A stretch of DNA of 64,000 nt from NCBI GenBank assembly GCA_964403045.1, contig CAYOEP010000001.1, positions 9,009-73,008 of the forward strand. The letters run 5' to 3'. The notes under the pieces were generated by a model. It worked only from the letters and a program-made list of their open reading frames with translations, ran no database searches and was not told the DNA's origin. Within the stretch, counting starts at the first letter, position 1. Each line of letters opens with the position of its first letter. This document shows, piece by piece, positions 1 to 64,000 of this stretch. The position numbers were made by a program, and so were the translations under genes. Source of the stretch: an uncultured Candidatus Saccharibacteria bacterium (GTDB lineage: Bacteria > Patescibacteriota > Minisyncoccia > UBA6257 > 2-01-FULL-56-20).

Positions 1-381
1 CTGTCGCTGAGCACCTCTTCTTCCTTGTTGGCGATCTTTACCACTTTGCCGTCTGGCTGGATAAGCAGCACGCTGCTGTCTTCGCGCACAAAGTAGTCTG
101 CCACGGGATTTTGCGCGACAGCTTCAAATACCGCCCGGGCTTCTTTACTGAGTTTTGTAGGATCAACTACTGGAAGAAGACTGCCGTCTTGGCCGATAAG
201 CCCTCCAGTTTCGGTAGTCGGCTGTGGCGGAGTACCGGGAGGGAGAAGTCCTCCTTGTGGTGTGCCAGGCCCATGTTCTCCCGGGGGCGTTACCGAAGTT
301 CCTCTGCCAAAGAGGAAGTAGGCAATTAGGATGATTGCCGCAATGAGCGCAATGATTCCAACGATAGAAAGAATACGCTTC
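1..381 (-). CDS. Partial CDS running off the window start; membrane-anchored protein (hypothetical)
   Basis: Minus-strand ATG at 381 opens a frame that continues past position 1. It reads MKRILSIVGIIALIAAIILIAYFLF..., one N-terminal TM helix followed by a Gly/Pro/Thr-rich segment. It is absent from the ORF track because it is truncated by the window edge. Confidence 0.5.
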
Positions 382-425
382 ATATTGAATCTGCTAATAA
401 TTATACACTATTGGCATTTGCGCTT

Positions 426-1094
426 TCATTGAACCACTAGACAGGTTCCCCCGGTACGCGACAATTTCACACAGCTTGTACAGGCGTTAGCTTCATTCAT
501 GCAAGCACTCATGGCCTTTTGGGGGCAAGGGGGAAGGGAAGGACAAGAAGCACATGGGCGGGTAAATGCTTCGTCATGAGGAGTTCTCGAGCGTACTTTA
601 CGACAAACAATCACATCTCTTTTTGTAGTATGCACGGTACCACTCATAAGCCATTGTTCGATGTCGTGGGGCACGCCACGCGCCTCGAGTTTTTGGACTG
701 CTGGGTTTTGTAGTTTTGCAATGTCGGGGTTGATGGTGTTGAAGATAAGAGAGGCTCCTACTAAGAGAAGTATTCCAGTGATTGCGCTCTTGATTCTGTC
801 TTTGGCGTCGGACTGCTTTGAGGCGTTGCCTGCCGAAACACTGTACTCAATAGCAGCAATTACGACGGCGCCGAAGGCGAGGAGCCCAACTACCGCGAGC
901 GAGAAGTTATAGAGGTTGCGGACAGTTTCCGCAGGAGTGTTCCCGCTTTCTCCCTCGGGAGTAGGGATGTACATTTTTACGTTAACCGCGTGCACTACTT
1001 GAAATGTAGAGAATATAGAAGCAATGAAGCCGATAATTAAGGCAAGCACAATGATGTTGCCGTTGCTACACTTAACCTTGGGAAGATTTGGCAT
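426..1094 (-). CDS. TrbC/VirB2-like T4SS pilin paralog with a Cys-rich C-terminal tail
   Basis: Two hydrophobic helices and the motif AIEYSVSAGNASKQSDAKDRIKSAITGILLLVGASLIF. The same motif recurs in the four pilin paralogs at 47122-48868 (SGG/AGD-x-EK...L.YAA...L.A). The C-terminal ~90 aa tail carries many Cys. The true start may be an internal Met. Confidence 0.55.
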   Translation of the reverse strand: MPNLPKVKCSNGNIIVLALIIGFIASIFSTFQVVHAVNVKMYIPTPEGESGNTPAETVRNLYNFSLAVVGLLAFGAVVIAAIEYSVSAGNASKQSDAKDRIKSAITGILLLVGASLIFNTINPDIAKLQNPAVQKLEARGVPHDIEQWLMSGTVHTTKRDVIVCRKVRSRTPHDEAFTRPCASCPSLPPCPQKAMSACMNEANACTSCVKLSRTGGTCLVVQ

Positions 1095-1108
1095 TTTCCT
1101 TGTTTTCT

Positions 1109-2323
1109 TTAGGGAAGGTAAGTAAGAGAGAGAGAAATATTTGCAGACGTAATTCCAAGCTGATCAGTGACATTTTCTGCTTCAACCAGAATATTTATTT
1201 CTTTCTTCTGTTTTACGTCAGTCATGTCTATGTCAAGAAAGGTTTGATTTTTGGGATTTGTTACAGAAGCACGATTTCCATCTATTTCCCATGAGAGGAT
1301 GATGCTAGCAAGGGCATCTTTGCTGTAGTAGAATATTTTTGCAGGGAGGCGTGCTTTTTGCGAGGAAAACACATGATGAGGAAAAGGCGCCTCGAGAACC
1401 ACCTTTGGAAAAATTACAGGCACGCGTATGGTAGTTACTGCACCCAGCCTTTCAGGGTGGTTTTTATAGTTTGATACTTCTACTCTTACCCTGTGGTAAG
1501 TATCTCCCATTCTAAATGTGCGGAAGGAGAAAGTCTGCAGCCCTATGCCGCTCTCTATAAGTTCATCATCAAGATACCATCGTATTTGCCTATTCGAGAG
1601 ATCTACCAGCTTATTGTTGTCTATAATATTGAATGACACGTTAATTTTGGTGGAGGGACCAGGGAGAGCTTTTCCTTGATACCCACGCGGTACGACACTT
1701 TCCGCTTTCCAGTCTATGAGAAATTGCACACTTGCTTCCTTGGCAAGTACTTCTTCTTCAGATTGTGGAATAGACATAAGGTAATTATTAAAACTCTCAA
1801 GCAACTTATCAAGAAGAGTGGTTGCTGCAGGATTATCTAAGGAGGGGGGGTTTTTTTCTAACTGTGAGAGCATTTCAAAAAAACTAGCTTCTGTTGTATT
1901 AGTTTGTTTGCCCTCTGTTGTAATATTAAGAGAATTAAGAAACTGTTCTAATGCTTGCTGAGAGGATTGGTTAGTAGCACTTCCGCTATTGAAATAAGTT
2001 TGATTAAGTTGCAATACTGATTTTACACCATCGATGATCTTTTGCCTCATGCTTTTTTTGAAGCCTTCTGCTTTGAGGTTGTTTTCTAACTCTTGGACAA
2101 GCTGTTGCTGATTTAATTTTCCGTTGGAGTATGCATCGAGGAGTGCGTTGCTAATGATATTTTTAAGAGATATTACTTCCGCTGAAGCACCTGCAGCAAC
2201 GGCAGACCCGGCATTTGCGGAGCTTAAGGAGAAAGAAAGGAAGGCTATGACAAATATGACAAAAAGGAAAATTATTGTTAGAAATCTCGCCCTAGCTTGC
2301 ATACTTGCATAATTGTTTACCAT
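1109..2323 (-). CDS. Secreted protein in the T4SS-like operon (hypothetical; helical N-terminal half, beta-rich C-terminal half)
   Basis: N-terminal signal/TM (FLTIIFLFVIFVIAFLSFSLSSANA) and no recognisable catalytic motif. It sits between the VirB4 and pilin genes on the same strand. Confidence 0.5.
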   Translation of the reverse strand: MVNNYASMQARARFLTIIFLFVIFVIAFLSFSLSSANAGSAVAAGASAEVISLKNIISNALLDAYSNGKLNQQQLVQELENNLKAEGFKKSMRQKIIDGVKSVLQLNQTYFNSGSATNQSSQQALEQFLNSLNITTEGKQTNTTEASFFEMLSQLEKNPPSLDNPAATTLLDKLLESFNNYLMSIPQSEEEVLAKEASVQFLIDWKAESVVPRGYQGKALPGPSTKINVSFNIIDNNKLVDLSNRQIRWYLDDELIESGIGLQTFSFRTFRMGDTYHRVRVEVSNYKNHPERLGAVTTIRVPVIFPKVVLEAPFPHHVFSSQKARLPAKIFYYSKDALASIILSWEIDGNRASVTNPKNQTFLDIDMTDVKQKKEINILVEAENVTDQLGITSANISLSLTYLP

Positions 2324-2390
2324 TTACCACTTGTGCTCCTCGGCTTTTACATTATAACATAACCACCCTTCTCGGATGCGCAGAACTCTC

Positions 2391-2741
2391 CTACTTTGAT
2401 GTTCTCGTGGTTTTCGCAATAACGTTTGCTTTTTTTGCAATCTTTGGATTATTAGTAATAAGCACAGTTATTAAAAAGCCGATAGTTTGTCCGAAAGGAA
2501 AGCCAAGAAGATCTGCAATACTTGTTGCAAGGTAAGCATTTCCTCTAACACCTTTAATGTTGAACCAGAGCTGAAGTGAAAACCAGAGGATAAGGCTGTA
2601 GGCTTTTGCAAAAGCAAGTAAAAAAAATCCAAGAATAGGTATAGCTACAAGGAACTCCCCCGCGACATCAAGCCCGTCACTTGCAAAAAGAAGGGGGAGT
2701 ACAATTAAAATTGTGGGGAGAGAGAATTTTTTTCCTTCCAT
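2391..2741 (-). CDS. Small polytopic membrane protein, T4SS-associated (hypothetical)
   Basis: MEGKKFSLPTILIVLPLLF... with about 3 TM helices. The ORF-track start at 2882 overlaps the VirB4 3' end, so an internal Met at 2741 was chosen. Confidence 0.4.
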   Translation of the reverse strand: MEGKKFSLPTILIVLPLLFASDGLDVAGEFLVAIPILGFFLLAFAKAYSLILWFSLQLWFNIKGVRGNAYLATSIADLLGFPFGQTIGFLITVLITNNPKIAKKANVIAKTTRTSK

Positions 2742-2754
2742 AATAGATAATAGA

Positions 2755-4497
2755 TTAGGAACCTTCGTCTGACTCTTGTAGCTCTTGAGCTTGCTCCATA
2801 AGCTGTTTGGGGTCGGTGGTAATAATTTTGTCTTCAAAGTAGGAAGCGATGATTTGAATGGCAACATGGTTTTGCCCCGCAAAGAAAAGGCCGGTCCCCC
2901 GCGGGGCTTCGAGGAGATAATTTTTCTCTGCTTCTGTGAGGTTGAATGCTTTCCCTACCACATCAATAGTCGCGGGCGATTGGCGGAGGAGAAGCTGGAT
3001 AGTGGAGTTGGTGATAATGGGGCGCCCGTATTTCGAGTTCAGGAAATCTTCCACGTCTTGGGTGATGGTGGTAATGCCAAGATAGTACTTTCGCCCCCTC
3101 TTAACAAGACCAAAGAGGAAGCGCGCGCCTTCCTCGTGCTGCATCATTGTCCACGCCTCGTCCACGATGAGGATACGCTTCGCGCGCCGCGCTCTGACGA
3201 GATTCCAGATAAAATTCAGTACAATATACATCGCGATGGGGCGGAGCTCATCTTCGAGATCGCGGATAGAGAAGATAATAAAGCGATTGTTTACGTCGAT
3301 GTTGGTGGGCTTGTTGAGGAATCCCGAAAAGCTCCCCTTGGTGTATTTGTAGAGGCGGTCAGCCATCCCCCGTCCCCCTTCGAGGTTGCGGAGAATAGTT
3401 TCGAGATCTTCGAGGAGCGGCGGCTCCGCTCCGGTGAAGTCTTCTCCTGGTACGATTTCGCGGGAGGCATATGCCTCGGTGATGGCGCGGTCGAGGATAG
3501 AATCCTCCTCGCTACTTAGTGAGCCGCCCAGCATTAGCTTGAGAAGTCCTGCGATATTGACAATATGCGAGCGGAGTACATCAGACGGATCTTCGCCTTC
3601 TGGCACGACGGGAACGTCGAAGGGATTAATGTGCTCTTCTGAGGAAAGGGAAATGTTGAAGTAGCTCCCCCCGAACGCCTCCGCGAGCGGCTTGTACTCA
3701 TTTTCAGGGTCAATCACGATGACTTCCGTGCCCATCATTAGGGAGCGGAGGATTTCCAGTTTGGTGGCATAGGACTTTCCTGCGCCGGATCGCGCGAACA
3801 CGACTTGGTTGGCATTTTCCAGCGAGAAACGGTCAAAGATAATAAGGCTGTTGTTCTGGCGGTTGATGCCGTACATAATGCCCTCGTCGGAGGTAAGGTT
3901 CTCTGAAACGAAAGGAAAGAAGGAAGAAAGCGGCCCCGAGTTCATTGGGTTCGTGATGGAAATTTTGTCTTCTACCATAGGCAGGATGGTGGAAAATCCC
4001 TCGAGCTGCTGGAAGAGTGCTGGCTTGAAGTAGGTAAGCTTCGCGTCCATCAGTGAAAGGACTTTGCTTTCCAGCTTCGCAAGCTCCTCTTTGCTGTCGG
4101 CATAGATTGTAAGGTAAACACCTACGTTGAAAAGTTTTTCTTGTGATTGCTGGAGAAGGTCGCGGAGATTTTCCACATCGTGAAGCGCAGTTTCGAGCAA
4201 GGGGTCCCGCACTTCCCCCTTTTCCTCTTTGTCTTCAAGCTGGGATTGTATCTGCGCGGTCTTTTTTCGGAGCTTCTTGAGCGCGATGCCGGTGTCGACA
4301 GGTGAGATATGGATGGAAATATCGAAAAGATTGGGGAGGTTGATGAGGGGCGCGAACCAGCCGGTGGAAAGATAGCGGGGATAAGAAAGGATATAGAGTG
4401 TTTTCGCAAACTTATCTCCTATCTTGAGATAGTTCGACTCGACTTTGATGCCTGAGGAGGCAATGATTTTTTTGATACTGTCAAACCTTTCTGACAT
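2755..4497 (-). CDS. virB4: VirB4/TrbE/CagE-family T4SS ATPase, C-terminal ATPase part
   Basis: Walker A FARSGAGKSYATK and Walker B ILIVDEAW. Upstream is the conserved PRYLSTGWFAPLINLPNLFDISIHISP region typical of VirB4. Confidence 0.85.
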   Translation of the reverse strand: MSERFDSIKKIIASSGIKVESNYLKIGDKFAKTLYILSYPRYLSTGWFAPLINLPNLFDISIHISPVDTGIALKKLRKKTAQIQSQLEDKEEKGEVRDPLLETALHDVENLRDLLQQSQEKLFNVGVYLTIYADSKEELAKLESKVLSLMDAKLTYFKPALFQQLEGFSTILPMVEDKISITNPMNSGPLSSFFPFVSENLTSDEGIMYGINRQNNSLIIFDRFSLENANQVVFARSGAGKSYATKLEILRSLMMGTEVIVIDPENEYKPLAEAFGGSYFNISLSSEEHINPFDVPVVPEGEDPSDVLRSHIVNIAGLLKLMLGGSLSSEEDSILDRAITEAYASREIVPGEDFTGAEPPLLEDLETILRNLEGGRGMADRLYKYTKGSFSGFLNKPTNIDVNNRFIIFSIRDLEDELRPIAMYIVLNFIWNLVRARRAKRILIVDEAWTMMQHEEGARFLFGLVKRGRKYYLGITTITQDVEDFLNSKYGRPIITNSTIQLLLRQSPATIDVVGKAFNLTEAEKNYLLEAPRGTGLFFAGQNHVAIQIIASYFEDKIITTDPKQLMEQAQELQESDEGS

Positions 4498-4502
4498 AGG
4501 CG

Positions 4503-5225
4503 CTAGGATGTTGCATTGTCGCTGGGAGCATTTTCCTCTCGTGTTTCTTGGGGTAGCTCGAGATCTTCCCGCTCCACAGTTTCCGGATTGTAGAAGTTGT
4601 AGAAAAGCTCTACGATTTCTTGGTCGTTGAGCACCTTTGTTTCCAACCCCATCGCACGGATTCCTCCCTCCACCTGTGCAACCCGCTGATTGAGCTGGTC
4701 GAGGTTGCGTGCAAAATTTTTCTCTGCCTCTTCTTGGATTTTCTTTTCCCGTTCCTTCTTACTCTCTTTTTTGAAGAATGGGAAAATGCCGCCAAATTTC
4801 GCGCCCGCCCCGCTGGCTAGCGAAACGGAGCCGGAGAACGTAACCACGACGAAGAATTTTTTCTCCATAATTTCATTTTCAGCGACGAACGCTTTCACAA
4901 ACTCGCGGTACTCGGTAAGCTGGTCGCGCAGGAGCTCGGACGGCTCTTCCTCAATACGCTTGTCGATAGTGGCAATGTAATGGTCGATATTGAGCTTGCG
5001 GGAGTGCACAATGATCTGCAGGGGAAAATCGATTCCATTGAGAAAATTTTGAAAGCTGTGCGTGAGGATGTTCTGCTCGTCAACTGATTTAAGAGAGAAA
5101 TTAACTCCGGAGACCATAATAATTTTCAAGAGGCGCCCGTCTTTTGCAAGAATTGCACCTTCCTTGAGGTCCTTGATAGGGATAAGGTCTTGCGTGTTGC
5201 CAAAATTCGCAGTGCTGGAGCTCAT
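4503..5225 (-). CDS. virB4: VirB4 N-terminal domain encoded as a separate ORF (split gene, or frameshift/pseudogene)
   Basis: IPIKDLKEGAILAKDGRLLKIIMVSGVNFSLKSVDEQ... matches the conserved start of VirB4/TrbE. It stops at TAG 4503-4505; the next ORF starts 5 nt downstream in a different frame. Confidence 0.6.
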   Translation of the reverse strand: MSSSTANFGNTQDLIPIKDLKEGAILAKDGRLLKIIMVSGVNFSLKSVDEQNILTHSFQNFLNGIDFPLQIIVHSRKLNIDHYIATIDKRIEEEPSELLRDQLTEYREFVKAFVAENEIMEKKFFVVVTFSGSVSLASGAGAKFGGIFPFFKKESKKEREKKIQEEAEKNFARNLDQLNQRVAQVEGGIRAMGLETKVLNDQEIVELFYNFYNPETVEREDLELPQETREENAPSDNATS

Positions 5226-5290
5226 AGAGATGGTAAGATTTTTGCTGCTTTAATTATATCCTGAGGGGGGCAAAGAGAAAAATGTTGTGG

Positions 5291-5794
5291 TTAATAATCT
5301 ACCCGCTTCGCGATCTTGCGTTGTCCTGAAATGTCTTCGAGAACTTCATAGCGCTCTTGCTGGCTTGCTGCCGCCTGCTTCTTTTGGGAGGAAGATTGCA
5401 GTTTGTGCCACGCCTGCTTGAGGGCAGTGCCGTAGATAATTTGGTCGAGGGCAATCCCGCTTTTCTTAGCTTCCTCCCGCAGTGCATCTTTCGATTTTTG
5501 CATATGGGGCTGATCCGGCTTCCACACGTAGGTTTGTGGGTTCCAGATGAAGAAGAACGCGGAGAGGAGGACTTTTGGGAGTTCGCGGCCATTGATTTTG
5601 ATGAAAGCAAGGGCGCCGGCAGCAGAAACGAGCACAAGGGAAATCATAAACCATGTCCCCATATTGCCGAGGAAAAAGAAGAGGAAAAACGAAATCACGC
5701 CCGCAGAGCCCACGTAGAGGAACTGCTTGAGCGTAAAAGGTCCGATGATTTTGTCTTCGGTTTCTATGAACTGGGGAACTTGGAATTGCGCCAT
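5291..5794 (-). CDS. PrgI-family (VirB3-analog) small membrane protein
   Basis: The N-terminus FQVPQFIETEDKIIGPFTLKQFLYVGSAGVISFFLFFFLG followed by a second TM is typical of PrgI-like proteins of Gram-positive-type T4SS. Confidence 0.6.
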   Translation of the reverse strand: MAQFQVPQFIETEDKIIGPFTLKQFLYVGSAGVISFFLFFFLGNMGTWFMISLVLVSAAGALAFIKINGRELPKVLLSAFFFIWNPQTYVWKPDQPHMQKSKDALREEAKKSGIALDQIIYGTALKQAWHKLQSSSQKKQAAASQQERYEVLEDISGQRKIAKRVDY

Positions 5795-5875
5795 AGCTTT
5801 GCTACCAGTATACCGCAGAATGGCCTGCCGCTACACTCTCGTCTCGCGGCTCTTAGGAGCGCTTTTGGGGAGATG

Positions 5876-6898
5876 TTATTTATCGGAAAGCTTTACTTTT
5901 TTGAGATGGGTGGTGTCTACTACCACACGGGGCGGGGTGGTAGCGCGCGGCGGTGGAGGCGGCGGAGGAGGAAGCGTGCCGCGCGCCTCTTTCTGCTGAG
6001 GGCGCGGAGGCGCTTGGGGCGGTGGAGATTGCGCGGAGGACGTGCCAATTTCAACGTGGGCAGGGCGGATATGGACGGTGGCAGACTGGATAGTAGAAGG
6101 AGCAGAGAAATCCTTTTTCTTCTCGAGAACATTTGATTTTACGGAGAGCCCTTTCTTGATCGGGGCGGCATCGCCGCGCTGGTAGAGCATATGCGGGGCT
6201 CGCACGGGAGGTTGCTGTGCGGGGCGGTGCGGTTGCGGCGGTGCGCTTGGCACAGGCGGGTGCGGGGATGCAGGCGGAGGGGAAGGATGAGAAACTGCCG
6301 CCGGCTTGGGAGTTGGCGGCTTGGGGCGAGGCGCAACAGGGGCTTGAGGCTTATGGATAACTACGCGGGGAGTGGAAATGGTGACTTCCTGCTGAGGAGG
6401 CTGCGGAGGTGCCTTTAGCGGAGGAGGGGCAGATTTATGCGAAGAGGTTGGTTGAGGAGGCGCGGAAGGAGGAGCTGGCTGTGCCGCTATTGCTTTTTTA
6501 GGGGGAAGCGTGGGGGGCGGTGTTTTTTTTTCTGGCTCCTGCGTTTCTTCTTCGTGGGGATGTGGGAGCGGCGCGTATACCTTGTCGAGCTCGTCGCGAA
6601 TGCCTTGGAAGATTCGATTCTCGAGGGAATTTGCAATACTTTCAGCAGTTTTGGGGTCAATCGAACTCTCTTGAGTAATAAGATGCGCTGCTTCTTCGGG
6701 ATGGAGAAAGCCGAGCAGCACGAGACCTGTCGCGCTCGCGATGGCAGGAACTTTTTCGGAGGGTATATGATGTTGCTCGGCAATTCGCGAAATTGTTTCC
6801 GCTATTTGAGGAGAGAAAATTAAGTCCTGAAGGAACTTGGGCAGGGTAAGAAATCGCTTGCGCGCCTGCTGAGTTGTAGGAATTGGAATGGCTGCCAT
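5876..6898 (-). CDS. Proline-rich low-complexity protein (hypothetical, T4SS-associated)
   Basis: Long PPxP/PQPP tracts and a poly-P run (PPPPPPPP). A structured N-terminal ~110 aa precedes the low-complexity region. Confidence 0.5.
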   Translation of the reverse strand: MAAIPIPTTQQARKRFLTLPKFLQDLIFSPQIAETISRIAEQHHIPSEKVPAIASATGLVLLGFLHPEEAAHLITQESSIDPKTAESIANSLENRIFQGIRDELDKVYAPLPHPHEEETQEPEKKTPPPTLPPKKAIAAQPAPPSAPPQPTSSHKSAPPPLKAPPQPPQQEVTISTPRVVIHKPQAPVAPRPKPPTPKPAAVSHPSPPPASPHPPVPSAPPQPHRPAQQPPVRAPHMLYQRGDAAPIKKGLSVKSNVLEKKKDFSAPSTIQSATVHIRPAHVEIGTSSAQSPPPQAPPRPQQKEARGTLPPPPPPPPRATTPPRVVVDTTHLKKVKLSDK

Positions 6899-6918
6899 AA
6901 GGAGTTAATAGGAGTTAA

Positions 6919-9171
6919 TTATGACGACGGATGTTCTTCGCTTGTGACGTTGCCCTTTTCATCAAAGGTGGTGCGAGAACGTACATTCCTCGGCGCCTCT
7001 TCAAGGTTTTCTTTGTCCACCGGCCTTCCCGACGCATCGTAGAGGACCACTTTTTCTTTTGTTGGTTCTGGGGATTTCTTCTCAGCCGAAGGCGTGCCGC
7101 CTTTCAGGAAAATCTCCAGCTCTTTCTCTCCCCGGATGCCAAGGATATTAAGCGCAGCGTTGCTGTTGAACCAGCGGCGGTTTTGCGGGCTGAAGTGCTC
7201 CGGCTTGAGCCCGATATCTTGAGCAGTCTTCTGGTAGGCGCCAAGCGCGTTGTTTTTAGCGAGTTCTTTAAAGAATTCCGACAAATTGTGCGGCGAGAAT
7301 CCCTTCGCAATGCCCAGTATAATTTCTGCCCGGAGAGAATGCAGACCAGCAGCATCCAGTCCATATGGAGTTTTGCCCTTTTTGATATCTTCCTCGCTGA
7401 CGGAAAAGATCTTTGAGAGAGCTTCCGGGCTTGCGGCCTTGAGAGCTTTCTCCTTCTTTTCTTTGAGTTTTTGAATTTCTTCTGCAGGGGCGCCGCGTTT
7501 TTCGGCGGCTTCGAGTTCTTGTTTTGCTTCCACGAGAGCAACGCCGGACTTTCCGCGAAGTTCTTCAAATGTCTTGGCACGGTGGAAGCGCTTAAACTTC
7601 CCTGCATTCTCTTTCGAGAGTAATTTCTCGGCTCCTTGTACTTCATTGAGTCGCCCCGCCTTATTGATGAGCTCCAGCATTGCAATTTGCTCGGGGGTGC
7701 TTTTTGCTGCGTGCACTGATTTGATCATCTGGTCTACGCTCATCTTCTTCTCAAGGCGTGCCTTTTCTGCATCTACGAGCTTCTCTCCGTGGCTCCGGGC
7801 GATCGTTTCTAACCCTCTCCCTGCTCTCTTTGTAAGTCTGCCAACGACAGGCACACTGTGAAGTGTTTTAATCCACCCCTCTGCTGCCTCCTTGTTCTGA
7901 AGTTGTTCAGTGATTTTCTGACCTCGTTCTGTTCGCAACGGCGCAGTGGCTATTCTCCCCATGCCTCTCCCGATGCCTCGCGCTCCGCGCGCCGCTCCCA
8001 TGCCCATAAACCTTCCGCCTTTCTTCGCCCATGCCATTGCCGTTCCTGCTCCTGCAATAGAAAGCCGTTGTGCTACTACAAGTCCTCCCCATATAAGACC
8101 AACGACTACCGCAGATTGCAATCCTGCTTTCAGAATATGGGCGAAAGTCTCTGTTATGAACTGAACTATGCCTTTATAGGAATCGCCTTTCGTTGCTGCA
8201 TCGACGTAAGGCTCTGTTGCAACTCCCGCCATTGCTGCAACCCATAAAAAGAAAAGCATAATTGGCGCGAAGATGGTCCACTTGATGAATACCGACCACC
8301 ATTCACTCCAGTATTTTCTCGTAGTTGGAAAGACCCAAAGTACCCAGATAAGTGGCATGATAATAAGAAGAATAGAAAGCACTACATACCGTATGAGGAG
8401 CATTATCCCAATTGCCCCAACGACTACCGATGTCAGAGCAAGTGCAACGGTCATGAATCCGAGCACGACGATAACATAAAATACTCCTTCCGATTGCGCT
8501 GTTTCCGCGAATACCGATTTTAACTCATTAGCGGCTTGTTTATCTAAATGCCCGGAGCCCGGCTCATTTTCCGGCGTAAAAAACCGCTGGGGATTCAAGG
8601 CCCCCATAATCCTTATGGATAAGCCATCCGGTCCATTGAATCCCTTATCGATGATATATGAGGTAAAAGAATCTGCGGTCCCGATAATGGGCCCTACGAT
8701 CACGAGACTGAAGTTGACGAGAAGCGCGGCGATGATGAGCTTTGCGAAGGCTTTCTTGATGCCGTATTCTTGGACACGAAGAATAGTTGCAACAGCGATG
8801 ACAATTAGGATTGCAGCGAAGCCAAGGTTTGCGATAGAAAGTGATGCCTGAAAACCGTTTTCAACAGTTAGATTGTTATTGAGAATATTCTTGCTTACTT
8901 CGAGAATGAGGTCGATAAAGAAGAATTCCACGTTGAGGATGAACGCGAAAAATGTCGCTATTGCTGAGGCGAGCATTCCGACCACATAGCCGAAGAACCA
9001 TTGGAGGGCGCTCTCAAAAGAAGCTCTCGCGGGCAAGGGAGAAGAAATTCCTACGAATGTTGCAACGGCAAGGAGCAGAAATAGGAAGGGGACTAAGGGG
9101 CGTTTCTTGAATTTTGGACGTACCTGCACAATGGTCAAAACCCTTCGCTTTTTTGATGGTTGTATTGCCAT
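6919..9171 (-). CDS. VirB6/TrbL-like polytopic membrane protein with long cytoplasmic C-terminal extension
   Basis: At least 7 TM helices in the N-terminal 400 aa, followed by a Gly/Arg-rich segment (GMGAARGARGIGRGMGR) and a helical, charged C-terminal tail. It lies immediately upstream of the virB4 block. Confidence 0.55.
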   Translation of the reverse strand: MAIQPSKKRRVLTIVQVRPKFKKRPLVPFLFLLLAVATFVGISSPLPARASFESALQWFFGYVVGMLASAIATFFAFILNVEFFFIDLILEVSKNILNNNLTVENGFQASLSIANLGFAAILIVIAVATILRVQEYGIKKAFAKLIIAALLVNFSLVIVGPIIGTADSFTSYIIDKGFNGPDGLSIRIMGALNPQRFFTPENEPGSGHLDKQAANELKSVFAETAQSEGVFYVIVVLGFMTVALALTSVVVGAIGIMLLIRYVVLSILLIIMPLIWVLWVFPTTRKYWSEWWSVFIKWTIFAPIMLFFLWVAAMAGVATEPYVDAATKGDSYKGIVQFITETFAHILKAGLQSAVVVGLIWGGLVVAQRLSIAGAGTAMAWAKKGGRFMGMGAARGARGIGRGMGRIATAPLRTERGQKITEQLQNKEAAEGWIKTLHSVPVVGRLTKRAGRGLETIARSHGEKLVDAEKARLEKKMSVDQMIKSVHAAKSTPEQIAMLELINKAGRLNEVQGAEKLLSKENAGKFKRFHRAKTFEELRGKSGVALVEAKQELEAAEKRGAPAEEIQKLKEKKEKALKAASPEALSKIFSVSEEDIKKGKTPYGLDAAGLHSLRAEIILGIAKGFSPHNLSEFFKELAKNNALGAYQKTAQDIGLKPEHFSPQNRRWFNSNAALNILGIRGEKELEIFLKGGTPSAEKKSPEPTKEKVVLYDASGRPVDKENLEEAPRNVRSRTTFDEKGNVTSEEHPSS

Positions 9172-9180
9172 TACCTCTTT

Positions 9181-10932
9181 TTAGAGAATTCCTTTTCTTA
9201 TGATTTCATTGAGCCTAGCTTTCGCTACAGACTTCACAAGATCAATTATTGTTTTCATTATCAGCTCTGAATTTTGCCCTACCGTGTTTGCTGTCTTTTG
9301 AATTCTTTCTTGGGCAACTTCTTGAGAGAGGGCTTCGACGACGAATTTCGCAGGTGTAGTATTTTTCCATTCATCGCAAAGTTTAACTGCACATGTATTA
9401 GGAACTTCAGAAGTTTTACAGTCCAAAGTTCCCTCTATGTAATCTTCTCCATAGTCTACCTTCGGATCATCGCCCTTGCCAATATATGCTCTATGAGAAG
9501 AAACGCACACACGAGTAGGGCGAAATCCGTTTCCCGATTCGGCGTCGGATTTCTCTGCTTCTTGCTTTTGCGACGCCCTCAGACCAACTTTTTCCTTCAT
9601 TGTAACAAGAGCCCCAAAAATGTTATTCTGCGGTTTCAGCATTTCACCGTAAGCGACCCACCCCCCCGTTTCGAAGCTTCGGTAAAAGTCTTTTACGTTA
9701 CTCACTACGTCATCTAATGTACACTCTACGCCTTCTTCTGGGGGAACATTAGGAAGCGGAGTCGCAGCAATAGTGAGGAGTGGACCAAAGGAATTGCACA
9801 GGAAAGGCGCGCTTTCTGCAACAACTTCACCCGCCGCGCTCTTTGCTGCCTTTTTGAGAAATCCTTTCCAGTCAGTGACAAATTTCGGTTTTTTCCCGCC
9901 TCTAACCCACGCAAGCGTTTGCCTTGCAATGCCATTAATTATCTTTGACTTGGCACTCTCTAGTAATTCTTCGCCTATTACATCCAAAATCATTTGAGCT
10001 ATGTTGCCTGGGTCAAACACAATATCTCCGAGTCCTAAGAAGGCATGTGCTGTGGGGATAGTCATAAACCCCTTTATAAAAGCAATGAAATGACTTTCCT
10101 CATGCTTCTGCTTGAGCAAGGAAGAAGGGTTCAGGGCAGAATGTAGCTCTTGGGAAAGTTGGTGCGATAGATTCTGTAGTTCTTTTTTCTGGACGTTGAA
10201 GACAAGAAGGGACTTTAGAGGATCAGTTGAATTGACGAGCGTGGAAAGTTGCTTTATTTGGGCAATCAAAAGAACAAATTGCTTGTGGAAAGAAGAGAAT
10301 AGCTCAGGCGCATGCAGCTCTAATACTTCCTGGAGCATCTTCTCTAGCATGAGATTTGTAGCTATGGAAAGGGTTCCTGCTTCCTCCTTGTTGGCAGCAA
10401 TATCGGTAAGATTTTTGATAGCACGCGTATATTTGTTGAAAAACCCCTCAAGACGCTCAAGATAGCCAGATGTATCTGCGGACGGATCTATAATTGCCTG
10501 GGAAGCAATTTTCTCTGCCTTGCGTCGAAGCAACTGCAATTCTTGCTTTATTTCGGAAACTCGATCTGGCGTGAGAATGTCCGTAGAGTTTGTTTGAGCG
10601 AGATTCAATTGCTGCAGAATCTGCTCTTTGCTAAGCTTATTGGCGTCTTTCTCTTTGAGGAAAAGAGAAACTTTGTGTAAATCAATTGCAGTAATTTCTT
10701 TGATAACAGCGTCGGAAAACGCTTCAGTGAGGGTAAAGGGTTCGGAGGAAAGGGTTGCTGGGGGGATAGCTTCGGTGCCGATAGCATTGACAGGGACAGT
10801 CGTCTGGACGTCCTGCGGCGGCGCGGAGGAGTGCGCAGAGAATGAAGAAGAGAAAAAGAACGAGAAAGAGCCCGTCGCTGTTGCTACGACAAGGAATGTG
10901 GCGGCAAGCGTTCTGAACGATGGATGCTCCAT
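9181..10932 (-). CDS. Large secreted Cys-containing protein, first gene of the T4SS-like operon (hypothetical)
   Basis: Signal peptide (MEHPSFRTLAATFLVVATATGSFSFFF), 583 aa, several Cys pairs near the C-terminus. Confidence 0.5.
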   Translation of the reverse strand: MEHPSFRTLAATFLVVATATGSFSFFFSSSFSAHSSAPPQDVQTTVPVNAIGTEAIPPATLSSEPFTLTEAFSDAVIKEITAIDLHKVSLFLKEKDANKLSKEQILQQLNLAQTNSTDILTPDRVSEIKQELQLLRRKAEKIASQAIIDPSADTSGYLERLEGFFNKYTRAIKNLTDIAANKEEAGTLSIATNLMLEKMLQEVLELHAPELFSSFHKQFVLLIAQIKQLSTLVNSTDPLKSLLVFNVQKKELQNLSHQLSQELHSALNPSSLLKQKHEESHFIAFIKGFMTIPTAHAFLGLGDIVFDPGNIAQMILDVIGEELLESAKSKIINGIARQTLAWVRGGKKPKFVTDWKGFLKKAAKSAAGEVVAESAPFLCNSFGPLLTIAATPLPNVPPEEGVECTLDDVVSNVKDFYRSFETGGWVAYGEMLKPQNNIFGALVTMKEKVGLRASQKQEAEKSDAESGNGFRPTRVCVSSHRAYIGKGDDPKVDYGEDYIEGTLDCKTSEVPNTCAVKLCDEWKNTTPAKFVVEALSQEVAQERIQKTANTVGQNSELIMKTIIDLVKSVAKARLNEIIRKGIL

Positions 10933-11009
10933 AGAGCTTTTATTTGGTCTTATTATACCACTTTTGGGGAGCGTGACTTTTCCACAGAGGCAGGTTTACA
11001 GCTTTCTTG

Positions 11010-11837
11010 TCAAGAACATGGGCCGCTGGCGCGGGAGGCGTGGAGAAGGCCGCTCAGCTTGCAGAGCGTTGCGGGGGTGAGGAGCTGGGCGCGTGCGGAA
11101 GGCGGCAGGGAGAGCCTGGAAAGTGCTGCACGAATTGCTACCTCTGGAAATGAAGTTTTAAGGTTATTGACAAGCGTTTTTCGGGGGTGCGCGAATGCGG
11201 CGTGGAGCGTGGTGTAATAGCGTTCCCTATCGCAGGGAAGGCGGTGGCGGGTGGTGAGCTTGATAAGGGCGGAGTCTACACGCGGCGGCGGCATGAAGGA
11301 AGTGCGGGGGATTGTGGTGATGAGGCGCGGCGAAGCCCAGAACTGCACGCTGAGCGCGAGCTTGTTGGCGCGCGGCGCGGTAGCGACAATGCGGTGCGCG
11401 ACTTCCTTTTGCACGACCAGCAGGCACCCGCGCGGCGGCGGCGCGAGCTCGCCTATTTTGCGGAGAAGGATGCCAGTAAGCGAATAAGGAATGCTCCCTA
11501 CAATCACATAGGAAGCATTGGAAAGCGAGGAGGGAATCTGAGGGAGAAGATCGCGTGCGTCGCCTTCCTGCAGGACTGCGGGGATAGGACATTGGGGGAG
11601 CGCTCGCGCAAGAAATGCTGCCAGCCTTCGATCTTTCTCAATTGCAATGATGTGGCGGTAGGGAGCGGCTCGGTCGCTCGCCAGCGGCAGGGTAAGCGCT
11701 CCCTTCCCCGCACCTATTTCCACCACTGTTTCCGCAGCAAAACTGCGCGTTGCATCGAGAATGCGTTGGATGATTGCCCTGTCATTGAGGAAATGCTGTC
11801 CCCATTGCTTCCTTTTCTGTGGGGGGCTATATGGCAT
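11010..11837 (-). CDS. rsmA: 16S rRNA (adenine1518/1519-N6)-dimethyltransferase
   Basis: GQHFLNDRAII signature, SAM-binding VVEIGAGKGALT, C-terminal helical domain. The start was trimmed to MPYSPP..., because the longer ORF overlaps the divergent gene. Confidence 0.85.
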   Translation of the reverse strand: MPYSPPQKRKQWGQHFLNDRAIIQRILDATRSFAAETVVEIGAGKGALTLPLASDRAAPYRHIIAIEKDRRLAAFLARALPQCPIPAVLQEGDARDLLPQIPSSLSNASYVIVGSIPYSLTGILLRKIGELAPPPRGCLLVVQKEVAHRIVATAPRANKLALSVQFWASPRLITTIPRTSFMPPPRVDSALIKLTTRHRLPCDRERYYTTLHAAFAHPRKTLVNNLKTSFPEVAIRAALSRLSLPPSARAQLLTPATLCKLSGLLHASRASGPCS

Positions 11838-11880
11838 AAAGTTATCGATTCTCCTTGCGTGTTGCTTTCTATATTGTATA

Positions 11881-12924
11881 ATGCCAAGTATTAGTACAGC
11901 TTCTACAATTGCAAAGAACATCCAGGAAAGCAAGGCGTTGGTGGGAAAAGCGCTTTTTCTCTTGTGCATTGCGGTAGTGCAAGGAGTGCTATGGTATAGC
12001 GCTGACAGCAGGAAGGGAATTCTTGGCGGTCCCGTGGAAGTGCAGAAAATTCTTGCTGCAGATATTGCCCTACCCCGCGCGGTGCTCTCCGATGTCCCTT
12101 TTCTCCGCGAGGAGAAAGCACGGGATGCTGCATTGGCGGCGCAGGGGCAACTCCTCCCGTCCAGCGCCGAGGAAAGTGCCGCACTCCGCGCGACAGGGAA
12201 TCCTCTAGGGGTGCTCGCAGGCTCTCCCGGTGTGGTTATCTACCATGTGAAGAAGGGCGACACGCTTTCTGGGATCGCGAGTCGGTTTGGAATTTCCCTA
12301 CGGACGGTGGTGGCAGCAAATCCTGAGGTGCGCGCCCGCGCGCTCCACATCGGGCAGTCACTCTACATTTTGCCAGTTGCCGGTGTGGTCTACACAGTAC
12401 TTCCCGGCGACACGCTTGCGAGTATTGCGAAAAAGTTTGACGTTACCGTAAAAGAACTGCGGCAATACAACCACACGCTTGAAAGCGAGGGGTTGCGCCC
12501 CGGGATAAAGCTTGCAATCCCTGGTGTCGTGCCTGAAATAAAGGCGGACAGATCCTATGCAAAAGCGCGGCGCTACTTCGTGCAGCCCGCCCAAGGACTG
12601 AACTGGGGAAAGCTCCATCCTAAGAATGCGGTAGACATTGCAAATGCGTGCGGCACGGAAGTGGATGCAGCGGCTGAAGGGCTCGTGGTAGATATAGGAA
12701 GGAAGGGATGGAACAGCGGCTATGGCCACTATGTGACTATTGAGCATCCCAATGGGGCAAAGACGAAATATGGTCACTTGGGAGAAATTTCTGTTGCCAT
12801 AGGAGACTATGTTGCCCAGGGGCAAAGAATTGCCGAGATGGGCAATACAGGAAACGTGCACGGGCCCACTGGCTGCCATCTTCACTTTGAAGTTTACGGG
12901 ATGGCGAATCCCTTTGTGCGCTAG
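11881..12924 (+). CDS. LysM-domain M23 family peptidase (membrane-anchored)
   Basis: Two LysM repeats (YHVKKGDTLSGIASRFGIS...; YTVLPGDTLASIAKKFDVTVKELRQYN) and an M23 catalytic region (HYVTIEHPNGAKTKYGHL...GNTGNVHGPTGCHLHFEV). Confidence 0.85.
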   Translation: MPSISTASTIAKNIQESKALVGKALFLLCIAVVQGVLWYSADSRKGILGGPVEVQKILAADIALPRAVLSDVPFLREEKARDAALAAQGQLLPSSAEESAALRATGNPLGVLAGSPGVVIYHVKKGDTLSGIASRFGISLRTVVAANPEVRARALHIGQSLYILPVAGVVYTVLPGDTLASIAKKFDVTVKELRQYNHTLESEGLRPGIKLAIPGVVPEIKADRSYAKARRYFVQPAQGLNWGKLHPKNAVDIANACGTEVDAAAEGLVVDIGRKGWNSGYGHYVTIEHPNGAKTKYGHLGEISVAIGDYVAQGQRIAEMGNTGNVHGPTGCHLHFEVYGMANPFVR

Positions 12925-14465
12925 GACAATACTGGCTCGCCCGCGCGAAGCCGGTAGCTGAACGCTTCGGCGAGGTGAGTTTCGGTTACATGAGGAGATG
13001 CTTCCAGGTCCGCAATTGTGCGGGCCACTTTTAATATTCGGTAGTAGCTCCGCGGGGAGAGATTCGCGCGTGCCGCTTGCTCAAGAAACCGAGTCGCCGC
13101 GTCGGTGAGTGCGACGAACCGCGTTGTTTCCTTGCTGCTCATCTCTGCGTTTGTGCAGATAGGAAGGGAGGCAAACCGCGCCCGTTGCAGCTCCCGCGCC
13201 TGCTGCACCTGCACCCGCGCTTCTGCGGAAGTTATCGCCTCGTCGCTGGTGTTGCGGAGCGTTGCCAGAGGAACGCGGGCGACAAATATTTGGAGGTCAA
13301 TGCGGTCAAGCAGCGGCCCGGAAACCTTCTTTTGGTAGCGCGCCACTTCATGGGCAGAACAGGTGCATTCCTTCTGGGTGTCTCCGTAGAAGCCGCAGGG
13401 ACACGGATTCATAGCCGCAAGAAGACTGAAGCGTGCGGGGAAGCGCACGGTGCTCGCGGCACGCGATACCACCACATTCCCCTCTTCGAGTGGCTGGCGG
13501 AGCGCTTCGAGTACATTCCTGGGAAATTCGGGGAGCTCGTCGAGGAAAAGGACGCCCCGGTGTGCAAGGCTAATCTCGCCGGGACGGGGATTGGTGCCGC
13601 CGCCAATCATTGCCGCAGGTGAGGCAGTATAGTGAGGTGCACGGAAGGGGCGGGTGCGCACCACGTCGCCGCCTGCGAGCCCCGCCGCGCTGTATACCTT
13701 TGTCACTTCTATTGATTCCTGGGGAGTAAGTGGCGGAAGGATGCCAACGAGCGCCCGCGCCAGCATGCTTTTGCCCATCCCCGGGGGTCCTGCCATGAGA
13801 AGATTGTGGTTTCCCGCGGCGGCGATGAGAAGTGCACGTTTTGCGCTCTCCTGCCCTTTAATTTCCGCGAGGTCGGGAATTTTGTTTTCTTGGGAAGGGC
13901 CTCCGGTACTACGGGACTGCACTTCGCGCGGCGCAGATCTTCCCTCGAGGATATCGATAAGCTCGCGGAGGCTTGCGGCCGGGACAATCATAATGTCCTG
14001 CACGAGCACTGCCTCCCCCGCGTTCTCTTGCGGGAGAATAAGTTTGTCGAACTTGAGGGTTGCCGCAAGCTCTGCGATGCTGAGCGCTCCCCGCACGGGG
14101 CGGATACTGCCATCAAGGCCAAGTTCTCCGAGAAAGAGAATGCGCTCCTCGCGCTTCGGTTTGAGCTGACCGGAGGCAAGCAGGTAACCGATTGCGATGG
14201 CGAGGTCATAGTGCGACCCTGCCTTCTTCACGGAAGCAGGGGCGAGGTTCACGGTGATTTTTCGATTGTCTCTGTTGGGAGGCTTCGCGCCAACGTGCTT
14301 CAACGCGGAGCTGACGCGCTCCCGCGCTTCGTTCACTGCCTTGTCTGCGAGCCCCACGATGTTGAACGCATGCAGACCTACATTGAGGTCCACTTCTACT
14401 TCTACCAGTGCTGCGTCTACTCCTTCCAGCTCGGCCGCGTAGACTTTTGCAAACTTTTTCTGCAT
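12921..14465 (-). CDS. comM: YifB/ComM family Mg-chelatase-like AAA+ ATPase
   Basis: Characteristic N-terminus (AELEGVDAALVEVEVDLNVGLHAFNIVGLADKAVNEARERV), Walker A LLMAGPPGMGKSMLA and a C-terminal Mg-chelatase ChlI-like region. Confidence 0.85.
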   Translation of the reverse strand: MQKKFAKVYAAELEGVDAALVEVEVDLNVGLHAFNIVGLADKAVNEARERVSSALKHVGAKPPNRDNRKITVNLAPASVKKAGSHYDLAIAIGYLLASGQLKPKREERILFLGELGLDGSIRPVRGALSIAELAATLKFDKLILPQENAGEAVLVQDIMIVPAASLRELIDILEGRSAPREVQSRSTGGPSQENKIPDLAEIKGQESAKRALLIAAAGNHNLLMAGPPGMGKSMLARALVGILPPLTPQESIEVTKVYSAAGLAGGDVVRTRPFRAPHYTASPAAMIGGGTNPRPGEISLAHRGVLFLDELPEFPRNVLEALRQPLEEGNVVVSRAASTVRFPARFSLLAAMNPCPCGFYGDTQKECTCSAHEVARYQKKVSGPLLDRIDLQIFVARVPLATLRNTSDEAITSAEARVQVQQARELQRARFASLPICTNAEMSSKETTRFVALTDAATRFLEQAARANLSPRSYYRILKVARTIADLEASPHVTETHLAEAFSYRLRAGEPVLS

Positions 14466-14534
14466 TGGTGCAATCAGTTGCCCCCTCCCGTGCTATTATA
14501 AGCGAAAGATGCCGTTTTGCCTTAAGCTGGAAAT

Positions 14535-15464
14535 TTGATGAAGAAGAAACTCAGCGTTGCGGCCTTGTTGGTCATTGCCATTGCTGGACTGGTTAGCTTA
14601 GTGCTGCGTCTGCAGTTATTTTCAAAAAGGAGCGCGGAGACAATTCCTCCTCATCGAGCAGAAAGTTCACAGAAAAACAGCAGCAGAGGAATGCAGGTCA
14701 GCATACAGGATCTGCAGAAAAATGCCCGTGCGGCAGCTCGACGGGGGGCTGCATATGTAATGTCGTACCGAGGGCTGCTGAAAGACCCCGGCATTCTATG
14801 GGCGTTGCATGTGGTAAATGAAAAATACTGCCGCGACCCCCAGATCGATGCCGCGCTCAAGAGGCGCTTTCACAAAGAATTTGACAGCCACCCTCTCTAC
14901 TATGCGTATGAACGGCTTTTTGATGAAAGCGCGGTTCACGATTTTCATTACGGAGATTTAAAAAATTGGGAAGCGTACTTCGACGATATTATCCTCCCTG
15001 CGCTCTACTGCGATGTCCGCAGGCCGCCTGAGGATGTGGTGAAAAAAATTTTTTCAATGGAAGGGAAATTTGGCTACTGGCTTACCCATCACTTCCTTGC
15101 GTTGCTCTTTCTGAGAGATCGGGGATGTCTCAAGGAACGCGCCAATGAGATCGAGCGAGATATTGCCGCCGCGGCAGAAAAAATTCGCCTCGAGGAGAGG
15201 CGTGCATCCTTAGTGGATGATGTGTATGCGGAACGGATTGCGATGCTGCTCTACGGAGGGTTTCGGCGATTGGTGGACGCAGACTGGATAGCAAAACTTG
15301 TGGGGCGGCAACGTGCTTCAGGAAGATGGGAAGGAGGCATTCCAGGAATTGGTATTGGAGAAAATCCTCACACTACTGCTCTCGCTGTATGGGCGCTTGC
15401 TGATTACAGCAGATCGTGCCCTTTTGGCGAAAGGCAAGAGCAGAAAGAAGAGGCAGGCCGGTGA
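14535..15464 (+). CDS. Membrane-anchored hypothetical protein
   Basis: N-terminal TM (LSVAALLVIAIAGLVSLVL). No motif recognised by eye. Confidence 0.4.
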   Translation: MMKKKLSVAALLVIAIAGLVSLVLRLQLFSKRSAETIPPHRAESSQKNSSRGMQVSIQDLQKNARAAARRGAAYVMSYRGLLKDPGILWALHVVNEKYCRDPQIDAALKRRFHKEFDSHPLYYAYERLFDESAVHDFHYGDLKNWEAYFDDIILPALYCDVRRPPEDVVKKIFSMEGKFGYWLTHHFLALLFLRDRGCLKERANEIERDIAAAAEKIRLEERRASLVDDVYAERIAMLLYGGFRRLVDADWIAKLVGRQRASGRWEGGIPGIGIGENPHTTALAVWALADYSRSCPFGERQEQKEEAGR

Positions 15465-15473
15465 GGCGCCGAA

Positions 15474-15827
15474 TTATTTCGCGGAAGGTTTTTGCTCCTT
15501 CGCTTTGCAGGTACGGCAGAAGTCTGACTCTGGGGCAACATTCAGAACCTCTTCTTCAATCTCGGCGCCGCACTTCGCGCAGGTGCCGTAGGTACCGTCT
15601 TGAATTTTGCCGAGAGCGATGCGGATGTGGTTGAGGCGTTCGGTAAGGACTGCATCGATGCCAAGCCGAGTACTTTCCTCTTCTGCTTCATCCGCCTCTT
15701 CCTCGAAGCTGTCCACATCATCTCCGAAGTCCATCTTTTGTTTTCCTTCTTCGATCTCCTTTAAAATTGCGCGCTCTTCCTCCTCGAGTTTGCGCCGGTA
15801 GAAATCAATTTTTTCTTTACTCAGCAT
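15474..15827 (-). CDS. dksA: DksA/TraR-family C4 zinc-finger protein
   Basis: A coiled-coil N-terminus with an acidic tip (DD..D) and C-terminal CAKCGAEI...CRTC. Confidence 0.75.
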   Translation of the reverse strand: MLSKEKIDFYRRKLEEEERAILKEIEEGKQKMDFGDDVDSFEEEADEAEEESTRLGIDAVLTERLNHIRIALGKIQDGTYGTCAKCGAEIEEEVLNVAPESDFCRTCKAKEQKPSAK

Positions 15828-16083
15828 GTCTATAATGGTAGCAGAAAATTTTGCAGCCGCAACTTTTTTTACCGGCCGGGGAAACAGGGAAACTTGAACT
15901 GTTGCAGAAGAGATTTAAAGAAGAGAGCGGTGAGCAAGATATCTTGACATAAGTTGCAATTTATTTTCTTATTTTCCTCTCTAGTCTAGGCAAGAGAGAA
16001 GGCTTTGTCGCAAAATATATGTGTCGCAAAATGTAAGCGCCCTATTCCCTTTCTTCTGATGAAGAAGCTATTTTGAGGGTGTC

Positions 16084-16272
16084 CTGTGGAAAAAATGTTT
16101 GTCGACAAACATTTTTTCCACAGATATCCGAATGTTTGTCGACAAACATTTGTTATTTTCTTTCAGCATATGTTTGCTGACAAACACTTGCTAGGAAAGA
16201 ATAATAATGTTTGTCGACAAACATTGTGTTGTATAAAATGTGGATGTTTGTCGACAAACACTTTTTCCACAG
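16084..16272. repeat. Array of five copies of the 18-bp perfect palindrome ATGTTTGTCGACAAACAT at 37-38 bp spacing
   Basis: Copies at 16095-16112, 16132-16149, 16170-16187 (degenerate TGCTGA), 16207-16224 and 16244-16261. Copy 1 is embedded in a 40-bp perfect palindrome (16084-16123). Copy 5 shares the TTTTTCCACAG arm. Confidence 0.9.
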
Positions 16273-16277
16273 TAGTA

Positions 16278-16727
16278 GTGAGTGGTAATCAAGATAGAAA
16301 CCAGCAGATTGGCGCGATTGGGGAAGAGGTCGCGAGTGATTATCTCAGAAACCATGGATTCCAGATACTCGCGCGGAATGTGAGGAATAAGTTTGGGGAG
16401 CTTGATATCGTGGCACGGGAAAACAAAGAGCTGGTAGTTGTAGAGGTAAAAACGCTTCGCGCTACTGAGGGAGGGTTGCTGCCCGAAGACAATCTCACGC
16501 ACCGAAAGAGGATGCGCCTTGCGCGGTCTGCGCAGGCATTTGTTGCAACCCGTGGGGATCTTGTGGCAGAGCAGGGATGGAGAATTGACGTCATATCTAT
16601 TTTATTGTCTAATATTTTTCGAGAGGAACTTTTGAGGGACGGCGGGGAGATATTGACAAAAAGTGGGTATTATTGCGTTGTTAGACACTATCGGAACGCG
16701 GTAGGCGCGGGAGGGATGCTTCCCTAA
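16278..16727 (+). CDS. yraN: YraN/UPF0102-family endonuclease-like protein
   Basis: IGAIGEEVASDYLRNHGFQILARNVRNKFGELDIVARENKELVVVEVKTLRA matches the YraN pattern. The start is uncertain; GTG at 16278 was chosen because the upstream part of the ORF is the palindrome array. Confidence 0.65.
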   Translation: MSGNQDRNQQIGAIGEEVASDYLRNHGFQILARNVRNKFGELDIVARENKELVVVEVKTLRATEGGLLPEDNLTHRKRMRLARSAQAFVATRGDLVAEQGWRIDVISILLSNIFREELLRDGGEILTKSGYYCVVRHYRNAVGAGGMLP

Positions 16728-16739
16728 AAAAGCTGTGCT

Positions 16740-16769
16740 TGACAGAAGAGCGCCGCAAGCGTTATAGTT
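16740..16769 (+). promoter_or_regulatory. Sigma70-like promoter upstream of nusA (TTGACA-N18-TATAGT)
   Basis: TTGACA at 16740-16745 and TATAGT at 16764-16769. A short hairpin followed by a T-run (ccgcat-gcaag-atgcgg GCTTTTT) sits in the leader. Confidence 0.5.
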
Positions 16770-16826
16770 GACATAGCCGCATGCAAGATGCGGGCTTTTT
16801 CATAAAAAAGGAAAAAATTAAAGTAT

Positions 16827-18212
16827 ATGAATTTAAAAGAGCTTTCTCGGGCAGTGGAACAGATTGCCGAGGAGAAGGGACTGAAGCCGGAGGTGGTGTT
16901 AGAAACGGTGGAACACGCCATCGCCGCTGCCTACAAAAAAGAATACGGCCGCCGCGGTGAGATTATCCGCGCGAAGCTTGACCCGGAAACGGGCGAGGTA
17001 AAGTTTTGGCAGGTGAAGCTGGTAGTAGATCCGACCGAAGTGCGCATAGAGGACGAGGCGGAGGAAGAAAATACTCCTGCCCAGAAAGGAAAAGAACTGG
17101 CGCAAAAGGAAAGTCGCGCCAAGGAGACGCGCGCGGGAGCGGAGTCGCAGCAAGGCGAAGAAGAAAAAAAGCTCCCGCGGTTCCATCCGGAGCGGCACAT
17201 TTTCCTCGAGGAAGCAAGGAAGATAAAGCCAGATGCGCAAGTGGGAGATGAACTCATCTTTCCACTGGAGCCAAAGGAAGATTTTGGCCGCATTGCGGCA
17301 CAGGCGGCGAAGCAGGTGATCCTCCAAAAACTTCGCGAGTCCGAGCGGCAGTCTATTCTTGAAGAGTGGCGCGACAAAGAGGGGCAGATTGTGAGCGGCG
17401 TGGTGCAGCGGTTCGAGCGCGGCCATGTGTATGTGGACTTGGGAAGGACGGTAGGCGTAATGTTTGCCAATGAGTCGGTGCCGGGCGAGCACTACCGCAC
17501 CGGGGAGCGGTTGCGGTTTCTTGTACTTGCGGTGCAGGAGGAAACGCGTACACCGGGAATCGTGCTCTCGCGGTCCCACCCGGATTTTGTGGCAAAGTTG
17601 TTCGAGATGGAGGTTCCCGAACTTGCCGACGGCGTGTGTGAGATTAAGGCAATTGCCCGTGAGCCGGGGAGCAGGACGAAGATTGCTGTCGCATCGTATG
17701 AAGAGGGAGTGGATCCGGTGGGTGCCTGCGTGGGACAGCGCGGAACACGCGTGATGGCGGTCAACAATGAGCTTGGCCAGGAGAAAATTGACATTGTGGA
17801 ATGGGTGGAAGACCCCGCGCAGTTCGTGGCGAACGCGCTATCTCCCGCAAAAGTTACTTCGGTGGAGGTATTGCCTCGCAGGGAAGCAAGAGTTTACGTG
17901 CCGGAGGACCAGTTGAGCCTTGCGATCGGACGCGGAGGACAGAACGTGCGGCTCGCGGCGAAGCTCACAGGATGGAAAATTGACGTGCGCTCTCAGACAC
18001 GCCCGGAGGAAGTACAGGAAGGGGGAATTGCGGAGGCGAGAAGTGAAAGTGTGCCTGAGGAAGAAGAGCAAGCGGCGGAGCAGAATGCACAAGAGACGGG
18101 CGGAGAGGAAGAACATGGAGGTACCGAAGCGGAGGATGTTTCCACGGCATCTGCCACCGAGGAAAAAGTTCAAGAGAATGCGTTGCAGGAGGCGCCGGGC
18201 GACAAAAAATAA
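16827..18212 (+). CDS. nusA: Transcription termination/antitermination factor NusA
   Basis: NusA N-terminal domain, S1 and KH regions (RGHVYVDLG...; [11 protein letters not shown]; [11 protein letters not shown]) and an acidic C-terminal tail. Confidence 0.9.
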
Positions 18213-18287
18213 GCTAAAGGATTACAACAACGACGAAAGGCCGTATTACAACACGAAACCTAATAGTAGATATAAATAAAGGTAACT

Positions 18288-20303
18288 ATGGCAGCAGTGT
18301 TCTCAAATATATGGTTTCCGGTGGCGAGCGGGGCGTTCGCGGTAGCTGCGGCAATAGCACTCGCTTCCCGCGTGCTTTCCTACAAGAAGGGAAGCGCAAA
18401 AATGGAGGAAATTGCCCGGGCGATCCAAGAGGGCGCGCGGGCGTATCTGCGGCGGCAGTACCTCACCATTGGGGTAGTTGCAGTGATAATTGCGATAGTC
18501 ATTGGTATTTTTCTGGGCGTGGTGACGATGGCAGGATTTCTCGTGGGGGCAGTTGCATCAGGCCTTGCTGGATATATTGGCATGAGTGTATCGGTGAGGG
18601 CGAATGTGAAAACGGCAGAGGCAGCGCGCAAAGGACTCCCCACCGCGCTCCGGATAGCGTTTTTCGGTGGCTCAGTGACGGGGTTGCTGGTTGCAGGACT
18701 TGCACTCCTCTCAGTAGCGGTGTTCTATCTGCTGACGCATGATGTGCATGCGCTGGTGGGGCTGGGATTTGGCGGAAGTTTAATTTCGGTGTTCGCGCGG
18801 CTCGGCGGCGGCATTTTCACAAAGGGCGCGGACGTAGGTGCTGATTTAGTAGGAAAAGTGGAAGCGGGAATTCCTGAAGACGATCCCCGCAACCCCGCAG
18901 TGATTGCGGACAATGTAGGCGATAATGTCGGCGATTGCGCGGGGATGGCAGCGGATCTATTCGAGACCTATGCAGTCACTTCGGTGGCGGCAATGATACT
19001 GGGCAATTTGCTTTTCCCTGAAATGACACAAGCGGTTCTGTTGCCGCTGATGGTGGGCGGCATTGCGGTTATTGCTTCAGTGCTGGGGCTTTTCTTTGTG
19101 CGTCTTGGCACCCGGCAGTCCATTATGGGTGCGCTCTACAAGGGGCTTGCCGCCGCGGGCGTACTCTCGTTGATTGGCTTTTGGTTCTTGGCGCAGAGCT
19201 ATGAGGGAAACGGCGCAGCGTTTATGTTCCATAAACTTTTCTACTCGCTTCTAGTAGGCGTACTGGTTACCGCGGGTATTGTGCTCGTGACAGAATACTA
19301 TACTTCAAAGTCGTTTCGCCCCGTACGCGCTATTGCGCGTTCCTCTGTAAGTGGGCATGCGACGAACATTATCACTGGTCTTTCTGTGGGAATGGAGGCT
19401 ACAGCATTGCCAGTGGTAATCATCGTTGCGGGAATTTTGGTTGCATTCGCAATCGCAGGATTATATGGAATTGCACTTGCAGTGATGAGCATGCTGTCGC
19501 TCACAGGAATGATAGTTGCTGTTGATGCATTTGGCCCTATTACTGATAACGCGGGCGGCATTGCGGAAATGGCAGAGCTTCCGAAAGAAGTACGGCAAGT
19601 TACTGACGCACTGGATGCAGTTGGCAACACCACGAAGGCAATTACAAAAGGGTACGCGATTGGGTCCGCAGGACTTGCTGCGGTGGTACTCTTCGCGTCG
19701 TACGTGCAGGAGCTGCAGGGAACGCTTTCCACAGGGGGCACGAATGTGGCATTTCCACTAGGAGACCCCAAAATTATCGCCGGCTTGTTCCTCGGCGGGC
19801 TTATTCCCTATCTCTTCGCGGGACTTTCCATGCGCGCGGTGGGGAAGGTTGCAGAAAGCGTAGTAGCGGAGGTGCGCCGCCAGTTCCGCGAGACGCCGGG
19901 ACTAATGGAGGGAAAAACAAAACCGAACTATTCCCGTGCGGTGGACTTAGTTACCGGGGCGGCAATTCGTGAAATGATTATCCCCGCGCTGCTGCCGGTG
20001 GTGATTCCCGTGGTTGTAGGACTAACGCTCGGCGCGGCAGTGTTAGGGGGGTTGCTGGTTGGATCTATTGTCACAGGAATCTTCGTTGCAATTTCAATGA
20101 CCACCGGCGGCGCTGCTTGGGATAACGCCAAGAAATATATTGAGGAAGGACAGCACGGCGGCAAAGGCTCGGAGGCGCACAAGGCGGCGGTAACCGGCGA
20201 CACAGTAGGTGACCCCTACAAGGACACGGCTGGCCCTGCGATCAATCCATTGATTAAGGTAATCAATATTGTTGCGCTTTTGCTTATTCCTTTCTTGTTG
20301 TAG
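18288..20303 (+). CDS. hppA: Membrane-bound H+(or Na+)-translocating pyrophosphatase
   Basis: About 16 TM helices, with [18 protein letters not shown] and [20 protein letters not shown] motifs. Confidence 0.9.
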
Positions 20304-21084
20304 TGTAGGGTGATAATTTATCTTCCTCACCTTTCTTCTTTCCGTACGCGTAGTCCGCGGCCATCCAGCTTAACTCAAAGATTGCACGCTGGGTATCGGC
20401 GACTGCTTGGTCTTCAATAATGACTGCGATGTAGGGCTCCCGGAATGTCACGTAGAATACTTTATTGTCGTAGATATTCATCTCAAGTGAGAATTTGAAT
20501 GTTTCGTGGGGGACGAATTTTATTCTGGTAACTGCCATATCATAGCTAGCTATATATGCTTTCGCTACCGGGGTGTCTGGGACGATTGCTCTTTCCCAGA
20601 TCTTTCGCCTTCTTCGTTCAGCAGCATACCAGATAGCGTACTTTTTAATTGTTCTCAAAAGGCCATCGTTGTCCGAATAAGCCAAAATTTCTGTTTTAGC
20701 AGTAAGTGAATCGTTAAAGACTTCTTTAATTCCTTCTATGCCTTGGAAAAAACGGATCCCCGGCTTGCCCACCCCGAGATTATAGAGGGAGTAGAGGAGC
20801 GGCAGGCCGCTTTTTGCGAGCTCTACACTCCGCTCGAGATGCTTTAGCATTTGCTCTGCCTTCTCTGGCGGCGAGGGGACGTAGGTGAGCTTTTTCTCTT
20901 CCGGGAGATGGTAAATGAGTTGTTTTTTCTCGAGCTTCTTCAGGACATTGTAGAGATCCCCGCGTTTGAGGTTGACCTTTTGGAGTAGTTGTGCAGGAGT
21001 GGATTTCCCGCCCTGGAGGAGCGTCTCATATACCTTAATTTCTTTCGGGGAAAGCCCTATGGTTTTCAGGACATTTTCAAGCAT
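20284..21084 (-). CDS. TrmB-family transcriptional regulator
   Basis: N-terminal wHTH ([52 protein letters not shown]) and a C-terminal TrmB-type domain. Its 3' end overlaps the hppA stop by 20 bp (convergent). Confidence 0.7.
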
Positions 21085-21120
21085 AGGTACAAGAAAAGTA
21101 TATACATACCAAGATATATT

Positions 21121-21249
21121 TGTCAAGTATTAGTGACAATTTGTGAGAGAATTTTGATAAAACCCTCAGAATAAGGGAAAAATTGTCATAGTACTGTGAC
21201 AAGATTTTTGTTACAAATACTTGACAAAAATATTGGCCAGGTATATAAT
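21121..21249. promoter_or_regulatory. Divergent control region: TGACAA/TTGTCA inverted repeats plus consensus promoter TTGACA-N17-TATAAT
   Basis: TTGTCAAGTATT (21121-21132) is the reverse complement of AATACTTGACAA (21213-21224). TTGTCATAGTACTGTGACAA (21184-21203) is a near-palindrome. The -35 TTGACA is at 21221-21226 and the -10 TATAAT at 21244-21249, upstream of the SD AAGGAGG and the ATG at 21287. Confidence 0.6.
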
Positions 21250-21286
21250 TGTGGCGGAACCATTGAAAACTAAAAGGAGGGTGAAA

Positions 21287-21787
21287 ATGAACTGGGATGT
21301 GTACAAGAAAGTCTCCGCCATCAGTTACGCTATCGAAGGGCTGGCTAGCAGGCGGCTTCCCAAAAACTGGAAGATCGACCTGGATCCATTTGTGCCAATC
21401 TCGATCCGAGAAAAGAGGACATCATGGGAGGAACGCGAGAAGGCGATCATCGAAGCACTACGTGAGATCGGGCACGAGATCGTCAGGCAGCAGATCAATT
21501 GGAAAGGGTGGGATTACTGGTTCGTGAACTACGAAACCAACGTCCACCGGTGGTGCCTGGGGTGCGTACAGTCGGTTTTGGGCGACCGCAAGTACATCGA
21601 GTACGTCGAGGAGCTTAAGAAAATCTTGAAAGATCACGGAGTGAGCGAGGCGTGGGAATACTTCACCGCGCAGTTTAAGGGCTGCGGCTTGCACATCGAC
21701 AGGCTCCTCTTTGCCGTCACTTACTGCTTGTTGGCAAAGGAGTTCGAGAAAAAGAACTTGAAAGCCACCGATTCCGAGGAGGCATGA
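21287..21787 (+). CDS. Hypothetical protein (166 aa, Trp-rich), first gene of a codon-usage-distinct island
   Basis: Strong SD AAGGAGG 8 nt upstream. Codon usage differs from neighbours (ATC/GAC/AAG/CTG preferred), and no known motif was seen. Confidence 0.55.
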   Translation: MNWDVYKKVSAISYAIEGLASRRLPKNWKIDLDPFVPISIREKRTSWEEREKAIIEALREIGHEIVRQQINWKGWDYWFVNYETNVHRWCLGCVQSVLGDRKYIEYVEELKKILKDHGVSEAWEYFTAQFKGCGLHIDRLLFAVTYCLLAKEFEKKNLKATDSEEA

Positions 21788-21995
21788 GCGGGGATCCTTG
21801 GCGAAATTCCGGGGTAGTAGCTGGATATAAGCCAGGGCGACACCCGCAAGAGTTTTGGGAGTTCTCGATAAAAAACTCCCACGTCTTTTTCTGAAACGGA
21901 TATGCAATCAGTTTCAGAAAAAGCCGTTATGGTTAACGGCAAAAGTTCTTTGGTAGCTCTCGGAAGCCCCGAGACAGAAAGCGGAGGGTAGACAA

Positions 21996-22226
21996 GTGAA
22001 AAAGCAAAAAGTGATCATCATAAAATCCATGAACCTGACCCCCGAGCATGAGCTCGAGAAGCGCCTGGAGGAGTTGGGGCCCGGGTGGAATGTCGTTTCA
22101 GCTTCCACCTCTCTCACTACCCACGGCACCATGGATTATCATAACAAGAGAGAGGGAGTTATACTCGACGGGATCGCGCGACACATATACTTCGTGACCA
22201 CCGTGATCGTGGAGAAGGTTGAATAA
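21996..22226 (+). CDS. Hypothetical small protein (76 aa), island gene 2
   Basis: GTG start with GGAGGG 6 nt upstream; same GC3-rich codon usage as 21287-21787. Confidence 0.45.
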   Translation: MKKQKVIIIKSMNLTPEHELEKRLEELGPGWNVVSASTSLTTHGTMDYHNKREGVILDGIARHIYFVTTVIVEKVE

Positions 22227-22258
22227 TTCTCGGATGGCTCTCGAGACAGAGAAAGGAA

Positions 22259-22513
22259 GTGGCGATGCCTACAGGGCGAGTGTTCAAGAGTGCAGTTCCC
22301 GGAGGAGGGTTTGGCTACATGGGATACGTCCGTTACTGCGTGGACGGGATTGTCCACGTGTATGAGGCCCGTGATCCACTGGGAGTCCTCATGAAGCGGA
22401 AGGTGACTCGTTGTGATGGGAGGAGTTGCGAGGACGCGTTAGTGGAAGCCGAGGTAGGATACGAGTCACTCGGGGACCTCCTTGAGCTTCTCGAGGAGGG
22501 AAGCTCGGAGTAA
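22259..22513 (+). CDS. Hypothetical small acidic protein (84 aa), island gene 3
   Basis: The ORF is followed immediately by a strong intrinsic terminator; codon usage as the two preceding genes. Confidence 0.45.
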   Translation: MAMPTGRVFKSAVPGGGFGYMGYVRYCVDGIVHVYEARDPLGVLMKRKVTRCDGRSCEDALVEAEVGYESLGDLLELLEEGSSE

Positions 22514-22514
22514 G

Positions 22515-22555
22515 TAACGCGACTGCTGTGTGTGTTTGCACAGCAGTCTTTTTTA
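22515..22555 (+). terminator. Rho-independent terminator
   Basis: GACTGCTGTG-tgtgtttg-CACAGCAGTC, a 10-bp GC-rich stem, followed by TTTTTTATT. Confidence 0.8.
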
Positions 22556-22619
22556 TTGCCATTTCATTTTTGGTGTGGTAGCATGTCTCTTTATGAAGAG
22601 AGAGAGAAGTACTACAGAA

Positions 22620-23204
22620 ATGTATCTCGTCCCCACAGTCATTGAGAAATCACAATTCGGCGAGCGGGCGTATGATATTTACTCCCGCCTCTTGAAGGAG
22701 CGCATCATCTTTTTGGGAGGGCCGATTAACGATGCGGTGGCGAATGCGGTGATTGCGCAGTTGCTGTTCTTGGAGCACGAGGATGCGAAGAAAGATATTT
22801 ACCTCTACCTGAATACTCCGGGCGGATCGGTCACGGCGGGGCTCGCGGTTTATGACACGATGCAGTATGTGAAGCCCGATGTGGCGACTATTTGCGTGGG
22901 CATTGCGGCATCGATGGGTGCGGTGCTTCTCGCGGCAGGGAAGAAGGGTAAAAGATTTGCGCTTCCCAACTCGGAGATTTTACTGCATCAGGTAATGGGC
23001 GGCGCCGAGGGGCAGGCGGTAGAAATTGAAATCACCGCGCGCCAGATTATTAAGATTAAGAACAAGATTAACAGCATCCTCGCGAAGCACACTGGCAAAC
23101 CGCTCAAGCGCATTGAGAAAGATACTGACCGCGACTTTTACCTTGACGCGGCAAGCGCGAAGGAGTACGGCATTATTGACAAGATTGTCCAGACCAAAAA
23201 GTAG
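22620..23204 (+). CDS. clpP: ATP-dependent Clp protease proteolytic subunit
   Basis: [26 protein letters not shown]...[20 protein letters not shown]...[12 protein letters not shown]...LLHQVMGG has the Ser/His/Asp triad context. The start was trimmed to MYLVPT. Confidence 0.9.
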
Positions 23205-23268
23205 CCGCGCCGCCGGGGAAATTGGCAAGGATGGGAAGCGCCGTGTGGTACAATTGGCGTAGGGCCGC

Positions 23269-24465
23269 GTGCGGCGCGCAGAAATTCCAATGACTCGCGA
23301 AGAAAAAATCCAACGCATTCTTGCGAGGAATGTGGTAGAGGTGACAGAGAAAGCCCACCTCGAGAAGCTGCTGCAGGGAACAAGAAAGCTGAGAGTGAAA
23401 TTCGGCGTGGACCCCACTTCGCCGGATTTACACCTTGGTCACGCAGTCGCCTTACGGAAACTCGCGGAGTTTCAAGAGCTGGGGCACAAGGTAATACTCC
23501 TTATCGGGGATTTTACCGCCCGCATTGGCGACCCCTCAGGGCGCGCCGAGACGAGAAAAATGCTTTCAGAGCGTGAGGTACGCATCAATATGCGGCACTA
23601 TCTGGCACAGGCGGCAAAGCTGATTGATGTCAAGAAGGCAGAGGTCGTCTACAACAGCAGCTGGTTTTTACGTGAGGGAACAGAAAAAATCTTGGAGCTC
23701 GCGGCGCTTGCAAGCGTACAGCAGATGCTCCATCGCGATGAATTCCGCAAGCGAATGCGCGAGGAGCGCGAGATAAGCCTGTTGGAAATTTTTTACCCCC
23801 TCTTCCAGGCGTACGATTCGGTGAAGGTGCGTGCGCAGGTAGAGATAGGGGGCACTGACCAGACGTTCAATCTGCTGATGGGAAGAAAGCTCCAGCGCCA
23901 CTTTGGCATGGAGCCGCAGGATATACTGACGCTGCCGCTTCTCGAGGGGCTCGACGGCAAGAGAAAAATGAGCAAGAGTTATGGGAACTTCATTGGCATT
24001 GACGAGAAGCCAGATGCAATGTTTGGGAAAGTGATGTCGATCCCTGATGAGTTGGTGCCGCGCTACTTCCTGCTGTGCACTGACTTGGGTGAGGAGGAAA
24101 TTCGCGAGTACACAAAATCATTGCATCCGAAAGAGCTGAAGGAGAAACTTGCGTTTGCAATAGTGAAAATTTACCACGGAGAAGAAGAGGCGCTTCGGGC
24201 AAAAGAACAATTTACACTTCTCTTTACCAAGAAGGAGATGCCGGCACAACTGCCTCCTCTCAAGGTACATAATAAGCACATTGCAGCTGAGGATGTGGTG
24301 CTGCTGAGCGGCGTGGTGTCAAGCAAGAGTGCAGCGCGGCGACTTATCACCCAAGGCGGCTTCCGGGTCAACGGAATCCAAAAGAGCAATCCCGCAGAAA
24401 TTCTTACACTCAAGAGGGGCGACGCATTAAAGATTGGCAAGCATCACTTCTTCCGCGTGCAGTAA
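23269..24465 (+). CDS. tyrS: Tyrosine--tRNA ligase
   Basis: HIGH-type motif (PDLHLGHAV), KMSKS (KMSKSYGNF) and a C-terminal S4 domain (AARRLITQGGFRVNG). The start could be MTREEK at 23290. Confidence 0.85.
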   Translation: MRRAEIPMTREEKIQRILARNVVEVTEKAHLEKLLQGTRKLRVKFGVDPTSPDLHLGHAVALRKLAEFQELGHKVILLIGDFTARIGDPSGRAETRKMLSEREVRINMRHYLAQAAKLIDVKKAEVVYNSSWFLREGTEKILELAALASVQQMLHRDEFRKRMREEREISLLEIFYPLFQAYDSVKVRAQVEIGGTDQTFNLLMGRKLQRHFGMEPQDILTLPLLEGLDGKRKMSKSYGNFIGIDEKPDAMFGKVMSIPDELVPRYFLLCTDLGEEEIREYTKSLHPKELKEKLAFAIVKIYHGEEEALRAKEQFTLLFTKKEMPAQLPPLKVHNKHIAAEDVVLLSGVVSSKSAARRLITQGGFRVNGIQKSNPAEILTLKRGDALKIGKHHFFRVQ

Positions 24466-24511
24466 GAGATCGTTCGCTTTCTCGCCACAAGAGGGGGTAT
24501 AATAAGGCAGT

Positions 24512-24826
24512 ATGGACGCAATTCTCAAAGCAAACATTTTCTTTTTTATTACCGCCGTTGCGGTCGTTGTGGTCGCGGTATTAATTGCTGCAGTGCTTGT
24601 GCTAGTGCTCCAAATCCTTTCCGATATCCGCCGCATTACCTCGCTTGCCCGTGAGGAGAGTGAGCGAATTTCCCGCACGCTTGAGTTTTTCCGCAGTGGG
24701 GCACAGGAGAAGGGAGAAAAAGTGTTTGCGCTTTTGGACAAGCTTGGCGTGAAGAGAAAAAAGGGAACGCACCGCCGATCTGTAGCGCAAGGTCGGAAAG
24801 CGAAACGAACAAAAAAAGAAGAATAA
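24512..24826 (+). CDS. Small membrane-anchored protein (hypothetical)
   Basis: N-terminal TM (IFFFITAVAVVVVAVLIAAVLVLVL) and a basic C-terminus. Confidence 0.4.
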   Translation: MDAILKANIFFFITAVAVVVVAVLIAAVLVLVLQILSDIRRITSLAREESERISRTLEFFRSGAQEKGEKVFALLDKLGVKRKKGTHRRSVAQGRKAKRTKKEE

Positions 24827-24833
24827 CAATACA

Positions 24834-25250
24834 ATGGCAGCGAAGCGAAAAAGAACGACCCGCAGGAAGAAGCCGCGCGGCGGGGGTGCGATTGAGCTTG
24901 GGCTCCTTGCCGCTGCCGCCGCGGGCGTTGCGTTGCTCTATAGCAGCAAGAAGGGCGCGACAGCCCGTAAGGCAATTCGCGGATGGATGGTGAAAGCGAA
25001 AGGGGAAGTGCTCTGCAAGCTGGAGCGACTTGCCCATGTCGACCATGCCTCCTACGAGCAGACGGTAGACAAAGTACTGGCAAAGTACCGCAAGCTCAAG
25101 GATGTGAGTGCTGAGGAAGTGCGCGCGCTCTCCCGGGAGCTCCGCGCCGCGTGGCGGCACATCGCGCGCGAGATTTCCCGCGCGGATACCGCAGGCAAAA
25201 GAAAAACCACCCACTCCCGCCGCGGCACCTCGCGGAGAAAGAAGGCATAA
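24834..25250 (+). CDS. Small basic membrane-anchored protein (hypothetical)
   Basis: Arg/Lys-rich termini flanking one hydrophobic helix. Confidence 0.35.
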   Translation: MAAKRKRTTRRKKPRGGGAIELGLLAAAAAGVALLYSSKKGATARKAIRGWMVKAKGEVLCKLERLAHVDHASYEQTVDKVLAKYRKLKDVSAEEVRALSRELRAAWRHIAREISRADTAGKRKTTHSRRGTSRRKKA

Positions 25251-25265
25251 ACAAAAATTGAATTT

Positions 25266-25339
25266 TGGAGCGGGAGACGGGAATCGAACCCGCGTCCTCA
25301 GCTTGGAAGGCTGATGCACTGCCACTGTGCTACTCCCGC
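25266..25339 (-). tRNA. tRNA-Gly (anticodon TCC)
   Basis: Hand-folded cloverleaf: acceptor GCGGGAG/CTCCCGC, anticodon stem TCAGC/GCTGA with loop CTTCCAA, T-loop TTCGATT, CCA encoded. Confidence 0.8.
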
Positions 25340-25437
25340 GCCGCTGCTTACTCTATCGCAGGGCCTTCTGTTTTGCAAGCTGCCATAGTTGATTATTTCA
25401 GCAAAGTTGCTACAATAAGGCAACTACTGCAGCCGCT

Positions 25438-26043
25438 ATGGAGCATAGATCAAAATTCTACATCTCCCGCCGAACGAAACTGCTCATCGTGTTCTTTGGG
25501 GTAGTAGTGGTTTCCTACTCCCTCACCCGTATTATGAATGGATCGGCAAGCATCCCCACTGAGTTTCAGGAGGCTCGCGAACAGGGAGCGATTATCGCGC
25601 AGAATATCGTTTCGCTTTCTAACGACTCCTCAAAAATTTTAAAGAGAATTAGCGAGCTCGATAAGGAAAAGCGCTACATTGAGGCGGTGGCGGAGGCAAA
25701 GAAAATGTTGGAGAAAAGCGCGGCGGTGCGCAATGAGGCAGTGAAGCTTGCAGCGGAGCTTGAGAAAATGACCAAGGCGCTCGACAGTATCAAGGGAGGA
25801 AAGGCGAAAAATGCCGCGCTGGAATCGATTACCAATTGGGTGGCGCTGATGAATCGTCTTGTGGACTATAGCGCTTCACTCTCGCGGCTCTCTGAGGTAC
25901 TGCAGGCGCGCTTTGAGAACCGCCCGACCGATCAGCAGGTAGGCGTCTTGATCGAGCAAGTCAACGCGGAGATTCGTTCTATCAATAACTTCAACGAGCA
26001 GGCGCGGCAGGCAATCCGCCGTATGGACTTTCTGGTGCGATAG
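25438..26043 (+). CDS. Membrane-anchored coiled-coil protein (hypothetical)
   Basis: N-terminal TM, then a long helical region. Confidence 0.4.
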   Translation: MEHRSKFYISRRTKLLIVFFGVVVVSYSLTRIMNGSASIPTEFQEAREQGAIIAQNIVSLSNDSSKILKRISELDKEKRYIEAVAEAKKMLEKSAAVRNEAVKLAAELEKMTKALDSIKGGKAKNAALESITNWVALMNRLVDYSASLSRLSEVLQARFENRPTDQQVGVLIEQVNAEIRSINNFNEQARQAIRRMDFLVR

Positions 26044-26061
26044 CGGTATGCTCGAAGAGAG

Positions 26062-26137
26062 GCGCCTGTAGCTCAACGGTGAGAGCAGCCGTCTTATAAG
26101 CGGCAGGTTCCTGGTTCGAATCCAGGCAGGCGCACCA
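26062..26137 (+). tRNA. tRNA-Ile (anticodon TAT)
   Basis: Acceptor GCGCCTG/CAGGCGC, D-stem GCTC/GAGC, anticodon stem GCCGT/GCGGC with loop CTTATAA (TAT at positions 34-36), T-loop TTCGAAT, discriminator A, CCA encoded. Confidence 0.65.
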
Positions 26138-26173
26138 GATTACAGGAAGGGATTTGGAAAGAAACCAACAAAA

Positions 26174-26794
26174 ATGCAGGAGTCAATCAATCCAATTCGC
26201 ATAAAAATTATCCTCGGGAGTACGCGGCAGGGGCGTTTCAGCGAGAAGCCGGGAAAGTGGATTTTGGAGGAGGCAAATGCCCTTGATAACGTTGCCGCGG
26301 AGTTGCTCGACTTGCGCGACTACCCAATGCCGTTTTTTGATAGCGCCACTTCGCCTGCGGGAGCGAAAGGAAACTATGCGCATGAAGCGGTGCGACGATG
26401 GGCGGAAAAAATCAACGAGGGCGACGCCTTCATCATCGTGGCGCAGGAATACAATCATGGGTACACGGCGGTCCTCAAAAATGCGCTGGATATGATTTAT
26501 CCGGAGTGGAACAGAAAACCCGTCGGCTTTGTTGCCTATGGCGGCGTGATGGGCGCCCGCGCGGTAGAACAACTCCGGCAGGTTGCTGTGGGACTTGGCA
26601 TGGCGCCGATACGGAACACTGTCCATATTCCCAACGATATCTTTTTCCCGGCTGTGGCGGGCAAGGCACCCTCAGATATAAAGGAGATGTTTCGGCCTAT
26701 GCGGGAAGGCCCCGCAGGAGATTCTGTGGCAAAGTTTTTTGACGAGTTGCTGTGGTGGGCGCGTGCCTTGAAGAAGGCGCGGGCGGAAAAATAG
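26174..26794 (+). CDS. NADPH-dependent FMN reductase family (flavodoxin-like) oxidoreductase
   Basis: IKIILGSTRQGRFSEKPGKWI at the N-terminus; a flavodoxin-like fold pattern. Confidence 0.65.
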   Translation: MQESINPIRIKIILGSTRQGRFSEKPGKWILEEANALDNVAAELLDLRDYPMPFFDSATSPAGAKGNYAHEAVRRWAEKINEGDAFIIVAQEYNHGYTAVLKNALDMIYPEWNRKPVGFVAYGGVMGARAVEQLRQVAVGLGMAPIRNTVHIPNDIFFPAVAGKAPSDIKEMFRPMREGPAGDSVAKFFDELLWWARALKKARAEK

Positions 26795-26858
26795 CGCTGC
26801 GTTTTTGGAAGAGCCGCTTCCCGTCGCCTGCGCGGGAAGGAAGGATGCTTACAGCTGT

Positions 26859-27830
26859 ATGGATATTATTCAAGTTACAGAGCTTACTAAGAAATTTGGG
26901 GATGTGCTTGCCGTTGACCATATTTCCTTTACGGTGCGAAAGGGAGAAATTTTTGGTTTTCTCGGGCCAAACGGAGCAGGAAAATCTACCACTATCAATA
27001 TGCTCTCAACTCTTTTAAGGCCAACGGAAGGGAGTGCGACTATCAATGGCTTCGATGTGCTGACGCAACGCGATGAGGTGCGCAAATCTATTGGCCTCGT
27101 CTTTCAGGACCCTTCGCTTGATGATCGCCTTACTGCAGAAGAGAACCTCCGCTTCCATGCAAGGCTTTATGGCGTGCCAAAGACTGTGTACAGAAAGCGG
27201 ATGGAAGAAGTGCTACGGTTGGTTGATTTGTGGGATCGCAGGGAAGGCATTGTCAAGACATTTTCTGGGGGAATGAAGCGGCGCCTTGAGATTGCCCGAG
27301 GACTTATCCATTATCCACGCGTGTTGTTCTTAGACGAGCCTACGTTAGGCCTTGATCCTCAAACTCGCGTGCATCTTTGGGACTACATTTTGAAGCTGAA
27401 GCGCGAGCGGGGCATGACGATTTTTATGACTACCCATTATATGAACGAGGCAGAATATTGCGACAGGATAGCAATTATTGACCATGGGAAAATTGTGGCT
27501 TTGGATACCCCCGCAAACCTTAAAAAGCAAGTTGGGGGAGATGTGGTTCGTATAAAATCGCATGATAAGGCATTGAAAGAAAAGCTCCGCGCCCGCTACA
27601 AGAAAGAAGTACAGGAAGAGAATGGAATGATGCAGTTGGAGATTTCTGATGGAGAAAAGTTTTTGCCACAGCTCTTGGGCGAATTTGGCGCAAGGATTGA
27701 TGCGGTAGAGCTGCGGAAACCTACGCTCGACGATGTGTTTCTTGCGCTCACCGGGCGTACGATAAGGGAGGAAGAAGCGTCGGGAAAAGAGTATATGCGG
27801 CAGCAGCTGCGTATACGGGGGCGCAGGTAG
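26859..27830 (+). CDS. ABC transporter ATP-binding protein (ABC-2/DrrA-like)
   Basis: Walker A GPNGAGKSTT, signature FSGGMKRRLEIARGL and Walker B VLFLDEPT. The start was trimmed to MDIIQV. Confidence 0.85.
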   Translation: MDIIQVTELTKKFGDVLAVDHISFTVRKGEIFGFLGPNGAGKSTTINMLSTLLRPTEGSATINGFDVLTQRDEVRKSIGLVFQDPSLDDRLTAEENLRFHARLYGVPKTVYRKRMEEVLRLVDLWDRREGIVKTFSGGMKRRLEIARGLIHYPRVLFLDEPTLGLDPQTRVHLWDYILKLKRERGMTIFMTTHYMNEAEYCDRIAIIDHGKIVALDTPANLKKQVGGDVVRIKSHDKALKEKLRARYKKEVQEENGMMQLEISDGEKFLPQLLGEFGARIDAVELRKPTLDDVFLALTGRTIREEEASGKEYMRQQLRIRGRR

Positions 27831-27836
27831 ACAACG

Positions 27837-28622
27837 ATGATGCACTTTCTCGTTCCCATTGCTACTATCTGGCAACGCGAGATTCTCCGGTACACGAGAG
27901 ATAGAATTCGCATTGCAACCACACTCATTCAGCCGTTAATGTTTTTGGCTGTCTTTGGAGTGGGATTGCGGCAAACACTTGCCCAAGGAAATTTTGGCAT
28001 TGACTTTGTGCAGTTTATGTACCCGGGAATCATCGCGATGAGCGTGATGGGGGTTGCCTTTTTCTCCGCTATTTCCACGGTGTGGGACAGGGAATTCGGG
28101 TTTTTGAGAGAAATTCTTGTCGCGCCGGTGGCGCGCACCTCCATTGCCTTGGGGAAGGCGCTGGGCGCGACTACTGTGGCTGCCCTCCAGGCGTTTATTT
28201 TACTACTCCTTGCCCCGATTCTTGGCATCCGTATTGATCCTTTTTCACTCCTCGAGCTCTTTTCTCTTCTACTGTTTTTGGCGTTCGCTATTTCTGGTAT
28301 TGGGCTGTTGGTCGCTTCGCTGATGAAAACAACGGAGAGTTTTGGGCTCCTGATGCAGGTACTGGTATTTCCTATGTTCTTTCTCTCGGGCGCATTCTTC
28401 CCCTTGACTAAAGTTCCCCTGTGGATGCTGGCTATTGCACGCCTCAACCCCCTTACCTACGGCGTGGATGCCCTCAGGCAAATTATTTTACGCCCGCAGG
28501 TTGCGCCTGAAACACTGCGCACCGTGGTGCTGTATCCTGTCGCAGTCAATGCGCTTTTTCTCATTGCTTTTTCTGCGGTGATGGTGAGCGCGGCGGTTGC
28601 CGTGTTTACGAAAAAAAGCTGA
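27837..28622 (+). CDS. ABC-2 family transporter permease
   Basis: Six TM helices; adjacent to and co-oriented with the ATPase. Confidence 0.75.
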   Translation: MMHFLVPIATIWQREILRYTRDRIRIATTLIQPLMFLAVFGVGLRQTLAQGNFGIDFVQFMYPGIIAMSVMGVAFFSAISTVWDREFGFLREILVAPVARTSIALGKALGATTVAALQAFILLLLAPILGIRIDPFSLLELFSLLLFLAFAISGIGLLVASLMKTTESFGLLMQVLVFPMFFLSGAFFPLTKVPLWMLAIARLNPLTYGVDALRQIILRPQVAPETLRTVVLYPVAVNALFLIAFSAVMVSAAVAVFTKKS

Positions 28623-28627
28623 CTGCA

Positions 28628-30496
28628 TTACCGCACGGCAACAGTTACGGGCTTGATGCGGAAGGGCTTGAGAAGTGCGTAGAACTCGTCCTGTTCAATA
28701 GTTTCCTTTTCGATGAGGGTAGTGGCAATCTTCTTGAGTGCCCGTTTGTGCTTGGTGAGGACTTTCTTGGCGACTTCGTATGCCTTGAGAATAAATTTTT
28801 GCACTTCCTTGTCGATAATTGCTGCAGTATGTTCTGAATAATTTTTCTCAGTTGCAATTTCTCTTCCGAGAAAGAGGAGTTCGTCCGTTTTGCCAAAGGT
28901 AATAGGGCCGAGCGTCTCGCTCATGCCATAGCGGGTTACGAGCTTCCGCGCAAGCTCTGATGCCTCTCGCAAGTCATTGGAGGCGCCGGTACTCACATCT
29001 CCAAAAGTGATTTTCTCTGCGGCATAGCCGCCCAGCATCACGGCAAGCTCGCTGAGAAACTGCGCGCGGGTGCGCAGACGCCGTTCTTCGGAGGGAAGCT
29101 TGAGTGTGTAGCCGCCTGCCATGCCGCGGCTGATGATGGTGACTTTCCTGACAGGATCAGAATCTTTGAGCGAGGCGGCGACGAGCGCGTGCCCCCCTTC
29201 GTGGTAGGCGGTGATTTCTTTTTCTCTTGGCGAGATGACGCGACTGCGCCGCTCAGGGCCGAGAAGCACTTTGTCAATGGACTCCAGAATATCTTCTTGG
29301 GAAATATATTTTTTGTTCCGCCGCGCGGCAAGAATTGCTGCTTCATTCATAAGATTGGCAAGGTCTGCGCCGGAGAATCCAGGCGTGCGGATAGCAATTT
29401 GCTTGAGATCAACGCTCGGTCCAAGGGTTTTGCCGCGGCTATGGATGACAAGGATTGCCTCGCGCTCTTTGATGTCGGGAAGGTCGAGTACTACTCTTCG
29501 GTCGAAGCGGCCGGGGCGGAGGAGTGCAGGATCGAGTACGTCGGGGCGGTTGGTAGCGGCGAGCACGATGACTCGGGTATCGCGGTCAAATCCGTCAAGC
29601 TCCACGAGTATTTGGTTGAGGGTTTGCTCACGCTCGTCGTTGCCGCCGCCGAGCCCTGCACCTCGCTGTCGCCCCACAGCGTCGATTTCGTCGATAAAAA
29701 GAATAGCGGGCGCCGCGCGCTTTGCAGTTGCAAAGGCATCACGAATGCGCGCCGCGCCAACCCCGACGAACATTTCCACAAACTCTGAAGCAGAGGTATG
29801 GAAGAACGGCACATTGCTTTCTCCCGCGACTGCCCGGGCGAGGAGCGTTTTGCCTGTTCCCGGAGGGCCGACGAGGAGCACGCCGCGGGGAATCTTTGCT
29901 CCCATCTCGAGGAATTTTTTGGGATTTTTCAGAAATTCTACTATCTCTTGGAGCTCCTCTTTGGCTTCTTTGAGGCCTGCGACATCCTTAAAGCTCACTT
30001 TTTCTTTTGAGGGCGAGGAGAGGCGAATGCGCGAGCGCCCGAAGGTGAATGCTTGGTTTACCCCTGTCTTTGCTTGACGAAACATAAACCAAAAGATGCC
30101 GAGGATGATAAGGAGCGGGAAAATGGTGGGGATGAGGATGCTCGCCCAGAACCGAAAGCCTGTCTGGTCTTCTACTGCAATTTCGACGTCCTGTATTGTT
30201 TCGGGGAGTACACCGAGATTCACGAGGGTTTCCGTAAGTCCTGTCTCGAGCTCTTTTTTGGAAATGAGTTGATCACCGCCCTTCAGGGTAATAAGGAGAG
30301 TTTCTCCTTTGATCACAATAGACTCTACTTTCCCCGCGTTAATTTCTTTGGCGAGGCGATTCAGTGAGATTTGTTCTGGTTTGCCGGCTTCCACGAAAAG
30401 CGAGAGGAGCATGGAGAAGAGAATTAAAAAAAGAATTGCTCCTAGGAGGCTCTGCATCACGCTGTTGCGGGGGCGCTTTCGAAAGATATGCTTCAT
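28628..30496 (-). CDS. ftsH: ATP-dependent zinc metalloprotease FtsH
   Basis: Two N-terminal TM helices, AAA+ Walker [21 protein letters not shown], and the zinc site HEGGHAL. Confidence 0.95.
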
Positions 30497-30592
30497 ACCG
30501 ATTTATTGTAGGCGAGAAAGAGAAGATGGTCAAAGCATTGGTGCGACGGCAAGCTTGCAAAAAGAGGAAAATTCGGTAAGGTGAGGAGGAAT

Positions 30593-30666
30593 GGTGCCCG
30601 TAGCTCAATTGGCAGAGCACCAGATTGTGGCTCTGGTGGTTGCCGGTTCAAGTCCGGTCGGGCACC
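30593..30666 (+). tRNA. tRNA-His (anticodon GTG) with encoded G-1
   Basis: An extra 5' G pairs with discriminator C73. Anticodon stem CCAGA/TCTGG with loop TTGTGGC, T-loop TTCAAGT. CCA is not fully encoded. Confidence 0.75.
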
Positions 30667-30716
30667 CAGGCGGTGCGCTTTGGGGAATATGGGAATATTG
30701 ATGCGTTTATGGTAAT

Positions 30717-31559
30717 GTGAAGGGGAGTATGAGAAAGAAAAGAGCTGGATTTCTCAATGTAATAGCAGGAGTAGTGGTGGCGATCGTTGCCCTCGGGATG
30801 GTTGGTGTCTATGTTGCGAGGAATGTTGCGTTCCAAAGCAAAAGCGCAAGTAGCCAACCTGCTTCTCGCTTGGGCGCGGGCACGAATGAGCATTCTGGAG
30901 TCAACAAGCTTCCCCTCCAGGGGAGCAGCAAGAAAGAGCCACCAGCACTGGCAATCAAAATACTTTCTCCTCGTGAAGGAGAAAAGTGGCGCGCGGGCAG
31001 CGCCCACACAATTCGGTGGATGGCGCCCTCGGAAAAAGTGCGCGCGGTCAATATTTCCGTGGAGTTTACAGTTCTTTGTCCCGAAGTCGCCTCATCGGAC
31101 TGCAAGACGGAGAGAAAATCTCTAGAGATTGCGCGCGGTGTACCAAATAGCGGTTTCTACGACTGGAAAGTGCGTCAGGTAGGTGCGTTTCCGAAGATTC
31201 ATATTGAAGGCTTGTCGGAAGCAGGCGAAATGCTCGCCCGCGCGACGAGTGGTGAGTTTAAGATTCTCTCGCCCCCGCAAACGGTAGTAGTGGAGATAGG
31301 TAGCACGGATGTGGTTCCGGCTACAGCGTATCTTCGCGAGGGAGATGCGGTGCAGTTTTTCAATAATGGAAAAAGGGTAGTGCACCTTACCTTCCAAGCG
31401 CGCACCGAAAGCCCGATCCCTCCAGGGCTGGAGCAGCCGATAGCTATCCCTCCTCATGAGTCGTATATCGCTACATTCCCGGTGGCAGGGGAATGGAAAT
31501 TTTGGGACCCTGCGGATGCAAATATTCAGGGAATGATTGTCGCTCGCAAGGAAGGGTAG
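30717..31559 (+). CDS. Membrane-anchored extracytoplasmic protein (hypothetical)
   Basis: N-terminal TM (FLNVIAGVVVAIVALGMVGVYVA), then a beta-rich region with two Cys. Confidence 0.4.
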   Translation: MKGSMRKKRAGFLNVIAGVVVAIVALGMVGVYVARNVAFQSKSASSQPASRLGAGTNEHSGVNKLPLQGSSKKEPPALAIKILSPREGEKWRAGSAHTIRWMAPSEKVRAVNISVEFTVLCPEVASSDCKTERKSLEIARGVPNSGFYDWKVRQVGAFPKIHIEGLSEAGEMLARATSGEFKILSPPQTVVVEIGSTDVVPATAYLREGDAVQFFNNGKRVVHLTFQARTESPIPPGLEQPIAIPPHESYIATFPVAGEWKFWDPADANIQGMIVARKEG

Positions 31560-31661
31560 GCGCGTAGCCCGGCTTTTGTGGCAGTGGCGAGCGGGGTGCT
31601 CGCGTGCGGTTTTTCTGGAGAGTGGACAGAGGAGAAGAGAGTGTGCTACAATAGGCGCGCT

Positions 31662-32426
31662 ATGGAACAACATTCATCACCGTCCGCAGCAAGCGTATAC
31701 GCGCTTCCCGCCGCGATTGTGCTTGCGGGCGCACTTATTGCGGGAGCAGTGCTCTACACAGGGGCACATTCTTCATCTCCTGCCCTGACAGGAAATGTCG
31801 CCGCAGTCGCGGGGACTGCAGGAAAAACGGCAGGGCAAAGAGGCGCCCCCCAGCCTTCCCCATCTCCAGCGCTAGACGGCTTGCGGAAGGTTACGAAGGC
31901 GGACCATATACGAGGCAGTGTCAGCGCGCCGGTAAAAGTTGTTGAATTCTCTGATATGGATTGTCCTTTCTGCGCCCGGTTTCATCCCACGATGCAGCGT
32001 ATTATGCAGGAGTACAAGGGGAAGGTTGCATGGGTTTATCGCCACTACCCACTTGATAGCCTGCACCCTGGTGCCCGCCCCGCGGCAGAAGCAGCAGAAT
32101 GTGTGGCGGAGCAGAAGGGCAATGACGGTTTTTGGCAGTATGCGGACAAGTACTTTGCAGCACGGTCTTCCGGCCAGCAGCCTGACCTAGATAAGCTTGC
32201 TATGGAAGTTGGCGTCAATATGGATCAGTTCTCGAAGTGCCGCAGTTCACGGAAATATGCAAAGCGGGTACAGGAGGACGCGGACGATGCGACGGCGTCG
32301 GGCGCGCGGGGAACGCCCTACAGCGTGGTGATTGCGCCGAACGGGCAGAAGTTTTCGTTGAACGGCGCGCAGCCCTATGAAGCAGTACGCCGGATGATTG
32401 ACGCAGCACTCAAGCTTACGAAGTAA
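31662..32426 (+). CDS. dsbA: DsbA-family thiol:disulfide oxidoreductase (membrane-anchored)
   Basis: The CPFC active site (DMDCPFCARFHP) in a thioredoxin-fold context, with an N-terminal TM. Confidence 0.8.
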   Translation: MEQHSSPSAASVYALPAAIVLAGALIAGAVLYTGAHSSSPALTGNVAAVAGTAGKTAGQRGAPQPSPSPALDGLRKVTKADHIRGSVSAPVKVVEFSDMDCPFCARFHPTMQRIMQEYKGKVAWVYRHYPLDSLHPGARPAAEAAECVAEQKGNDGFWQYADKYFAARSSGQQPDLDKLAMEVGVNMDQFSKCRSSRKYAKRVQEDADDATASGARGTPYSVVIAPNGQKFSLNGAQPYEAVRRMIDAALKLTK

Positions 32427-32992
32427 TGAGAAAAAGAATTTCCGCATTGCGGAAAATATTGCGAACACCCCGTTACGCGGTAGCGGCGGGAGGGCTTGCC
32501 GCGGCGCTGTTTATTTTTCTCGCGTTAATGAAAAACTTTCGCGTGCTAGGGGAAACAGCGTCTTCGCCCGCATTTTCATTTTCTGAGTGGCTTGGACTTG
32601 TGTGGGATTTGCTGCGGGGAGGAGTAATGAATTTGGGGTGGTTTGGATTGTTGCTGTCAGGAACGATGTCGATGCTGTTCGGGATCAATATCGCAGTGCT
32701 GTGGTATGTGCGCGCGGCGAACAAGAAACTTCGGGCGAAAGGAAGCACCGCGGCACTGGGCGGCACGATTGCGGGAATTTTGGGAGTGGGATGCGCATCT
32801 TGTGGGTCCATTCTTCTTACTTCAATCCTTGCTTCATTCGGCGCGACGGGGCTGATTGCCCTGTTTCCGTTGCGGGGGCAGGAATTTGCCATTGCGAGCA
32901 TCGTCCTTCTGCTGATTTCGCTCTCCGGGCTCCTGAAAAGCGCTGCGCTCCCGCCGGGAGTATGTGCGGTTCCCTCGCGGAAATCGGTATAG
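32426..32992 (+). CDS. Four-TM membrane protein with intramembrane CxxC (putative redox partner of DsbA)
   Basis: GVGCASCGS lies inside the predicted TM3; the start overlaps the dsbA stop. Confidence 0.45.
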   Translation: MRKRISALRKILRTPRYAVAAGGLAAALFIFLALMKNFRVLGETASSPAFSFSEWLGLVWDLLRGGVMNLGWFGLLLSGTMSMLFGINIAVLWYVRAANKKLRAKGSTAALGGTIAGILGVGCASCGSILLTSILASFGATGLIALFPLRGQEFAIASIVLLLISLSGLLKSAALPPGVCAVPSRKSV

Positions 32993-33019
32993 CGCTGGAT
33001 TTGTGCTATTCTAGAAGGA

Positions 33020-34672
33020 GTGGATATTGCGCAAGAAATTCGCGGCATTGTTCGCGGCGAGGTTACCTCGCGAGAAGAAGATTTGCAGCATTACAGCAGG
33101 GACGCGAGCTTATTTCGGGTCACTCCTTCGCTGGTGGTCTTCCCTCGTGATGCTGCAGACATTAAGGCGCTGGTGCACTTCGTGGCAGCCCACAAGCGGC
33201 GAATGCCTTCGTTATCGCTGACCGCCCGCGCCGCAGGCACAGATATGACCGGCGGCCCCTTGTCAGATTCTATCGTGGTGGATACTACAAAGTACTTGCA
33301 CCACTTGAAAGAATTGAATGCGGAGAAGAAGTATGTGGTGGTTGAGCCGGGCCTTCCCTACCGCGAGATGGAGCGGGAAACTTTAAAGCATCATCTTATT
33401 TTCCCCTCTTACCCTGCCTCGAAAAACCTTTGCGCGCTTGGCGGAATCGTGAACAACAATTCCGGCGGCGAGCGCTCCCTTGTGTACGGCAAGACTGAGG
33501 ATTATGTAGAGTCGGTCAATATGGTGCTCGCGGACGGGAACGAATACCAGTTTGCCAAATTGTCCCGCAGGGAGTTGGAGAAAAAAATGCGGCAGCAAAA
33601 TTTTGAGGGGAAAGTATATCGTGAGATGTTCCAGCTTGTGGAGGAACACTATGAAGAAGTAAAACGCGCCCGTCCCAATGTTTCCAAAAATTCTACCGGC
33701 TACAATATTTGGTCAGTATGGGACGGGGAGCATTTTGACCTCAGTAAAATTTTTGTGGGAGCGCAGGGAACGCTCGGCATTATGACGGAAGCGCGACTTC
33801 GGCTCGTTCCCACAAGGCCCTATCGTGGAATGCTAGTGGTATTCCTGAACGACTTCCGCAATGTGGGCGAGGTGGTGACGGCAGTGCTGCCGCACAAGCC
33901 CGCCGCGTTCGAATCATTCGACGATCATACCCTGCGCCTCGCACTCAAGTTTCTGCCGGAATTTATGCAGCTCCTCAAGCCAAAGAACCTTTTCGCGCTC
34001 GCGCTCCAGTTCCTCCCGGAATTTCTCATCATCCTCCGCCATTTGAAGATGCCGAAGCTCGTGCTCCTCATTGAGTTTGAAGGGAAAAGCCACCATGAGG
34101 TGATGGAGCGCATTGAGGACACGAAGAAGTCGCTGGAAAAGTTTCCCGCAACGGTGCGGGTGGCGGCGAACAGGAAAGAATCGGAGAAGTATTGGGCAAT
34201 TCGGAGGGAGAGCTTCAATCTCCTCCGCCGCAAGGTGCGAGGGAAGCATGCGGCTCCATTTGTGGACGACATTATCGTGCGCCCCGAATTTCTCCCCGAA
34301 TTTCTCCCCAGGCTTTATGCGATTCTCGACCGCTATCAGCTGCTCTACACCATCGCAGGGCACGTGGGGAACGGCAATTTCCACATCATCCCCCTTATGG
34401 ATTTGAGGCAAAAATCGGAGCGGGAAAAAATCCCCCGAGTGTCGAAGGAAGTTTACAAATTAGTACTCCACTATGGCGGGTCGCTTTCCGCAGAGCACAA
34501 CGATGGGCTTATTAGAGGACCCTATCTGCAGCAGATGTACGGCCGTAAGGTTTTTGATATGTTCGTGCGGGTGAAAAAGATTTTTGATCCGCAAGGGATT
34601 TTTAATCCCAGAAAGAAAACGGGAGCAAGCCTGCGATACGCAATGGCGCACATTCGCAAGGACGAGCCCTAA
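33020..34672 (+). CDS. FAD-linked oxidase (GlcD/D-lactate dehydrogenase-like)
   Basis: PCMH-type FAD-binding N-terminal domain (VVFPRDAADIKALVHFVAAH...ARAAGTDMTGG...VVDT) and a C-terminal FAD-oxidase domain. Confidence 0.8.
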   Translation: MDIAQEIRGIVRGEVTSREEDLQHYSRDASLFRVTPSLVVFPRDAADIKALVHFVAAHKRRMPSLSLTARAAGTDMTGGPLSDSIVVDTTKYLHHLKELNAEKKYVVVEPGLPYREMERETLKHHLIFPSYPASKNLCALGGIVNNNSGGERSLVYGKTEDYVESVNMVLADGNEYQFAKLSRRELEKKMRQQNFEGKVYREMFQLVEEHYEEVKRARPNVSKNSTGYNIWSVWDGEHFDLSKIFVGAQGTLGIMTEARLRLVPTRPYRGMLVVFLNDFRNVGEVVTAVLPHKPAAFESFDDHTLRLALKFLPEFMQLLKPKNLFALALQFLPEFLIILRHLKMPKLVLLIEFEGKSHHEVMERIEDTKKSLEKFPATVRVAANRKESEKYWAIRRESFNLLRRKVRGKHAAPFVDDIIVRPEFLPEFLPRLYAILDRYQLLYTIAGHVGNGNFHIIPLMDLRQKSEREKIPRVSKEVYKLVLHYGGSLSAEHNDGLIRGPYLQQMYGRKVFDMFVRVKKIFDPQGIFNPRKKTGASLRYAMAHIRKDEP

Positions 34673-34714
34673 CATTGCGGGCACGCCAGGCGTCGCGTAT
34701 AATAAAACTATTCT

Positions 34715-35398
34715 ATGCTGCTCTCCCGCGACGCAATTTTACGGCATATGCAGGAAGGGAACATCATTATTGATCCCTTCGACGAACGCAAGCTTAACAC
34801 GGCAAGCTATGATGTGACGCTGGGTCCGTGGTATTGGCGCGAGAAGCATCCCACCGGCAGGGCGGCAGTGCATAATCTTTACGATGAACGCTCGACCAAG
34901 CTGGTCTGGGAGGGGCCCTTTGAGGCGGAACCGGTCGAGGAGGTAGAGAAAAAGATTGAGCAAGAGCTCAAGAATGTTCCCCGCAATGCGCGCATTATCC
35001 TTCTTGGACCCGGCGAGACAATTCTCGCTCATACCGAGGAGTACATCGGCGGGCGCAACTGCTGTGTGGGGAAAATGTACGCCCGCTCTTCGTTGGGAAG
35101 GAATTTTGTGGAAGTGTGCAAGGATGCGGGATGGGGCGATGTGGGGTATTTCAATCGCTGGACGATGGAGGTGACCAACAATTCACAGCATTTCTATATT
35201 CCGCTTGTAGTCGGGCGGAGGATTGCCCAGATGGTATTCTACGAGGTGGAGCCTATCACCCAGCGCGAAGGGGATTATGTGAAGGAAGGAGGGAAATATC
35301 AGGTTGCAAGCGAGCTTGAGGAATTGAAACGCACTTGGAATCCCCATATGATGGTGCCGCAAATGCACCGCGATTGGGAAATAGAGGCGGGAAAATAG
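34715..35398 (+). CDS. dcd: dCTP deaminase-family protein
   Basis: LSRDAILRHMQEGNIIIDPFDERKLNTASYDVTLGPWY matches the dCTP deaminase/dUTPase fold N-terminus. Confidence 0.8.
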   Translation: MLLSRDAILRHMQEGNIIIDPFDERKLNTASYDVTLGPWYWREKHPTGRAAVHNLYDERSTKLVWEGPFEAEPVEEVEKKIEQELKNVPRNARIILLGPGETILAHTEEYIGGRNCCVGKMYARSSLGRNFVEVCKDAGWGDVGYFNRWTMEVTNNSQHFYIPLVVGRRIAQMVFYEVEPITQREGDYVKEGGKYQVASELEELKRTWNPHMMVPQMHRDWEIEAGK

Positions 35399-35407
35399 GA
35401 TCAACTT

Positions 35408-36649
35408 TTGTGTAGAAAGGGCAGCATGCATGACGCGCACATAGCAAGGCTGGTGCGGGCAGAAGCAAGGCGCCAGCGGGAAACACTCAACCTTATTGCT
35501 TCCGAGAATTTTGTCTCTCGGGATGTACTTGCCGCCTTGGGTTCGCCGTTCACCAACAAGTACGCGGAGGGATATCCAGGCGCCCGTTACTACGGCGGCA
35601 ACTGCTACGCGGATGAGCTGGAACGTTTGTGCCAGCGTCGCGCCCTGCGGCTTTTCGGGCTGCGGGAAGAGGAGTGGGGTGTGAACGTCCAGCCGTATTC
35701 CGGATCGCCCGCCAACCTTGCGGTTTATCTGGCACTCGTGCCGCGTGGCGGAAAAATTATGGGAATGCGCCTTGATATGGGAGGCCACCTCACCCACGGC
35801 CATCATGTGAGTGCAACAGGGAAATTTTGGACACCGGTGCACTATGGCGTGAAAAAGGGAACAGAGCGTTTGTGCTACAAGACAATCGCCCGTCTCGCGG
35901 CAGAGGAGAAGCCCAAACTTATTGTGACAGGCTACACCGCCTATCCCCGCAGGATAAATTTCCAAAAGTTCCGCGCTATTGCCGATTCTGTGGGGGCGTT
36001 GCTTTTGGTGGATATGTCCCACATTGCGGGACTGGTGGCGGCGGGAGTGCATCCTTCTCCGTTCCCGTTTGCAGATGTGGTGACCACCACAACGCACAAG
36101 ACGCTTCGCGGCCCGCGCGCCGCGCTGATTTTCGCAAAAAAGGAACTATTGCCCAAGATAAACAAAGCGGTGTTTCCGGGGCTGCAAGGAGGCCCGCATC
36201 TCAACCAGATTGCGGCGGTTGCGGTAGCGCTCCACGAGGCAGGGCAAGCTTCTTTCCGCGCGTACGGGAGACGTGTGGTGCGCAACGCCGCCGCACTCGC
36301 TGCGGCGTTGCAGAAAGAAGGATGGCGCATCGTGACAGGGGGAACTGATACCCATCTCTTGCTTGTCGATGTGGCGGCGCGAGGCATTTCGGGCAAGACA
36401 GCAGAGACGCGCCTTGAGCGTTGCGGAATTGTCGCGAACAAGAACACAATTCCCTATGACTCTCGTGCTCCTGCAGATCCATCGGGCATTCGGCTGGGTA
36501 CAGCATCCCTTACAACTCGGGGAATGGGCGTGCGGGAGATGCGCACTATCGCTATTCTTATCTCGCGTGCGCTGCGGGGCGATCGGGGCATTGCGCAAGA
36601 GGTACGCAAGCTCTGCCGCGCATTTCCCATTCCCGCGCATTTTCGCTAG
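35408..36649 (+). CDS. glyA: Serine hydroxymethyltransferase
   Basis: LIASENFVSRDVLAALGSPFTNKYAEGYPGARYYGG and the PLP-lysine region TTTTHKTLRGPR. The start may be a few codons downstream. Confidence 0.95.
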   Translation: MCRKGSMHDAHIARLVRAEARRQRETLNLIASENFVSRDVLAALGSPFTNKYAEGYPGARYYGGNCYADELERLCQRRALRLFGLREEEWGVNVQPYSGSPANLAVYLALVPRGGKIMGMRLDMGGHLTHGHHVSATGKFWTPVHYGVKKGTERLCYKTIARLAAEEKPKLIVTGYTAYPRRINFQKFRAIADSVGALLLVDMSHIAGLVAAGVHPSPFPFADVVTTTTHKTLRGPRAALIFAKKELLPKINKAVFPGLQGGPHLNQIAAVAVALHEAGQASFRAYGRRVVRNAAALAAALQKEGWRIVTGGTDTHLLLVDVAARGISGKTAETRLERCGIVANKNTIPYDSRAPADPSGIRLGTASLTTRGMGVREMRTIAILISRALRGDRGIAQEVRKLCRAFPIPAHFR

Positions 36650-36657
36650 GATAGAGA

Positions 36658-37494
36658 TTGATGCGAAAGATAGACGGCAAGAAAATCGCGGAGCGCATTC
36701 TGGAAAAGCTTGCGGCAACACCGCCACCGCAAAAAAAATTCCTTGGCGCCGCGCTGGTAGGAAATAATCCTGCCTCCGAGGCGTTCCTGAAGAAAAAACA
36801 AGAGGCGGCGAAGGCGGTGGGCGTGGAGTTTCGCCTCTATCAGTTTCCTGAGGAAATTTCTGGAGACGTATTGCGCAGGAAGGTACGCGAGATTGCACTC
36901 CATACAACCTGTGGGGGGTTCTTGCTACAACTCCCCCTCCCACCGCACATCAATCCCCATTATGTGGCGAACGTTATTCCGAGAGAGAAAGACGTGGATG
37001 TGCTGGGTGAGCGTGCGAGGGGGGCGTTTTATAACGGGAGAAATTCTGTATGCCCTCCTGCCGTAGGAGTGGTAGAGGAGGTACTGAGAGAGGTAGATTG
37101 GCGGCTTGAGGAAAAGCTGCTTGCGGTGGTGGGGCTTGGATTTTTGGTGGGGCGCCCCATCGCGGTATGGGCGATGCGCCGCGCGCGGAACACCCTCCTT
37201 TTTCATAAAGACAGCGACTTCGCCCTCGTTGCCGAGGCGGATTTGGTAGTCACGGGAGTGGGAAAATCAGGAGTGGTACGCCCTGAAATGCTCAGGGAAG
37301 GGGCTGGGGTAATTGATTTTGGCTATGACCAAGGGCGGGGAGATCTCGCGCCGGAATGTTTGTCGACAAACATTGCGTTCTACACCCCTACACCCGGCGG
37401 CACGGGACCGATACTGGTAGCAAAACTGATAGAAAACTTTGTTCTTCTCAACGCGCCTGCGCCCCGCCCAGCGGCGCAAACTCGTGAGAGATAG
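36658..37494 (+). CDS. folD: Bifunctional methylenetetrahydrofolate dehydrogenase/cyclohydrolase
   Basis: IDGKKIAERILEKL at the N-terminus and VVGLGFLVGRPIA/GVVRPEM/TPTPGGTGPI motifs. It carries one copy of the 18-bp palindrome in a loop region (37356-37373). Confidence 0.9.
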   Translation: MMRKIDGKKIAERILEKLAATPPPQKKFLGAALVGNNPASEAFLKKKQEAAKAVGVEFRLYQFPEEISGDVLRRKVREIALHTTCGGFLLQLPLPPHINPHYVANVIPREKDVDVLGERARGAFYNGRNSVCPPAVGVVEEVLREVDWRLEEKLLAVVGLGFLVGRPIAVWAMRRARNTLLFHKDSDFALVAEADLVVTGVGKSGVVRPEMLREGAGVIDFGYDQGRGDLAPECLSTNIAFYTPTPGGTGPILVAKLIENFVLLNAPAPRPAAQTRER

Positions 37495-37499
37495 AAAAG

Positions 37500-37574
37500 G
37501 GTGCGCGCGCCTGGATTCAAACCAGGGACCTTCCGGGTGTAAACCGGACGCTCTTATCACTGAGCTACGCGCGC
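37500..37574 (-). tRNA. tRNA-Val (anticodon TAC)
   Basis: Acceptor GCGCGCG/CGCGCGC, anticodon stem TCCGG/CCGGA with loop TTTACAC, T-loop TTTGAAT. Confidence 0.75.
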
Positions 37575-37690
37575 CTCTCGTAGCTATATATCATTGTGGG
37601 AAAAGAAATGCAAGCAACAGCAAGAATGCTACAATAGAGGAGATGGAATAGGAGGAAAAAGGTCGATATTGTTTTTCTTCACAATATTGT

Positions 37691-38431
37691 ATGTGGGGTT
37701 ATCTTATTGCCATCCCTCTGGTGTTCATAGTTTCTGGGTTGAAGATCGTCAACCAATATGAGCGGGGAGTGGTGCTCACGTTAGGGAAGTACACTTCCAC
37801 GCGGCAGCCGGGGCTCACGTGGATTTTCCCCGCAATCCAGAGGATGCTCAAGGTGGATATGCGGATTAAAGTTATCGATGTGCCGGATCAGGATTGCATG
37901 ACGCAGGATAATGTGTCGGTCAACGTGAATGCGGTTATTTACTACCGTATTGCCTCGGCAGAGAAAGCAGTTCTCGAGGTAGAAAAGTACAAATACGCGG
38001 TTTCTCAACTTGCGCAGACTACAATGCGGGACATAGTTGGAGAGGTTACTCTCGACGATCTTCTTTCGAAGCGTGATGAGATCTCTGCGAAGATTCAGTC
38101 TATTGTTGACAAGGTATCTGATCAATGGGGCGTGAAAGTGCAGTCGGTGGATTTGAAGCATGTGGAATTACCGCGAGAGCTAAAGAGGGTAATGGGAAAG
38201 CAGGCAGAGGCAGAGCGAGAACGCCGTGCGGTGATTTTGAAATCAGAAGGAGAGGTGAAGGCAGCAGCGAATTTGGTAGAAGCTGCGAAGATGCTGGGGA
38301 GTACCCCTGGGGCGCTCCACTTGCGCACACTGCACACCCTCAACGACTTGAGCTCCGATCAGTCAAATACTGTTATCTTTGCAGTGCCACTGGAGGTGCT
38401 TCGGGCATTTGAGAGGGTTGAGAAGAAGTAA
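37691..38431 (+). CDS. SPFH/band-7 (stomatin/prohibitin-like) membrane protein
   Basis: N-terminal TM, then the SPFH core (KIVNQYERGVVLTLGKY...VDMRIKVIDVPDQDCMTQDNVSVNVNAVIYYRI) and a coiled-coil C-terminus. Confidence 0.85.
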   Translation: MWGYLIAIPLVFIVSGLKIVNQYERGVVLTLGKYTSTRQPGLTWIFPAIQRMLKVDMRIKVIDVPDQDCMTQDNVSVNVNAVIYYRIASAEKAVLEVEKYKYAVSQLAQTTMRDIVGEVTLDDLLSKRDEISAKIQSIVDKVSDQWGVKVQSVDLKHVELPRELKRVMGKQAEAERERRAVILKSEGEVKAAANLVEAAKMLGSTPGALHLRTLHTLNDLSSDQSNTVIFAVPLEVLRAFERVEKK

Positions 38432-38685
38432 AAAGCAAAGAGGGACAGCGGGAATTTGTCATGCTGCAGTTGCAAAACTCCGCTTGGGTTTTGTTGGCAA
38501 CAATCTGCACCTGTGAGAGCGCAGAGTCATTAGCGGACTACAATTACTGAACGCCGCTTGAACTTTCTTTGAGTGGTAATCCGCCTCCTGATGGGTAGGG
38601 AGTTGCCCAGTGGCGGCGCCAAGCCGACCAAACGGCTGAGCGGAGAGGGTAAGTAATCGCTTCCAAATTTTCAAAATGCCTTGAA

Positions 38686-38759
38686 TGGTCGGGCCGCCGA
38701 GATTCGAACTCGGGCTACATGCTCCCAAAGCATGCGTGCTGCCATTACACCACGGCCCG
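38686..38759 (-). tRNA. tRNA-Pro (anticodon TGG)
   Basis: Acceptor CGGGCCG/CGGCCCG, anticodon stem CATGC/GCATG with loop TTTGGGA, T-loop TTCGAAT, CCA encoded. Confidence 0.75.
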
Positions 38760-38803
38760 CGGCCTTCACATTAGCGCATCTTTTCGCTAGAATCAACGCC
38801 GAA

Positions 38804-38875
38804 GCCCCCGTAGCTCAATGGACAGAGCAGCGGCCTTCTAAGCCGTTGATGCGGGTTCGATTCCTGCCGGGGGTG
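38804..38875 (+). tRNA. tRNA-Arg (anticodon TCT)
   Basis: Acceptor GCCCCCG/CGGGGGT (G1-U72 wobble), anticodon stem GCGGC/GCCGT with loop CTTCTAA, T-loop TTCGATT. Confidence 0.65.
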
Positions 38876-38973
38876 CAGGAAGTTGAGGTTGACAGTTCTA
38901 ATGCTGTGGCATTGAATAGGGAGGCAACTACGGCGTTCGTTGACAACTTTATTCTTATTAAAGGAGGTGCGGA

Positions 38974-39264
38974 ATGCGCAGGAGGAGGTTGGCGCTGTTT
39001 GGCGTGTGCGCGCTTGCGCTGGTTGCGGCGAGCTGTATGCCGACCCGGAATCCTGTTACCTTGCTCCCTAGCGGCACTGATGGAATCGCAGGATTTTGGG
39101 ATGGGCTGTGGCACGGGATTATCTCTCCTATCACGCTTTTCGCTTCAGTATTTTCGGACAAGGTGAGCATGTACAATATCTTCAACAATGGCTGGCACTA
39201 CGATGCCGGTTTTCTCATCGGCATGTGGCTTACCTTTATCTTTATGAGCGGAAAGGCTGAGTAG
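38974..39264 (+). CDS. Small lipoprotein (hypothetical)
   Basis: SD AAAGGAGGTG upstream and a lipobox (LALVAAS-C) after a basic N-terminus. Confidence 0.6.
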   Translation: MRRRRLALFGVCALALVAASCMPTRNPVTLLPSGTDGIAGFWDGLWHGIISPITLFASVFSDKVSMYNIFNNGWHYDAGFLIGMWLTFIFMSGKAE

Positions 39265-39332
39265 GTTGTTTGTTTCTATCACGCCCCTGTTGGGAAGCAG
39301 CAGGGGCGTTTGCACGCTTTTTGCTTTATGGA

Positions 39333-39388
39333 TGGTGCCGCGGGAGGGAATTGAACCCCCGACGCAAGGCTCTTCAGGCCTTCGCTCT
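39333..39388 (-). repeat. Partial tRNA-Phe copy (3' 56 nt), a direct repeat of 41464-41519
   Basis: The 56-nt run TGGTGCCGCGGGAGGGAATTGAACCCCCGACGCAAGGCTCTTCAGGCCTTCGCTCT is identical at both positions. This copy lacks the tRNA 5' half. Confidence 0.9.
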
Positions 39389-39389
39389 G

Positions 39390-41123
39390 CTATACATTGA
39401 GAGGCAGTGCTGCAAGCTTTACAGTAAGCCAAGGTATTGCAAGAAAGATAGTAGAAAAAAGGAAAAGGAAAGCCAATTTCTTCGCCACTCTGCGTCTTGG
39501 GCTAATCCACCAGACAGAATAGCGCGCCGTCTTCAGCTGATTAAAGAGTTCCTCATCCCCCTTCCTGATTTTTTTGAAGAAGAACGCGAGAATAAAAGCG
39601 AGAGGGATGACGAAATACAGAAGAATATACAAACCAATGTACAAAACTAGCTCCACATGACTATTACTTGGGGAGTGTATGATAAGTCTTGCCTCACGTG
39701 TTACGTTTTCCACCAGTTCCCACGAGAGAAGTTTACTTAGAATTTCAAGCGCGAGCACTGGAACTGTAATGAGATAAAGAGAAGCAGCGAGGCGCCGCCT
39801 CCAAATATATCCCTTTTCCCTAAGTGCGTTGGTGATTGAGGCAGCGCGCGGGTTTTGCTCTTTTGGCTTGATGAGGAGGGTAGTAGCTATAACTGTGCCT
39901 ATAATACTTACACAATTCGCCAGCCCTACGAGCGCAAGCGTGCGGGCGCCTTTTTTGTTGCGCAGCTCTCGGAATACGATCCATCCTCCTATCAAACTGG
40001 CGAGGACGGAAGAGAGAAAAAACAGGATGGAGCCAGATAGTATGGGGTGCTGGAAGAGAAACGAGGAATAGTGCACTCTGAAAGGTGCGCGAGGATCGAT
40101 CCATAAATCTTGAGTAAAAGCTCTTGAGGGAGCATAGATTTCAATTTTTGTGTAGGGAACTTCTGAAGGAGTAGTAGGAGCAAGATGTTTTCCTATGGAA
40201 GCTGTCTGATCAATAAAATAATTGACCTTGGTGTAGCGTCGAATCTCGTTGAAGGTTTCTGGAGTTCGGTAGCCGATGACACGGATGGTGGCAGGGATTT
40301 CTTTGTTTCCGTATGCGCTGGTAGGTAAGAGAGGGTAGTAAATTTTTGTGGTGGGGAAAGCAACAAGAACACTCCGTGAACGTGTGGTGCTCGGCGCAGT
40401 ATCAGATGCCGCAATCCAAGATACGACAAAGGTAAAATCCTTGCCGATGTAATGACTAAGAGCAGGGATGGTATTCTCCTCGATATGAAGACCCTTTTCA
40501 CGAAGGTATTGGTAGACCCCCCTTGCAGTTTTTGCAGTAATGACCTCAGCTGCAAGCCCACTTTTTTCAATGTGCTTGTAGGCGACGACATCTGTTGTAA
40601 TTGAAGGTATTGCAATTGAAGATAATGAAGCAGGAGCATCTGGGTAGTATAAAGGACCACTGTAATGAAGTCCCCAAAAGTTTCCCCATCCTCCGGCGAG
40701 AAAAATGGGGTAGAGCTGAGTTGCTGCCAAAAATCTTTTGATGGAAAAAAGTGCGAACTTTGCCTTTCCTGTAATCTCTTCCCCTCGCAGTTGTGGAAAA
40801 TTGCTCTTAAGATCAACAGTGACTTTCGTTGGCGGCGCGGGAACAGGAAAGATCCACACCGCATCTTCTCTTGATGCCTGTAAGTTGATACTAAGAAGCA
40901 TTTTTTCTATCCCATTCTCATAACCGATGAGAGCCTGCTGACTATATTCATCGGCATAAGTCCAGTCGCCCCATCTTTTTGGTTCGTTGAGGTAGGGAGA
41001 AACGATTTTAGAGGGGTACCTGATGACTATCCCATCTGCGAATGTATAAGAGGGAGCGAGTGTTAAAGCGAAGAGGGCGACCACGGTGACAGGAAGTAAA
41101 ATTGTTGCAAGGGGTATTTTCAT
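39390..41123 (-). CDS. Large membrane protein (signal peptide, ~330-aa extracytoplasmic domain, C-terminal multi-TM domain); hypothetical
   Basis: 577 aa. Its stop codon abuts the partial tRNA-Phe copy. It is the only gene between the two tRNA-Phe repeats. Confidence 0.5.
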   Translation of the reverse strand: MKIPLATILLPVTVVALFALTLAPSYTFADGIVIRYPSKIVSPYLNEPKRWGDWTYADEYSQQALIGYENGIEKMLLSINLQASREDAVWIFPVPAPPTKVTVDLKSNFPQLRGEEITGKAKFALFSIKRFLAATQLYPIFLAGGWGNFWGLHYSGPLYYPDAPASLSSIAIPSITTDVVAYKHIEKSGLAAEVITAKTARGVYQYLREKGLHIEENTIPALSHYIGKDFTFVVSWIAASDTAPSTTRSRSVLVAFPTTKIYYPLLPTSAYGNKEIPATIRVIGYRTPETFNEIRRYTKVNYFIDQTASIGKHLAPTTPSEVPYTKIEIYAPSRAFTQDLWIDPRAPFRVHYSSFLFQHPILSGSILFFLSSVLASLIGGWIVFRELRNKKGARTLALVGLANCVSIIGTVIATTLLIKPKEQNPRAASITNALREKGYIWRRRLAASLYLITVPVLALEILSKLLSWELVENVTREARLIIHSPSNSHVELVLYIGLYILLYFVIPLAFILAFFFKKIRKGDEELFNQLKTARYSVWWISPRRRVAKKLAFLFLFSTIFLAIPWLTVKLAALPLNV

Positions 41124-41463
41124 GTATAGAAAAAAGATCTTTTCCGGGTAGCTGATTTCTTGCTATTTTAGCACATTGCGTTGGTATTTTAGATGCAACG
41201 TACAGCTGAACACCTTAGCTTGGAGATTTGAATATGGCACTAGCTTCAACTTGGAAACTAGCAGTTTATGTAGCCTCCTGAACTTGAGGTTTTCCTGAAG
41301 AAAAGTGGCAACACGGCAACACCTGGATTGCCTCTAGTTTGAGAAGAGAGTGAATGAAGTGAACGCTCCCCGTGATATGTGATATAAGTAGGAGACTAAG
41401 GAATGCGAAGAGATAGATGCCACGGATTATGGGGCATGATGATGTGGAATAAGGAAGGGGGTA

Positions 41464-41540
41464 TGGTGCCGCGGGAGGGAATTGAACCCCCGACGCAAGG
41501 CTCTTCAGGCCTTCGCTCTACCACTGAGCTACCGCGGCAG
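41464..41540 (-). tRNA. tRNA-Phe (anticodon GAA)
   Basis: Acceptor GCCGCGG/CCGCGGC, D-loop AGTGGTAGA, anticodon stem AAGGC/GCCTT with loop CTGAAGA, T-loop TTCAATT, CCA encoded. Confidence 0.8.
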
Positions 41541-41589
41541 GAACTACCGGGTATAGCGTACTCGATTTTTTATTTCTGCGCAATATTTT

Positions 41590-42696
41590 TTACTGCTTTG
41601 TTGCGAGGCTGAGCAGGAGACGTCGCTCTTCCGGCTTCAGTGCTTTTACTACAAACCGATAGGTTGTGCCAAGAGAAAGGCGTTGCTTCATCTCGTCCAC
41701 ACTGCCGAATTCTGAAACATGGATAATGCCTTGAAGATCATGGGGAAGATCGATAACTGCTCCGAAGGGGTTAAATTTATAAACGACCCCTTCTACTTCA
41801 TCGCCATCCTTGAAGTACTCTGCCGCTTTCTCCCATGGATCTTCCATCAGCGCTTTGAAGGAGAGAAAGACTTTCCCGTTCCGGATATCAATAATTTTTG
41901 CTTTCCGCACCTCGTTGAGCTTTACGCTCTCCTTGGGATTGGTAATGAGTCGATGGTCTACTTCTGATACGTGCACGAGGCCCTCGATGGAAGGGTTGTC
42001 AACGAATTTCACAAACACGCCGAAATCGGCAATTCCCGACACCATCACATCAACATCTTGCCCCACTTCGTAGTGCTCGAGGAGCTCTTTGAGGTTTGGC
42101 ATCAGGGTTTCGCGTTCGGAAATAATCAGCTTTTTGCTGCGGGGGTTGACATCGATAATTTTGACGTTCAGTTCTTGACCCACGAACTCCTTAAGCGCTT
42201 CTGCAATTTTTTGGCGATCTCCCTGCTCGACGACAGGGTAGTGTTCGCTGGAAAGGCGAGAAACAGGGAGAAATGCCTTCAAGTCGAGCACATTCGCGAT
42301 AAGCCCTCCCGATGAGCTGCCGATGATTTTTGCTTTCACTATCTCGCCGCTTTCTTGGAGTTCTTTTGCTTGTTGCCACAAGCGCTGCTTGTCTGCCTCT
42401 GAGAGGGAAAGTTCCACATATCCTTCGTCATTTTCGATGCAAACCACTTTTGCGTGTACGGTGTCACCGGGCTTGAGGGATTTCAGGAGGTCTTTCGCGT
42501 TCTGCATCTCGATACCATAGACGATGCCAGTGCCAAGATTGCCGATGGCAAAGAACACGCGCCGTGGCTCCTTTTTTAAGAGCACGGCTTCCACAATGTC
42601 GTTTTCTTGAATGGGCTTGTACTTTTTGAGCGATTTTTTAAACCACTGATAGAACGGGTTTTGTGGCTTTTTTGCGGTAAGCGATGCCATCATCAT
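41590..42696 (-). CDS. rpsA: S1 RNA-binding domain protein (ribosomal protein S1-like, 4 S1 repeats)
   Basis: Repeated S1 modules (GDTVHAKVVCIENDEGYVELSLSE; GEIVKAKIIGSSSGGLIANV; GQELNVKIIDVNPRSKKLIISERE; GQDVDVMVSGIADFGVFVKF...). Confidence 0.7.
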   Translation of the reverse strand: MMMASLTAKKPQNPFYQWFKKSLKKYKPIQENDIVEAVLLKKEPRRVFFAIGNLGTGIVYGIEMQNAKDLLKSLKPGDTVHAKVVCIENDEGYVELSLSEADKQRLWQQAKELQESGEIVKAKIIGSSSGGLIANVLDLKAFLPVSRLSSEHYPVVEQGDRQKIAEALKEFVGQELNVKIIDVNPRSKKLIISERETLMPNLKELLEHYEVGQDVDVMVSGIADFGVFVKFVDNPSIEGLVHVSEVDHRLITNPKESVKLNEVRKAKIIDIRNGKVFLSFKALMEDPWEKAAEYFKDGDEVEGVVYKFNPFGAVIDLPHDLQGIIHVSEFGSVDEMKQRLSLGTTYRFVVKALKPEERRLLLSLATKQ

Positions 42697-42820
42697 AGAT
42701 TCCGTCCTGTGCTTTCAGTCATTGTGCACAGGAGACGAGAGGGATTATAGGAGAGCGGGGAGAAAAATGCAAGCATGCGAGAATTGCAGCAGAGCGGGAA
42801 ATAGCGTACAATGAGGCGGC

Positions 42821-43381
42821 ATGGTGGTGCAGTATTTTGGCGATGGCTATTTTCGTATTGCGAGCGGCGAGGCAACACTATTGATCGATCCCCCCGCTCG
42901 TGCGAGGGCAAAAGGCGGGGTGCGGCTTATAACAAAAATTGCCCCCGGATCATTTTTGCCTGTTGCTCGTGACGAAGTGCGGTTTCCCGGCGAATACGAG
43001 CTTGAAGGATGGGAAATCGAAGGAGTGTCACTCCAAGATGGCGCGTCGACAGTTTACGCCGTGCGCCGCGAGGATATCACAATGGGGATTTTTGGCGCAT
43101 TGCGGGAGACGCATCTCGGCGAGGTGATGGAAAAACTTGGCAGTATTGATATTCTTGTGTGCACGCTCCCGTCCGGGAAGGATGCTTCCTTTTCAGTTGC
43201 CGAGAAGGCGCTGAAAGCGCTCGAACCCCCGCTCGCGATTGTCGGCGCGGAGCCGCGCGAGGCATCCCGCATTATGGAAAAATTTAATTCGCGGGCGGAA
43301 CGGCTGGAGAAGGTAACGGTAAAAAGGAAAGATCTTACAGAAGGGGAACGGCTCATCGTACTTACGCCGCTGGCAAAATAA
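42821..43381 (+). CDS. Metallo-beta-lactamase-fold hydrolase (UPF0173-like)
   Basis: [24 protein letters not shown]...[11 protein letters not shown] has the pattern of the short MBL-fold family. Confidence 0.55.
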
Positions 43382-43383
43382 CT

Positions 43384-45810
43384 ATGGCACAAATTGAGAA
43401 GCGTCCCATCACGAATGAACTCAAGGAATCCTACCTCGATTACGCGATGTCGGTGATTGTGTCGCGCGCGCTCCCGGACGCGCGGGACGGCCTCAAACCG
43501 GTGCATCGGCGAATTCTTTGGGCGATGTGGGAGAGCGGGCTTACCCATAGCACGAAGTTTCGGAAATCTGCCAACGTGGTGGGAGAGACATTAGGAAAAT
43601 ACCACCCTCACGGCGATGCTGCGGTCTATGACGCGCTTGTGCGGATGGCGCAGGAATTTTCCATGCGCTACCCCATCATTGAGGGGCAGGGAAATTTTGG
43701 ATCGGTGGATGGCGATTCGGCCGCAGCAATGCGCTACACAGAGGTGCGCCTCGCAAAAATTGCCGAGGAGCTCCTGCGTGATATTGAGAAGGATACAGTA
43801 GATTGGCGCCCCAACTATGACGGAACTCGAAAGGAGCCGGTGGTGCTTCCCGCCAAATTGCCGCACCTCCTCTTAAACGGAACGCTGGGCATCGCGGTGG
43901 GGATGGCGACCAACATTCCGCCGCACAACTTGGCTGAACTGGTGGATGCAATTTTATACCTTGCTGACCATCCCAAGGCGACACATCAGGAATTGATGCG
44001 CATTATCCAGGGACCTGACTTTCCCACGGGAGGTCTGATTTTCAATCGCGAGGAAATTGTACGCGCATACGCTGAGGGACGCGGGACGATTACGATGCGC
44101 GCCCGCGTGGAGATGGAAGAGCGCAAAAAGAAGAGCGGCAGCTCAAGCTGGGCGATCGTGGTTACCGAGCTTCCCTATCAAGTCAACAAGGCAGAGCTCA
44201 TCGCCCGCATTGCCGCGCTGGTGCAGGAGAAAAAGATCGAAGGCATCCGTGACTTGCGCGATGAATCAGACAAGGAAGGCTTACGGGTAGTCATCGAGCT
44301 GAAGGGAGAGGTAGCGCCGCAGAAGGTGTTGAACTATCTCTACCGCCACACTGATCTTCAGCGGGATTTTCATATGAATCTTGTTGCACTCACTGACGGG
44401 CTCCAGCCGCAGCTGCTCTCCATTAAGGAAGCGCTCCAAATCTATCTTGATCATCGCAAGGAAGTAGTCCGCCGCCGCACACAGTTTGATCTTAACCGCG
44501 CGAAGGAGCGGGCACACATCCTTGAGGGGCTTGCGAAAGCACTCCACGCTATTGACAGAGTCATTGCAACCATTAAGAAAGCGAAAGACAAAGAGGACGC
44601 GCGCTCCAAGTTGGTGCGTCAATTTTCCCTGACTGAAGCGCAGGCAACAGCGATTCTTGAAATGCGTCTCCAGACGCTCGCCGCTCTTGAGCGGAAAAAG
44701 ATAGAAGATGAGCTAAAAGAGAAGAAAAAGCTTATCAAGGAACTGACATTAATCCTGAAAAGCCCCGCGCGTATGCTTGCCGTGATCAAAGGAGAGCTTC
44801 GGGAGCTGAAGGAGCAGTACGGCGATCCGCGGCGCACCAAGGTGGTGGCGCGCCCTGTCGCGACATTGACTGAGGAGGATTATGTGCAGGAAGAGGAGGT
44901 GGTGATTACGCTCTCTGCTGGTGGCTATATCAAGCGTATTGCGCCGGGGGCGTTTCGCAGTCAACGACGCGGAGGCAAAGGGTTAATTGGCTCTGATGTG
45001 GGTGACGAGGACTTTATCAGCCATTTTCTCTGCGCGCACACGCACGACCGCATTCTGTTCTTTACCGATCGCGGCAAAGTGTTTCAAGCAAGAGGCTATG
45101 AAATACCGCAAGGAAGCCGCACCGCGAAAGGAAAAGCAGTACACCACTTTCTTGAAATTGCACCCTCCGACCGTATCAGCGCGATTGTAAATGTAGGCAA
45201 GGAGGATGAGGCGAAATATCTTGTGATGGCAACGGAATCAGGGATGATCAAGAAAACTTCTCTCAACCAGTTTCGCAACATTCGCCGCACTGGCATTATG
45301 GCTATTGACTTGAAGAAAGGCGATGCGCTGCGCTGGGTGGGTACTTCCCGCGGCAACGATGAAATTCTCCTCATTACGCGGAAAGGGCAGGCAATTCGGT
45401 TCCGCGAGAGCCAGGTGCGGGCAACGGGACGGAACAGTGCAGGAGTACGTGCAATTCGCCTTAAACAGGGGGATAAAGTTATCGGCTTTGATATAATTCG
45501 AGAGAAGGACAGTGCGAAAGTGCTTACGGTTATGGAGAATGGATTTGCAAAACAAACTCCTCTTGCGCAGTACAAGCTGCAGCAACGGGGCGGGTTAGGG
45601 ATTAAGACTGCCAACATTACCGAGAAAACAGGAGAAATTGTGGCAGGGAGAATAGTCACGCAAGAGGAGGAAATCCTCGCCCTTTCCGCGAAGGGCCAAA
45701 TTATCAAGACGGCACTCGCGAGCGTGCGCACTACAAGTCGCGCCGCGCAAGGGGTGCGTATTATGCACCTCAAGAAAGGAGATTCTATCGCGGGGATCGT
45801 GGTAAGATAG
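43384..45810 (+). CDS. gyrA: DNA gyrase subunit A
   Basis: [34 protein letters not shown], the catalytic Tyr region [10 protein letters not shown], and C-terminal beta-pinwheel repeats. Confidence 0.95.
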
Positions 45811-45817
45811 GAAGAGT

Positions 45818-47125
45818 ATGCCGTTTGGCTTAACACAAAAACAGCTCGCCATTGTGCTCATCGGGGCTATTCTAGTGGGAGGCATTGGCTTTTTCCTCTA
45901 CATTAACATGGGCGGTAAGCGTAATAGCAGCGGCGTGCCGGGAGGGGATGTTATCGAGTTAACAGCATGGGGCCCCTTTCCTGAAGCGATGCTTAAGGAC
46001 GCAATCGATAGTTTTGATGGCGCCAAAATTATCTACACCCAAATCGAACCTTCGAAGTATAAGAAGAAGCTTTTGGATGCGCTTGCGGCAGGCAAGGGGC
46101 CGGATATCTACATGGTGGATAGCCGCGCGCTTCCTCAAGAGCTGGAGAGGATTGTGTCTGCTCCCGGCGGGAAGATTACGCCGGTAGAAGTGCAGCAGCT
46201 TTTTCCCGATGTAGTAACGCACGATTTTGTATATGAGTCAGAAGATGGCACTCCAAATATTTACGGGCTCCCGCTCTACCTTGACACACTTGCCCTTGTC
46301 TACAACAAAGATATTTTCAACCAAGAAGCCGTCCTCCGTCCTCCTGCTACTTGGGAGGAATTCCAGCAGGTCGTGCAGCATCTTCGTAAACTTAATCAGT
46401 ACGGGCAAATTACCCGCGCCGCCGCCGCGATAGGGGGCTCAAAGAAAAGCATCGCAAACGCGGTGGATATTTTAAACCTCTTGATGCTGCAAAATGGCAC
46501 AAAATTTGTGGACGAAAAGACAGGACACGCGGTTTTTGCTGGAGGCAGGGCTGGGGAAGAGGCGTTGAACTTCTATCTTCAGTTTGGCAACGCGGGATCC
46601 CCCTACTACACCTGGAATGATCTGCAGGGCGACTTCCTCCAGCGGTTTGTGGACGGAAAAGTGGCGATGATTTTTGCCTATAAGTCGCAGGTAAACGACA
46701 TTCTCGCCCGCGCCCCGTTCCTCAATTTTGCAATTGCCCCTGTGCCGCAGCCGGAAGGGAGGGAAGTGGACGTCAACTATCCTTCCTATTGGGGACTTGT
46801 AGTCTCATCGCAAACGAGGGAGCCGGAGGTGGCATGGGACTTTGTAGTGCACGCGGCAACAGACGAGGACGCTGCACAAGCAAGAATTACCGCTACCAAC
46901 TTGCCCCCCGCACTCAAATCGCTCTATGAGCCTTTGCTGAATGATCCTAGCTACTACGCGTTCGTACAGGAGGCACTGACGGCGAAATCGTGGCACCAGC
47001 CGGATGAAGAGCTCGTGCAAGAGATATTTTCTACAGCAATGCAGCGTGTGCTTGCGGGGAAAACGGATGTGCAGGGGGCGCTGCAGGAGGCTGAGGAGAA
47101 ATTGAACGAGGAAGTACTACAATGA
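45818..47125 (+). CDS. ABC transporter extracellular solute-binding protein (family 1, sugar-type), membrane-anchored
   Basis: N-terminal TM anchor and an SBP_bac_1-like pattern (GPDIYMVDSRALPQE...MIFAYKSQVND). Confidence 0.7.
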   Translation: MPFGLTQKQLAIVLIGAILVGGIGFFLYINMGGKRNSSGVPGGDVIELTAWGPFPEAMLKDAIDSFDGAKIIYTQIEPSKYKKKLLDALAAGKGPDIYMVDSRALPQELERIVSAPGGKITPVEVQQLFPDVVTHDFVYESEDGTPNIYGLPLYLDTLALVYNKDIFNQEAVLRPPATWEEFQQVVQHLRKLNQYGQITRAAAAIGGSKKSIANAVDILNLLMLQNGTKFVDEKTGHAVFAGGRAGEEALNFYLQFGNAGSPYYTWNDLQGDFLQRFVDGKVAMIFAYKSQVNDILARAPFLNFAIAPVPQPEGREVDVNYPSYWGLVVSSQTREPEVAWDFVVHAATDEDAAQARITATNLPPALKSLYEPLLNDPSYYAFVQEALTAKSWHQPDEELVQEIFSTAMQRVLAGKTDVQGALQEAEEKLNEEVLQ

Positions 47126-47595
47126 AGATAATGCATAGCTGGAAAAAAAAGGTATTTCCGACCTTTGTCGCCCTCGCCACAGGAATTCTGGTTGCCCGCC
47201 CCGCGAGTGCCCACAGCATTGGGCTTCCGTACTGGCCTTCCAAGAGTAACCCAATCGTGCCGTGCAGTGCGTTGGGAACTGGTGGAAGGCCGGCTTGCAC
47301 CAGCTGGTGCGATCTTATTCACCTTGCCCAGCACGTGATTTATTTTCTGCTCACGCTTGCTATCTTTATCGTCGGACCGTTTATGATAGGGGTAGGAGGC
47401 ATTATGCTGATGATTTCGGCGGGCGCTCCGGAGCGGATGGCGCAGGGCAAGAAGGTGCTCACCGGTGCGGTAATTGGAATGCTGATCGGGCTGTTTTCCT
47501 ATCTCATCGTGGGTACCATTTTCTTCCTTATTGGGATAACATTTGGATGGAGGGGAAGCAACGGCAACTGGTCGTCAATACAATGTAGAGTATGA
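47122..47595 (+). CDS. TrbC/VirB2-like pilin paralog 1
   Basis: Signal peptide, a Cys-containing segment, and two TM helices around the motif ISAGAPERMAQGKKVLTGAVIGMLIGLFSYLIV. Confidence 0.6.
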   Translation: MKIMHSWKKKVFPTFVALATGILVARPASAHSIGLPYWPSKSNPIVPCSALGTGGRPACTSWCDLIHLAQHVIYFLLTLAIFIVGPFMIGVGGIMLMISAGAPERMAQGKKVLTGAVIGMLIGLFSYLIVGTIFFLIGITFGWRGSNGNWSSIQCRV

Positions 47596-47957
47596 GGAAG
47601 AATCTTTTTCAGTTGAGGTGGTGCCTATCGGTGTTCAGGAGCTATGTGTATTCGCTGGGCATAGTGAGTATTGTGCAAGCAGGCGGGTATGGGTATGGGT
47701 CCTTTAACCTGCCAAGCCCTATCGGCTGTGAGGATTTTGGCTGTGTGGCAGAGAAGATCGCGATTGCCCTAAGCTATCTCGCCGTGCCTATCCTTACGGT
47801 AATGGTGCTTGTGGGCGGCTACCAGATTATGTTTTCCGCGGGCAACCCAGAGAAACTCAAAGCAGGCAAGCGCACAATCCTCTATGCGGCGATTGGCTTC
47901 CTCGTGGTGCTCATTGCCCAGTCGGCACGGCTTATCATTATGAGTATTTTTACTTAA
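47592..47957 (+). CDS. TrbC/VirB2-like pilin paralog 2
   Basis: The motif MFSAGNPEKLKAGKRTILYAAIGFLVVLIAQS lies between two TM helices. The start overlaps the previous stop. Confidence 0.6.
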   Translation: MRKNLFQLRWCLSVFRSYVYSLGIVSIVQAGGYGYGSFNLPSPIGCEDFGCVAEKIAIALSYLAVPILTVMVLVGGYQIMFSAGNPEKLKAGKRTILYAAIGFLVVLIAQSARLIIMSIFT

Positions 47958-48023
47958 TATGGTACAATAAAGAACGTGCATGTGGACATCGAAAGGTCGT
48001 TTATTTAAAATGAGGGCGAGTGC

Positions 48024-48443
48024 ATGAGACTAAGCAAAGAAAAATTTATAGGAATCTTTCGAGAAGGTGTAATAAAAGTAATTGTTCCAGTTACAATTAC
48101 TGTAGCAGGGCTTTGGCGAGCGCCTCTTGCTTATGGCCTACTAGCAGTGCGCAATGATGCGCCGCAGCTTAAAGTGCGGGACTGGAAAGGTATAGAAACT
48201 ATGCTTTGTAACTTTGCGGATACAATGGCGGTGCTCTTCTTTGTGGTTGCTGTAGTGTTTACATTAGTTGCGGCATATCAGTATCTTGTATCAGGGGGTG
48301 ATACCGAGAAAGTTAAGAAGGCGTCCAAGACTCTCACATATACAGCAGTAGCGGTAGTGGTGGCGTTGTTGGCGTTCGCATTTCCACGAATAGTCTTTTC
48401 TATTTTTGGGGGTGGTAGAATGAATGATGCGTGTGCGAGTTAA
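48024..48443 (+). CDS. TrbC/VirB2-like pilin paralog 3
   Basis: YQYLVSGGDTEKVKKASKTLTYTAVAVVVALLAFAF. Confidence 0.55.
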   Translation: MRLSKEKFIGIFREGVIKVIVPVTITVAGLWRAPLAYGLLAVRNDAPQLKVRDWKGIETMLCNFADTMAVLFFVVAVVFTLVAAYQYLVSGGDTEKVKKASKTLTYTAVAVVVALLAFAFPRIVFSIFGGGRMNDACAS

Positions 48444-48484
48444 CTTATATCAGTATAAATTGAGATCAAAGGTCGAAAAAGTGT

Positions 48485-48868
48485 GTGCAGCAAAAAACTA
48501 TGCGTAAGGTTGTAAAAGGGATGGCAAGTATCGCAGCGTTAGTAGTTCCGGTAGTAGCGCTCGCGGCTGGGAATGCAGGCGGGCCTAACCCTGTTCCTGA
48601 CTCTCCCATCAAAACCATTTCAGGTGCGCTCCAGCTTCTCTGTAGGATTTTTGCGTGGCTGTTTACCTTCTTCATCGTCATTGCCGTCATCTTCGTGTTG
48701 CTTGCTGCGTGGAAGTATCTCACTGCGGCAGGTGATGCGGACAAGGTGAAGTCAGCGAACCAGAGCTTGATTTATGCCGCGGTTGCGGTTGGCGTGGCGC
48801 TTATCGCAAAGGGAGTCCCCACGATTGTGTCTACATTGATGGGCGGGCAGGACATTACTGCCTGCTGA
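48485..48868 (+). CDS. TrbC/VirB2-like pilin paralog 4
   Basis: Signal peptide (ASIAALVVPVVALAAG) and the motif WKYLTAAGDADKVKSANQSLIYAAVAVGVALIAKG. Confidence 0.6.
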   Translation: MQQKTMRKVVKGMASIAALVVPVVALAAGNAGGPNPVPDSPIKTISGALQLLCRIFAWLFTFFIVIAVIFVLLAAWKYLTAAGDADKVKSANQSLIYAAVAVGVALIAKGVPTIVSTLMGGQDITAC

Positions 48869-48906
48869 TAATTCCTATAGCGAGGACTTGCCTCTAAGTC
48901 TAGATA

Positions 48907-48948
48907 GAAATTTAAAGCCCCCGGCACGTGTTGTGTTGGGGGCTTTGA
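48907..48948. terminator. Bidirectional intrinsic terminator between the pilin array and the convergent GC-rich block
   Basis: AAAGCCCCC-ggcacgtgttgtgtt-GGGGGCTTT with T-runs on both sides. Confidence 0.7.
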
Positions 48949-48952
48949 GGTT

Positions 48953-49924
48953 TTAGGGATCAACGACCCAGGTTTTCACTGTACCCTCTCCCATCAACCT
49001 CACCACGTTCGTGGTGAGGCTGATGTACTCGTCCGGCTGGAGCACCACCGGGGCATGTCCCAGCTCCTGAAGGTATACTGGCTGATCCTCAGGAGTGACT
49101 GCCCGAAAGTCGTGCTCTCCGTAATCGAGCCAGGGGCTCCATTGGTTAGGATGGAGCTCCAACACGAACGGGTTTTCTTTGGTGTACTGCGGCCCGATGT
49201 TGATGACGCGGACCGCGTTCGGTGCTGGTAGTGGTGCATTCACTGCCGCCGTGCGGGGACTGGATGGGGACAGCTGCACCTCGCCGCGGAACACCTGGGC
49301 AAGGCCGTGGTCAATGCCTCGCCGTACGTTCCCCAGTGCGCTGGTCGCCTCGGGGAAGAAGAGCGAGATGATGAGTCCCGCAAAAACCACGACGGCAAGC
49401 CGCCGCGACCATTTACGGAACTCATCGCCGCCCTTCCCGAGAAATCCGAGAATAGCGAGGACGCCCGCGGCGAGAAACAGCACGGGGATCGCAAGGGGTC
49501 GCCTCCAGAGAGGCATCACACTCATAAAGAGCGCGACGCTACTCTCGACGAGCAAGGTCCACAGCACGAGGTTGACATACCTCGCGCCGAGTCCCCGTTC
49601 CTTGTTCCTCCCTGTTGCCACAAGCGCCGCGTCCACGATCATCCCCAAGGGCGCCGCGATGAACGCCAGAAGCAGTGTTGCGGCAACCCAGAAGAGTCCC
49701 GCGATTGCCGCAAGCGGAGCTCCCACCAGCGGAAGCACGCCGAAAAGCAAGAGGGGCAGCGGTACAAGGACGACTACAAGAGCCACCCTACGCAGCGAGG
49801 CGAGGTATACCTCGCCTACAGGCCTTCCTGCCGGATCGATGCGCGCAAGGCGCGCAACGATCGCCGTAAACTCCTGCCCGCCGGAGGCGAGCAGTTCCCC
49901 AAGAATTTCCCAGAGAATTCTCAT
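48953..49924 (-). CDS. Polytopic membrane protein with C-terminal soluble domain (hypothetical), GC-rich block gene 3
   Basis: 6-7 TM helices. Local GC and codon usage (GC3-rich) are distinct from the flanking genes. Confidence 0.5.
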   Translation of the reverse strand: MRILWEILGELLASGGQEFTAIVARLARIDPAGRPVGEVYLASLRRVALVVVLVPLPLLLFGVLPLVGAPLAAIAGLFWVAATLLLAFIAAPLGMIVDAALVATGRNKERGLGARYVNLVLWTLLVESSVALFMSVMPLWRRPLAIPVLFLAAGVLAILGFLGKGGDEFRKWSRRLAVVVFAGLIISLFFPEATSALGNVRRGIDHGLAQVFRGEVQLSPSSPRTAAVNAPLPAPNAVRVINIGPQYTKENPFVLELHPNQWSPWLDYGEHDFRAVTPEDQPVYLQELGHAPVVLQPDEYISLTTNVVRLMGEGTVKTWVVDP

Positions 49925-49940
49925 TTTCGTTCATCTCCTT

Positions 49941-50534
49941 TTAGAATCCGAGGTCATGGCCCCGGTCAGTTCTGAACCGCCGGATGCGGTTGCGCAGCCG
50001 CACCATCCGGCGGAGCACTCGCCGCTCCTCCCGCGCGATTCGATCACGCGGGACGAGCGAGAGGAGGTACTGCACCCGCTCGAGGTAGCGCGCAGGGGTG
50101 CTGCACGCGATCAGCCTGTCGAACTCCTCGGGTGAGCGCAGCTCCAGTACCCCGAGGAATTCAAACAGCCGCTCCCTCTCGCTTTGCTCTCGCTTTTCTT
50201 GGAGGAAGCGGTAGAGATCGGAAAGCGCTTCCTCCAGCATGTAGAGCCGATGCATGCCGCGGTATCTGTCGATGGCATGCATTAGCCCTTGGTAAGCGCG
50301 CTCGTTGCTGGCGCGGAGCTCTCCGTAGATGAAACTCCACAGCTCCACGCGCACCTCGCCGATCCGCTTTTCGCGCTCGGCGTGATTTTGGAGAACCTCC
50401 TCCGCTCCTCTCCCAAAGGCACCTCTGAAAATTCCAAAGATGCCTGCGAGAAAGTTCACGATCGGCTTAAGCAGAGTGATGGTAACTCCCTCTGTAAATC
50501 CTTCTAGGAGCCCCCCTTTCAACCAAGACATCAT
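49941..50534 (-). CDS. Hypothetical protein with amphipathic N-terminus and Arg-rich helical body, GC-rich block gene 2
   Basis: 197 aa; no motif recognised. Confidence 0.45.
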   Translation of the reverse strand: MMSWLKGGLLEGFTEGVTITLLKPIVNFLAGIFGIFRGAFGRGAEEVLQNHAEREKRIGEVRVELWSFIYGELRASNERAYQGLMHAIDRYRGMHRLYMLEEALSDLYRFLQEKREQSERERLFEFLGVLELRSPEEFDRLIACSTPARYLERVQYLLSLVPRDRIAREERRVLRRMVRLRNRIRRFRTDRGHDLGF

Positions 50535-50541
50535 TCTCCTC

Positions 50542-51135
50542 CTAGTCGCGGTAGATGTCGAGGTGGCCGCGCACCTCGCTCCCCGCGACGAAAAACTCCA
50601 GCGCGGCGTCCCGCTTCACCTTCTTGCGGTAGAGCGTGACGCCATCCTTATCGGTCAATTTCAGTTTCTTCCATCCGCGGGGAAGCTCGGGATCAACCAC
50701 GACCACTTGCGCTCCCCGCACGCCTTTGTCCTTCTTGTTGAGGACCTGCACAAAGACCGTGCAGATCCTTCCCTTCCGGGCTTTCCGGAAGAGCAGGCGC
50801 GCCGGCGCCACCTTTTCTCCCTTGATGACGACCGGCTTGCGCTTGGATTTGGTAGTGCCCGCGATTTGGGCGATCACCGAATATTTCCCGGGCTTGTCGC
50901 AGATGAACTTCTTGGTCGCCTGACCCTCGGCGTCGGTGAGCAAGGCCTCCTCTTCCTCCTTCCCCTGCTCGAGCAGGTAAAGGAGAATGGGAACCCCCTC
51001 ACGGGGCAATTTTTCGCTGCTCCGGTCGATCACGGTGACAGTTGCGTAAAACTGCCATCCGTCTTCTGTCTCTACCGGCTCGGTGATGGAGATTTCCCGT
51101 ATGATGAGAAGCTCTTGTTGCACGAACCCTACCAT
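50542..51135 (-). CDS. Hypothetical protein with two carboxypeptidase-regulatory-like beta-sandwich repeats, GC-rich block gene 1
   Basis: LTDAEGQATKKFICDKPGKYSV and LTDKDGVTLYRKKV resemble CarbopepD_reg-type repeats. There is no signal peptide. Confidence 0.4.
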   Translation of the reverse strand: MVGFVQQELLIIREISITEPVETEDGWQFYATVTVIDRSSEKLPREGVPILLYLLEQGKEEEEALLTDAEGQATKKFICDKPGKYSVIAQIAGTTKSKRKPVVIKGEKVAPARLLFRKARKGRICTVFVQVLNKKDKGVRGAQVVVVDPELPRGWKKLKLTDKDGVTLYRKKVKRDAALEFFVAGSEVRGHLDIYRD

Positions 51136-51302
51136 TCTACCTCCTTTCTGTCTGGGTCGTTTTCAGTTGTGAGATGCTTCTTCTAGCTTACCATAAAATT
51201 AATAAATAGTCAAGTCCTTATATTTAAGTATAAGCGTGGCGTAGGGGCAATATTGACACCCTCTTGCTTCTCGGTATGTTGGAGCGGTATAGTGTGCGGG
51301 AA

Positions 51303-51384
51303 GCCCCCGTGGCGGAATTGGAAGACGCGCATGGTTTAGGACCATGTCCCGCAAGGGGTGGAGGTTCAAATCCTCCCGGGGGCA
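51303..51384 (+). tRNA. tRNA-Leu (anticodon TAG), class II with long variable arm
   Basis: Acceptor GCCCCCG/CGGGGGC, anticodon stem CATGG/CCATG with loop TTTAGGA, a long variable arm (TCCCGCAAGGGGTG) and T-loop TTCAAAT. Confidence 0.7.
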
Positions 51385-52115
51385 CTGCGATCGCTTTTTA
51401 CGCACTTGGCACACTGCTTTGAGAGGGAATTGATCAGGAAGGTGCGGAAACGAGCTGGAGAAACGCCGAGTAGGCTGCGAAGCGATGAAGGGAATGCGCT
51501 GCCGGGCTTGAGGAAGAGCAGTCGCGGGAGAATTTGGGTGCCGTATTTTTCTGAGATGACATGGATAAGGTGGAAGGAAATAGTGTAGCCGCGTAGACGC
51601 ACGAAAGATTGCACTGTGATATCCTGCGAAAGTGCCTTTTGCAAAAATTGGTTAAGTTGGGCACGGGTAAAATCACATGGCTTTTCTTGGCGCGCCACAA
51701 ATAGGGCAATTCCCTCATCAACCCACCGTAGGGCTCGGGAGTTTATCGTTCGGTGAAAAATGTGAGCGAGCTCATGGGTGAGGATTTTTTGAAACGACGA
51801 TTTCCTATGGCAGCTTTCTTGGGAAATAACAGAGGGACTTAAAATGTAAATAGTGTTGCAATGCGCTTTTGTAATCGCCGCAACCCAATCAGGCGTATTC
51901 TTGGCAACTTTCTTATCGAGTTCTTTTCGTGAGTAAATAAGTTCGCATACTCCTTTCGGGGCAGGAGTGTTATAGAAACCCTCGAGCGTAGCAAGTAAGT
52001 TTTGCAGTGTTGTTTTGAGTGCGACAGGGTCATCGCAAGTTGCGGAGAGCAATGTCCATCGTTGCCCCCTCGACCCTGCGTTAAAAGGAAGACGCTGTTT
52101 GCGATGATTCAGCAT
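51366..52115 (-). CDS. Putative zinc metallopeptidase (HExxH) (hypothetical)
   Basis: The ILTHELAHIFH motif. Its 3' end overlaps tRNA-Leu by ~19 nt on the opposite strand. Confidence 0.45.
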   Translation of the reverse strand: MLNHRKQRLPFNAGSRGQRWTLLSATCDDPVALKTTLQNLLATLEGFYNTPAPKGVCELIYSRKELDKKVAKNTPDWVAAITKAHCNTIYILSPSVISQESCHRKSSFQKILTHELAHIFHRTINSRALRWVDEGIALFVARQEKPCDFTRAQLNQFLQKALSQDITVQSFVRLRGYTISFHLIHVISEKYGTQILPRLLFLKPGSAFPSSLRSLLGVSPARFRTFLINSLSKQCAKCVKSDRSAPGRI

Positions 52116-52163
52116 GCGCAGGAACTACACAAAAGGAGGCAGCTTTGTGGGATTCTTTGGTCA

Positions 52164-53051
52164 TCACTTCAATTTCCTACGCCGGCGGTGGAAGGCGCGG
52201 TGGACTTCTTGGAGTGCTTTGTTGGTGAGGTGGGTATAGATTTGGGTAGTTGTCACGCTTGCGTGGCCGAGGAGTTCCTGCACCGCGCGGAGGTCGGCAC
52301 CGTTCATTAAGAGGTCGGTGGCAAAGCTGTGGCGGATCATATGCGGGTGCACGCGGTGCGGGATTCCCGCCTCTGCCGCGCGGCGCTGTATCATCCTTTG
52401 CACCGCTCGGGGGGTGATTCTGCCGAGCACTCTGCCTTTTTTGGAGAGGCTTACGAAGAGCGCTTCTTGCGCGTCATCACGCCGCGCGAGATAGGATTGG
52501 ATCGCCGCTTTTGCGGTATCGGAAAGGAAAACTACCCTAATTTTCTCTCCCTTTCCCCGCACTGAGATTTCTCCTCTTTCGAACGCGAGCGTACGGTTGA
52601 GCGCGCAGAGCTCAGAAAGGCGGAGTCCTGTGGAGAACAATGTTTCCAAAATTGCCTTGTCGCGCAGGTCGCGGAGCGAGGAGCCGCGGACATCGAGAAG
52701 CCGCTCCAAGTCTTCGTAGTCGAGAATATCAATTTGACGCTTTGCTATTCGGGGGAGTTCTATTTTTTCGGCAGCAAGGGTTGTAATGTCGCGTTTTGCG
52801 AGGTACTTGAGAAAATTGCGAAGCGCGATGAGGTAGTAGGTCTGAGTAATTTTCTTTATCCCTTTTCGCGCGAGCGCGAGGCGGAACTTGCGGACTGTTT
52901 CCTCAGTAATATGCTCGGGAAGGGTAATGCGCGCAAAGGCAAGGAATTCGCGGAGATAGCGGGCATAATTCTTGCGGGTGGCAAGCGAACGGTTTTTCTC
53001 CAGCTCGAGGTAGTTGAGATAGTCGTCGAGCAACGTGGCGATTTTTGCCAT
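52164..53051 (-). CDS. xerC: Tyrosine recombinase XerC/XerD family
   Basis: N-terminal SAM-like core-binding domain; catalytic R...HxxR...Y ([36 protein letters not shown]). Confidence 0.85.
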
Positions 53052-53155
53052 TTCCTATATTGTACGACACTTTTTCTCCTGAAGGAAGACAAGGTAGCAG
53101 CAGTGCGGCGCCGTGCCACTTGCGCTTTTCTCATAATTGGGGTAGAATTCCACCA

Positions 53156-53422
53156 ATGCTTTCCAAGCGCACGAAATCGAAACTGGTCAAGGAATTTCAG
53201 ATACACGAGAAGGACACTGGTTCTGCGGAGGTGCAGATTGCTTTTCGCACCAAGCAGATTGAGGAGCTCGTGCGGCACCTCAAGAAGCATCCGAAGGACA
53301 ACCATTCCCGCCGCGGTCTCCTCAAAATGGTGGGACATCGCCGTCGTCTCTTGCAGTACCTCAAGCGCACCGACCCTAAAAGCTACGAGAAGGTGGTGAC
53401 AAAGTTGAATCTAAGGAAGTGA
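53156..53422 (+). CDS. rpsO: 30S ribosomal protein S15
   Basis: [48 protein letters not shown]. Confidence 0.9.
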
Positions 53423-53964
53423 GTGTGAGAAATAAGGCAACGACCACAGCCTCGGATTTTTACTCCAGCCAACGCGTGGGTATTTTTGTAGATGTGCAGA
53501 ATCTTTATCACTCCGCGAAGAATCTCTATCAGAGTAGGATTAACTACAAAGAGCTACTGCGTGCACTTGTGGGAGGGCGCAAGCTGATTCGTGCGGTAGC
53601 GTATGTGGTGAAAAGCGATGCCTCCACCGGCGAGGGGTCGTTTTTTGACGCGCTGGAGAAGTCAGGACTGGAACTGCGCTCAAAGGATTTACAGGTGTAC
53701 CCCGACGGGATGAAAAAGGCAGATTGGGATGTGGGGCTTGCGGTGGATGCGATTCGGATGTCAGCCTTCCTCGATGTGGTAGTGCTGGTTACAGGCGATG
53801 GCGATTTTGTGCCGCTCGTGGAGTATTTGAAGTGGGGGACAGGGCGACTGGTTGAGGTTGCAGCAATTCACAAAACTGCATCCTCCAAGCTCCGCGAGGC
53901 GGCGGATCGGTTCTACAACATCGAGGATATTCCCCGAATCTTCATCAAGAAGAAAATTGTTTAG
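53419..53964 (+). CDS. NYN-domain (LabA-like) predicted ribonuclease
   Basis: [11 protein letters not shown]...LIRAVAYV...[14 protein letters not shown] has the NYN/LabA acidic residue pattern. Confidence 0.75.
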
Positions 53965-53976
53965 CAAGCTTTTTCT

Positions 53977-56118
53977 ATGTCAATTCACGAAAAACGTACG
54001 TTTTCGGTTGATGTTGGCGGCTCGCCGCTCCGCTTAGAAATATCCTCCCTCGCGGAGCGTGCCAGCGCTGCAGTGCTTGCGCGCCATGGCGAAACTGCCG
54101 TACTGGTGACGGTGGTAGTGGGCAAGAAAGATGCGGACGTGAATTATGTGCCCTTGCGGGTGGACTACGAGGAAAGGTTTTACGCCGCTGGCAAGATTAT
54201 TGGGAGCAGATTTATCCGCCGCGAGGGGCGCCCTTCTGAGGAAGCGATTTTGACCGGGAGGCTAGTGGATCGCGCTATTCGACCTCTGTTTCCCAAGCAT
54301 CTCCGCCGCGAGGTGCAAGTTGTTGCAACAGTCCTTGCCTACGATGAGGAGCATGATCCGGACTTTCCCGGCCTTATCGCCGCCTCTGTGGCACTTGGCA
54401 TTTCTGAAGCGCCTTGGAATGGGCCGGTGGGCGGCGTGCGCGTTGCCTTAGTGGATGGAAAAGAAATTCTTGCTCCTACTCGTACGCAGATCGAGCGTGC
54501 AAGCTGTCATAGCTTTGTCGCGGGCGTGCAGGGAAAGATCAATATGGTGGAATTTGAAGGGAGAGAGGCCTCTGAAGAGCAGGTGCTTGCACTTTTTGCT
54601 TGCGCGCAGAAAGAAATTGACAAACTCGTGGATTTTCAGAGGAAGATTATCGCCGAGCTCGGCAAGCAGAAGTTAGAAGTGGTACCACCTTCGCACCCCG
54701 AACTTGAGCGGGAAGTACAGGAGTTCCTTGCTCCAAGAATGGAAGCCGCCGTGTTTCATTCACAAATAGCGGGCGAGGGAGGGCTTGCGTCTCTGAAAGA
54801 GGAGCTACGAGCGCACTTGGAGGCGCGCATCAAAGAAGGCGCGCTCCCGCCCGACACAAATTTGAAGAACGCTGATCTCCTCTTTGAGGATGCGGTGGAT
54901 GCCTTTGTGCATAAAAGTATCCTTGAAGAGGAAAGGCGTCCTGACGGGAGGAAACTTGATGAGGTGCGGCAGCTGGAAGGCGCGGTGGGCATTTTCTCCC
55001 GTAACCACGGATCGGCGATTTTTGTGCGGGGGAGCACGCAGGCGTTTGCGGTGACCACACTGGCGCCTCCCGGGGCGGAGCAGCTTATTGAGACGATGGA
55101 GATGAGCGGCAAGCGAAGATTTATGCTTCACTATAATTTTCCTGCATACTCGGTAGGGGAAATCGGGGCATTCCGCAGCCCGGGACGGCGGGAAATTGGT
55201 CACGGAGCACTCGCCGAGAAAGCGGTGAAATATGTACTGCCGCCGCAGGAAAAGTTTCCCTACACGATTCGGGTGGTGTCGGAAATTCTTTCCTCCAATG
55301 GCTCTTCTTCGATGGCAACAGTATGCGCAGGCACACTTTCCTTGATGGACGCAGGCGTTCCTATTGCACGACCGGTGGCGGGAATTGCTATGGGGTTGAT
55401 GAAAGACGAGAAGGGGAATTACAAAATCCTTACCGATATTCAGGGCCCTGAGGATCACCATGGCGATATGGATTTTAAAGTTGCAGGCACAGAGCGTGGC
55501 ATAACAGCGATTCAGATGGACGTGAAAGTAGAGGGCGTGCCGCACAAAATTTTACGAGAAGCACTCGTGCAGGCAAAAAAGGCCCGCAATGAGATTCTCT
55601 CGTTTATGCGGACAGTAATTGCGGCACCTCGCCCCCAACTCTCGCCGCTCGTACCCAAAATTGTCCGCCTCCACATTGACCCTGACAAAATCGGACTTGT
55701 GATCGGCGCAGGAGGAAAAACAATTAACAGCCTCATTGCAAAGACAGGCGTACAGAGTATTGACCTCGAGGAAGATGGGAGCGTCTATATTGCAGCCGAT
55801 GACATGGAAAAAGCACATGCCGCGGCAAAGGAAATTGAAATGATGACCAAAGAATTCCACGAAGGAGATATAGTAGAAGGCAGAGTCTCCAAAATTCTCG
55901 ATTTTGGTGCTATTGTAGATTTAGGCGGCGGGCAGGATGGGATGGTGCATGTCTCTGAGCTGAAGAATGGTTATGTGAAGGAGGTCTCTGATGTAGTGAA
56001 GGAAGGCGATGTTGTGAAGGCAAAAGTAATTAAGGTAGATCCTGCCACCGGTCGCATAGGGCTTTCGCTAAAGCGACTCGATGCGGAGCATGGCAAAAAG
56101 TCGCGACACACTCAGTGA
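53977..56118 (+). CDS. pnp: Polyribonucleotide nucleotidyltransferase (PNPase)
   Basis: Two RNase PH domains (including GDMDFKVAGTERGITAIQMDVK), plus KH and S1 C-terminal domains. Confidence 0.95.
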   Translation: MSIHEKRTFSVDVGGSPLRLEISSLAERASAAVLARHGETAVLVTVVVGKKDADVNYVPLRVDYEERFYAAGKIIGSRFIRREGRPSEEAILTGRLVDRAIRPLFPKHLRREVQVVATVLAYDEEHDPDFPGLIAASVALGISEAPWNGPVGGVRVALVDGKEILAPTRTQIERASCHSFVAGVQGKINMVEFEGREASEEQVLALFACAQKEIDKLVDFQRKIIAELGKQKLEVVPPSHPELEREVQEFLAPRMEAAVFHSQIAGEGGLASLKEELRAHLEARIKEGALPPDTNLKNADLLFEDAVDAFVHKSILEEERRPDGRKLDEVRQLEGAVGIFSRNHGSAIFVRGSTQAFAVTTLAPPGAEQLIETMEMSGKRRFMLHYNFPAYSVGEIGAFRSPGRREIGHGALAEKAVKYVLPPQEKFPYTIRVVSEILSSNGSSSMATVCAGTLSLMDAGVPIARPVAGIAMGLMKDEKGNYKILTDIQGPEDHHGDMDFKVAGTERGITAIQMDVKVEGVPHKILREALVQAKKARNEILSFMRTVIAAPRPQLSPLVPKIVRLHIDPDKIGLVIGAGGKTINSLIAKTGVQSIDLEEDGSVYIAADDMEKAHAAAKEIEMMTKEFHEGDIVEGRVSKILDFGAIVDLGGGQDGMVHVSELKNGYVKEVSDVVKEGDVVKAKVIKVDPATGRIGLSLKRLDAEHGKKSRHTQ

Positions 56119-56122
56119 GATA

Positions 56123-56434
56123 ATGGCGGAGAATCCCTCCCAAAATACTTCAGGAATAATTCCTTCCTCGCCGGAATTGAAGGTGCGGACAATGCGAGGC
56201 GACCTTGCTTCAATTGCGACGCGTGCTTCGGAAATCGAGCAGGGTAGTGTTCCGGTACCGCAGCAAGCTGCGGATTTTCAGGCACCGTTTGTGGCAGAAG
56301 AAGACACGCGCGAGCAGTCATGGCTCAAAAAGCACGCGCGCTTGCTGGTGGTGCTCGGGCTGATTGCACTCGCAGCCGCTGCAGGGGCAATTTTCATTGC
56401 GTTTGTTCTTCCTGCCTTACGGGGAAGCAGTTAA
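56123..56434 (+). CDS. Small C-terminally TM-anchored protein (hypothetical)
   Basis: C-terminal [23 protein letters not shown]. The start was trimmed so it does not overlap pnp. Confidence 0.35.
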
Positions 56435-57468
56435 TTCTCAGCTTTTTCGGGATTTTTAATTACTTGCTCGGTGCGCTTTTGAAGTTTTTTGAGAAGTGCT
56501 TTGTCGTCGCGCAGCTTGAGGCGCACGTTATCAAAGCCGGTGCCAATTCGCTCCCCTTCAAAGAAATAGCTGGATCCGGAACGGGTCACTACGCCGCACT
56601 TGATAGCGGCGTTGAGCACATCTGCTTCATAGGAAATGCCTTTCCCGTACATAATGTCGAACTCGGCAAACTTGAAAGGAGGAGCGACTTTATTTTTCAC
56701 CACTTTTGCCTTCACACGGGTGCCCACTACTTCTTCTCCTTTCTTCACCTGGGCGGTACGGCGGACATCAATGCGCACTGACGAATAGAACTTCAGCGCC
56801 TTGCCGCCGGGCGTAGTTTCGGGATTGCCAAAAAACACACCAACTTGCATGCGGATTTGGTTGATAAAGAGGATAGCAGTTTGGGTTTTCGAGGCGATTG
56901 CGGTGAGTTTGCGGAGTGCCTGGGACATCATCCGGGCCTGCAGGCCAATGAACTGTGCACCCATTTCTCCTTCAATTTCCGCGCGCGGCGTAAGTGCGGC
57001 AACAGAGTCTACCACAACTACCGAGAAGAGCTTAGAGCGCACGAGACTTTCCAAAATATTGAGCGCCTCCTCGCCATTGTCTGGCTGAGAGATGATGAGA
57101 TCATCAACTTTCACGCCGAGGCGGCGGGCATATTCAGGGTCGAGTGCGTGCTCGGCGTCGATGAATGCTGCCCTGCCGCCCTTCTTTTGCGCTTGAGCAA
57201 TCACATTGAGTGCGAGCGTGGTTTTGCCGCTTCCCTCAGGCCCGAAAATCTCTACGATGCGTCCCCGGGGGATGCCTCCCACCCCGAGTGCGAGGTCGAG
57301 CGAGAAAGAGCCAGTGGGGATGACAGCAACATCTACCTTGCGGGTTTCACCCAATCGCATTACTGACCCTTCGCCGTACTTCTCGCGCAGGGAAGCAACA
57401 AGCTGAGCGATATCGCTCGCTTCCTCAGATGATGTGCCTTTTTTTGTTTTCTTCTTTGCTGCTGCCAT
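56431..57468 (-). CDS. recA: Recombinase RecA
   Basis: Walker [14 protein letters not shown]1/L2 loop regions and the [12 protein letters not shown] motif. Confidence 0.95.
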
Positions 57469-57511
57469 TCTTGCTTGATGGCATCATACCATACTTTCTC
57501 TGGGATGTCGC

Positions 57512-58246
57512 TTATTGAGAAGGATGGGTTTCGCTGCGGGGGATTACTTGAATTGGCGGTATATCTTGGGTAGATGCTTCAGGCTGGAATATTACACGCC
57601 GCCGCACTACGCGCTTTTGGCCGAGCAGCTTTTTTGCGGAGAACTCGACGACATTGAGGCCGGGGGAGAGCGGCACTTCTACGCTCCATGTTCCATCGGG
57701 AGCGGCGGGGATTTCTTCACCATTGAGGAAAAGCCGCGCTCCCGGTGCCACCCGTCCTTCGAAGAGAATTTCTTGGTGCGAGGTTACAACTTGTTCTTCT
57801 TGGGGAAATGAAATTTGAAGCTCGGGGATGCCCACGATGCTCGGGAGGCGCACTGCGAGGTAGAGTGCGAGCGCGAGGATTACAATTCCAGCTCCCCACA
57901 GCGCCTTGCGGACGGGTTTTTGAGCGAATCGATTGCGAGGGAGCATATCGTGAGGACCTGAGTCCTCAAGAAGATTTTGCGCTCTGAGCGATTGCCACCA
58001 TTCTTCGCCGTCGAAGTCGAGAATCCTGCCAAGCGTGATGAGATAGCCGCGCACATAGGGGGCGGGAGGAAGTTTTTCAAAATTGCCGCGCAGGAGGTTT
58101 TCCAAATGGTGGAGCGCAATGTCGCTTTCTTCAGAAAGCTTCTTGAGGGAAATTCCCCGCGCTTTCAGCTTCTCACTGAAGAAGATTTCGAAATCCAAGC
58201 TTTGGGGCTCGGGGGCGTGGGGGCGGCGAGAATCCATATGCTCCAT
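57512..58246 (-). CDS. RodZ-like HTH-domain membrane protein
   Basis: N-terminal HTH (GISLKKLSEESDIALHHLENLLRGNFEKLPPAPYVRGYLITLGRIL), a single TM and an extracytoplasmic C-terminus. Confidence 0.6.
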   Translation of the reverse strand: MEHMDSRRPHAPEPQSLDFEIFFSEKLKARGISLKKLSEESDIALHHLENLLRGNFEKLPPAPYVRGYLITLGRILDFDGEEWWQSLRAQNLLEDSGPHDMLPRNRFAQKPVRKALWGAGIVILALALYLAVRLPSIVGIPELQISFPQEEQVVTSHQEILFEGRVAPGARLFLNGEEIPAAPDGTWSVEVPLSPGLNVVEFSAKKLLGQKRVVRRRVIFQPEASTQDIPPIQVIPRSETHPSQ

Positions 58247-58256
58247 AAGAACTTTC

Positions 58257-60500
58257 TTATTCTAAAAGGTGGTCAGGGATATTTTCAAGGAAAACCTCGC
58301 GCGGCTTCGCGCCATCGCCAGGGCCAATAATATGATGCTCTTCCATAATATCGAGAAGGCGCGCGGCACGGGCATAGCCTATCCGCAGGCGCCGCTGCAG
58401 CAGTGAAGCGGACGCTTTCTTTGCTTGCGCGACGACCCGCACTGCTTCGCTATAGAGATCATCTTCCTCTTCGCCCTCCTCACGCCCAAGTGCGTCGAAA
58501 GAAATTTCCCGCGTGGCACCGGAGAGCGTTTCCTGCCCCTCCTGCGCTGCATCTTCTTCTTCGCTTTCCTCGTTGCCAAAGTAATCCGCGTTGTGCTCTT
58601 TAATAAAGGAGACAACCCTGCGCACTTCTTTCTCTGAAATGAAACTGCCTTGCACGCGGACTGGTTTTGAGGTTTTGGGCGAGAGGTAGAGGAGGTCGCC
58701 GCCCCCGAGGAGCTTTTCCGCCCCGCTCATGTCGAGAATGGTGCGGGAGTCGATTTGGCTGGCAACTTGGAGGGCGATGCGCGCGGGAATGTTCGCCTTG
58801 ATAAGCCCGGTGAGAATTTCCACTGAGGGGCGCTGGGTAGAGAGGATAAGGTGGATACCGGTCGCCCGTGCCATTTGCGCGAGGCGCACAATGCCTCCCT
58901 CCACCTCTTTTCCATGAGAGGTCATTAAGTCAGCAAGTTCGTCAACTACGATAACTACGTAAGGAAGCGTTCCCTTCTTTTTGGCAAGGTAAGAAGTAAT
59001 GTTCTGGCTTCCCGATTCGAGGAGGACATCATAACGCCGCTCCATTTCTTGAATTGCCCAGCGGAACACATTGAGTGCTTTTTTGCTTTCTGTCACGACA
59101 GGGGCGGCAAGATAAGGAATACCGCTGTAGAGCGAAAGTTCTACGCGCTTGGGGTCAACAAGAATAAGTCGGAGGGTCTGAGGTGTATGGCGGTAGAGGA
59201 GGGCGGTGAGAATAGAATGGATAACTACCGATTTTCCGCTACCAGTGGATCCTGCAATGAGAAGATGAGGCATTGTGCTGATATCGGGAAACAGCGGATT
59301 GCCCGCCACATCCCTTCCCAGCGCAAAGCTCAGCGGTCCTGCCTTTTGGAATTCGGGATAGCCGAGCAGGCTGCCGAGGCGCACGAGCGCTGCAGATCGG
59401 TTGGGTACCTCAATGCCCACGAGTGACTTGCCGGGAATTGGTGCTTCAATACGGATAGGGTGCGCCGCAAGCGCAAGCGCGAGATCTTTATGGAGCGCTT
59501 CAATGCGGGAGAGCTTAATTCCTTCCGCAGGCTTGAGGGTGTAGCGGGTGACTTTGGGCCCTACATTGATTTCTCCCATCTCCACTTGGATACCAAAGCT
59601 CTCCAAGGTACGCTTGATGACATTTGCATTCGCGCGCAGGTCGCCGGTAGTGGGCCGCTCGTTGTTCGAGGAAAGGAGGGAAAGCGGGGGGAAAGTATAG
59701 TTGTCGAGGTTCTTTTTTGAAAAGAGCGAGGAGAGCAGAGTCCCTTTCCCGCTTTTTGCGCTTCCGCCGCGCCGGGATTTGGAGGTAGGTGATACTGGCT
59801 TCTCCGCTTCGTCGTTGTCTTCATCTTCTTCATCTTCTTCTTCCTCCTCTTCCTCACTTTCTTCTTCTTCGCTTTCTTCCTCTTCCTCTTCGTTTTCGTT
59901 TTCTTCCTCTCTCTCTTCGCCTTCTTTCTCTTCGCTGTTTTCTGTTGCGGCGGTGCGGCTCCTATGTGATGGCGCGACGAGATGTGTGATGCTTTTTCCG
60001 ATAATTCTGAGGAGCGGCGCGAGCTTCAGCGGCGTGTTGAGCGCAGCAAGAAGGGAAATAAGGGAAATGGCGGCGAGAATGAGCAGCGCCCCTGTCGTGC
60101 CGAAGGGAGCGCGGAGGGAGCTGCCGAGCATTTTGCCGAGAATGCCGCCATTGTGCGGTGAGAGCAGCTCAATGGCGGCGAGAATCGACAAGAAAAGTGC
60201 GACAATTCCCCAGAACGCGATGCCAAAAAGACGCTCGTGCCGTTCCAGAAACAGCATTAGTGCGAGCGCGAGGAGTGCGAGGGGAAGAAAAAGGAACCCG
60301 ATGCCGAGCAGTGTGTGGAATCCATTCGCAATTGCGGATCCTGCCGGTCCTGCATTCCCTGTCCATGCCAAGACAAGTAGCGCAGCAGCCGCGGCGAGCG
60401 CTACCGCGGCAATACTCCTTTTCGTCTCTTCGCGGAGCACGCTCTCGCTCCGCCGTCGCTGCCTTCCGAACAGCCGCCACCGTCGTGATGTTTTTGCCAT
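58257..60500 (-). CDS. ftsK: DNA translocase FtsK/SpoIIIE
   Basis: N-terminal TM helices, an acidic poly-Glu linker, Walker A GSTGSGKSV and a C-terminal winged-helix gamma domain (LYSEAVRVVAQAKKASASLLQRRLRIGYARAARLLDIME). Confidence 0.9.
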   Translation of the reverse strand: MAKTSRRWRLFGRQRRRSESVLREETKRSIAAVALAAAAALLVLAWTGNAGPAGSAIANGFHTLLGIGFLFLPLALLALALMLFLERHERLFGIAFWGIVALFLSILAAIELLSPHNGGILGKMLGSSLRAPFGTTGALLILAAISLISLLAALNTPLKLAPLLRIIGKSITHLVAPSHRSRTAATENSEEKEGEEREEENENEEEEEESEEEESEEEEEEEDEEDEDNDEAEKPVSPTSKSRRGGSAKSGKGTLLSSLFSKKNLDNYTFPPLSLLSSNNERPTTGDLRANANVIKRTLESFGIQVEMGEINVGPKVTRYTLKPAEGIKLSRIEALHKDLALALAAHPIRIEAPIPGKSLVGIEVPNRSAALVRLGSLLGYPEFQKAGPLSFALGRDVAGNPLFPDISTMPHLLIAGSTGSGKSVVIHSILTALLYRHTPQTLRLILVDPKRVELSLYSGIPYLAAPVVTESKKALNVFRWAIQEMERRYDVLLESGSQNITSYLAKKKGTLPYVVIVVDELADLMTSHGKEVEGGIVRLAQMARATGIHLILSTQRPSVEILTGLIKANIPARIALQVASQIDSRTILDMSGAEKLLGGGDLLYLSPKTSKPVRVQGSFISEKEVRRVVSFIKEHNADYFGNEESEEEDAAQEGQETLSGATREISFDALGREEGEEEDDLYSEAVRVVAQAKKASASLLQRRLRIGYARAARLLDIMEEHHIIGPGDGAKPREVFLENIPDHLLE

Positions 60501-60590
60501 CGTGCATTATTTTCCTACGAAACAGGCAGGGAAGCAACTATTCCAGTCGTGGGGTAGGCAGAGAATTTCTAATACGGTACACTAAGAAAA

Positions 60591-61379
60591 ATGGAACGGC
60601 GCGCTACAGACCAATCTCTGCGAAAAAAAGAGCTTATCGTTTTTGATCTTGACGGCACACTCGCGGAGAGCAAGTCGGCGATGGACGCCGAGATGGCTTC
60701 CCTGCTCAAGGATCTTCTTCATAAAAAAAAGGTAGCGGTGATTTCGGGGGGAAGGTTTTCCCAGTTTCAAAAACAATTCCTCGCCTCGCTGCGTTGCCCT
60801 CCCTCCCTGCTGGAGAAATTATTTCTCTTCCCCACAAGTTCGACCACGTTCTACCGGTTCCAAGAAGGGGAATGGAGGCAGGTATATGCAGAAAGCCTTA
60901 CCGAGGATGAGAAGCAAAAAATTCGCCGCGCCTTTGCAGAAGCATTTCGCAGGACCTCTTATCGGCAGCCTGCGAAAATTTACGGAGAAGTAATTGAGGA
61001 CAGAGGAACGCAGATTACCTTTTCTGCACTGGGGCAGGAAGCGCCGGTTGCCGAGAAGAAAAAATGGAACAGCAAGCACGACGTGCGGGATGCGCTGATG
61101 GAAGTGCTCCGCGCGCAGCTCCCTGAGTTTGAGGTGCGGAGCGGGGGGCTTACCTCTATCGATGTGACACGCAAGGGAATTGACAAGGCATACGGTATTC
61201 GGCAGATCGTACGCCATACGGGTATTCCCTTGGAACAGATGCTGTTTGTGGGTGATGCAATTTATCCGGGCGGCAATGACTATGCGGCGGTACGGACAGG
61301 GATTGACTATGTGCGTGTTGCGGGCCCCGAGGAAACGAAAGCGTTCATCCGTGCCATCCTTGGTCGGGAGGAAAATTGA
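60591..61379 (+). CDS. HAD-IIB family hydrolase (phosphomannomutase-like)
   Basis: DxD motif (LIVFDLDGTL), a cap-domain architecture and a C-terminal GD motif (FVGDAIYPGGND). Confidence 0.55.
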   Translation: MERRATDQSLRKKELIVFDLDGTLAESKSAMDAEMASLLKDLLHKKKVAVISGGRFSQFQKQFLASLRCPPSLLEKLFLFPTSSTTFYRFQEGEWRQVYAESLTEDEKQKIRRAFAEAFRRTSYRQPAKIYGEVIEDRGTQITFSALGQEAPVAEKKKWNSKHDVRDALMEVLRAQLPEFEVRSGGLTSIDVTRKGIDKAYGIRQIVRHTGIPLEQMLFVGDAIYPGGNDYAAVRTGIDYVRVAGPEETKAFIRAILGREEN

Positions 61380-61388
61380 CAGAGAAAG

Positions 61389-61901
61389 GTGCGGCACTCT
61401 ATAGTGGTGGCGATGGAGGAAAGATTTCAAAGCGCCGGAGGTGCGACGATGACGGGAAAAGAGGTGGTGCGCACGATTATGGAATTTATGCGCGCGGCGC
61501 CAAAGTTTTCCTACCGCATTACGATTGGCACTGATTCGGAGGTGGAGGGGGGCACAATGACTGAGTTTGTTACTGCCGTGGTGGTGCATCGGATTGGCAA
61601 TGGGGGAAGGTATTTCTGGCGGCGCACGCGCCTCGGCAAATTTCATACCGTCCGCGATCGCATTATTCAGGAAGTGCTCATTTCCCTAGAAGTGGCGAAA
61701 CAACTGTTGGGCGAGCTGGAGCATGCTGGAAAAGATGAGCTACTAGACTGGGAATTTGAAATTCATGCGGACATTGGCAGCAATGGAAAGACGAGTGCAA
61801 TGATTCGGGAAGTGGTGGCAATGATCCGCGCGAATAATTTTTCTGCTCGCACGAAGCCGGGAAGCTATGCCGCGAGCTGCGTTGCTGACCGCCACGTGTA
61901 A
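61389..61901 (+). CDS. YkuK/DUF458-family RNase H-like protein
   Basis: ITIGTDSEVEGGTMTEFVTAVVVHRIGNGGRYFW...EIHADIGSNGKTS...KPGSYAASCVAD matches the DUF458 pattern. Confidence 0.6.
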   Translation: MRHSIVVAMEERFQSAGGATMTGKEVVRTIMEFMRAAPKFSYRITIGTDSEVEGGTMTEFVTAVVVHRIGNGGRYFWRRTRLGKFHTVRDRIIQEVLISLEVAKQLLGELEHAGKDELLDWEFEIHADIGSNGKTSAMIREVVAMIRANNFSARTKPGSYAASCVADRHV

Positions 61902-61908
61902 GAGCAAT

Positions 61909-62487
61909 ATGAAAGGAGACACGCTGGTAGTCGATATTGAGACAAAAAATTTTTTCACTGACCCTGATGTGGGGTGGAACAACTTTGGCGCGCTCCAAAT
62001 ATCGGTAGTGTGCGTCTATTCGTATGCCGAGGATCGTTATATGTGCTTCGAGGAGGATGAGTATGAGAAGCTCGCTGATATCTTTCGCAGGGCGCATCGC
62101 ATCGTGGGTTTCAGCAGTAATCGTTTTGATGTGCCGGTGCTGCAGCACTACTTCCGCCGCGCGGGCTACGGGGATGAGTTGAATCTTTGGGCAAAAGAGC
62201 GGGTGGACCTCTTGGTAGAGATTGAATCTGCCATTGGATCGCGGGTGAGCCTGAACCTTCTTGCGTTCGCAAATCTGGGCGTGGGGAAAAGCGGCAAGGG
62301 ATCGGAAGCAATTCAGCTATACCGGAGCGGCCGTATCGAGGAACTGAAAAAGTACTGCGCCCGCGATGTGTGGCTTACAAAGGAGCTCTACGACCTCTAC
62401 CGGACACGCGGCCGCCTACTTGTACCCGAGAAGCGGACGGGCGAACTCATTGATGTCCCGTTGAGGCGCCCCGCGGCGGATAGATAG
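61909..62487 (+). CDS. Predicted 3'-5' exonuclease, RNase H-like fold (DEDD/PolB-exo-like)
   Basis: LVVDIETKNFF (Asp-x-Glu) with downstream acidic motifs (RFDVPVL; YCARDVWLT). It overlaps the 3' end of the YkuK-like gene. Confidence 0.55.
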   Translation: MKGDTLVVDIETKNFFTDPDVGWNNFGALQISVVCVYSYAEDRYMCFEEDEYEKLADIFRRAHRIVGFSSNRFDVPVLQHYFRRAGYGDELNLWAKERVDLLVEIESAIGSRVSLNLLAFANLGVGKSGKGSEAIQLYRSGRIEELKKYCARDVWLTKELYDLYRTRGRLLVPEKRTGELIDVPLRRPAADR

Positions 62488-62507
62488 GGCCCAAAGGAGA
62501 AAATCTT

Positions 62508-63740
62508 ATGGCAAAGCAACAGAGAATTTATCTTGATTATGCGGCAACCACGCCGATTGCTCCCGAGGTAGCGCGGGCGATGGCGCCGTACCTTTCTGAA
62601 AAATTTGGCAATCCCAATTCTCTGCACCAGTACGGTCAGGAGGCGCGCGCGGCGGTCGATGCGGCACGCGCCCGCGCGGCGGAAATTTTGGGCCTCGATC
62701 CGCTTGCGGGTTTTCGGGAGATAATCTTTACCGGATCAGCAACAGAAGCAAACAACCTTGCCTTACGGGGTGTGGTGCGCAAGGCACTGATGGACAATGC
62801 AGTGCCCCGCCCCAAGGTGTTGATTTCTGCAGGTGAACACAAGTCAGTACGGGAGACCGCGCTCGCGCTCCGTGCCGAGGGAGTGGAAGTTGCTTTTATT
62901 CCGCTTACCACGCGCGGGACAGTGCGGCTGGATGCGCTCCGCCAACATATCGACGAGCGGACTGTGCTGGTATCGGTGATGTATGTGAACAACGAGACGG
63001 GGGCTGTGCAGCCGATCGAGAAAATTGCTGCAATGGTGGCGGCAGTGCGCGCGGAAAAGAAGAACGGCTACCCTCTCTTCCATACCGATGCGGTGCAGGC
63101 ATTCCAGTGTTTTTCCTGCGGTCCCCGCGAGCTTGGCGTGGATATGATGACGCTCTCGGCGCACAAGCTGTACGGGCCGAAAGGGGTGGGCTTGCTCTAT
63201 GTCCGCCTCGCGCCTACTCCTCATGCCCGTGCGCTGGGGCCCCGCGCGGTGCTTGCGCCGCTTATCACAGGGGGAGGGCAGGAATTCGGAGTGCGGTCGG
63301 GGACAGAAAATGTGGCAGGTATTGTAGGGTTTGTGCGGGCGCTGGAGCTTGCGGCAGCACGGCGCGACAAAGCACGGCGGCACCTCGGGAAACTGCAGCA
63401 ACGATTCTGGGAGCGCCTCCGCGCGGCGATTCCCCACCTGCGGCGCAATGGGGATGCTGCAGGATCGCCGCATATCCTCAATATTACATTTCCCGCAGTC
63501 CGCGCTGAGGAGCTTGTGCTCCGACTTGACCTTGAAGGAATCGCAGTTTCTTCTGGGTCAGCATGCAGCTCACGGGCGGCGGAAGCATCGCATGTACTTG
63601 AGGCGATGGGACTCTCCCACGCGCAAGTACTGCGGAGCGTGCGTATCAGCTTTGGAATGCCCACTACTGCCCGCGAAGTTGACAGAGCAGTCCGCAGTAT
63701 TACAATGATTTTCTCCAAGAAGAAAGGCCGCAGTTTGTAA
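62508..63740 (+). CDS. iscS: Cysteine desulfurase (class V aminotransferase, NifS/IscS-like)
   Basis: IYLDYAATTPIAPEV, PLP-lysine SAHKLYGPKGVG and the active-site Cys region SSGSACSS. Confidence 0.9.
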   Translation: MAKQQRIYLDYAATTPIAPEVARAMAPYLSEKFGNPNSLHQYGQEARAAVDAARARAAEILGLDPLAGFREIIFTGSATEANNLALRGVVRKALMDNAVPRPKVLISAGEHKSVRETALALRAEGVEVAFIPLTTRGTVRLDALRQHIDERTVLVSVMYVNNETGAVQPIEKIAAMVAAVRAEKKNGYPLFHTDAVQAFQCFSCGPRELGVDMMTLSAHKLYGPKGVGLLYVRLAPTPHARALGPRAVLAPLITGGGQEFGVRSGTENVAGIVGFVRALELAAARRDKARRHLGKLQQRFWERLRAAIPHLRRNGDAAGSPHILNITFPAVRAEELVLRLDLEGIAVSSGSACSSRAAEASHVLEAMGLSHAQVLRSVRISFGMPTTAREVDRAVRSITMIFSKKKGRSL

Positions 63741-63755
63741 CTACCCACGCTTACG

Positions 63756-64000
63756 ATGAGGAAATTTCGCGCGATACTTTTTATCATTCTTCTCCTTCTG
63801 ATAGGGGCATGGCTGCTGGGAGGATCGGAAAGACAGGACACGCTTGCAGGGTTTTGGGGGCGGCTCCGCGAGGGCATTTCCCACTCGCTTGAATACCCCG
63901 CACCGCTTGAGAAAGATAACAATCCTTCTAATGCACAGAAGAAGACTCCAGCGCTTTCTCGTCCGGTAGCGGCATATGAGGATGCGGTGGTAAAGGCGGT
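63756..64000 (+). CDS. Partial CDS (5' end), membrane-anchored hypothetical protein running off the window
   Basis: MRKFRAILFIILLLLIGAWLLGG...; no stop before 64000. Confidence 0.4.
   Translation, partial: MRKFRAILFIILLLLIGAWLLGGSERQDTLAGFWGRLREGISHSLEYPAPLEKDNNPSNAQKKTPALSRPVAAYEDAVVKA

Follow-up and report, generated by a model that had tools for sequence, protein, structure and literature searches.

We interpret the operon spanning positions 1-10932 of the window (the whole 64,000-nucleotide stretch of DNA analysed here) as a chromosomal, origin-proximal T4SS typical of Patescibacteria (Paceibacteria/Parcubacteria), which would have descended from monoderm MPF-FATA conjugation machinery and would serve host contact and exchange rather than conjugation, a reading to which we give a probability of about 0.8. 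An earlier note on this DNA had indeed read the locus as a reduced CPR T4SS that no longer serves conjugation, and the literature takes the same view (PMC12102498, PMC10633639). The present locus is a genuine but ordinary Paceibacteria representative of a machinery described in papers of 2023-2025 and catalogued across thousands of genomes, and it brings no new principle. The Patescibacteria T4SS is a leading candidate for host exploitation by ultrasmall episymbionts and has proved essential in the only species examined for this. The practical value of the operon described here is that it offers a clean, compact reference next to the origin, in which the boundaries of all 10 genes are known.

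Layout and neighbourhood of the operon

Ten co-oriented minus-strand genes, tightly packed with intergenic gaps of 5-81 nt, span 1-10932 at the coordinates given in the earlier note. Their order is gene 1, VirB6, proline-rich protein, PrgI, TrsD, VirB4, TM protein, gene 8, pilin and gene 10, as follows:

9181..10932, minus strand: gene 1 (first gene), exported protein of 583 aa with 6 Cys
6919..9171, minus strand: extended VirB6-like polytopic membrane protein of 750 aa, called from a TrbL match, orthologues and TM prediction
5876..6898, minus strand: gene 3, proline-rich protein of 340 aa (21.5% Pro, no TM segment)
5291..5794, minus strand: PrgI/VirB3-type membrane protein of 167 aa with 2 TM
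4503..5225, minus strand: TrsD-like protein of 240 aa, the predicted N-terminal part of VirB4 as a separate polypeptide (NCBIfam)
2755..4497, minus strand: VirB4 ATPase of 580 aa, without the first ~185 positions of full-length VirB4 (NCBIfam, Pfam and PDB matches)
2391..2741, minus strand: gene 7, small polytopic membrane protein of 116 aa with 3 hydrophobic segments (Met at 2741; 116 aa also at NCBI)
1109..2323, minus strand: gene 8, exported protein of 404 aa, with positional orthologues in 23 loci
426..1094, minus strand: VirB2-like T4SS pilin of 222 aa
1..383, minus strand: gene 10, 5' part (first 127 of 434 codons), start codon at 383

The ORF that had been placed at 2391-2882 is present, but its true start is likely to be 2741, just past the virB4 stop, instead of 2882. 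Transcript boundaries were inferred from gene spacing, since consensus scans gave counts not above those of shuffled controls for either promoters (17 vs 12 +/- 3.7) or terminators (25 vs 18.4 +/- 4.9).

An identical public contig (GCA_003695395.1, Candidatus Parcubacteria, contig L081) extends 9.6 kb past window position 1. Gene 10 continues about 920 nt past the window, the full gene lying at 10712-12016 on this contig, and is followed by jag, yidC, rnpA, rpmH, dnaA, dnaN, yebC, ruvC and PBP. On the same contig, the dnaA start lies about 2.65 kb to the left of the window, and the cumulative GC-skew minimum falls 3.6-4.6 kb to its left, around dnaA/dnaN. The operon is flanked by housekeeping genes.

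Relatives of the region were sought in GTDB species genomes, which yielded 556 matching stretches, and the best 80 of these 556 (54-76% identity) were compared. Almost all of these best 80 loci are labelled Patescibacteria or Paceibacterota, and the gene order of the operon recurs in many of them, across dozens of Paceibacteria genomes, which indicates that the arrangement is not due to chance. Likewise, the synteny ksgA - operon - jag/yidC/rnpA/rpmH - dnaA/dnaN recurs in related Paceibacteria loci; among the 53 related loci with sufficient flank, 33 have dnaA downstream of virB4 at a distance of no more than 8 kb.

Conserved motor, membrane proteins and pilins

The core of the machinery is clearly recognisable. 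The 580-aa VirB4 matched NCBIfam conju_CD1110 at 1.4e-118 (397 bits, for a cut-off of 325) over profile positions 186-734 of 752, as well as Pfam P-loop_TraG (2.5e-27) and CagE_TrbE_VirB (1.4e-4), and residues 202-560 were aligned with the C-terminal domain of Thermoanaerobacter VirB4 (PDB 4AG5, 5.1e-47). Both Walker motifs are intact: ARSGAGKS (Walker A, residue 235) and ILIVDE (Walker B, residue 442). The ORF encoding the 240-aa TrsD-like protein ends 5 nt upstream of virB4, and this protein matched N-terminal positions of VirB4 models in NCBIfam: VirB4_plasma was the best match (9.2e-14, positions 101-234), followed by VirB4_CagE (3.1e-9, positions 7-176) and TrsD (1.2e-8), together with CD1110 at positions 1-129. 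The family profile gave no significant match to PDB sequences. In 64 of 71 relatives a trsD-like ORF immediately precedes virB4, and in 5 loci the two are fused as one ORF of 769-804 aa. Since the two ORFs tile full-length VirB4 models and form a single ORF in these 5 relatives, VirB4 is here encoded in two pieces, one TrsD-like and N-terminal, the other catalytic, in line with the N and C parts previously proposed.

The PrgI assignment also held (Pfam PrgI 4.7e-9, above cut-off), and PrgI is present in 76 of the best 80 of the 556 related stretches. The 750-aa protein probably represents the VirB6 component, an assignment in which we place moderate confidence. About 7 hydrophobic segments occupy its residues 23-367, the C-terminal domain behind them (about 380 aa) is hydrophilic, and its match to Pfam TrbL (5.3e-3) is below cut-off, yet covers profile positions 6-212 of 215. 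The VirB6-like character put forward earlier is nevertheless borne out by the positional orthologues, 7 of 41 of which matched TrbL (best 8.6e-8), and by the precomputed annotation of the identical protein as TrbL_3.

The operon pilin, already recognised as VirB2-like, matched Pfam T4SS_pilin above cut-off (2.9e-8) and the NCBIfam Mbov_0395 pilin-like model below it (1e-5). Its layout consists of a signal/anchor segment, two TM helices flanking a SAGN..K loop, and a C-terminal tail of about 90 aa, which holds 8 of the 9 Cys of the protein; Cys-rich tails were also found in its positional orthologues. Four further VirB2-like pilins had been announced at 47122-48868, and all four ORFs matched T4SS_pilin:

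47122..47595, plus strand: pilin paralog 1, 157 aa (T4SS_pilin 3e-4)
47592..47957, plus strand: pilin paralog 2, 121 aa (T4SS_pilin 2.3e-10; TrbC/VirB2 3.1e-4)
48024..48443, plus strand: pilin paralog 3, 139 aa (T4SS_pilin 2.4e-8)
48485..48868, plus strand: pilin paralog 4, 127 aa (T4SS_pilin 5.6e-4)

These distal pilins lie 46 kb from the operon pilin, to which they are 17-26% identical, a level comparable to the average within-array identity of about 25% given in PMC12102498, a study that describes 441 pilin arrays. The start of paralog 1 overlaps the stop of an upstream solute-binding-protein gene.

Accessory envelope proteins

Genes 1, 3, 7, 8 and 10 encode five lineage-specific envelope proteins that are position-conserved in relatives. 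The gene 1 protein combines an N-terminal hydrophobic segment and a helical region with a conserved core, the motif of which is ..W.xGGxxPxFVTDWxGFL..LC..CTL..GGW.AY..NN..GF...C...TPG.. It belongs to a large family that Pfam does not model, with about 6,000 representative clusters; a Pfam scan of its members picked up nothing beyond accessory modules (PKD, Big_7 and discoidin) in some of them. The family profile had no significant match among PDB sequences, and the structural model no hydrolase-like structural match. A word-indexed search for homologues of genes 1 and 8 retrieved few sequences, even from family alignments or a chimeric two-domain alignment, which kept the multiple alignments shallow, at 17 sequences (gene 1) and 2 sequences (gene 8). 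The gene 8 protein carries an N-terminal hydrophobic segment, a lineage-specific helical extension of about 190 aa and, over its C-terminal half (about 210 aa), a conserved beta-rich region in which W205, P212, G217 and W345 are invariant. It matched no Pfam or NCBIfam model, its family profile matched nothing in the PDB, and its AF2 model, with a pLDDT of 44, is too poor to interpret. The two large secreted proteins (1109-2323 and 9181-10932) had been described as devoid of recognisable domains and as possible adhesins or cell-wall hydrolases, and we could indeed assign neither a fold nor an enzyme activity to them; no lytic transglycosylase, NlpC/P60, CHAP or M23 catalytic domain was found in either of them or in the members of their families.

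The proline-rich protein has a conserved N-terminal domain of about 105 aa and orthologues in 30 loci; neither Pfam nor the PDB offered a significant match to this family. A gene of the small 3-TM type directly follows virB4 in relatives, its sequence being poorly conserved (only 2 BLAST matches). The last operon gene, gene 10, is predicted to encode a membrane-anchored TolB-like beta-propeller, composed of an N-terminal TM anchor, a Pro/Gly-rich linker and the TolB-like domain, which lies outside the window. Indeed, the profile of 18 positional orthologues retrieved TolB structures (~1e-15) and a WD40 protein (1.6e-22), and PD40 repeats were detected in 3 of the 18 family members. The large Pfam-less gene 1 family and the TolB-like propeller are reasonable targets for structural work.

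No homologue of VirB7, VirB8, VirB9, VirB10 or VirB1 was detected inside the operon with Pfam and NCBIfam. One neighbouring gene lies on the opposite strand:

11761..12924, plus strand: LysM + M23 peptidase gene (LysM 6.1e-26, Peptidase_M23 5.1e-25), true start probably downstream of 11761

Judging by adjacency, its product is a candidate for a peptidoglycan hydrolase that might take the place of VirB1, and M23 or LysM domains have been described on some Patescibacteria VirB1 homologues (PMC12102498). As a more speculative and rather doubtful extension, genes 1, 3, 7, 8 and 10, together with the Cys-rich-tailed pilin, might form an undescribed wall-spanning and pilus-tip module in place of VirB1, VirB5 and VirB8, and of the VirB7/9/10 core of diderm systems, which would make of a monoderm conjugation motor a host-piercing conduit importing host macromolecules (RNA, nucleotides).

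Function, alternatives and comparison with known systems

From a mechanistic point of view, and by analogy with known T4SSs and with work on Saccharibacteria, VirB4 hexamers would dock on membrane VirB3/VirB6, and their use of ATP would allow pilins to be pulled from the membrane and polymerised into a pilus or tube reaching the host cell. The divergent pilin paralogs could provide alternative surfaces, and the exported accessory proteins may build or decorate the wall-crossing part, so that the whole machine would mediate host contact and macromolecule exchange (import or export) rather than conjugation. To our knowledge, pilus formation is unproven for any monoderm T4SS. A pilus conduit has been proposed (PMC12857230), and a 2026 preprint describes tubular structures, possibly T4SS pili, at a parasite-host interface.

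The operon may otherwise act as a T4CP-independent exporter of proteins or effectors, like Bordetella Ptl or Brucella VirB. Substrates exported by Sec, among them perhaps the products of genes 1 and 8, would then be pushed to or into the host, with the pilins acting as a short piston or channel and not as a long pilus. The absence of a T4CP nearby and the N-terminal export signals on several operon proteins are in line with this proposal, as is the possible protein export suggested for the Southlakia system (PMC10633639). However, the analysis revealed neither effector-like genes nor toxin domains, and the exported operon proteins are position-conserved like structural parts, not variable like effectors. 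We consider such an exporter unlikely, while noting that it overlaps our preferred explanation and differs from it only in substrate and direction.

Still less probable is a role in DNA import comparable to that of Helicobacter ComB or archaeal Ced, in which host DNA would be taken up for recombination or as a source of nucleotides, with the participation of ComM and RecA. A ComM gene (12921-14465) is indeed located two genes upstream of the operon, recA is also in the window, and in class ABY1 T4SS loci have been found beside comF, recG and radA (PMC12102498). Yet the adjacency of ComM could reflect origin-proximal housekeeping synteny. The partial match of VirB4 to CedB (2.4e-11), which might point in the same direction, reached 43 bits for a cut-off of 700 and was restricted to the P-loop region, and neither the CedA/CedB nor the ComB2-B10 set was recognised in the operon. 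In Southlakia, moreover, transformation needs comEC, the deletion of which is viable while the T4SS is essential (PMC12857230); the essential role of the T4SS there is therefore not DNA uptake via ComEC.

A decayed or partial integrative conjugative element, with relaxase, T4CP and integrase outside the examined sequence, was rejected on genomic context as highly improbable, even though the VirB4 family was defined on conjugative elements (CD1110 of CTn2; Mollicutes ICE VirB4) and a tyrosine recombinase gene is found at 52164-53051. This gene is 41 kb off, XerC/D-like and surrounded by housekeeping genes. The operon itself sits between ksgA and the rpmH-dnaA origin region, in a synteny conserved across many species (dozens for the whole arrangement) that is not the context of a mobile element, and it forms no compositional island, its GC of 0.46-0.54 being similar to that of its neighbours. 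No VirD4, VirB11 or relaxase had been seen in the window, and indeed no member of the relaxase, T4CP or VirB11 families was detected among its scanned ORFs of at least 130 aa nor in the 9.6 kb beyond (~73.6 kb in all). The contig past position 1, where an adjoining conjugative module would have made the locus an ordinary ICE, offered only the end of gene 10 and the housekeeping genes from jag to PBP, with no relaxase or VirD4. Together with the housekeeping neighbours, the absence of VirD4, relaxase and VirB11 from these ~73.6 kb indicates that the locus is not an ICE. The FtsK encoded at 58257-60500 was considered as a coupling protein and rejected, since its 4TM, alpha and gamma domains make up a complete FtsK; besides VirB4, it is the sole FtsK/HerA-type protein among the scanned ORFs. 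Many Patescibacteria genomes do encode VirD4 homologues, for the most part well away from virB4 (PMC12102498), and a T4CP or relaxase may likewise lie in another part of the present genome.

A host-contact T4SS of monoderm descent, as preferred here, can be compared with several known systems. Bordetella Ptl and Brucella VirB, cited as T4CP-less systems (PMC12102498), share with it only the ability to work without a coupling protein, a functional analogy, as they are diderm MPF-T systems with VirB7, VirB9, VirB10 and VirB11, unlike the present one. Mollicutes ICEs (Mbov_0395 and the VirB4 Mbov_0397) are mobile and belong to wall-less bacteria; the relationship is distant and rests on profile scores, all below equivalog cut-offs (VirB4_plasma 9.2e-14 for the TrsD-like protein and 3.3e-90 for VirB4; pilin 1e-5). 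With the MPF-FATA systems (CTn2 CD1110, pCF10 Prg, pGO1 Trs) the operon has in common a VirB4 that passes the equivalog cut-off of CD1110, homologues of PrgI and TrsD, and the lack of outer-membrane core components and VirB11. In Firmicutes, however, these are borne by plasmids or ICEs with relaxase, T4CP and surface adhesins, and have no VirB2 pilins, whereas the present operon is chromosomal and housekeeping-linked, with pilins present and relaxase and T4CP absent in view.

Southlakia epibionticum, of the class Saccharimonadia, depends for its epibiotic growth on a T4SS and pilins, without coupling protein and relaxase (Wang et al., 2023; PMC10633639). The system of strain ML1 (SEML1_0006-0019) is likewise of monoderm type, with no recognisable coupling protein or relaxase, and is also origin-proximal, judging by locus-tag numbers. 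It contains a 6-pilin array inside the cluster and peptidase and lysozyme genes after virB4, whereas the present locus, known from its sequence alone, has one operon pilin and four located 46 kb away, and different accessory proteins.

The closest counterpart is the T4SS of the Patescibacteria VirB4 clade (Quinonero-Coronel et al., 2025; PMC12102498), where TrsD is the commonest partner, PrgI and VirB6 are found, VirB2-like pilins occur near virB4, relaxases are rare, and Paceibacteria loci lie near dnaA and ksgA. As far as can be judged from sequence features, the present locus corresponds to it throughout and exhibits no essential difference: an MPF-FATA-like VirB4 with an adjacent TrsD homologue, PrgI/VirB3 and VirB6, a VirB2-like pilin beside virB4 and a separate pilin array, and a chromosomal position near dnaA, ksgA, rnpA and rpmH, with no relaxase and no nearby T4CP. 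To this description it adds the predicted TolB-like propeller as last gene, the large gene 1 family and the Cys-rich pilin tail.

Gene content of the operon

Ten co-oriented minus-strand genes were read as ORFs within positions 1-10932, with intergenic gaps of 5-81 nt, consistent with a single transcription unit; scans of the operon for consensus promoters and terminators gave counts not above those of shuffled controls. On the same strand, ksgA is found 77 nt ahead of the operon's first gene.

Genes of the operon and the trio directly upstream of it (window positions)
12921-14465, minus strand, comM
11761-12924, plus strand, LysM+M23 peptidase
11010-11969, minus strand, ksgA
9181-10932, minus strand, gene 1, exported protein
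6919-9171, minus strand, VirB6-like protein
5876-6898, minus strand, proline-rich protein
5291-5794, minus strand, PrgI (Pfam PrgI)
4503-5225, minus strand, TrsD-like protein (NCBIfam)
2755-4497, minus strand, VirB4 (NCBIfam, PDB 4AG5)
2391-2741, minus strand, small TM protein
1109-2323, minus strand, gene 8, exported protein
426-1094, minus strand, VirB2-like pilin (Pfam T4SS_pilin)
start at 383, continuing beyond the left window end, minus strand, gene 10

An earlier note, made from the sequence alone, had read positions 1-10932 as a T4SS-like operon; the feature is real and the reading correct. The VirB4 protein scored 397 bits (cut-off 325) against the NCBIfam CD1110-family VirB4-like conjugal ATPase, covering model positions 186-734 of 752, matched 4AG5, the solved structure of a Thermoanaerobacter VirB4 C-terminal domain, at 5.1e-47, and retains intact Walker A (ARSGAGKS, residue 235) and Walker B (ILIVDE, residue 442) motifs. 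The N-terminal stretch that it lacks is matched, on full-length NCBIfam models, by the TrsD-like protein (VirB4_CagE positions 7-176, CD1110 1-129, VirB4_plasma 101-234), for which a Pfam scan gave no match and NCBIfam gave TrsD at 1.2e-8. In 64 of 71 related loci the TrsD-like gene immediately precedes virB4, and in five loci the two form a single ORF of 769-804 aa. Model tiling and these single ORFs thus bear out the suggestion, made in the same note, that VirB4 is present as N and C parts. PrgI was matched above cut-off (4.7e-9). The VirB6-like protein shows about seven hydrophobic segments followed by a long hydrophilic C-terminal domain; its own TrbL match is weak (5e-3), but TrbL ranks first among the families matched by its positional orthologues (7 of 41, best 8.6e-8), and TrbL_3 is listed in the precomputed annotation of the identical protein.

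Location beside the replication origin and conservation

Exact-sequence look-up of the pilin retrieved the public contig RFJQ01000347.1 (GCA_003695395.1, Candidatus Parcubacteria bacterium), which differs from the window by 6 mismatches in 11,094 overlapping bases and reaches 9.6 kb beyond its left end. Beyond gene 10 it carries jag, yidC, rnpA and rpmH, all four on the opposite strand, and these are followed by dnaA, dnaN, yebC, ruvC and a class A PBP. Neither VirD4, relaxase nor VirB11 was found in these 9.6 kb, so that their absence, first remarked within the window, extends beyond position 1. Cumulative GC skew reaches its minimum 3.6-4.6 kb to the left of the window, in the region of dnaA/dnaN (minimum and dnaA together span 2.6-4.6 kb), which places the operon right beside the replication origin; being transcribed towards it, the operon lies on the lagging strand. 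Its orientation relative to dnaA is the same in relatives, and ksgA and comM share this strand, head-on towards the origin (window 1-14465 and the public contig). The annotated ksgA and M23 starts overlap by about 200 nt, so one or both are over-extended. A complete Nealsonbacteria genome has, at the places of the upstream trio, an ORF that resembles ComM on its N-terminal sequence alone, an unassigned ORF of 331 aa and a homologue of KsgA.

Scanning a single genome for each GTDB species yielded 556 stretches encoding VirB4 relatives, the best 80 of which (54-76% identity) are almost all labelled Patescibacteria or Paceibacterota. In closer relatives the order ksgA, gene 1, VirB6, proline-rich protein, PrgI, TrsD, VirB4, small TM protein, gene 8, pilin, gene 10 recurs, continuing with jag/yidC/rnpA/rpmH and dnaA/dnaN; of the 53 loci with sufficient flanking sequence, 33 have dnaA within 8 kb on the downstream side of virB4. 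Three contigs in bins labelled Crocinitomicaceae, Gammaproteobacteria and Bdellovibrionales (L032, L038, L055) also carry patescibacterial-type virB4 operons, likely through mis-binning rather than transfer.

The assignable remainder of the window is all housekeeping (ComM, LysM-M23 peptidase, NusA, H+-pyrophosphatase, ClpP, TyrRS, FtsH, SHMT, FolD, GyrA, PNPase, RecA, full-length FtsK and eight tRNAs), with no relaxase or coupling-protein family found among the ORFs scanned. A tyrosine recombinase (Phage_integrase 1.7e-40) near tRNA-Leu (51303-53051) is probably XerC/D.

Pilins and exported proteins

The operon pilin matched T4SS_pilin above the gathering cut-off (2.9e-8), with the expected two TM helices flanking a SAGN..K loop. 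TM2 is followed by a C-terminal tail (window 426-830, codons ~135-222) that is about 90 aa long, contains 8 of the pilin's 9 Cys and would be displayed outside if the topology is VirB2-like. Cys/Gly-rich tails occur in all aligned positional orthologues, with very variable lengths of up to several hundred aa. The four distal ORFs at 47122-48868 all match T4SS_pilin, share 17-26% identity with the operon pilin and represent the minimal form. Three carry a Cys immediately ahead of TM1 and a second at the very C-terminus; such pairs could form a disulfide mimicking the way VirB2/TrbC are cyclised head to tail. The window also has a gene for a DsbA-like thioredoxin, at 31578-32426. The first gene of the array overlaps by 4 nt an extracellular solute-binding-protein gene (45818-47125), and after the array, on the opposite strand (48953-51135), come genes for three membrane or exported proteins that have no assignment, one of them weakly matching Big_1. 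In one related locus (L030, 5873-8116), a 748-aa protein joins T4SS_pilin and NlpC/P60 peptidoglycan hydrolase domains.

Mollicutes ICE families were the best or near-best NCBIfam matches for the pilin, the TrsD-like protein and VirB4: the pilin matched the pilin-like family Mbov_0395 at 1e-5, below cut-off, and the Mollicutes ICE VirB4 model was the best match of the TrsD-like protein (9.2e-14) and was also matched by VirB4 (3.3e-90). These matches bear on the origin of CPR pilins, hinting that the MPF-FATA lineage may itself already contain VirB2-like pilins.

Gene 8 encodes a helical, lineage-specific N-terminal half and a beta-rich, conserved C-terminal half; its structure model was unusable (pLDDT 44), and a PDB profile search with its family found no relative. 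A hydrolase signature is absent from the products of both genes 1 and 8, for which an adhesin-like role is possible; the adjacent LysM-M23 peptidase could supply wall-opening activity. Gene 10, of which the window holds only 1-383, is 434 aa long on the public contig (10712-12016) and encodes a membrane-anchored TolB-like beta-propeller: a TM anchor and a Pro/Gly linker precede a propeller with two invariant Cys, the family profile matches TolB structures at ~1e-15, and 3 of 18 members show PD40 repeats. Its position is kept in Paceibacteria relatives, and the public record leaves it without annotation. A further reading, of low probability, would have the unassigned proteins together make up a module, undescribed so far, that spans the wall and supplies the tip.

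Proposed function and published systems

Beyond the gene content, motifs, context and conservation, which are shown, the mechanism is inferred: VirB4, with TrsD, would dock on VirB3/VirB6 and drive pilin extraction and polymerisation, and accessory exported proteins would build or decorate the extramembrane part; the apparatus would serve host contact and macromolecule exchange rather than conjugation. A T4CP-independent protein exporter seems unlikely. A DNA importer is less probable still: comEC deletion abolishes competence and leaves viability intact (PMC12857230), which argues against ComEC-mediated uptake as the essential role. That the operon is an ICE remnant is very improbable.

Quinonero-Coronel et al. 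2025 (PMC12102498) have already described this system. They reported a VirB4 clade of Patescibacteria with a relationship to MPF-FATA, with TrsD as commonest partner, PrgI-type VirB3, VirB6 and VirB2-like pilins near virB4, 441 arrays of 2-11 divergent pilin genes, relaxases limited to about 100 genomes, T4CP genes seldom adjoining virB4, and a Paceibacteria site near dnaA, dnaN, ksgA, rnpA and rpmH. In Southlakia epibionticum, Tn-seq showed the equivalent cluster and pilins to be essential for epibiotic growth, and the missing coupling protein and relaxase were noted (Wang et al. 2023, PMC10633639). A pilus conduit for host exchange was proposed in a 2025 review (PMC12857230), and a 2026 preprint describes tubular structures at a parasite-host interface, possibly T4SS pili. 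These descriptions of the same system support the interpretation given in the earlier note, which is therefore sound yet not new.

What the first reader, a model, noticed from the sequence alone, without database searches (positions are those of the whole stretch)
2755..5225. VirB4 encoded as two ORFs (N-domain 240 aa + ATPase 580 aa) separated by TAG-5nt-ATG in different frames
The upstream ORF (4503-5225) carries the hallmark VirB4 N-terminal sequence (KDGRLLKIIMVSGVNFSLKSVDEQ). The downstream ORF (2755-4497) carries the Walker A/B ATPase. Together they make ~820 aa, the length of an intact VirB4. The junction (TAG at 4503-4505, ATG at 4497) has no homopolymer, so it is either a genuine split gene with translational coupling, an inactivating mutation, or an assembly error.
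Basis: seen in the sequence. Interest (0 to 1): 0.5.

Follow-up and report, generated by a model that had tools for sequence, protein, structure and literature searches.

The report
Naturally two-gene VirB4 secretion ATPase
The two adjacent reading frames are real and are a conserved, already described arrangement in Patescibacteria (CPR bacteria), where the first ~220 residues of the type IV secretion ATPase VirB4 are made as a separate small "TrsD-like" protein; this is not a frameshift, pseudogene or assembly error.

Summary
On the minus strand a 240-aa ORF (5225-4503, stop TAG 4505-4503) is followed after 5 nt by a 580-aa ORF (ATG 4497 to 2755) in another frame.

The two ORFs tile a full-length VirB4. 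The first matches only VirB4 N-termini and folds like the N-terminal part of R388 TrwK/VirB4. The second holds the rest of the N-domain and the Walker A/B ATPase.

The split is not a lesion. All 120 best homologues of the small ORF are standalone proteins of 215-253 aa. In 41 of 43 species-level Patescibacteria genomes the same two genes sit side by side, separated by -11 to +149 nt, in all three relative frames, within the conserved order VirB6 / unknown / PrgI / small ORF / ATPase / unknown / pilin. Rare fused forms (793 and 797 aa) exist, and their junction is a disordered linker. Bacillota plasmids carry the same pair, broken at the same point (pGO1-type TrsD plus VirB4).

A 2025 paper (PMC12102498) already reports TrsD as the most abundant T4SS component in Patescibacteria, usually next to virB4, and lists it as essential in Ca. 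Southlakia epibionticum ML1. Verdict: genuine two-gene VirB4, already known, low interest.

The parts
4503..5225 (-). TrsD-like protein (240 aa): the detached N-terminal subdomain of VirB4. The conserved core is residues ~10-214 and ends in the motif ELFYNFYNPE. Residues 215-240 are a variable acidic tail.
   Evidence: NCBIfam hits fall only on VirB4 N-termini and on TrsD. All 120 best homologues are standalone proteins of 215-253 aa. The AF2 model has pLDDT 86.7, and its top 14 PDB matches are all TrwK/VirB4 chains. Precomputed Pfam family is PF26593 'TraC-like'.
4498..4502 (-). 5-nt spacer between the TAG of the small ORF and the ATG of the large ORF. No Shine-Dalgarno-like sequence lies upstream.
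   Evidence: Relatives have spacers of -11 to +149 nt, median 8.
2755..4497 (-). VirB4 core (580 aa). Residues ~1-200 are the second N-domain subdomain. Residues 202-560 are the RecA-like ATPase domain, with Walker A at 237-242 and Walker B at 445-449.
   Evidence: NCBIfam conju_CD1110 scores 397 bits against a cutoff of 325, covering profile positions 186-734 of 752. Pfam P-loop_TraG, AAA_10, DUF87 and CagE_TrbE_VirB all hit. PDB 4AG5 VirB4 C-terminal domain matches at E 5e-47 over residues 202-560.
5291..5794 (-). PrgI / VirB3-like membrane protein (167 aa), directly upstream of the small ORF.
   Evidence: Pfam PF12666 PrgI, E 4.7e-9. It is syntenic in nearly all related loci.
5876..6898 (-). 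Conserved 340-aa protein of unknown family, part of the cluster.
   Evidence: No Pfam or NCBIfam hit. Homologues sit at the same position in most related loci.
6919..9171 (-). VirB6/TrbL-like polytopic membrane protein (750 aa).
   Evidence: Weak Pfam TrbL hit, E 0.005, below the cutoff. It is syntenic in relatives, and the counterpart in L046 carries PF19590 TrbL_3.
1109..2323 (-). Conserved 404-aa protein of unknown family, downstream of the ATPase gene.
   Evidence: Syntenic in most related loci at 26-36 % identity.
426..1094 (-). T4SS pilin-like protein (222 aa).
   Evidence: Pfam PF18895 T4SS_pilin, E 2.9e-8. Syntenic in relatives.
2391..2741 (-). Small hydrophobic ORF (116 aa from ATG 2741). 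It looks like a membrane protein and lies between the ATPase gene and the 404-aa gene. Whether it belongs to the cluster is not established.
   Evidence: Read from the sequence. No Pfam hit. Conservation was not tested.

Best explanation
This is the normal chromosomal type IV secretion locus of a Parcubacteria/Paceibacteria-type CPR bacterium, and in this lineage VirB4 is encoded by two genes.

The upstream gene makes a ~220-residue soluble alpha/beta protein, the TrsD-like or 'TraC-like' domain, which is the first subdomain of the VirB4 N-terminal domain. The downstream gene makes the remaining N-domain subdomain plus the RecA-like ATPase. The break lies in a poorly conserved, disordered linker, between the motif ELFYNFYNPE and the motif (K)IIAPxGVxVxxNYLKIGDKF.

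Shown here: homology, collinear tiling of a full VirB4, conservation of the two-gene state, synteny, and the fold of the small protein.

Inferred, not shown:
- The two polypeptides associate non-covalently to rebuild a VirB4 protomer.
- The small protein supplies the surface that, in R388 TrwK/VirB4, mediates N-domain dimerisation and docking on VirB3 and VirB8 at the membrane (review PMC12857230). PrgI/VirB3 is encoded immediately upstream here.
- The genes are co-transcribed.
- In this genome, ribosomes terminating at TAG 4505-4503 may re-initiate at ATG 4497.

By analogy with Ca. Southlakia epibionticum ML1, where the T4SS genes including the TrsD homologue are listed as essential for epibiotic growth (PMC12102498, citing Wang et al. 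2023), the machine probably serves host interaction rather than plasmid transfer.
For: 1. Complementary coverage of full-length VirB4 profiles:
- Small ORF: CD1110 1-129 of 752, VirB4_CagE 7-176 of 792, VirB4_plasma 101-234 of 894.
- Large ORF: CD1110 186-734, VirB4_CagE 239-729, VirB4_plasma 293-893.

2. Fold. The AF2 model of the small ORF has pLDDT 86.7. Its top 14 Foldseek PDB hits are all TrwK/VirB4 chains (probability 0.99-1.0, ~190-220 aligned columns). The next hits are unrelated, with E around 0.09 and above.

3. Conservation of the split.
- 120 of the 120 best homologues of the small ORF are 215-253 aa.
- 149 of the 150 best 50 %-cluster representatives are 443 aa or shorter.
- 118 of the 120 best homologues of the large ORF are 558-605 aa.
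- 41 of 43 species-representative loci have stop + separate start, with spacers of -11 to +149 nt and relative frames 0/1/2 = 14/17/10.

4. Conserved gene order around the pair.

5. Rosetta-stone fusions. P0354 (793 aa) appears in two assemblies within the same synteny. P0127 (797 aa) and L033 are also fused. The model of P0354 aligns end to end (about 800-830 columns) with TrwK chains of 753-808 residues at E down to 9e-20, and its junction (residues 208-235) has pLDDT below 50.

6. The same break point in a Geobacillus plasmid pair, PrgI / 318 aa / 636 aa DUF87, and a pair annotated 'TrsD' + DUF87 in a Halobacillus plasmid.

7. Literature. PMC12102498 reports 2,272 TrsD homologues in Patescibacteria, 1,664 of them next to virB4.
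Against: Physical association of the two proteins is not shown. The fused-homologue model has low global confidence (pTM 0.47; rmsd about 19 A to TrwK), so the relative placement of the two parts is not supported by modelling.

Translational coupling is not conserved: 20 of 41 relatives have gaps of 15 nt or more. Most genes in this window lack a Shine-Dalgarno sequence, so its absence here is uninformative.

The small ORF scores far below NCBIfam's TrsD cutoff (35 bits against 200), and the local Pfam copy has no model that hits it.

No reads are available, so the exact 5-nt spacer in this MAG cannot be verified.
Confidence: 0.9

Rival explanations
1. Recent inactivating frameshift (pseudogene) or sequencing/assembly error in an originally single virB4 gene.
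For: The frames differ, only 5 nt separate stop and start, and the lengths sum to a full-length VirB4. Rare relatives have a single fused ORF. The sequence comes from a MAG and no reads are available.
Against: 41 of 43 species-level relatives have the same two genes, with their own stop and start codons, different spacers (-11 to +149 nt) and all three relative frames. Both ORFs are intact and conserved. The large ORF starts with a Met at the position where its homologues start. There is no homopolymer at the junction. The fused relatives are distant (45-74 % identity), not near-identical genomes.
Confidence: 0.02
2. Programmed -1 ribosomal frameshifting (or another recoding event) produces a fused full-length VirB4 from the two frames, alongside the separate products.
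For: The frame of the large ORF is open, with no stop, for 261 nt upstream of ATG 4497. It overlaps the last 87 codons of the small ORF in the -1 frame.
Against: No X XXY YYZ slippery heptamer lies near the end of the small ORF (sequence read). Relatives show all three relative frames and spacers up to 149 nt, with intervening stops, so no recoding signal is conserved. A shift far upstream would replace conserved residues of the small ORF with out-of-frame sequence.
Confidence: 0.02
3. The small protein is homologous to the VirB4 N-terminus but works as an independent, dissociable accessory factor rather than as a constitutive piece of the VirB4 protomer. It might be a membrane adaptor on PrgI/VirB3 that recruits or regulates the ATPase, or be present at a different stoichiometry.
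For: It has been a separate gene over a very long evolutionary span. It evolves faster than the ATPase part (36-59 % against 53-77 % identity across the same loci). Some homologues carry long low-complexity tails (P0181, P0246, P0185). In Gracilibacteria, TrsD homologues are reported not to be linked to virB4 (PMC12102498). [quoted passage not shown]
Against: Fused forms occur in the same clade and the same synteny, which argues for a 1:1 assembly in one complex. The pair tiles VirB4 collinearly without gap or overlap.
Confidence: 0.06

Closest known systems
TrsD + VirB4 pair of Patescibacteria T4SS (Quinonero-Coronel et al., Microb Genom 2025, PMC12102498; Ca. Southlakia epibionticum ML1 locus, Wang et al. 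2023 as cited there)
   Same: Same phylum-level group. The same small protein, remotely homologous to the VirB4 N-terminus, is encoded next to virB4. The companions are the same (PrgI/VirB3, VirB6, VirB2-like pilin). The setting is chromosomal, among housekeeping genes.
   Different: Nothing substantive: this window is one more instance. The paper describes TrsD as an accessory component of unknown function. It does not spell out that TrsD plus the short VirB4 tile a full VirB4, nor where the break lies. Those points are shown here.
TrsD/TrsE of Staphylococcus aureus pGO1 (TraD/TraE of pSK41) and related Bacillota plasmids: the MPF_FATA pGO1 subclass
   Same: Gene order is PrgI/TrsC (VirB3-like), then a small TrsD-like protein, then the VirB4-type ATPase. 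The break point is the same as in the Geobacillus pGspE55-1 pair: small ORF 7-219 aligns to 39-228 of the 318-aa protein, and large ORF residue 7 aligns to residue 33 of the 636-aa DUF87 protein. NCBIfam TrsD hits at E 1.2e-8.
   Different: Identity is only 21-29 % over full-length matches. The score (35 bits) is far below the NCBIfam TrsD cutoff of 200. The plasmid proteins are longer (318-345 aa). Those systems are plasmid conjugation machines with relaxase and coupling protein, whereas this locus is chromosomal, with no relaxase or VirD4 among the large ORFs of the window. pGO1 itself was not examined here.
Single-chain VirB4 (R388 TrwK, PDB 7O41/7O42/8RTD; monoderm CD1110-family VirB4; Thermoanaerobacter VirB4, 4AG5)
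   Same: The two ORFs together are collinear with and the same length as a single-chain VirB4. The ATPase domain, Walker motifs and N-terminal fold all match.
   Different: Here the chain is broken after the first N-domain subdomain. Sequence identity to TrwK is only 12-16 %.
VirB3-VirB4 fusions of some conjugative systems (mentioned in PMC12102498)
   Same: Another example of variable gene boundaries among the VirB3 / VirB4 N-domain / VirB4 ATPase modules of the inner-membrane complex.
   Different: That is the opposite event (fusion rather than fission). No VirB3-VirB4 fusion is present here, where PrgI is a separate gene 65 nt upstream.

Membership tests
VirB4 family T4SS ATPase (large ORF 2755-4497) | Scores above the curated cutoff of a VirB4 family model | tested here: met
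   NCBIfam NF045971 conju_CD1110 scores 397.3 bits against a cutoff of 325. Pfam P-loop_TraG (96 bits, cutoff 25.8), AAA_10, DUF87 and CagE_TrbE_VirB (22.3 bits, cutoff 21) also pass.
VirB4 family T4SS ATPase (large ORF 2755-4497) | Walker A and Walker B motifs in a RecA-like C-terminal domain homologous to solved VirB4 structures | tested here: met
   SGAGKS at 237-242 and VDEAW at 445-449. 4AG5 matches at E 5e-47 over residues 202-560, and TrwK matches 230-536 to 446-740.
VirB4 family T4SS ATPase (large ORF 2755-4497) | Complete N-terminal domain on the same polypeptide (~800 aa single chain) | tested here: not met
   The ORF is 580 aa and starts at profile position 186 of 752 (CD1110) or 239 of 792 (VirB4_CagE). 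The missing part is the adjacent small ORF.
VirB4 family T4SS ATPase (large ORF 2755-4497) | Encoded in a cluster with other T4SS inner-membrane components | tested here: met
   PrgI/VirB3-like, VirB6/TrbL-like and T4SS pilin genes lie on the same strand within 9 kb, and the order is conserved in 43 loci.
TrsD / 'TraC-like' (PF26593) family: detached VirB4 N-terminal subdomain (small ORF 4503-5225) | Sequence homology to the N-terminal portion of VirB4 and to TrsD profiles | tested here: met
   NCBIfam hits to VirB4_plasma 101-234 (E 9e-14), VirB4_CagE 7-176 (E 3e-9) and TrsD 21-143 of 201 (E 1.2e-8). The identical database protein P0001 carries the precomputed family PF26593, named 'TraC-like'.
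TrsD / 'TraC-like' (PF26593) family: detached VirB4 N-terminal subdomain (small ORF 4503-5225) | Scores above NCBIfam's curated TrsD/TraD cutoff (NF041427) | tested here: not met
   35.1 bits against a cutoff of 200. It is a remote homologue, not a member by that model. The CONJScan TrsD profile used in PMC12102498 is not available in these tools.
TrsD / 'TraC-like' (PF26593) family: detached VirB4 N-terminal subdomain (small ORF 4503-5225) | Standalone small protein encoded immediately upstream of a short VirB4 gene and downstream of PrgI/TrsC | tested here: met
   The same order is seen in Bacillota plasmids.
TrsD / 'TraC-like' (PF26593) family: detached VirB4 N-terminal subdomain (small ORF 4503-5225) | Fold equivalent to the N-terminal part of a solved VirB4 | tested here: met
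   The top 14 Foldseek PDB hits are all TrwK/VirB4 (probability 0.99-1.0, E 6e-4 to 7e-3, TM normalised to the query 0.37-0.45). The match is modest in TM-score, and the aligned residue ranges in TrwK were not returned.
TrsD / 'TraC-like' (PF26593) family: detached VirB4 N-terminal subdomain (small ORF 4503-5225) | Physically assembles with the VirB4 core and is required for T4SS function | not testable with these tools
   Only indirect support is available: fused relatives and the reported essentiality of the homologue in Ca. S. epibionticum ML1 (PMC12102498).

The most novel reading that the evidence does not exclude
Detaching the VirB4 N-terminal subdomain is functional rather than neutral. 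As a separate protein, TrsD-like would stay bound to PrgI/VirB3 at the membrane as a permanent docking platform. The ATPase core would then bind and leave reversibly, or be present at a different stoichiometry. This would give the essential Patescibacteria T4SS (and pGO1-type systems) a regulated, dissociable motor, unlike the fixed VirB4 hexamer-of-dimers of R388.
Probability: 0.12. Interest if true: 0.45.

Novelty: already known. Interest (0 to 1): 0.12.

Why it matters
The practical value is for annotation. In CPR/Patescibacteria MAGs a ~225-aa 'hypothetical protein' followed by a ~575-aa 'DUF87/ATP-binding protein' should not be flagged as a frameshifted virB4 pseudogene or merged. It is the normal two-gene form of the T4SS motor.

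The analysis adds small clarifications to the published description:
- The pair tiles a complete VirB4.
- The break lies in a disordered linker inside the N-terminal domain, not at the N-domain/ATPase boundary.
- The break point is shared with Bacillota plasmid TrsD-VirB4 pairs.
- Rare natural fusions exist, and these could serve as templates for structural work on this T4SS, reported as essential for epibiotic growth in Ca. S. epibionticum ML1.

Tried and rejected
1. Frameshift or assembly error. Rejected on conservation of the two-gene state.

2. Programmed -1 frameshift. Considered because the large ORF's frame is open for 261 nt upstream of its ATG. Rejected because there is no slippery heptamer, and frame and spacer are not conserved.

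3. Shine-Dalgarno absence as evidence for coupling. Only 24 of 76 long ORFs in the window have even a loose SD motif, and most T4SS genes have none, so the absence is uninformative.

4. The small ORF and the first ~165 residues of the large ORF as an ancient tandem duplication. Their secondary-structure orders look alike, but hhalign of the two families gives probability 0.06 % and E 0.73. There is no support at the sequence level.

5. Profile search of the small-ORF family against PDB sequences. This found nothing relevant: the only hit is a ketoacyl-ACP reductase at E 0.5. The relationship to TrwK is visible only by fold and through the NCBIfam profiles.

6. The local Pfam library has no model hitting the small ORF, even at E up to 10. 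The family PF26593 appears only in the precomputed annotations.

7. The AF2 model of the fused homologue P0354 was meant to show how the two parts dock. Global confidence was too low (pTM 0.47) for that purpose. It is used only for collinearity and for linker disorder.

Full report
**1. Observation.**
The window carries, on the minus strand, a 240-aa ORF (5225-4503) that ends in TAG at 4505-4503. Five nucleotides follow (cgcct). An ATG at 4497 then opens a 580-aa ORF ending at 2755. The second frame is -1 relative to the first. ATG 4497 is the first start codon after the upstream in-frame stop, so the large ORF cannot be extended.

Walker A (237-242) and Walker B (445-449) are in the large ORF. 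No homopolymer sits at the junction. The nearest is an A7 run at 4467-4473, downstream of the ATG.

**2. What the two ORFs are.**
The large ORF is a VirB4-type ATPase:
- It passes NCBIfam's curated cutoff for the monoderm CD1110 VirB4 family (397 bits against 325) but covers only profile positions 186-734 of 752.
- It hits Pfam P-loop_TraG, AAA_10, DUF87 and, at residues 27-152, CagE_TrbE_VirB.
- Residues 202-560 match the solved C-terminal domain of Thermoanaerobacter VirB4 (4AG5, E 5e-47), and residue 230 corresponds to TrwK residue 446.

The small ORF hits only the N-terminal ends of VirB4 profiles (VirB4_plasma 101-234, VirB4_CagE 7-176, CD1110 1-129) and the TrsD/TraD family profile.

The two ORFs therefore tile a full VirB4 without overlap. 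The break falls inside the N-terminal domain, not at the N-domain/ATPase boundary, because the large ORF keeps about 200 N-domain residues.

An AlphaFold2 model of the small ORF, built on a 118-sequence alignment, has mean pLDDT 86.7. Its top 14 Foldseek matches in the PDB are all TrwK/VirB4 chains of the R388 system, with probability 0.99-1.0 and ~190-220 aligned columns. After those, the hits drop to unrelated proteins at E around 0.09 and above.

**3. Lesion or genuine state.**
The identical small protein is in NCBI as a hypothetical protein of a 'Candidatus Parcubacteria bacterium' MAG. Four samples give the same picture:

| Sample | Result |
|---|---|
| 120 best homologues of the small ORF (46-59 % identity) | all standalone, 215-253 aa |
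| 150 best representatives of 50 %-identity clusters | one is VirB4-sized (P0127, 797 aa) |
| 120 best homologues of the large ORF (71-77 % identity) | 118 are 558-605 aa; exceptions are P0354 (793 aa, fused) and P0328 (651 aa, partly fused) |
| 43 species-representative genomes, all Patescibacteria-type MAGs | 41 have small ORF ending in its own stop, then a large ORF with its own ATG |

Across the 41 split loci the spacer runs from -11 to +149 nt (median 8). Twenty-one are 10 nt or less, twelve are 11-50 nt and eight are over 50 nt. The relative frame is 0, 1 or 2 in 14, 17 and 10 loci. One locus (L033, Colwellbacteria) is fused but truncated at its C-terminus. One (L036) has a broken small ORF.

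The surrounding order is conserved: VirB6-like, 340-aa unknown, PrgI, small ORF, ATPase, 404-aa unknown, pilin.

A frameshift or misassembly cannot produce the same two genes in dozens of genomes with different spacers and frames. That reading is rejected.

**4. The junction is a linker.**
In all the loci the small protein ends with the conserved motif ELFYNFYNPE, followed by a variable tail of 10-28 residues. The large protein starts with a variable leader of about 5-45 residues before (K)IIAPxGVxV..NYLKIGDKF.

In the fused relative P0354 the corresponding segment (residues 208-235) has pLDDT below 50. P0354 is found in two assemblies, within the same synteny. Its model aligns end to end, over about 800-830 columns, with TrwK chains of 753-808 residues at E down to 9e-20.

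The rigid-body fit is poor (rmsd about 19 A) and pTM is 0.47. That model therefore supports collinearity only. It does not show how the parts dock.

**5. Expression.**
The 5-nt gap would allow termination-reinitiation coupling. Half of the relatives have gaps of 10 nt or less, including overlaps of the TAATG type. The other half have gaps of 15-149 nt, so coupling is not a conserved requirement.

No Shine-Dalgarno-like sequence precedes ATG 4497. This is uninformative, because most genes in the window, including the other T4SS genes, lack one.

The large ORF's frame is open for 261 nt upstream of its ATG. I considered programmed -1 frameshifting and rejected it. There is no slippery heptamer, and neither frame nor spacer is conserved.

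**6. Comparison with what is known.**
Quinonero-Coronel et al. (Microb Genom 2025, PMC12102498) surveyed T4SS in Patescibacteria. They report that:
- It is the most abundant T4SS component they retrieved: 2,272 homologues, 1,664 of them associated with virB4.
- The homologue in Ca. Southlakia epibionticum ML1 is listed as essential.

The arrangement found here is therefore already described. The rest of the window is housekeeping (NusA, H+-PPase, FtsH, GyrA, PNPase, FtsK), which fits their picture of a chromosomal system.

Bacillota plasmids carry the same arrangement. Geobacillus pGspE55-1 has PrgI, then a 318-aa protein, then a 636-aa DUF87 protein. A Halobacillus plasmid has a protein annotated 'TrsD' followed by a DUF87 protein. 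The break point is the same in the Geobacillus pair: small ORF 7-219 aligns to 39-228, and large ORF residue 7 aligns to residue 33. The fission is thus either old and shared, or it recurs at the same linker. I did not resolve which.

By NCBIfam's curated TrsD cutoff the small ORF is not a member (35 bits against 200). It is a remote homologue. The precomputed Pfam family is PF26593 'TraC-like'.

**7. Mechanism.**
Shown here: homology, tiling, fold, conservation and synteny.

Inferred:
- The two proteins assemble into one VirB4 protomer.
- The small protein supplies the N-domain surface that, in R388, joins VirB4 dimers and contacts VirB3 and VirB8 at the membrane (review PMC12857230). PrgI/VirB3 is encoded immediately upstream.

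The main rival that survives is that the small protein is a dissociable adaptor rather than a fixed part of the protomer. Several observations point that way:
- It has been a separate gene over a long evolutionary span.
- It evolves faster than the ATPase part.
- Some homologues have low-complexity tails.
- It is reported as unlinked from virB4 in Gracilibacteria.

The natural fusions argue for a 1:1 complex.

**8. Verdict.**
'N-domain + ATPase' needs correcting to 'first N-domain subdomain + rest'. Translational coupling is possible but not conserved.

The feature is an ordinary instance of a published arrangement. Novelty: already known. Interest: low (0.12).

Noticed in passing
window 26062-26137 (+): tRNA-Ile with anticodon UAU (ARAGORN; Rfam tRNA 74 bits). 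From my own knowledge, most bacteria decode AUA with a lysidine-modified CAU tRNA, so a UAU tRNA-Ile is uncommon and may say something about AUA decoding in this lineage.
   Followed up: no
window 2391-2741 (-): A 116-aa hydrophobic ORF (MEGKKFSLPTILIVLPLLF...), with several likely membrane spans, lies between the VirB4 ATPase gene and the 404-aa gene. It has no Pfam hit. It may be an unrecognised small T4SS membrane component.
   Followed up: partly
window 4498-4761 (-): The reading frame of the large ORF contains neither a stop nor a start codon for 261 nt upstream of ATG 4497. It overlaps the last 87 codons of the small ORF in the -1 frame. This is longer than the 70-110 nt seen in relatives. 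No slippery site was found, so it is probably chance.
   Followed up: partly
P0181 (417 aa), P0246 (443 aa), P0185 (364 aa); Some TrsD-like homologues carry 150-220-residue low-complexity extensions rich in P, Q, S and T. These are C-terminal in P0181 and P0246 and N-terminal in P0185. About 30 of the 150 cluster representatives are 280-443 aa long. The function of these tails is unknown.
   Followed up: no
L033 191-2158 (Candidatus Colwellbacteria MAG); L046 4001-6382; L047 1196-3577: Natural single-ORF (fused) versions of the pair occur in a few Patescibacteria. L033's copy loses homology after 'PIAMY' and ends early, so it is a possible pseudogene or misassembly. P0354 is intact and was seen in two assemblies.
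   Followed up: partly
L036 2500-3228: In this MAG the small ORF is interrupted: homology stops at query residue 131 and a stop falls at 3004, while the large ORF is intact. This is a likely local frameshift or assembly error, showing what a true lesion in this gene looks like.
   Followed up: no
window 1-12000 versus the rest: The T4SS cluster sits directly beside ksgA/rsmA (11010-11969) and other housekeeping genes. No relaxase or VirD4-type coupling protein is among the ORFs of 380 aa or more in the window. GC content in the cluster is somewhat lower and more variable (0.455-0.54) than in most of the rest of the window (mostly 0.51-0.59, with dips to 0.46-0.48).
   Followed up: partly
window 9181-10932 (-), 5876-6898 (-), 1109-2323 (-): Three sizeable cluster genes (583, 340 and 404 aa) have no Pfam or NCBIfam hit. 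The 340-aa and 404-aa genes are syntenic across most related loci. They are candidates for the missing VirB8-like or VirB1-like functions.
   Followed up: no

Follow-up and report, generated by a model that had tools for sequence, protein, structure and literature searches.

An array of 18-bp palindromes located between a DksA-like gene and yraN, in a 64-kb stretch of DNA from an uncultured Candidatus Saccharibacteria bacterium (the whole of which, 64,000 nucleotides, is referred to here as the window), is best read, with moderate confidence, as an origin-proximal cluster of variant parS sites that would also overlap the yraN promoter region. This reading builds on the sequence relation of the sites to parS, on the architecture of the array and on its conservation close to the origin as a single cluster per genome, as well as on a natural ParB/parS pair that has the same half-site. 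From these observations we infer a ParB of the candidate phyla radiation (CPR, Patescibacteria) as the binder, together with everything that would follow from its binding.

In the window, the palindrome ATGTTTGTCGACAAACAT (M1) occurs four times exactly, once with a single mismatch and once with three mismatches, while 17 kb of extensions of the window contain no copy. The six matches compare with 0.04 expected, and six or more were obtained in 0 of 100 shuffles. Five copies are clustered at 16095-16261, with start-to-start distances of 37, 38, 37 and 37 bp, and the sixth lies within folD. Inverted arms of 29 nt, consisting of CTGTGGAAAAA plus the palindrome, enclose the array on both sides (16084-16112 and 16244-16272) and are 97 % complementary. 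The initial annotation, made from the window alone, had described five phased palindromes with an additional copy in folD, the location of the first copy inside a 40-bp perfect palindrome and two direct repeats upstream of the array, and all of these features were confirmed (Table 1). The additional copy is indeed in frame, in a weakly conserved FolD segment of normal length, and the alignment, which reveals no insertion, indicates that it arose by substitution with the length unchanged.

Downstream of the array, yraN, which encodes a PD-(D/E)XK nuclease, starts 9 bp past the array end. Promoter-like hexamers overlap copies 3-5; one such pair, TTGTCG and TAAAAT separated by 17 bp at 16211-16239, is a consensus match only. 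At the position of copy 3, the close relative L002 carries an extra segment of approximately 135 bp between intact copies, and its array contains six copies versus five in the window. Elsewhere in the window, a tRNA-Ile gene with the anticodon TAT is found at 26062-26137.

Table 1. Coordinates of the array, its copies, the neighbouring genes and the related motifs in the window and in the loci compared with it
Feature	Locus	Position	Strand	Remarks
comM	window	12921-14465	-	beyond the dksA-like gene
DksA/TraR-type zinc-finger gene	window	15474-15827	-	transcribed away from the array
Two TGTCGCAAAAT direct repeats (M3)	window	16006-16016, 16022-16032	+	
Whole array, 189 bp	window	16084-16272		includes the lineage-specific CTGTGGAAAAA / TTTTTCCACAG arms
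TTTTCCACA, DnaA-box-like	window	16085-16093 (-), 16114-16122, 16263-16271		array arms
M1 copy 1, ATGTTTGTCGACAAACAT	window	16095-16112		core TGTTTGTCGACAAACA; centre of a 40-bp perfect palindrome, 16084-16123
M1 copy 2	window	16132-16149		exact
M1 copy 3	window	16170-16187		degenerate, ATGTTTGCTGACAAACAC, 3 mismatches
M1 copy 4	window	16207-16224		exact; overlaps promoter-like -35
M1 copy 5	window	16244-16261		1 mismatch; followed by CTTTTTCCACAG, the right arm of the 29-nt inverted repeat, to 16272
yraN (UPF0102 nuclease)	window	16281-16727	+	GTG start at 16281 deduced from the alignment with L002
nusA	window	16827-18212		after yraN; followed by an H+-pyrophosphatase gene
folD	window	36658-37494		contains the sixth copy
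Solitary M1 copy in folD	window	37356-37373		exact; in frame, ECLSTNI; approximately 40 kb from oriC
TGCCGGATT / AATCCGGCA motif	L032	1750-1850	-	
TGCCGGATT / AATCCGGCA motif	L006			
TGCCGGATT / AATCCGGCA motif	L004			
TGCCGGATT / AATCCGGCA motif	L003	800-815		
TGCCGGATT / AATCCGGCA motif	L142	9143-9276		
TGCCGGATT / AATCCGGCA motif	L143	9256-9342		
Tandem TGTTTGTCGATAAACA / TGTTTATCGACAAACA sites	L134	166-222		
Tandem TGTTTGTCGATAAACA / TGTTTATCGACAAACA sites	L148	3485-3542		
Tandem TGTTTGTCGATAAACA / TGTTTATCGACAAACA sites	L149	6647-6704		

The 41 sites collected from seven CPR loci yield the consensus TGTTT-NN-CG-NN-AAACA, in which the dinucleotide at positions 6-7 is mostly GT, and in other sites AG, GC, GG, CG or TA. 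The invariant positions are exactly those held in common with canonical parS, TGTTTCACGTGAAACA (TGTTT-CA-CG-TG-AAACA), and only positions 6-7 and their mirror vary among the CPR sites. Compared with the strict parS consensus TGTTNCACGTGNAACA, 12 of 16 positions are identical, while positions 6, 7, 10 and 11 carry GT..AC or AG..CT instead of CA..TG, which keeps the frame of parS but departs from the strict consensus. The likeness extends to the flanks: at position -1, A, C, G and T account for 65, 0, 15 and 20 % of the CPR half-sites versus 60, 7, 13 and 19 % of 610 canonical half-sites, and at position -2 the share of A is 66 % in CPR versus 55 % in canonical parS, with C depleted in both. A half-site match to parS at six of eight positions has a chance probability of approximately 0.004, before allowing for the many comparable known motifs. 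The initial annotation had found the motif to match none of the operator consensuses that it considered (LexA, NrdR, HrcA, Rex, Fur, CodY and BirA) and had missed this resemblance; its proposal of a dimeric DNA-binding protein, on the other hand, agrees with the behaviour of the repeats. Hybrid pairs of half-sites make up 12 of the 41 sites, and since such hybrids would break a hairpin, the unit is made up of two half-sites that vary independently of each other, as is characteristic of a site for a dimeric protein. Canonical parS, searched for with up to three mismatches, was absent from approximately 95 kb near the origin in the window's genome and from the surroundings of dnaA in two other CPR genomes. 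A literature search returned no paper containing the motif, nor one on parS or ParB specificity in CPR bacteria.

The architecture of the array also has counterparts among parS loci. Metagenomes were scanned for two adjacent TGTTT-NN-CG-NN-AAACA sites with any central dinucleotides, which gave at least 120 loci. Among the 120 matches listed, 115 are tandem arrays of canonical parS, spaced mostly 35-40 bp apart (mode, 39 bp), and at least 72 of the canonical arrays immediately precede parA, in most cases with parB behind it. Phased parS arrays that repeat approximately every 3.5 helical turns are therefore common in nature, and the array of the window matches this arrangement. The constant phase of 37-38 bp that had been noted initially holds for the window, L002 and L032, but in other CPR genomes the sites are irregularly placed, 17-114 bp apart; the phasing of approximately 3.5 turns is thus not a conserved requirement, although it does correspond to the usual spacing of canonical parS arrays. 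The non-canonical arrays among the matches listed are L032 and L070, which are CPR loci with the usual synteny, L080, in which a CC/CA variant is located upstream of parAB, and L134, described below. None of the canonical-parS loci among the matches listed is close to the organism of the window, the best DnaA (L044) showing 44 % identity. The L044 locus is unusually dense, with fifteen canonical parS within approximately 1 kb (L044:1044-2027), roughly 1 kb upstream of dnaA.

The cluster occupies a conserved place in CPR genomes. A scan for the exact 18-mer in one genome per species, covering 185,579 species, returned only seven loci, six of which belong to Patescibacteria/CPR and lie in the same syntenic region (Parcubacteria, Paceibacterota, Saccharibacteria and one mislabelled contig, the latter being a near relative of the window). 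Every CPR locus contains a cluster of four to seven copies or near-copies, and the shared gene order consists of ComM and the DksA-like protein on one side of the cluster, and YraN, NusA, pyrophosphatase and ClpP on the other. The same synteny was found in further loci reached through NusA homologues and the metagenome scan. Records with the cluster include OZ246418.1, ERZ25039512 contig_54889, GCA_003695395.1 and GCA_024654525.1. Clusters occur once per genome where this could be checked, and in a complete Saccharibacteria chromosome this locus is the sole exact match to the 18-mer. The region upstream of yraN in relatives, which the initial annotation had named as a check, thus retains the array, and the spacers between copies are conserved between relatives rather than variable. 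In some Parcubacteria the cluster has degenerated, with just 0-2 degenerate sites in the gap, in two cases alongside a LAGLIDADG gene inserted there. In L003, comM, the dksA-like gene and yraN are gone from the locus, and the cluster and its companion motifs are still found beside nusA. This persistence, together with the functional-looking copy in the coding region of folD, would fit a site function that is independent of promoter position.

The LAGLIDADG genes in the gap between the DksA-like gene and yraN are free-standing homing-endonuclease genes (L144:9078-9494 and L147:8050-8502). The L147 gene is flanked by degenerate copies of the palindrome and L144 has no intact copies; a LAGLIDADG endonuclease gene may have invaded the array. 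In a further locus, a large serine recombinase gene (L004:3146-5572) abuts a truncated comM (276 aa versus approximately 510 aa at full length), which points to the integration of a mobile element into this gene.

The position of the array relative to the replication origin was established by extending the window leftward through exact-protein look-up. Approximately 3 kb to the left of the window start, there are jag, yidC, rnpA and rpmH, which are oriented toward the window, and dnaA-dnaN, oriented away from it. The cumulative GC skew reaches its minimum at the dnaA/rpmH boundary, which places the origin at dnaA, and rises monotonically through the array. The array is thus approximately 19 kb, and the folD copy approximately 40 kb, from the origin on the same replichore. 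In the L001 genome, the cluster lies approximately 23 kb from dnaA, with the same intervening KsgA and conjugation-type type IV secretion system (T4SS) cluster, and in at least eight genomes homologues of NusA and DnaA are encoded on contigs of identical length (shortest, 59.7 kb), taken as the same contig.

The T4SS cluster adjoins the jag-yidC-rnpA-rpmH/dnaA region in the window (426-10932) and in several Parcubacteria (L140:163-12016, L145:1-8124 and L146:1-8020), in which the arrangement is conserved. It is of the conjugation type, encodes a VirB4/TraG-like ATPase, TrbL-like, PrgI and TraC-like proteins and several pilins, and is transcribed against the direction of replication. The gaps between rpmH and dnaA measure 267 bp in L145 and 445 bp in L146. 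In L140, dnaA as called (13743-15248, 501 aa) reaches rpmH, but the recorded protein (P0121) has 454 aa, so that the actual spacer between rpmH and dnaA, presumably oriC, is approximately 140 bp longer than the gene call implies.

Besides the palindromes, the CPR gaps contain companion motifs. The M3 repeat TGTCGCAAAAT is shared by the gaps of loci ranging from Parcubacteria to Saccharibacteria. Two other elements are lacking in the window. One is an everted half-site (GACAAACA-N0-5-TGTTTGTC), found at the dksA-side edge of the cluster in L001, L003, L004, L005, L006, L032, L070 and L142-L144; where the half-site is different, as in L143 (TGTTTTAC), the everted form has changed along with the inverted sites. 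The other is a second conserved motif, TGCCGGATT / AATCCGGCA, which sometimes takes the form of a 20-bp palindrome (AATCCGGCAATTGCCGGATT); most CPR loci have two to five occurrences of it in the gap, and a remnant is present inside the L002 array.

Further support for a ParB-type site comes from outside CPR. In L134, a non-CPR locus of 61 % GC, two TGTTTATCGACAAACA sites are found between gidB and the N-terminus of a ParA/Soj gene, and in its relatives L148 and L149, which were reached through GidB homologues, the order is dnaN-dnaA / rnpA-yidC-gidB, two TGTTTGTCGATAAACA sites and parA-parB. The paired sites are 41-42 bp apart, the second being degenerate in L149, and canonical parS was absent from all three loci (61-65 % GC). 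The ParB of this lineage carries GLDR where 45 ParBs linked to canonical parS carry GKSR (K to L in 0 of 45 and S to D in 2 of 45), and GHAL in place of GHAR, in which the arginine is present in 45/45 canonical-linked proteins (R to L in none); these are near-invariant positions of the DNA-binding region of ParB. The three loci appear to represent an undescribed, naturally specificity-switched chromosomal ParB/parS pair that uses the CPR half-site TGTTTGTC, and by this precedent, drawn from sequence comparison, the ParB family can probably read that half-site.

In CPR DNA, signature regular expressions and an HMM built from 46 ParBs were used to search for ParB. No ParA/ParB-like gene was found in approximately 95 kb of the window's genome and nine other CPR loci of 8-21 kb, and none of the unannotated proteins of the window is ParB-like. 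The cultivated Saccharibacterium Southlakia epibionticum nevertheless encodes a ParA-type ATPase and a ParB/Spo0J protein (SEML1_0183 and SEML1_0184; PF02195 + PF17762), and its parAB scores as growth-defect/essential by Tn-seq (PMC10633639 supplement). This genome is rearranged and differs in synteny, with parAB at 180 kb, 180 kb from dnaA, and nusA at 488 kb.

Characterized ParB proteins act as CTP-dependent clamps that load at parS, spread, organize the origin for segregation and recruit SMC. By analogy, each 16-bp palindrome of the array (TGTTT-GT-CG-AC-AAACA) would be bound by a ParB-type helix-turn-helix dimer that at positions 6-7 no longer prefers the near-universal CA but GT or AG, and the array may serve as a centromere-like ParB-loading platform near oriC. 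Given that the sites fill the divergent promoter region and end just short of yraN, their occupancy would be expected to damp the transcription of both flanking units, yraN-nusA and dksA-comM. The evidence on the DNA side is coherent, and the identification of the sites as variant parS is held to be slightly better than an even bet. Several features fit it less neatly, namely the lack of adjacent parAB, the free positions 6-7, the everted half-site, which has no known role for ParB, the companion motifs TGTCGCAAAAT and TGCCGGATT, which resemble those of a complex promoter, and the degeneration of the cluster in some Parcubacteria. Most canonical tandem arrays abut parA and the CPR clusters do not, which counts against variant parS, as do the negative search for ParA and ParB in the CPR DNA covered and the distance of parAB from dnaA in S. 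epibionticum.

The foremost alternative, plausible but less likely, is an operator array for a CPR-specific dimeric repressor, distinct from ParB, of the divergent yraN-nusA and dksA-comM promoters. In its favour, the array occupies the promoter region, with the promoter-like hexamers at copies 3-5, and the flanking genes are functionally related: YraN and ComM are partners in natural transformation, forming a nuclease/helicase pair that processes the D-loop (bioRxiv 10.1101/2024.02.06.579203), and Saccharibacteria are naturally competent (PMC10633639). The motifs are moreover ordered (M3, M4, M2, M1), and the covariation of inverted and everted half-sites in L143 is of the kind that a dedicated transcription factor could require. 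However, a conserved regulator gene is absent from beside the array, a TrmB-like gene in the window (20284-21126) having no counterpart in the other loci, and the L003 cluster survives the loss of yraN, comM and the dksA-like gene. Five to seven sites are many for one promoter pair, and an exact copy lies deep in folD. The half-site does not recur near recA or at other promoters of the window, on which grounds a LexA or competence-regulon box was also rejected. Finally, with a repressor as binder, the agreement with parS in frame, flanks and spacing, as well as the proximity to the origin, would have to be coincidental.

Alternatively, the array could itself belong to the replication origin, or act as a DnaA-titrating or iteron-like locus, an iteron-like origin having been among the options of the initial annotation. 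Three DnaA-box-like TTTTCCACA elements flank copies 1 and 5 (six in the window versus 0.92 expected, the others at 4169, 10978 and 40792), L001 has a perfect TGTGGATAA beside its first site, and a long, AT-rich intergenic region separates the diverging genes. This reading is nevertheless very improbable, as the skew minimum lies at dnaA/rpmH, in no locus does the skew flip at the array and, in L001, L005 and L006, it is not mirrored across the cluster (for example, +0.02 versus +0.28), while only the window/L002 lineage and L001 have the DnaA-box-like arms. The array is a neighbour of the origin rather than the origin itself, and oriC was rejected on the basis of the GC-skew profiles and the location of dnaA.

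A function at the level of RNA or DNA structure, in the form of TIGR or CRISPR-like guides, attenuator or terminator hairpins of nusA, or cruciforms cut by YraN, is likewise given very little weight. The period of 37-38 bp is near the 36-nt TIGR unit, and TIGR systems do occur in CPR bacteria; they are defined, however, by two alternating repeats of 8-12 nt, 9-nt spacers and a Tas gene with a Nop domain (PMC12045711), whereas the array consists of one 18-bp palindrome with no repeat in mid-spacer, and its neighbours are DksA-like and YraN genes, with no Tas gene. A TIGR or CRISPR-like array was ruled out on this definition, the repeat units and the neighbouring genes. The region folds very strongly (z = -14.4), which is what any array of palindromes would give, and YraN is a nuclease. 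The hybrid sites break the pairing, the stems are without compensatory changes, and the conservation of spacers between relatives and the irregular spacing in other CPR genomes also speak against this reading. Rfam gave nothing at the gathering threshold and only generic sub-threshold hairpin matches (E up to 1); together with the hybrid half-sites, this result excluded an RNA structure or riboswitch. YraN has been reported to be a monomeric single-strand nuclease of relaxed specificity, which argues against a cruciform target and excludes the protein as a sequence-specific binder.

A REP or MITE-like palindrome, mobile or selfish, that landed here and in folD by chance, a possibility raised at the outset by the extra genic copy and in line with the inverted arms that bracket the array and the difference in copy number between the window and L002, is hardly credible: one syntenic cluster per genome excludes a dispersed repeat, the folD copy replaces sequence rather than adding to it, viral contigs scanned with both 16-mers gave isolated single matches at chance level, and MITE/REP elements were ruled out by the scan of the genome collection, the conserved synteny and the folD alignment.

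The interpretation of the array as variant parS may be extended into a broader and more tentative proposal, which is possible but doubtful. Patescibacteria may have replaced the CA core of parS by GT/AG and re-specified their ParB, with a single hub 20 kb from oriC in the ComM/YraN promoter region at which ParB would both mark the centromere and gate DNA-recombination genes; the same switch may have been made independently in a high-GC soil lineage through the changes in GKSR and GHAR. The parS site is regarded as one of the most conserved bacterial cis-elements, and genome-wide prediction uses its canonical consensus. If the proposal is true, searches for canonical parS miss the centromeres of a superphylum that makes up a large share of bacterial diversity, and ParB/parS specificity has switched naturally on a large scale, with the high-GC lineage as a second independent case. 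The location between comM and yraN points to a conceivable link between origin organization and the recombination genes of natural transformation, which is the one known route of genetic manipulation for these organisms. The hypothesis lends itself to direct testing, given that Saccharibacteria are genetically tractable and that ParAB is important for their fitness.

Among known systems, the sopC centromere of the F plasmid consists of 12 units of 43 bp, each with a 16-bp inverted repeat bound by a dimer of the ParB family. The CPR array resembles sopC and other plasmid centromeres in its regularly phased tandem inverted repeats, but sopC is plasmid-borne, unrelated in sequence and situated beside its own sopAB, whereas the CPR array is chromosomal and conserved across a superphylum. 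Few residue changes suffice to retune the half-site of the ParB family by one or two positions, as illustrated by ParB and Noc (parS versus the NBS, TATTTCCCGGGAAATA) and by the KorB operator TTTAGCSGCTAAA. The AG variant of the CPR site contains TTTAGCGCTAAA, which closely resembles the KorB operator. Noc, however, occurs only in Firmicutes and has dispersed sites, while KorB is carried by plasmids and binds a site with an odd central base. In Streptococcus pneumoniae, ParB at an origin-proximal parS has reportedly been shown experimentally to influence comCDE. Competence genes adjoin the site there, as comM and yraN adjoin the CPR array, although the pneumococcal site is single and canonical and the effect on transcription in CPR bacteria is presumptive.

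The pair of L134, L148 and L149 differs from the CPR array in that its only two sites abut parA-parB, its ParB has a changed recognition helix and its hosts are not CPR bacteria; it shares the TGTTTGTC half-site, the tandem arrangement and the location next to the origin region. Canonical parS, for its part, is strict at positions 6-7, where the CPR sites carry GT or AG, and others too, but never CA, and the CPR array is set apart by the absence of adjacent parAB, the accompanying everted half-site and a binder that is presumed. The two nevertheless have in common a 16-bp palindrome with identical positions 1-5, 8-9 and 12-16, a preference for A at -1 and -2, tandem arrays spaced by approximately 35-40 bp, a location near the origin, a low copy number per genome and tolerance inside genes.

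Follow-up and report, generated by a model that had tools for sequence, protein, structure and literature searches.

A TrmB-domain regulator, mirrored candidate operators and three divergent orphan genes upstream of clpP in a Parcubacteria genome

Three adjacent genes without recognisable relatives (g1, g2 and g3) lie between a divergently oriented gene for a TrmB-family regulator and clpP in the DNA analysed here, a 64-kb window from a Candidatus Parcubacteria MAG (candidate phylum, CPR). The explanation that we favour, with modest confidence as a whole, is that they constitute a lineage-specific accessory operon that is repressed by the autoregulated TrmB-like protein and whose products are most likely small soluble cytoplasmic proteins of unassigned function. 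The regulator gene occupies positions 20284-21084 on the minus strand; on the plus strand g1 (21287..21787) encodes a protein of 166 aa, g2 (21996..22226; NCBI locus tag D6779_03345) one of 76 aa and g3 (22265..22513; D6779_03350) one of 82 aa. An initial annotation of this DNA had placed the first two reading frames exactly and had also recognised the third, but with a GTG start at 22259, whereas the ATG at 22265 used in the NCBI annotation is the more likely start. The 199-bp region between the regulator gene and g1 carries both divergent promoters and three 20-bp palindromes, and the sequence features first described for this locus are each present, at exact or nearly exact coordinates. Their earlier interpretation is supported in part, in that the block can be read as a small, regulated accessory module, here a lineage-specific one, and we see no sign of a new kind of system at this locus.

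The regulator begins with the ATG at 21084 and is 266 aa long; at its 3' end the gene shares 20 nt with the convergent H+-PPase gene, and exactly the same product is encoded on an independent Logan contig. Its N-terminal winged-helix domain (residues 7-75) matches Pfam family PF01978 (TrmB) at 49.1 bits against a gathering cut-off of 25.6; MarR and PadR profiles match this domain weakly, and TrmB is both the best match and the only one above threshold. The C-terminal domain of about 190 aa is unclassified, since beyond the winged helix the protein matches no Pfam family at E <= 1. Because PF11495 is absent, scores against the NCBIfam TrmBL1 and TrmBL2 equivalogs fall far under their cut-offs and no PDB entry matches in sequence, we consider it a TrmB-domain regulator and not an orthologue of TrmB or TrmBL1.

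A perfect TTGACA-N17-TATAAT promoter had been claimed for the divergent region, and it is indeed found upstream of g1 at 21221..21249 (plus strand), where it is the sole 12/12 consensus match in the window. It is mirrored on the minus strand by the regulator promoter, TTGACA-18-TATACT (21097..21126; 11/12). Shuffled sequence would give 0.78 sites with at most one mismatch where the 64 kb contain five, two of them within this single intergenic region. Since only 12 nt separate the -10 box of the regulator promoter from the ATG and no Shine-Dalgarno (SD) site is present, the regulator mRNA leader would be very short or absent.

Both -35 boxes lie within candidate operators. O1 (TTGTCAAGTATTAGTGACAA, 21120..21139) is a perfect TTGTCA-N8-TGACAA over the -35 box of the regulator promoter, O2 (TTGTCATAGTACTGTGACAA, 21183..21202) likewise has perfect palindromic half-sites, and O3 (TTGTTACAAATACTTGACAA, 21208..21227), with one mismatch, lies over the -35 box of the g1 promoter. 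The two perfect sites and one single-mismatch site in these 199 bp compare with just two two-mismatch sites in the rest of the window, which is the chance expectation; a degenerate site with two mismatches (TTGTGAGAGAATTTTGATAA, 21141..21160), which alone is at chance level, is listed only because it adjoins O1. O1 and O3 each cover approximately -49 to -30 of their own promoters, and O2 lies at about -73 to -54 from the inferred g1 transcription start. Over all 20 positions, including those of the spacer, the reverse complement of O3 agrees with O1 at 18, and the pair forms a 26-nt inverted repeat that is 88% complementary. The window has 30 TGACAA half-sites, and these 199 bp alone account for five of them (P about 2e-8); two of these five are themselves -35 hexamers, so the operator signal is partly a promoter signal. 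All of the repeats reported initially, TTGTCAAGTATT (21120), AATACTTGACAA (21216) and the palindrome TTGTCAtagtactgTGACAA (21183-21202), are there, and the pattern of three TTGTCA-N8-TGACAA sites exceeds that description; the "inverted partner" said to lie 90 bp upstream exists as well, but is better read as the -35 box of the regulator promoter inside a mirrored operator copy. Palindromic inverted repeats at a regulated promoter, as in the TrmB family, are thus present at the level of sequence, and these repeats are good candidates for operators of the adjacent regulator.

The half-site is present as well in the corresponding intergenic region of L003, a 2.3-kb contig from the one close relative on which the synteny comparison is based. 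The L003 regulator is 67% identical to that of the window (other relatives are distant, at 28-34%), its promoter has the same architecture (TTGACA-17-TATACT, then 6 nt, then the ATG), and TTGTCA/TGACAA palindromes lie over both -35 boxes, but the operator spacer is N7 in L003 and N8 in the window. The L003 regulator gene is inverted and immediately upstream of clpP, and g1-g3 are not between them; the divergent gene there, X, is a different, uncharacterised gene unrelated to g1-g3, with a TTGACA-18-TATAAT promoter and a strong SD site. On its 2.3-kb contig, the sole close relative found is without the three genes at this position.

The proteins encoded by g1-g3 had been said to carry no recognisable motif, and database searches agree that they are orphans throughout. 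That the genes are coding is indicated by the periodicity of GC by codon position (p = 3e-13 for g1, 1.5e-5 for g2 and 2e-3 for g3) and by the annotated frame being the best-scoring one in each case. The g1 protein is predicted to be helical, has 8 Trp, a CLGC and a CGLH motif, a pI of 6.9 and no transmembrane segments, and its AF2 model is unusable (pLDDT 48); the g3 protein is acidic (pI 4.8) and has 3 Cys. Among 5.8 billion proteins g1, g2 and g3 hit only themselves, and for g1 a full HMMER scan against 1.84 billion representatives gave the same result. Nothing was above threshold in Pfam and nothing was found in PADLOC or NCBIfam, and the few PHROG and Pfam matches all have E >= 0.07. In tblastn searches of the 50,697 phage genomes of INPHARED the best E was 0.09 for g1 and 0.8 for g2, with no match for g3 and zero for the regulator; IMG/VR scans with g1-g3 and the 49941/50542 proteins gave no relative, and g1 had no match in PLSDB. 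The model of g2, confident although made from a single sequence, has a beta-alpha-beta-beta fold, for which the dodecins (small flavin-storage proteins with such a fold of about 70 residues) served as a comparison. The g2 model has a shorter helix and a longer hairpin than these, Foldseek gave no significant match, g2 matches no Pfam family at E <= 1 and no dodecin is among its PDB sequence matches at E <= 10, and DUF74/UPF0145, uS10 and uL23-like folds match equally well.

Codon usage and translation starts set the three genes apart from their surroundings. GC3 is 0.75 in g1, 0.69 in g2 and 0.63 in g3, against 0.569 +/- 0.065 in core genes, and all 13 Ile codons of g1 are ATC, where the core-gene maximum is 61%. 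The enriched codons are ATC, GAG, TAC, AAC and ACC; of the GC3-rich set claimed in the initial annotation, ATC and GAG held, while AAG shows a slight enrichment and GAC and CTG show none. Usage computed in this way is not uniform, but the deviation is strong in g1 and weak, in the same direction, in g2 and g3, its size of -0.05 nats per codon is inside the range of the window's genes, and the bulk GC of the block is ordinary, equal to the genome average. Codon likelihood favours, by +26.5 nats (g1 +20.5, g2 +3.0, g3 +3.0), the usage of a second block of unknown function at 48953-51135 on the minus strand (GC3 0.71-0.78; Ile ATC 30/37), whereas core usage is preferred by every one of the 45 core genes, nusA, clpP and tyrS among them. 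The signature is thus not unique in the window, because this second block has it too. Like g1-g3, that block has two genes with a canonical GGAGG SD site and no Pfam family above threshold; unlike them, it has no adjacent regulator, consensus promoter or TGACAA palindromes, and its proteins are larger, one of them membrane-rich. The g1 SD site (AAGGAGGGTG, 21274..21283, plus strand) is canonical, with GGAGG 6 nt before the ATG, as is that of g2, with GGAGGG 8 nt upstream of its GTG start, and g3 has a weak one (AAAGGAAG). Most neighbouring genes have no SD site, and a GGAGG at the gene start is limited to some five genes of the window, two of which are g1 and g2. By these codon and translation-start signals g1-g3 appear to be a distinct gene class that may be recently acquired or fast turning over.

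Between g1 and g2 lies a structured spacer of 208 bp (21788..21995, plus strand; folding z = -4.4). The hairpin-rich stretch of about 200 bp reported earlier is therefore real, with five hairpins instead of four: H1 at 21788-21847 (-30.7 kcal/mol), H2 at 21856-21881 (-10.2 kcal/mol, followed by CGUCUUUUUCU), H3 at 21881-21927 (-20.1 kcal/mol), H4 at 21923-21940 (-10.6 kcal/mol) and H5 at 21946-21988 (-13.2 kcal/mol). The opposite strand folds equally well, so any role of the spacer at the RNA level is only putative. It matches no Rfam family at gathering score (at E <= 10 there are just chance-level miRNA-type hairpins), and no second copy was found in the window. The strong terminator that had been noted ahead of clpP is an intrinsic one at 22521..22554 (plus strand; -19.7 kcal/mol), with a 12-bp stem and 4-nt loop (22521-22548) followed by TTTTTT, and it has the make-up of a Rho-independent terminator.

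We propose that g1, g2 and g3 would be transcribed as one operon, from the full-consensus sigma-70 promoter to the strong terminator before clpP. A dimer of the TrmB-family protein most likely binds the 20-bp palindromes; on the -35 box at O3, probably aided by O2, it would repress the operon promoter, and at the mirrored O1, on the regulator's own -35 box, it would exert negative autoregulation. Repression would be lifted by a ligand that binds the unclassified C-terminal domain, and the spacer hairpins probably set the ratio of g1 to g2/g3, through partial termination at H2 and/or mRNA stabilisation. Characterised TrmB-family operators are palindromic (TACT-N3-AGTA, TATCAC-N5-GTGATA and TACT-N7-8-GAGTA), and regulators of this family repress where their site overlaps core promoter elements, some of them autoregulating (PMC4158304). 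The PF01978 winged helix is common to the regulator studied here and to archaeal TrmB/TrmBL1 (Tgr) of Thermococcales and Halobacterium TrmB (VNG1451C). The systems are also alike in that the regulator gene adjoins its presumed target operon and that hexamer-spacer-hexamer palindromes, here candidate operators, lie over core promoter elements; one candidate site is over the regulator's own promoter, and autoregulation is known in the family (PMC4158304). The present locus differs in its bacterial (CPR) host and sigma-70 type promoters, in having the unclassified C-terminal 190 aa and no PF11495 sugar-binding effector domain, in its TGACAA half-site and N8 spacer, and in its targets, three orphan proteins in place of sugar transport or glycolysis genes. 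MarR/PadR divergent cassettes share the same layout, with back-to-back promoters, palindromic operators on -35 boxes and the simultaneous autoregulation and operon repression that we propose here, but MarR proteins are about 100 aa shorter than this regulator, which has a separate C-terminal domain.

Several other explanations bear on parts of this proposal. The palindromes might be a duplicated extended -35/UP-like element of the divergent promoters, with the TrmB-like protein activating transcription or regulating something else. The identity of O1 and O3 runs through the spacer and two half-sites coincide with -35 hexamers, as this would predict, but O2 is a perfect palindrome outside any promoter, each -35 box is paired, 8 nt off, with an inverted half-site that plays no part in a promoter, L003 again shows palindromes of these half-sites, and a 12/12 promoter needs no activator; we regard this explanation as rather unlikely. 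A stronger, though still doubtful, contender is a native origin of the genes. Horizontal acquisition, put forward initially on codon usage, is suggested by the codon signature and the use of SD sites as well as by orphan status and disrupted synteny; on the other side, the stretch from the PPase gene to clpP has no integrase/transposase-type mobility genes, no flanking or att-like repeats were found around the block, there is no tRNA junction (the closest tRNA is at 25266), and GC is ordinary. On the native reading the genes would be old, fast-evolving and lineage-specific, their C-ending Ile, Tyr, Asn and Thr codons and strong SD sites reflecting selection for high or burst expression after derepression. 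Average bulk GC and the lack of mobility signatures agree with this, the next highest GC3 among core genes is that of clpP (0.66), which is typically well expressed, and the recurrence of the signature in the second block could mark an expression class and not a donor. Orphan proteins are commonplace in CPR genomes. Against native genes stand the preference of every core gene for core usage, with ATC nowhere near 100% of Ile codons in any of them, and the different gene at this position in L003.

No support emerged for reading the block as a toxin with its antitoxin or immunity protein, as an anti-defence module or as cargo from a phage, and we consider these suggestions distinctly improbable. 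The genes are small, adjacent and apparently tightly regulated, and g3 is acidic, but its PHROG match to a dGTPase inhibitor (E 0.07) is at chance level, and although g2 has uncharacterised phage proteins as its nearest fold neighbours in BFVD, these matches (E about 0.02) are not significant. The family, defence-system, phage-genome, IMG/VR and (for g1) plasmid searches described above gave no significant match, the neighbourhood has no phage or integrase genes, and a separate ligand-type regulator is atypical, since in the usual toxin-antitoxin logic the antitoxin autoregulates. It is very improbable that the reading frames are not genes or that g1 stems from a chimeric assembly join. Positions 21236-21694 are in the 84.9-kb contig alone, the Logan contig stopping at 21235 and a same-organism NCBI contig beginning at 21695; the sense-over-antisense margin of the g1 codon model is small (0.04 per codon), and there are no homologues with which to gauge purifying selection. 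However, the perfect promoter straddles the contig end at 21235, frame and codon signature continue across 21695, the two other contigs agree with the window as far as they reach (100% or 99.99% identity), and the strong periodicity, canonical SD sites and confident g2 model all argue for real genes.

The window and L003 carry different cargo, g1-g3 and gene X respectively, behind similar promoters and SD sites, with the whole cassette inverted. More speculatively, and with little confidence, one could imagine that the regulator and its mirrored bidirectional promoter/operator are a conserved "expression cassette" by clpP whose divergent cargo is swapped among close Parcubacteria, a hotspot that would capture or give birth to orphan genes under ready-made tight control, genes recognisable by their GC3-rich codons and canonical SD sites although SD sites are otherwise scarce in this genome. 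The cargo might then even be polymorphic within the population, given that one of two independent assemblies stops at 21235 and the other breaks at 21695.

To return to the operon that we favour, on the regulatory side it is remarkably clear-cut for a CPR bacterium that has not been cultivated: the consensus promoter should fire in E. coli, and the three well-defined palindromes with their presumed cognate TrmB-domain regulator could give Parcubacteria one of their first defined pairs of operator and regulator. The cargo itself contributes three further true orphan proteins, and the contrast between SD-led, GC3-rich orphans and largely SD-less core genes may provide a simple marker of recent or accessory genes in this lineage.

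Exact protein look-ups assign the window to a Candidatus Parcubacteria MAG, in which it is part of an 84.9-kb contig. The local gene order runs from nusA through an H+-pyrophosphatase gene (18288-20303, +), a TrmB-like regulator gene (20284-21084, -), a divergent intergenic region of 199 bp, three small open reading frames denoted g1 (21287-21787, +), g2 (21996-22226, +; RME59812.1, locus tag series D6779_) and g3 (22265-22513, +), and a terminator (22521-22548) to clpP (22593-23204), beyond which lies tyrS. The initial annotation's assignment of the 266 aa regulator to the TrmB family is sound, as it matches PF01978 at 49.1 bits (cut-off 25.6); Pfam revealed no further domain in the remaining ~190 residues. 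The H+-pyrophosphatase and regulator genes converge, and their 3' ends overlap by 20 nt (20284-20303), and the last ~20 regulator residues have no counterpart in its closest orthologue (locus L003, below), homology stopping near residue 244. A literature search found no papers on TrmB in Parcubacteria or on the assembly accession.

The perfect TTGACA-17-TATAAT promoter that had been noted upstream of g1 is present at 21221-21249 and is the only 12/12 consensus match within the 64 kb. The regulator has a TTGACA-18-TATACT promoter on the opposite strand (21126..21097), and the window as a whole contains five promoter sites with at most one mismatch, where shuffled sequence would be expected to give 0.78. 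Transcription is predicted to start near 21256 for g1 and near 21090 for the regulator. The inverted repeats described earlier are also there, and they prove to belong to a more regular 20-bp pattern, TTGTCA-N8-TGACAA. Two of the three candidate operators in the intergenic region, O1 at 21120 and O2 at 21183 (just upstream of the operon promoter), match this pattern perfectly, O3 at 21208 has one mismatch, and a degenerate operator-like copy lies at 21141. Elsewhere in the window there are only two such sites, each with two mismatches, which is the number expected by chance, and five of the window's 30 TGACAA half-sites fall inside the 199 bp (P ~2e-8). Of the 20 bases of O1, spacer included, 18 agree with the reverse complement of O3, and each of these two sites spans about -49 to -30 of its own promoter.

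Characterised TrmB-family regulators use palindromic inverted repeats as binding sites; they repress from sites that overlap core promoter elements, and autoregulation is known for some (reviewed in PMC4158304). By sequence, then, the most economical model for this locus is that the regulator would repress g1-g3 through the candidate operators over the -35 boxes, that it would limit its own expression by negative autoregulation through the mirrored site over its own -35 box, and that repression would be lifted by some ligand of its C-terminal domain. What makes this model economical is the mirrored placement of operators over both -35 boxes, the additional perfect palindrome O2, and a promoter that needs no activator. 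The mirrored sequence might instead be merely a duplicated promoter element and no operator at all, since the -35 hexamers account for two of the half-sites; however, O2 and the half-sites outside the promoters speak against this, and the duplication reading is weakened accordingly. No other copies of the promoter region, the g1/g2 spacer or the terminator were found in the window or in the loci searched, so they do not form a repeat or MITE family.

Codon-position GC periodicity is significant in g1 (p = 3e-13), g2 (1.5e-5) and g3 (2e-3), and a window-trained codon model scores the annotated frame best for all three, though by low margins and with the g1 antisense frame close. Canonical GGAGG Shine-Dalgarno (SD) sites lie 6 nt from the start of g1 and 8 nt from that of g2, while g3 has a weaker site (AAAGGAAG). 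On the strength of this periodicity, the best-scoring frames, the SD sites and a single-sequence fold obtained for g2 (below), we take g1, g2 and g3 as real genes. GGAGG at a proper distance occurs at only ~5 gene starts in the 64 kb, namely those of g1 and g2 and those at 38974, 49941 and 50542. No SD precedes most genes of the window, the regulator and clpP among them; a -10-like box (TATACT, TAGCAT, TATAAT, TACAAT or TATAGA) is found only 6-12 nt ahead of the ATG instead, as at 21084-21102 (-), 22556-22595 (+), 24490-24514 (+), 31640-31664 (+) and 15827-15845 (-), and the TrmB-like homologues in the three comparison loci L002, L003 and L004 are likewise SD-less with such a box close to the ATG. 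This arrangement implies leaderless or very-short-leader mRNAs, and the sequence suggests that these are widespread in this Parcubacteria genome.

The GC3-rich codon set attributed to the three genes is clear for g1 and weak for g2 and g3. GC3 is 0.75, 0.69 and 0.63 for g1, g2 and g3, respectively, and averages 0.569 +/- 0.065 in the 45 core genes. Ile ATC makes up 81% of its synonymous set in g1-g3 (13/13 in g1) compared with 35% in the core genes, Glu GAG 77% compared with 50%, Tyr TAC 87% with 55%, Asn AAC 78% with 48%, and Thr ACC 64% with 30%; of the other codons originally listed, Lys AAG rises only slightly, and Asp GAC and Leu CTG are not enriched. The departure of g1-g3 from pooled usage (-0.05 nats per codon) is within the range of window genes, and several AT3-rich genes deviate more; it is the direction of the departure that is distinctive. 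At 48953-51135 (-) lies a second block, of three genes without known function, whose GC3 values are among the window's highest (0.71-0.78) and which uses ATC for 30 of 37 Ile codons. The codons of g1-g3 favour the usage of this block over core usage by +26.5 nats (g1 +20.5, g2 +3.0, g3 +3.0), and all 45 core genes prefer core usage. Since the second block shares both the codon usage and the canonical GGAGG SD (in two of its genes), the signature is that of a class of genes and not of one island. The block encodes two proteins of 197 aa each and a membrane-rich one of 323 aa, its sole family match is a sub-threshold one to Big_1, and it lacks a regulator, a consensus promoter and TGACAA palindromes. 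An ORF at 50440-51186 (+) was rejected as a shadow ORF; two minus-strand genes occupy that stretch.

Two other features of the window may be recorded here. A tRNA-Ile with anticodon TAT is encoded at 26062-26137 (+); such a tRNA is uncommon in bacteria, where AUA is usually decoded by a lysidine-modified CAT tRNA, and the core genes use ATA for 13% of their isoleucines. The stretch 16084-16272, at the 5' end of a UPF0102/NERD-like gene (16095-16727), is rich in inverted and direct repeats, and BLAST aligns it to itself several times, in either orientation, at 72-100% identity.

The 208-bp spacer between g1 and g2 (21788-21995) is hairpin-rich, as first described, with a folding z of -4.4 relative to shuffles and one hairpin (H2) followed by a U-rich run; it contains five hairpins, not four. 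The two strands fold alike (z of -4.38 versus -4.43 on the complement), so that folding does not discriminate between them, and the spacer matched no Rfam family. Partial termination and mRNA stabilisation are candidate roles for it. A 29-codon ORF that has no SD (21902-21991, +; MQSVSEKAVMVNGKSSLVALGSPETESGG) begins inside the H3 loop, and its stop codon lies 4 nt ahead of the g2 GTG; it may be a chance ORF or a coupling upstream ORF. The strong terminator reported directly ahead of clpP consists, at 22521-22548, of a 12-bp stem and six T.

Searches of 5.8 billion clustered proteins with g1, g2 and g3 returned nothing but the query in each case, and for g1 an exhaustive HMMER scan of 1.84 billion representatives gave the same outcome. 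Searches of all three against Pfam, PHROG, PADLOC and NCBIfam gave nothing above threshold (weak matches to Sel_put, E 0.14, and a PHROG dGTPase inhibitor, E 0.07, were put down to chance), PDB sequences gave no match at E < 0.1, and no relatives were found by tblastn in 50,697 phage genomes, in IMG/VR scans or, for g1, by tblastn in PLSDB plasmids. No evidence for the suggested toxin, immunity, anti-defence or phage roles came from these family, phage, IMG/VR and plasmid searches. The g1 product (19.7 kDa, pI 6.9, 8 Trp) is predicted to be helical, and its CLGC and CGLH motifs could form a metal site; its AF2 model (pLDDT 48) was unusable and was left out of the fold search. A single-sequence model of g2 gave a beta-alpha-beta-beta unit (pLDDT 83.4), for which Foldseek found nothing significant in PDB or BFVD. 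The g3 product is small (8.9 kDa) and acidic (pI 4.8) with 3 Cys, and reading of the three sequences revealed no transmembrane segment.

Among the relatives of the regulator only one is close: it shares 67% identity and comes from a metagenome contig of 2.3 kb (Ga0213870_1020916; L003). The others are 28-34% identical, and a scan of the genome collection recovered only two, both distant (30-34% identity). In L003 the regulator lies immediately upstream of clpP (75% nucleotide identity to that of the window) and co-directional with it, hence inverted relative to the window, and g1-g3 are absent between the two genes. Its divergent neighbour there (1-531) is a different gene of unknown function, which runs off the contig after at least 96 aa and has no Pfam match and no similarity to g1. 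A strong SD (AAGGAGGTGA) and a TTGACA-18-TATAAT promoter precede this gene, and both -35 boxes are again overlapped by TTGTCA/TGAYAR palindromes, here with a 7-nt spacer. In L002 (574-2670, MAG casp150-mb.315) a TrmB-like homologue with 30% identity is encoded divergently from tyrS. The window's tyrS is found on that same side, two genes away from the regulator, which hints at an older regulator-tyrS/clpP neighbourhood.

Contig ends of other assemblies cluster in the region of the regulator and g1. In GCA_003695395.1, from the same organism, RFJQ01000347 ends at 20451 and RFJQ01000203 starts at 21695, and Logan contig SRR7905022_211550 covers 19455-21235 at 100% identity; all three are otherwise 99.95-100% identical to the window. 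Only the 84.9-kb contig thus covers positions 21236-21694, a stretch that includes the -10 box and the SD as well as the opening 408 nt of g1. We regard the joins at 21235 and 21695 as genuine because the perfect promoter spans the former and the g1 frame runs through the latter. The clustered ends could reflect low coverage or a population variant at the promoter and 5' region of g1, and no convincing inverted repeats, as might mark an invertible segment, surround them.

Taken together, g1-g3 are a real and neatly organised set of three orphan genes, probably one operon under repressor control, and their codon and SD signature, orphan status and broken synteny are signs that the operon is accessory. 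Systems in which a TrmB-domain regulator faces a divergently transcribed target operon are already known, and this locus shares their layout; its presumed targets are orphans.
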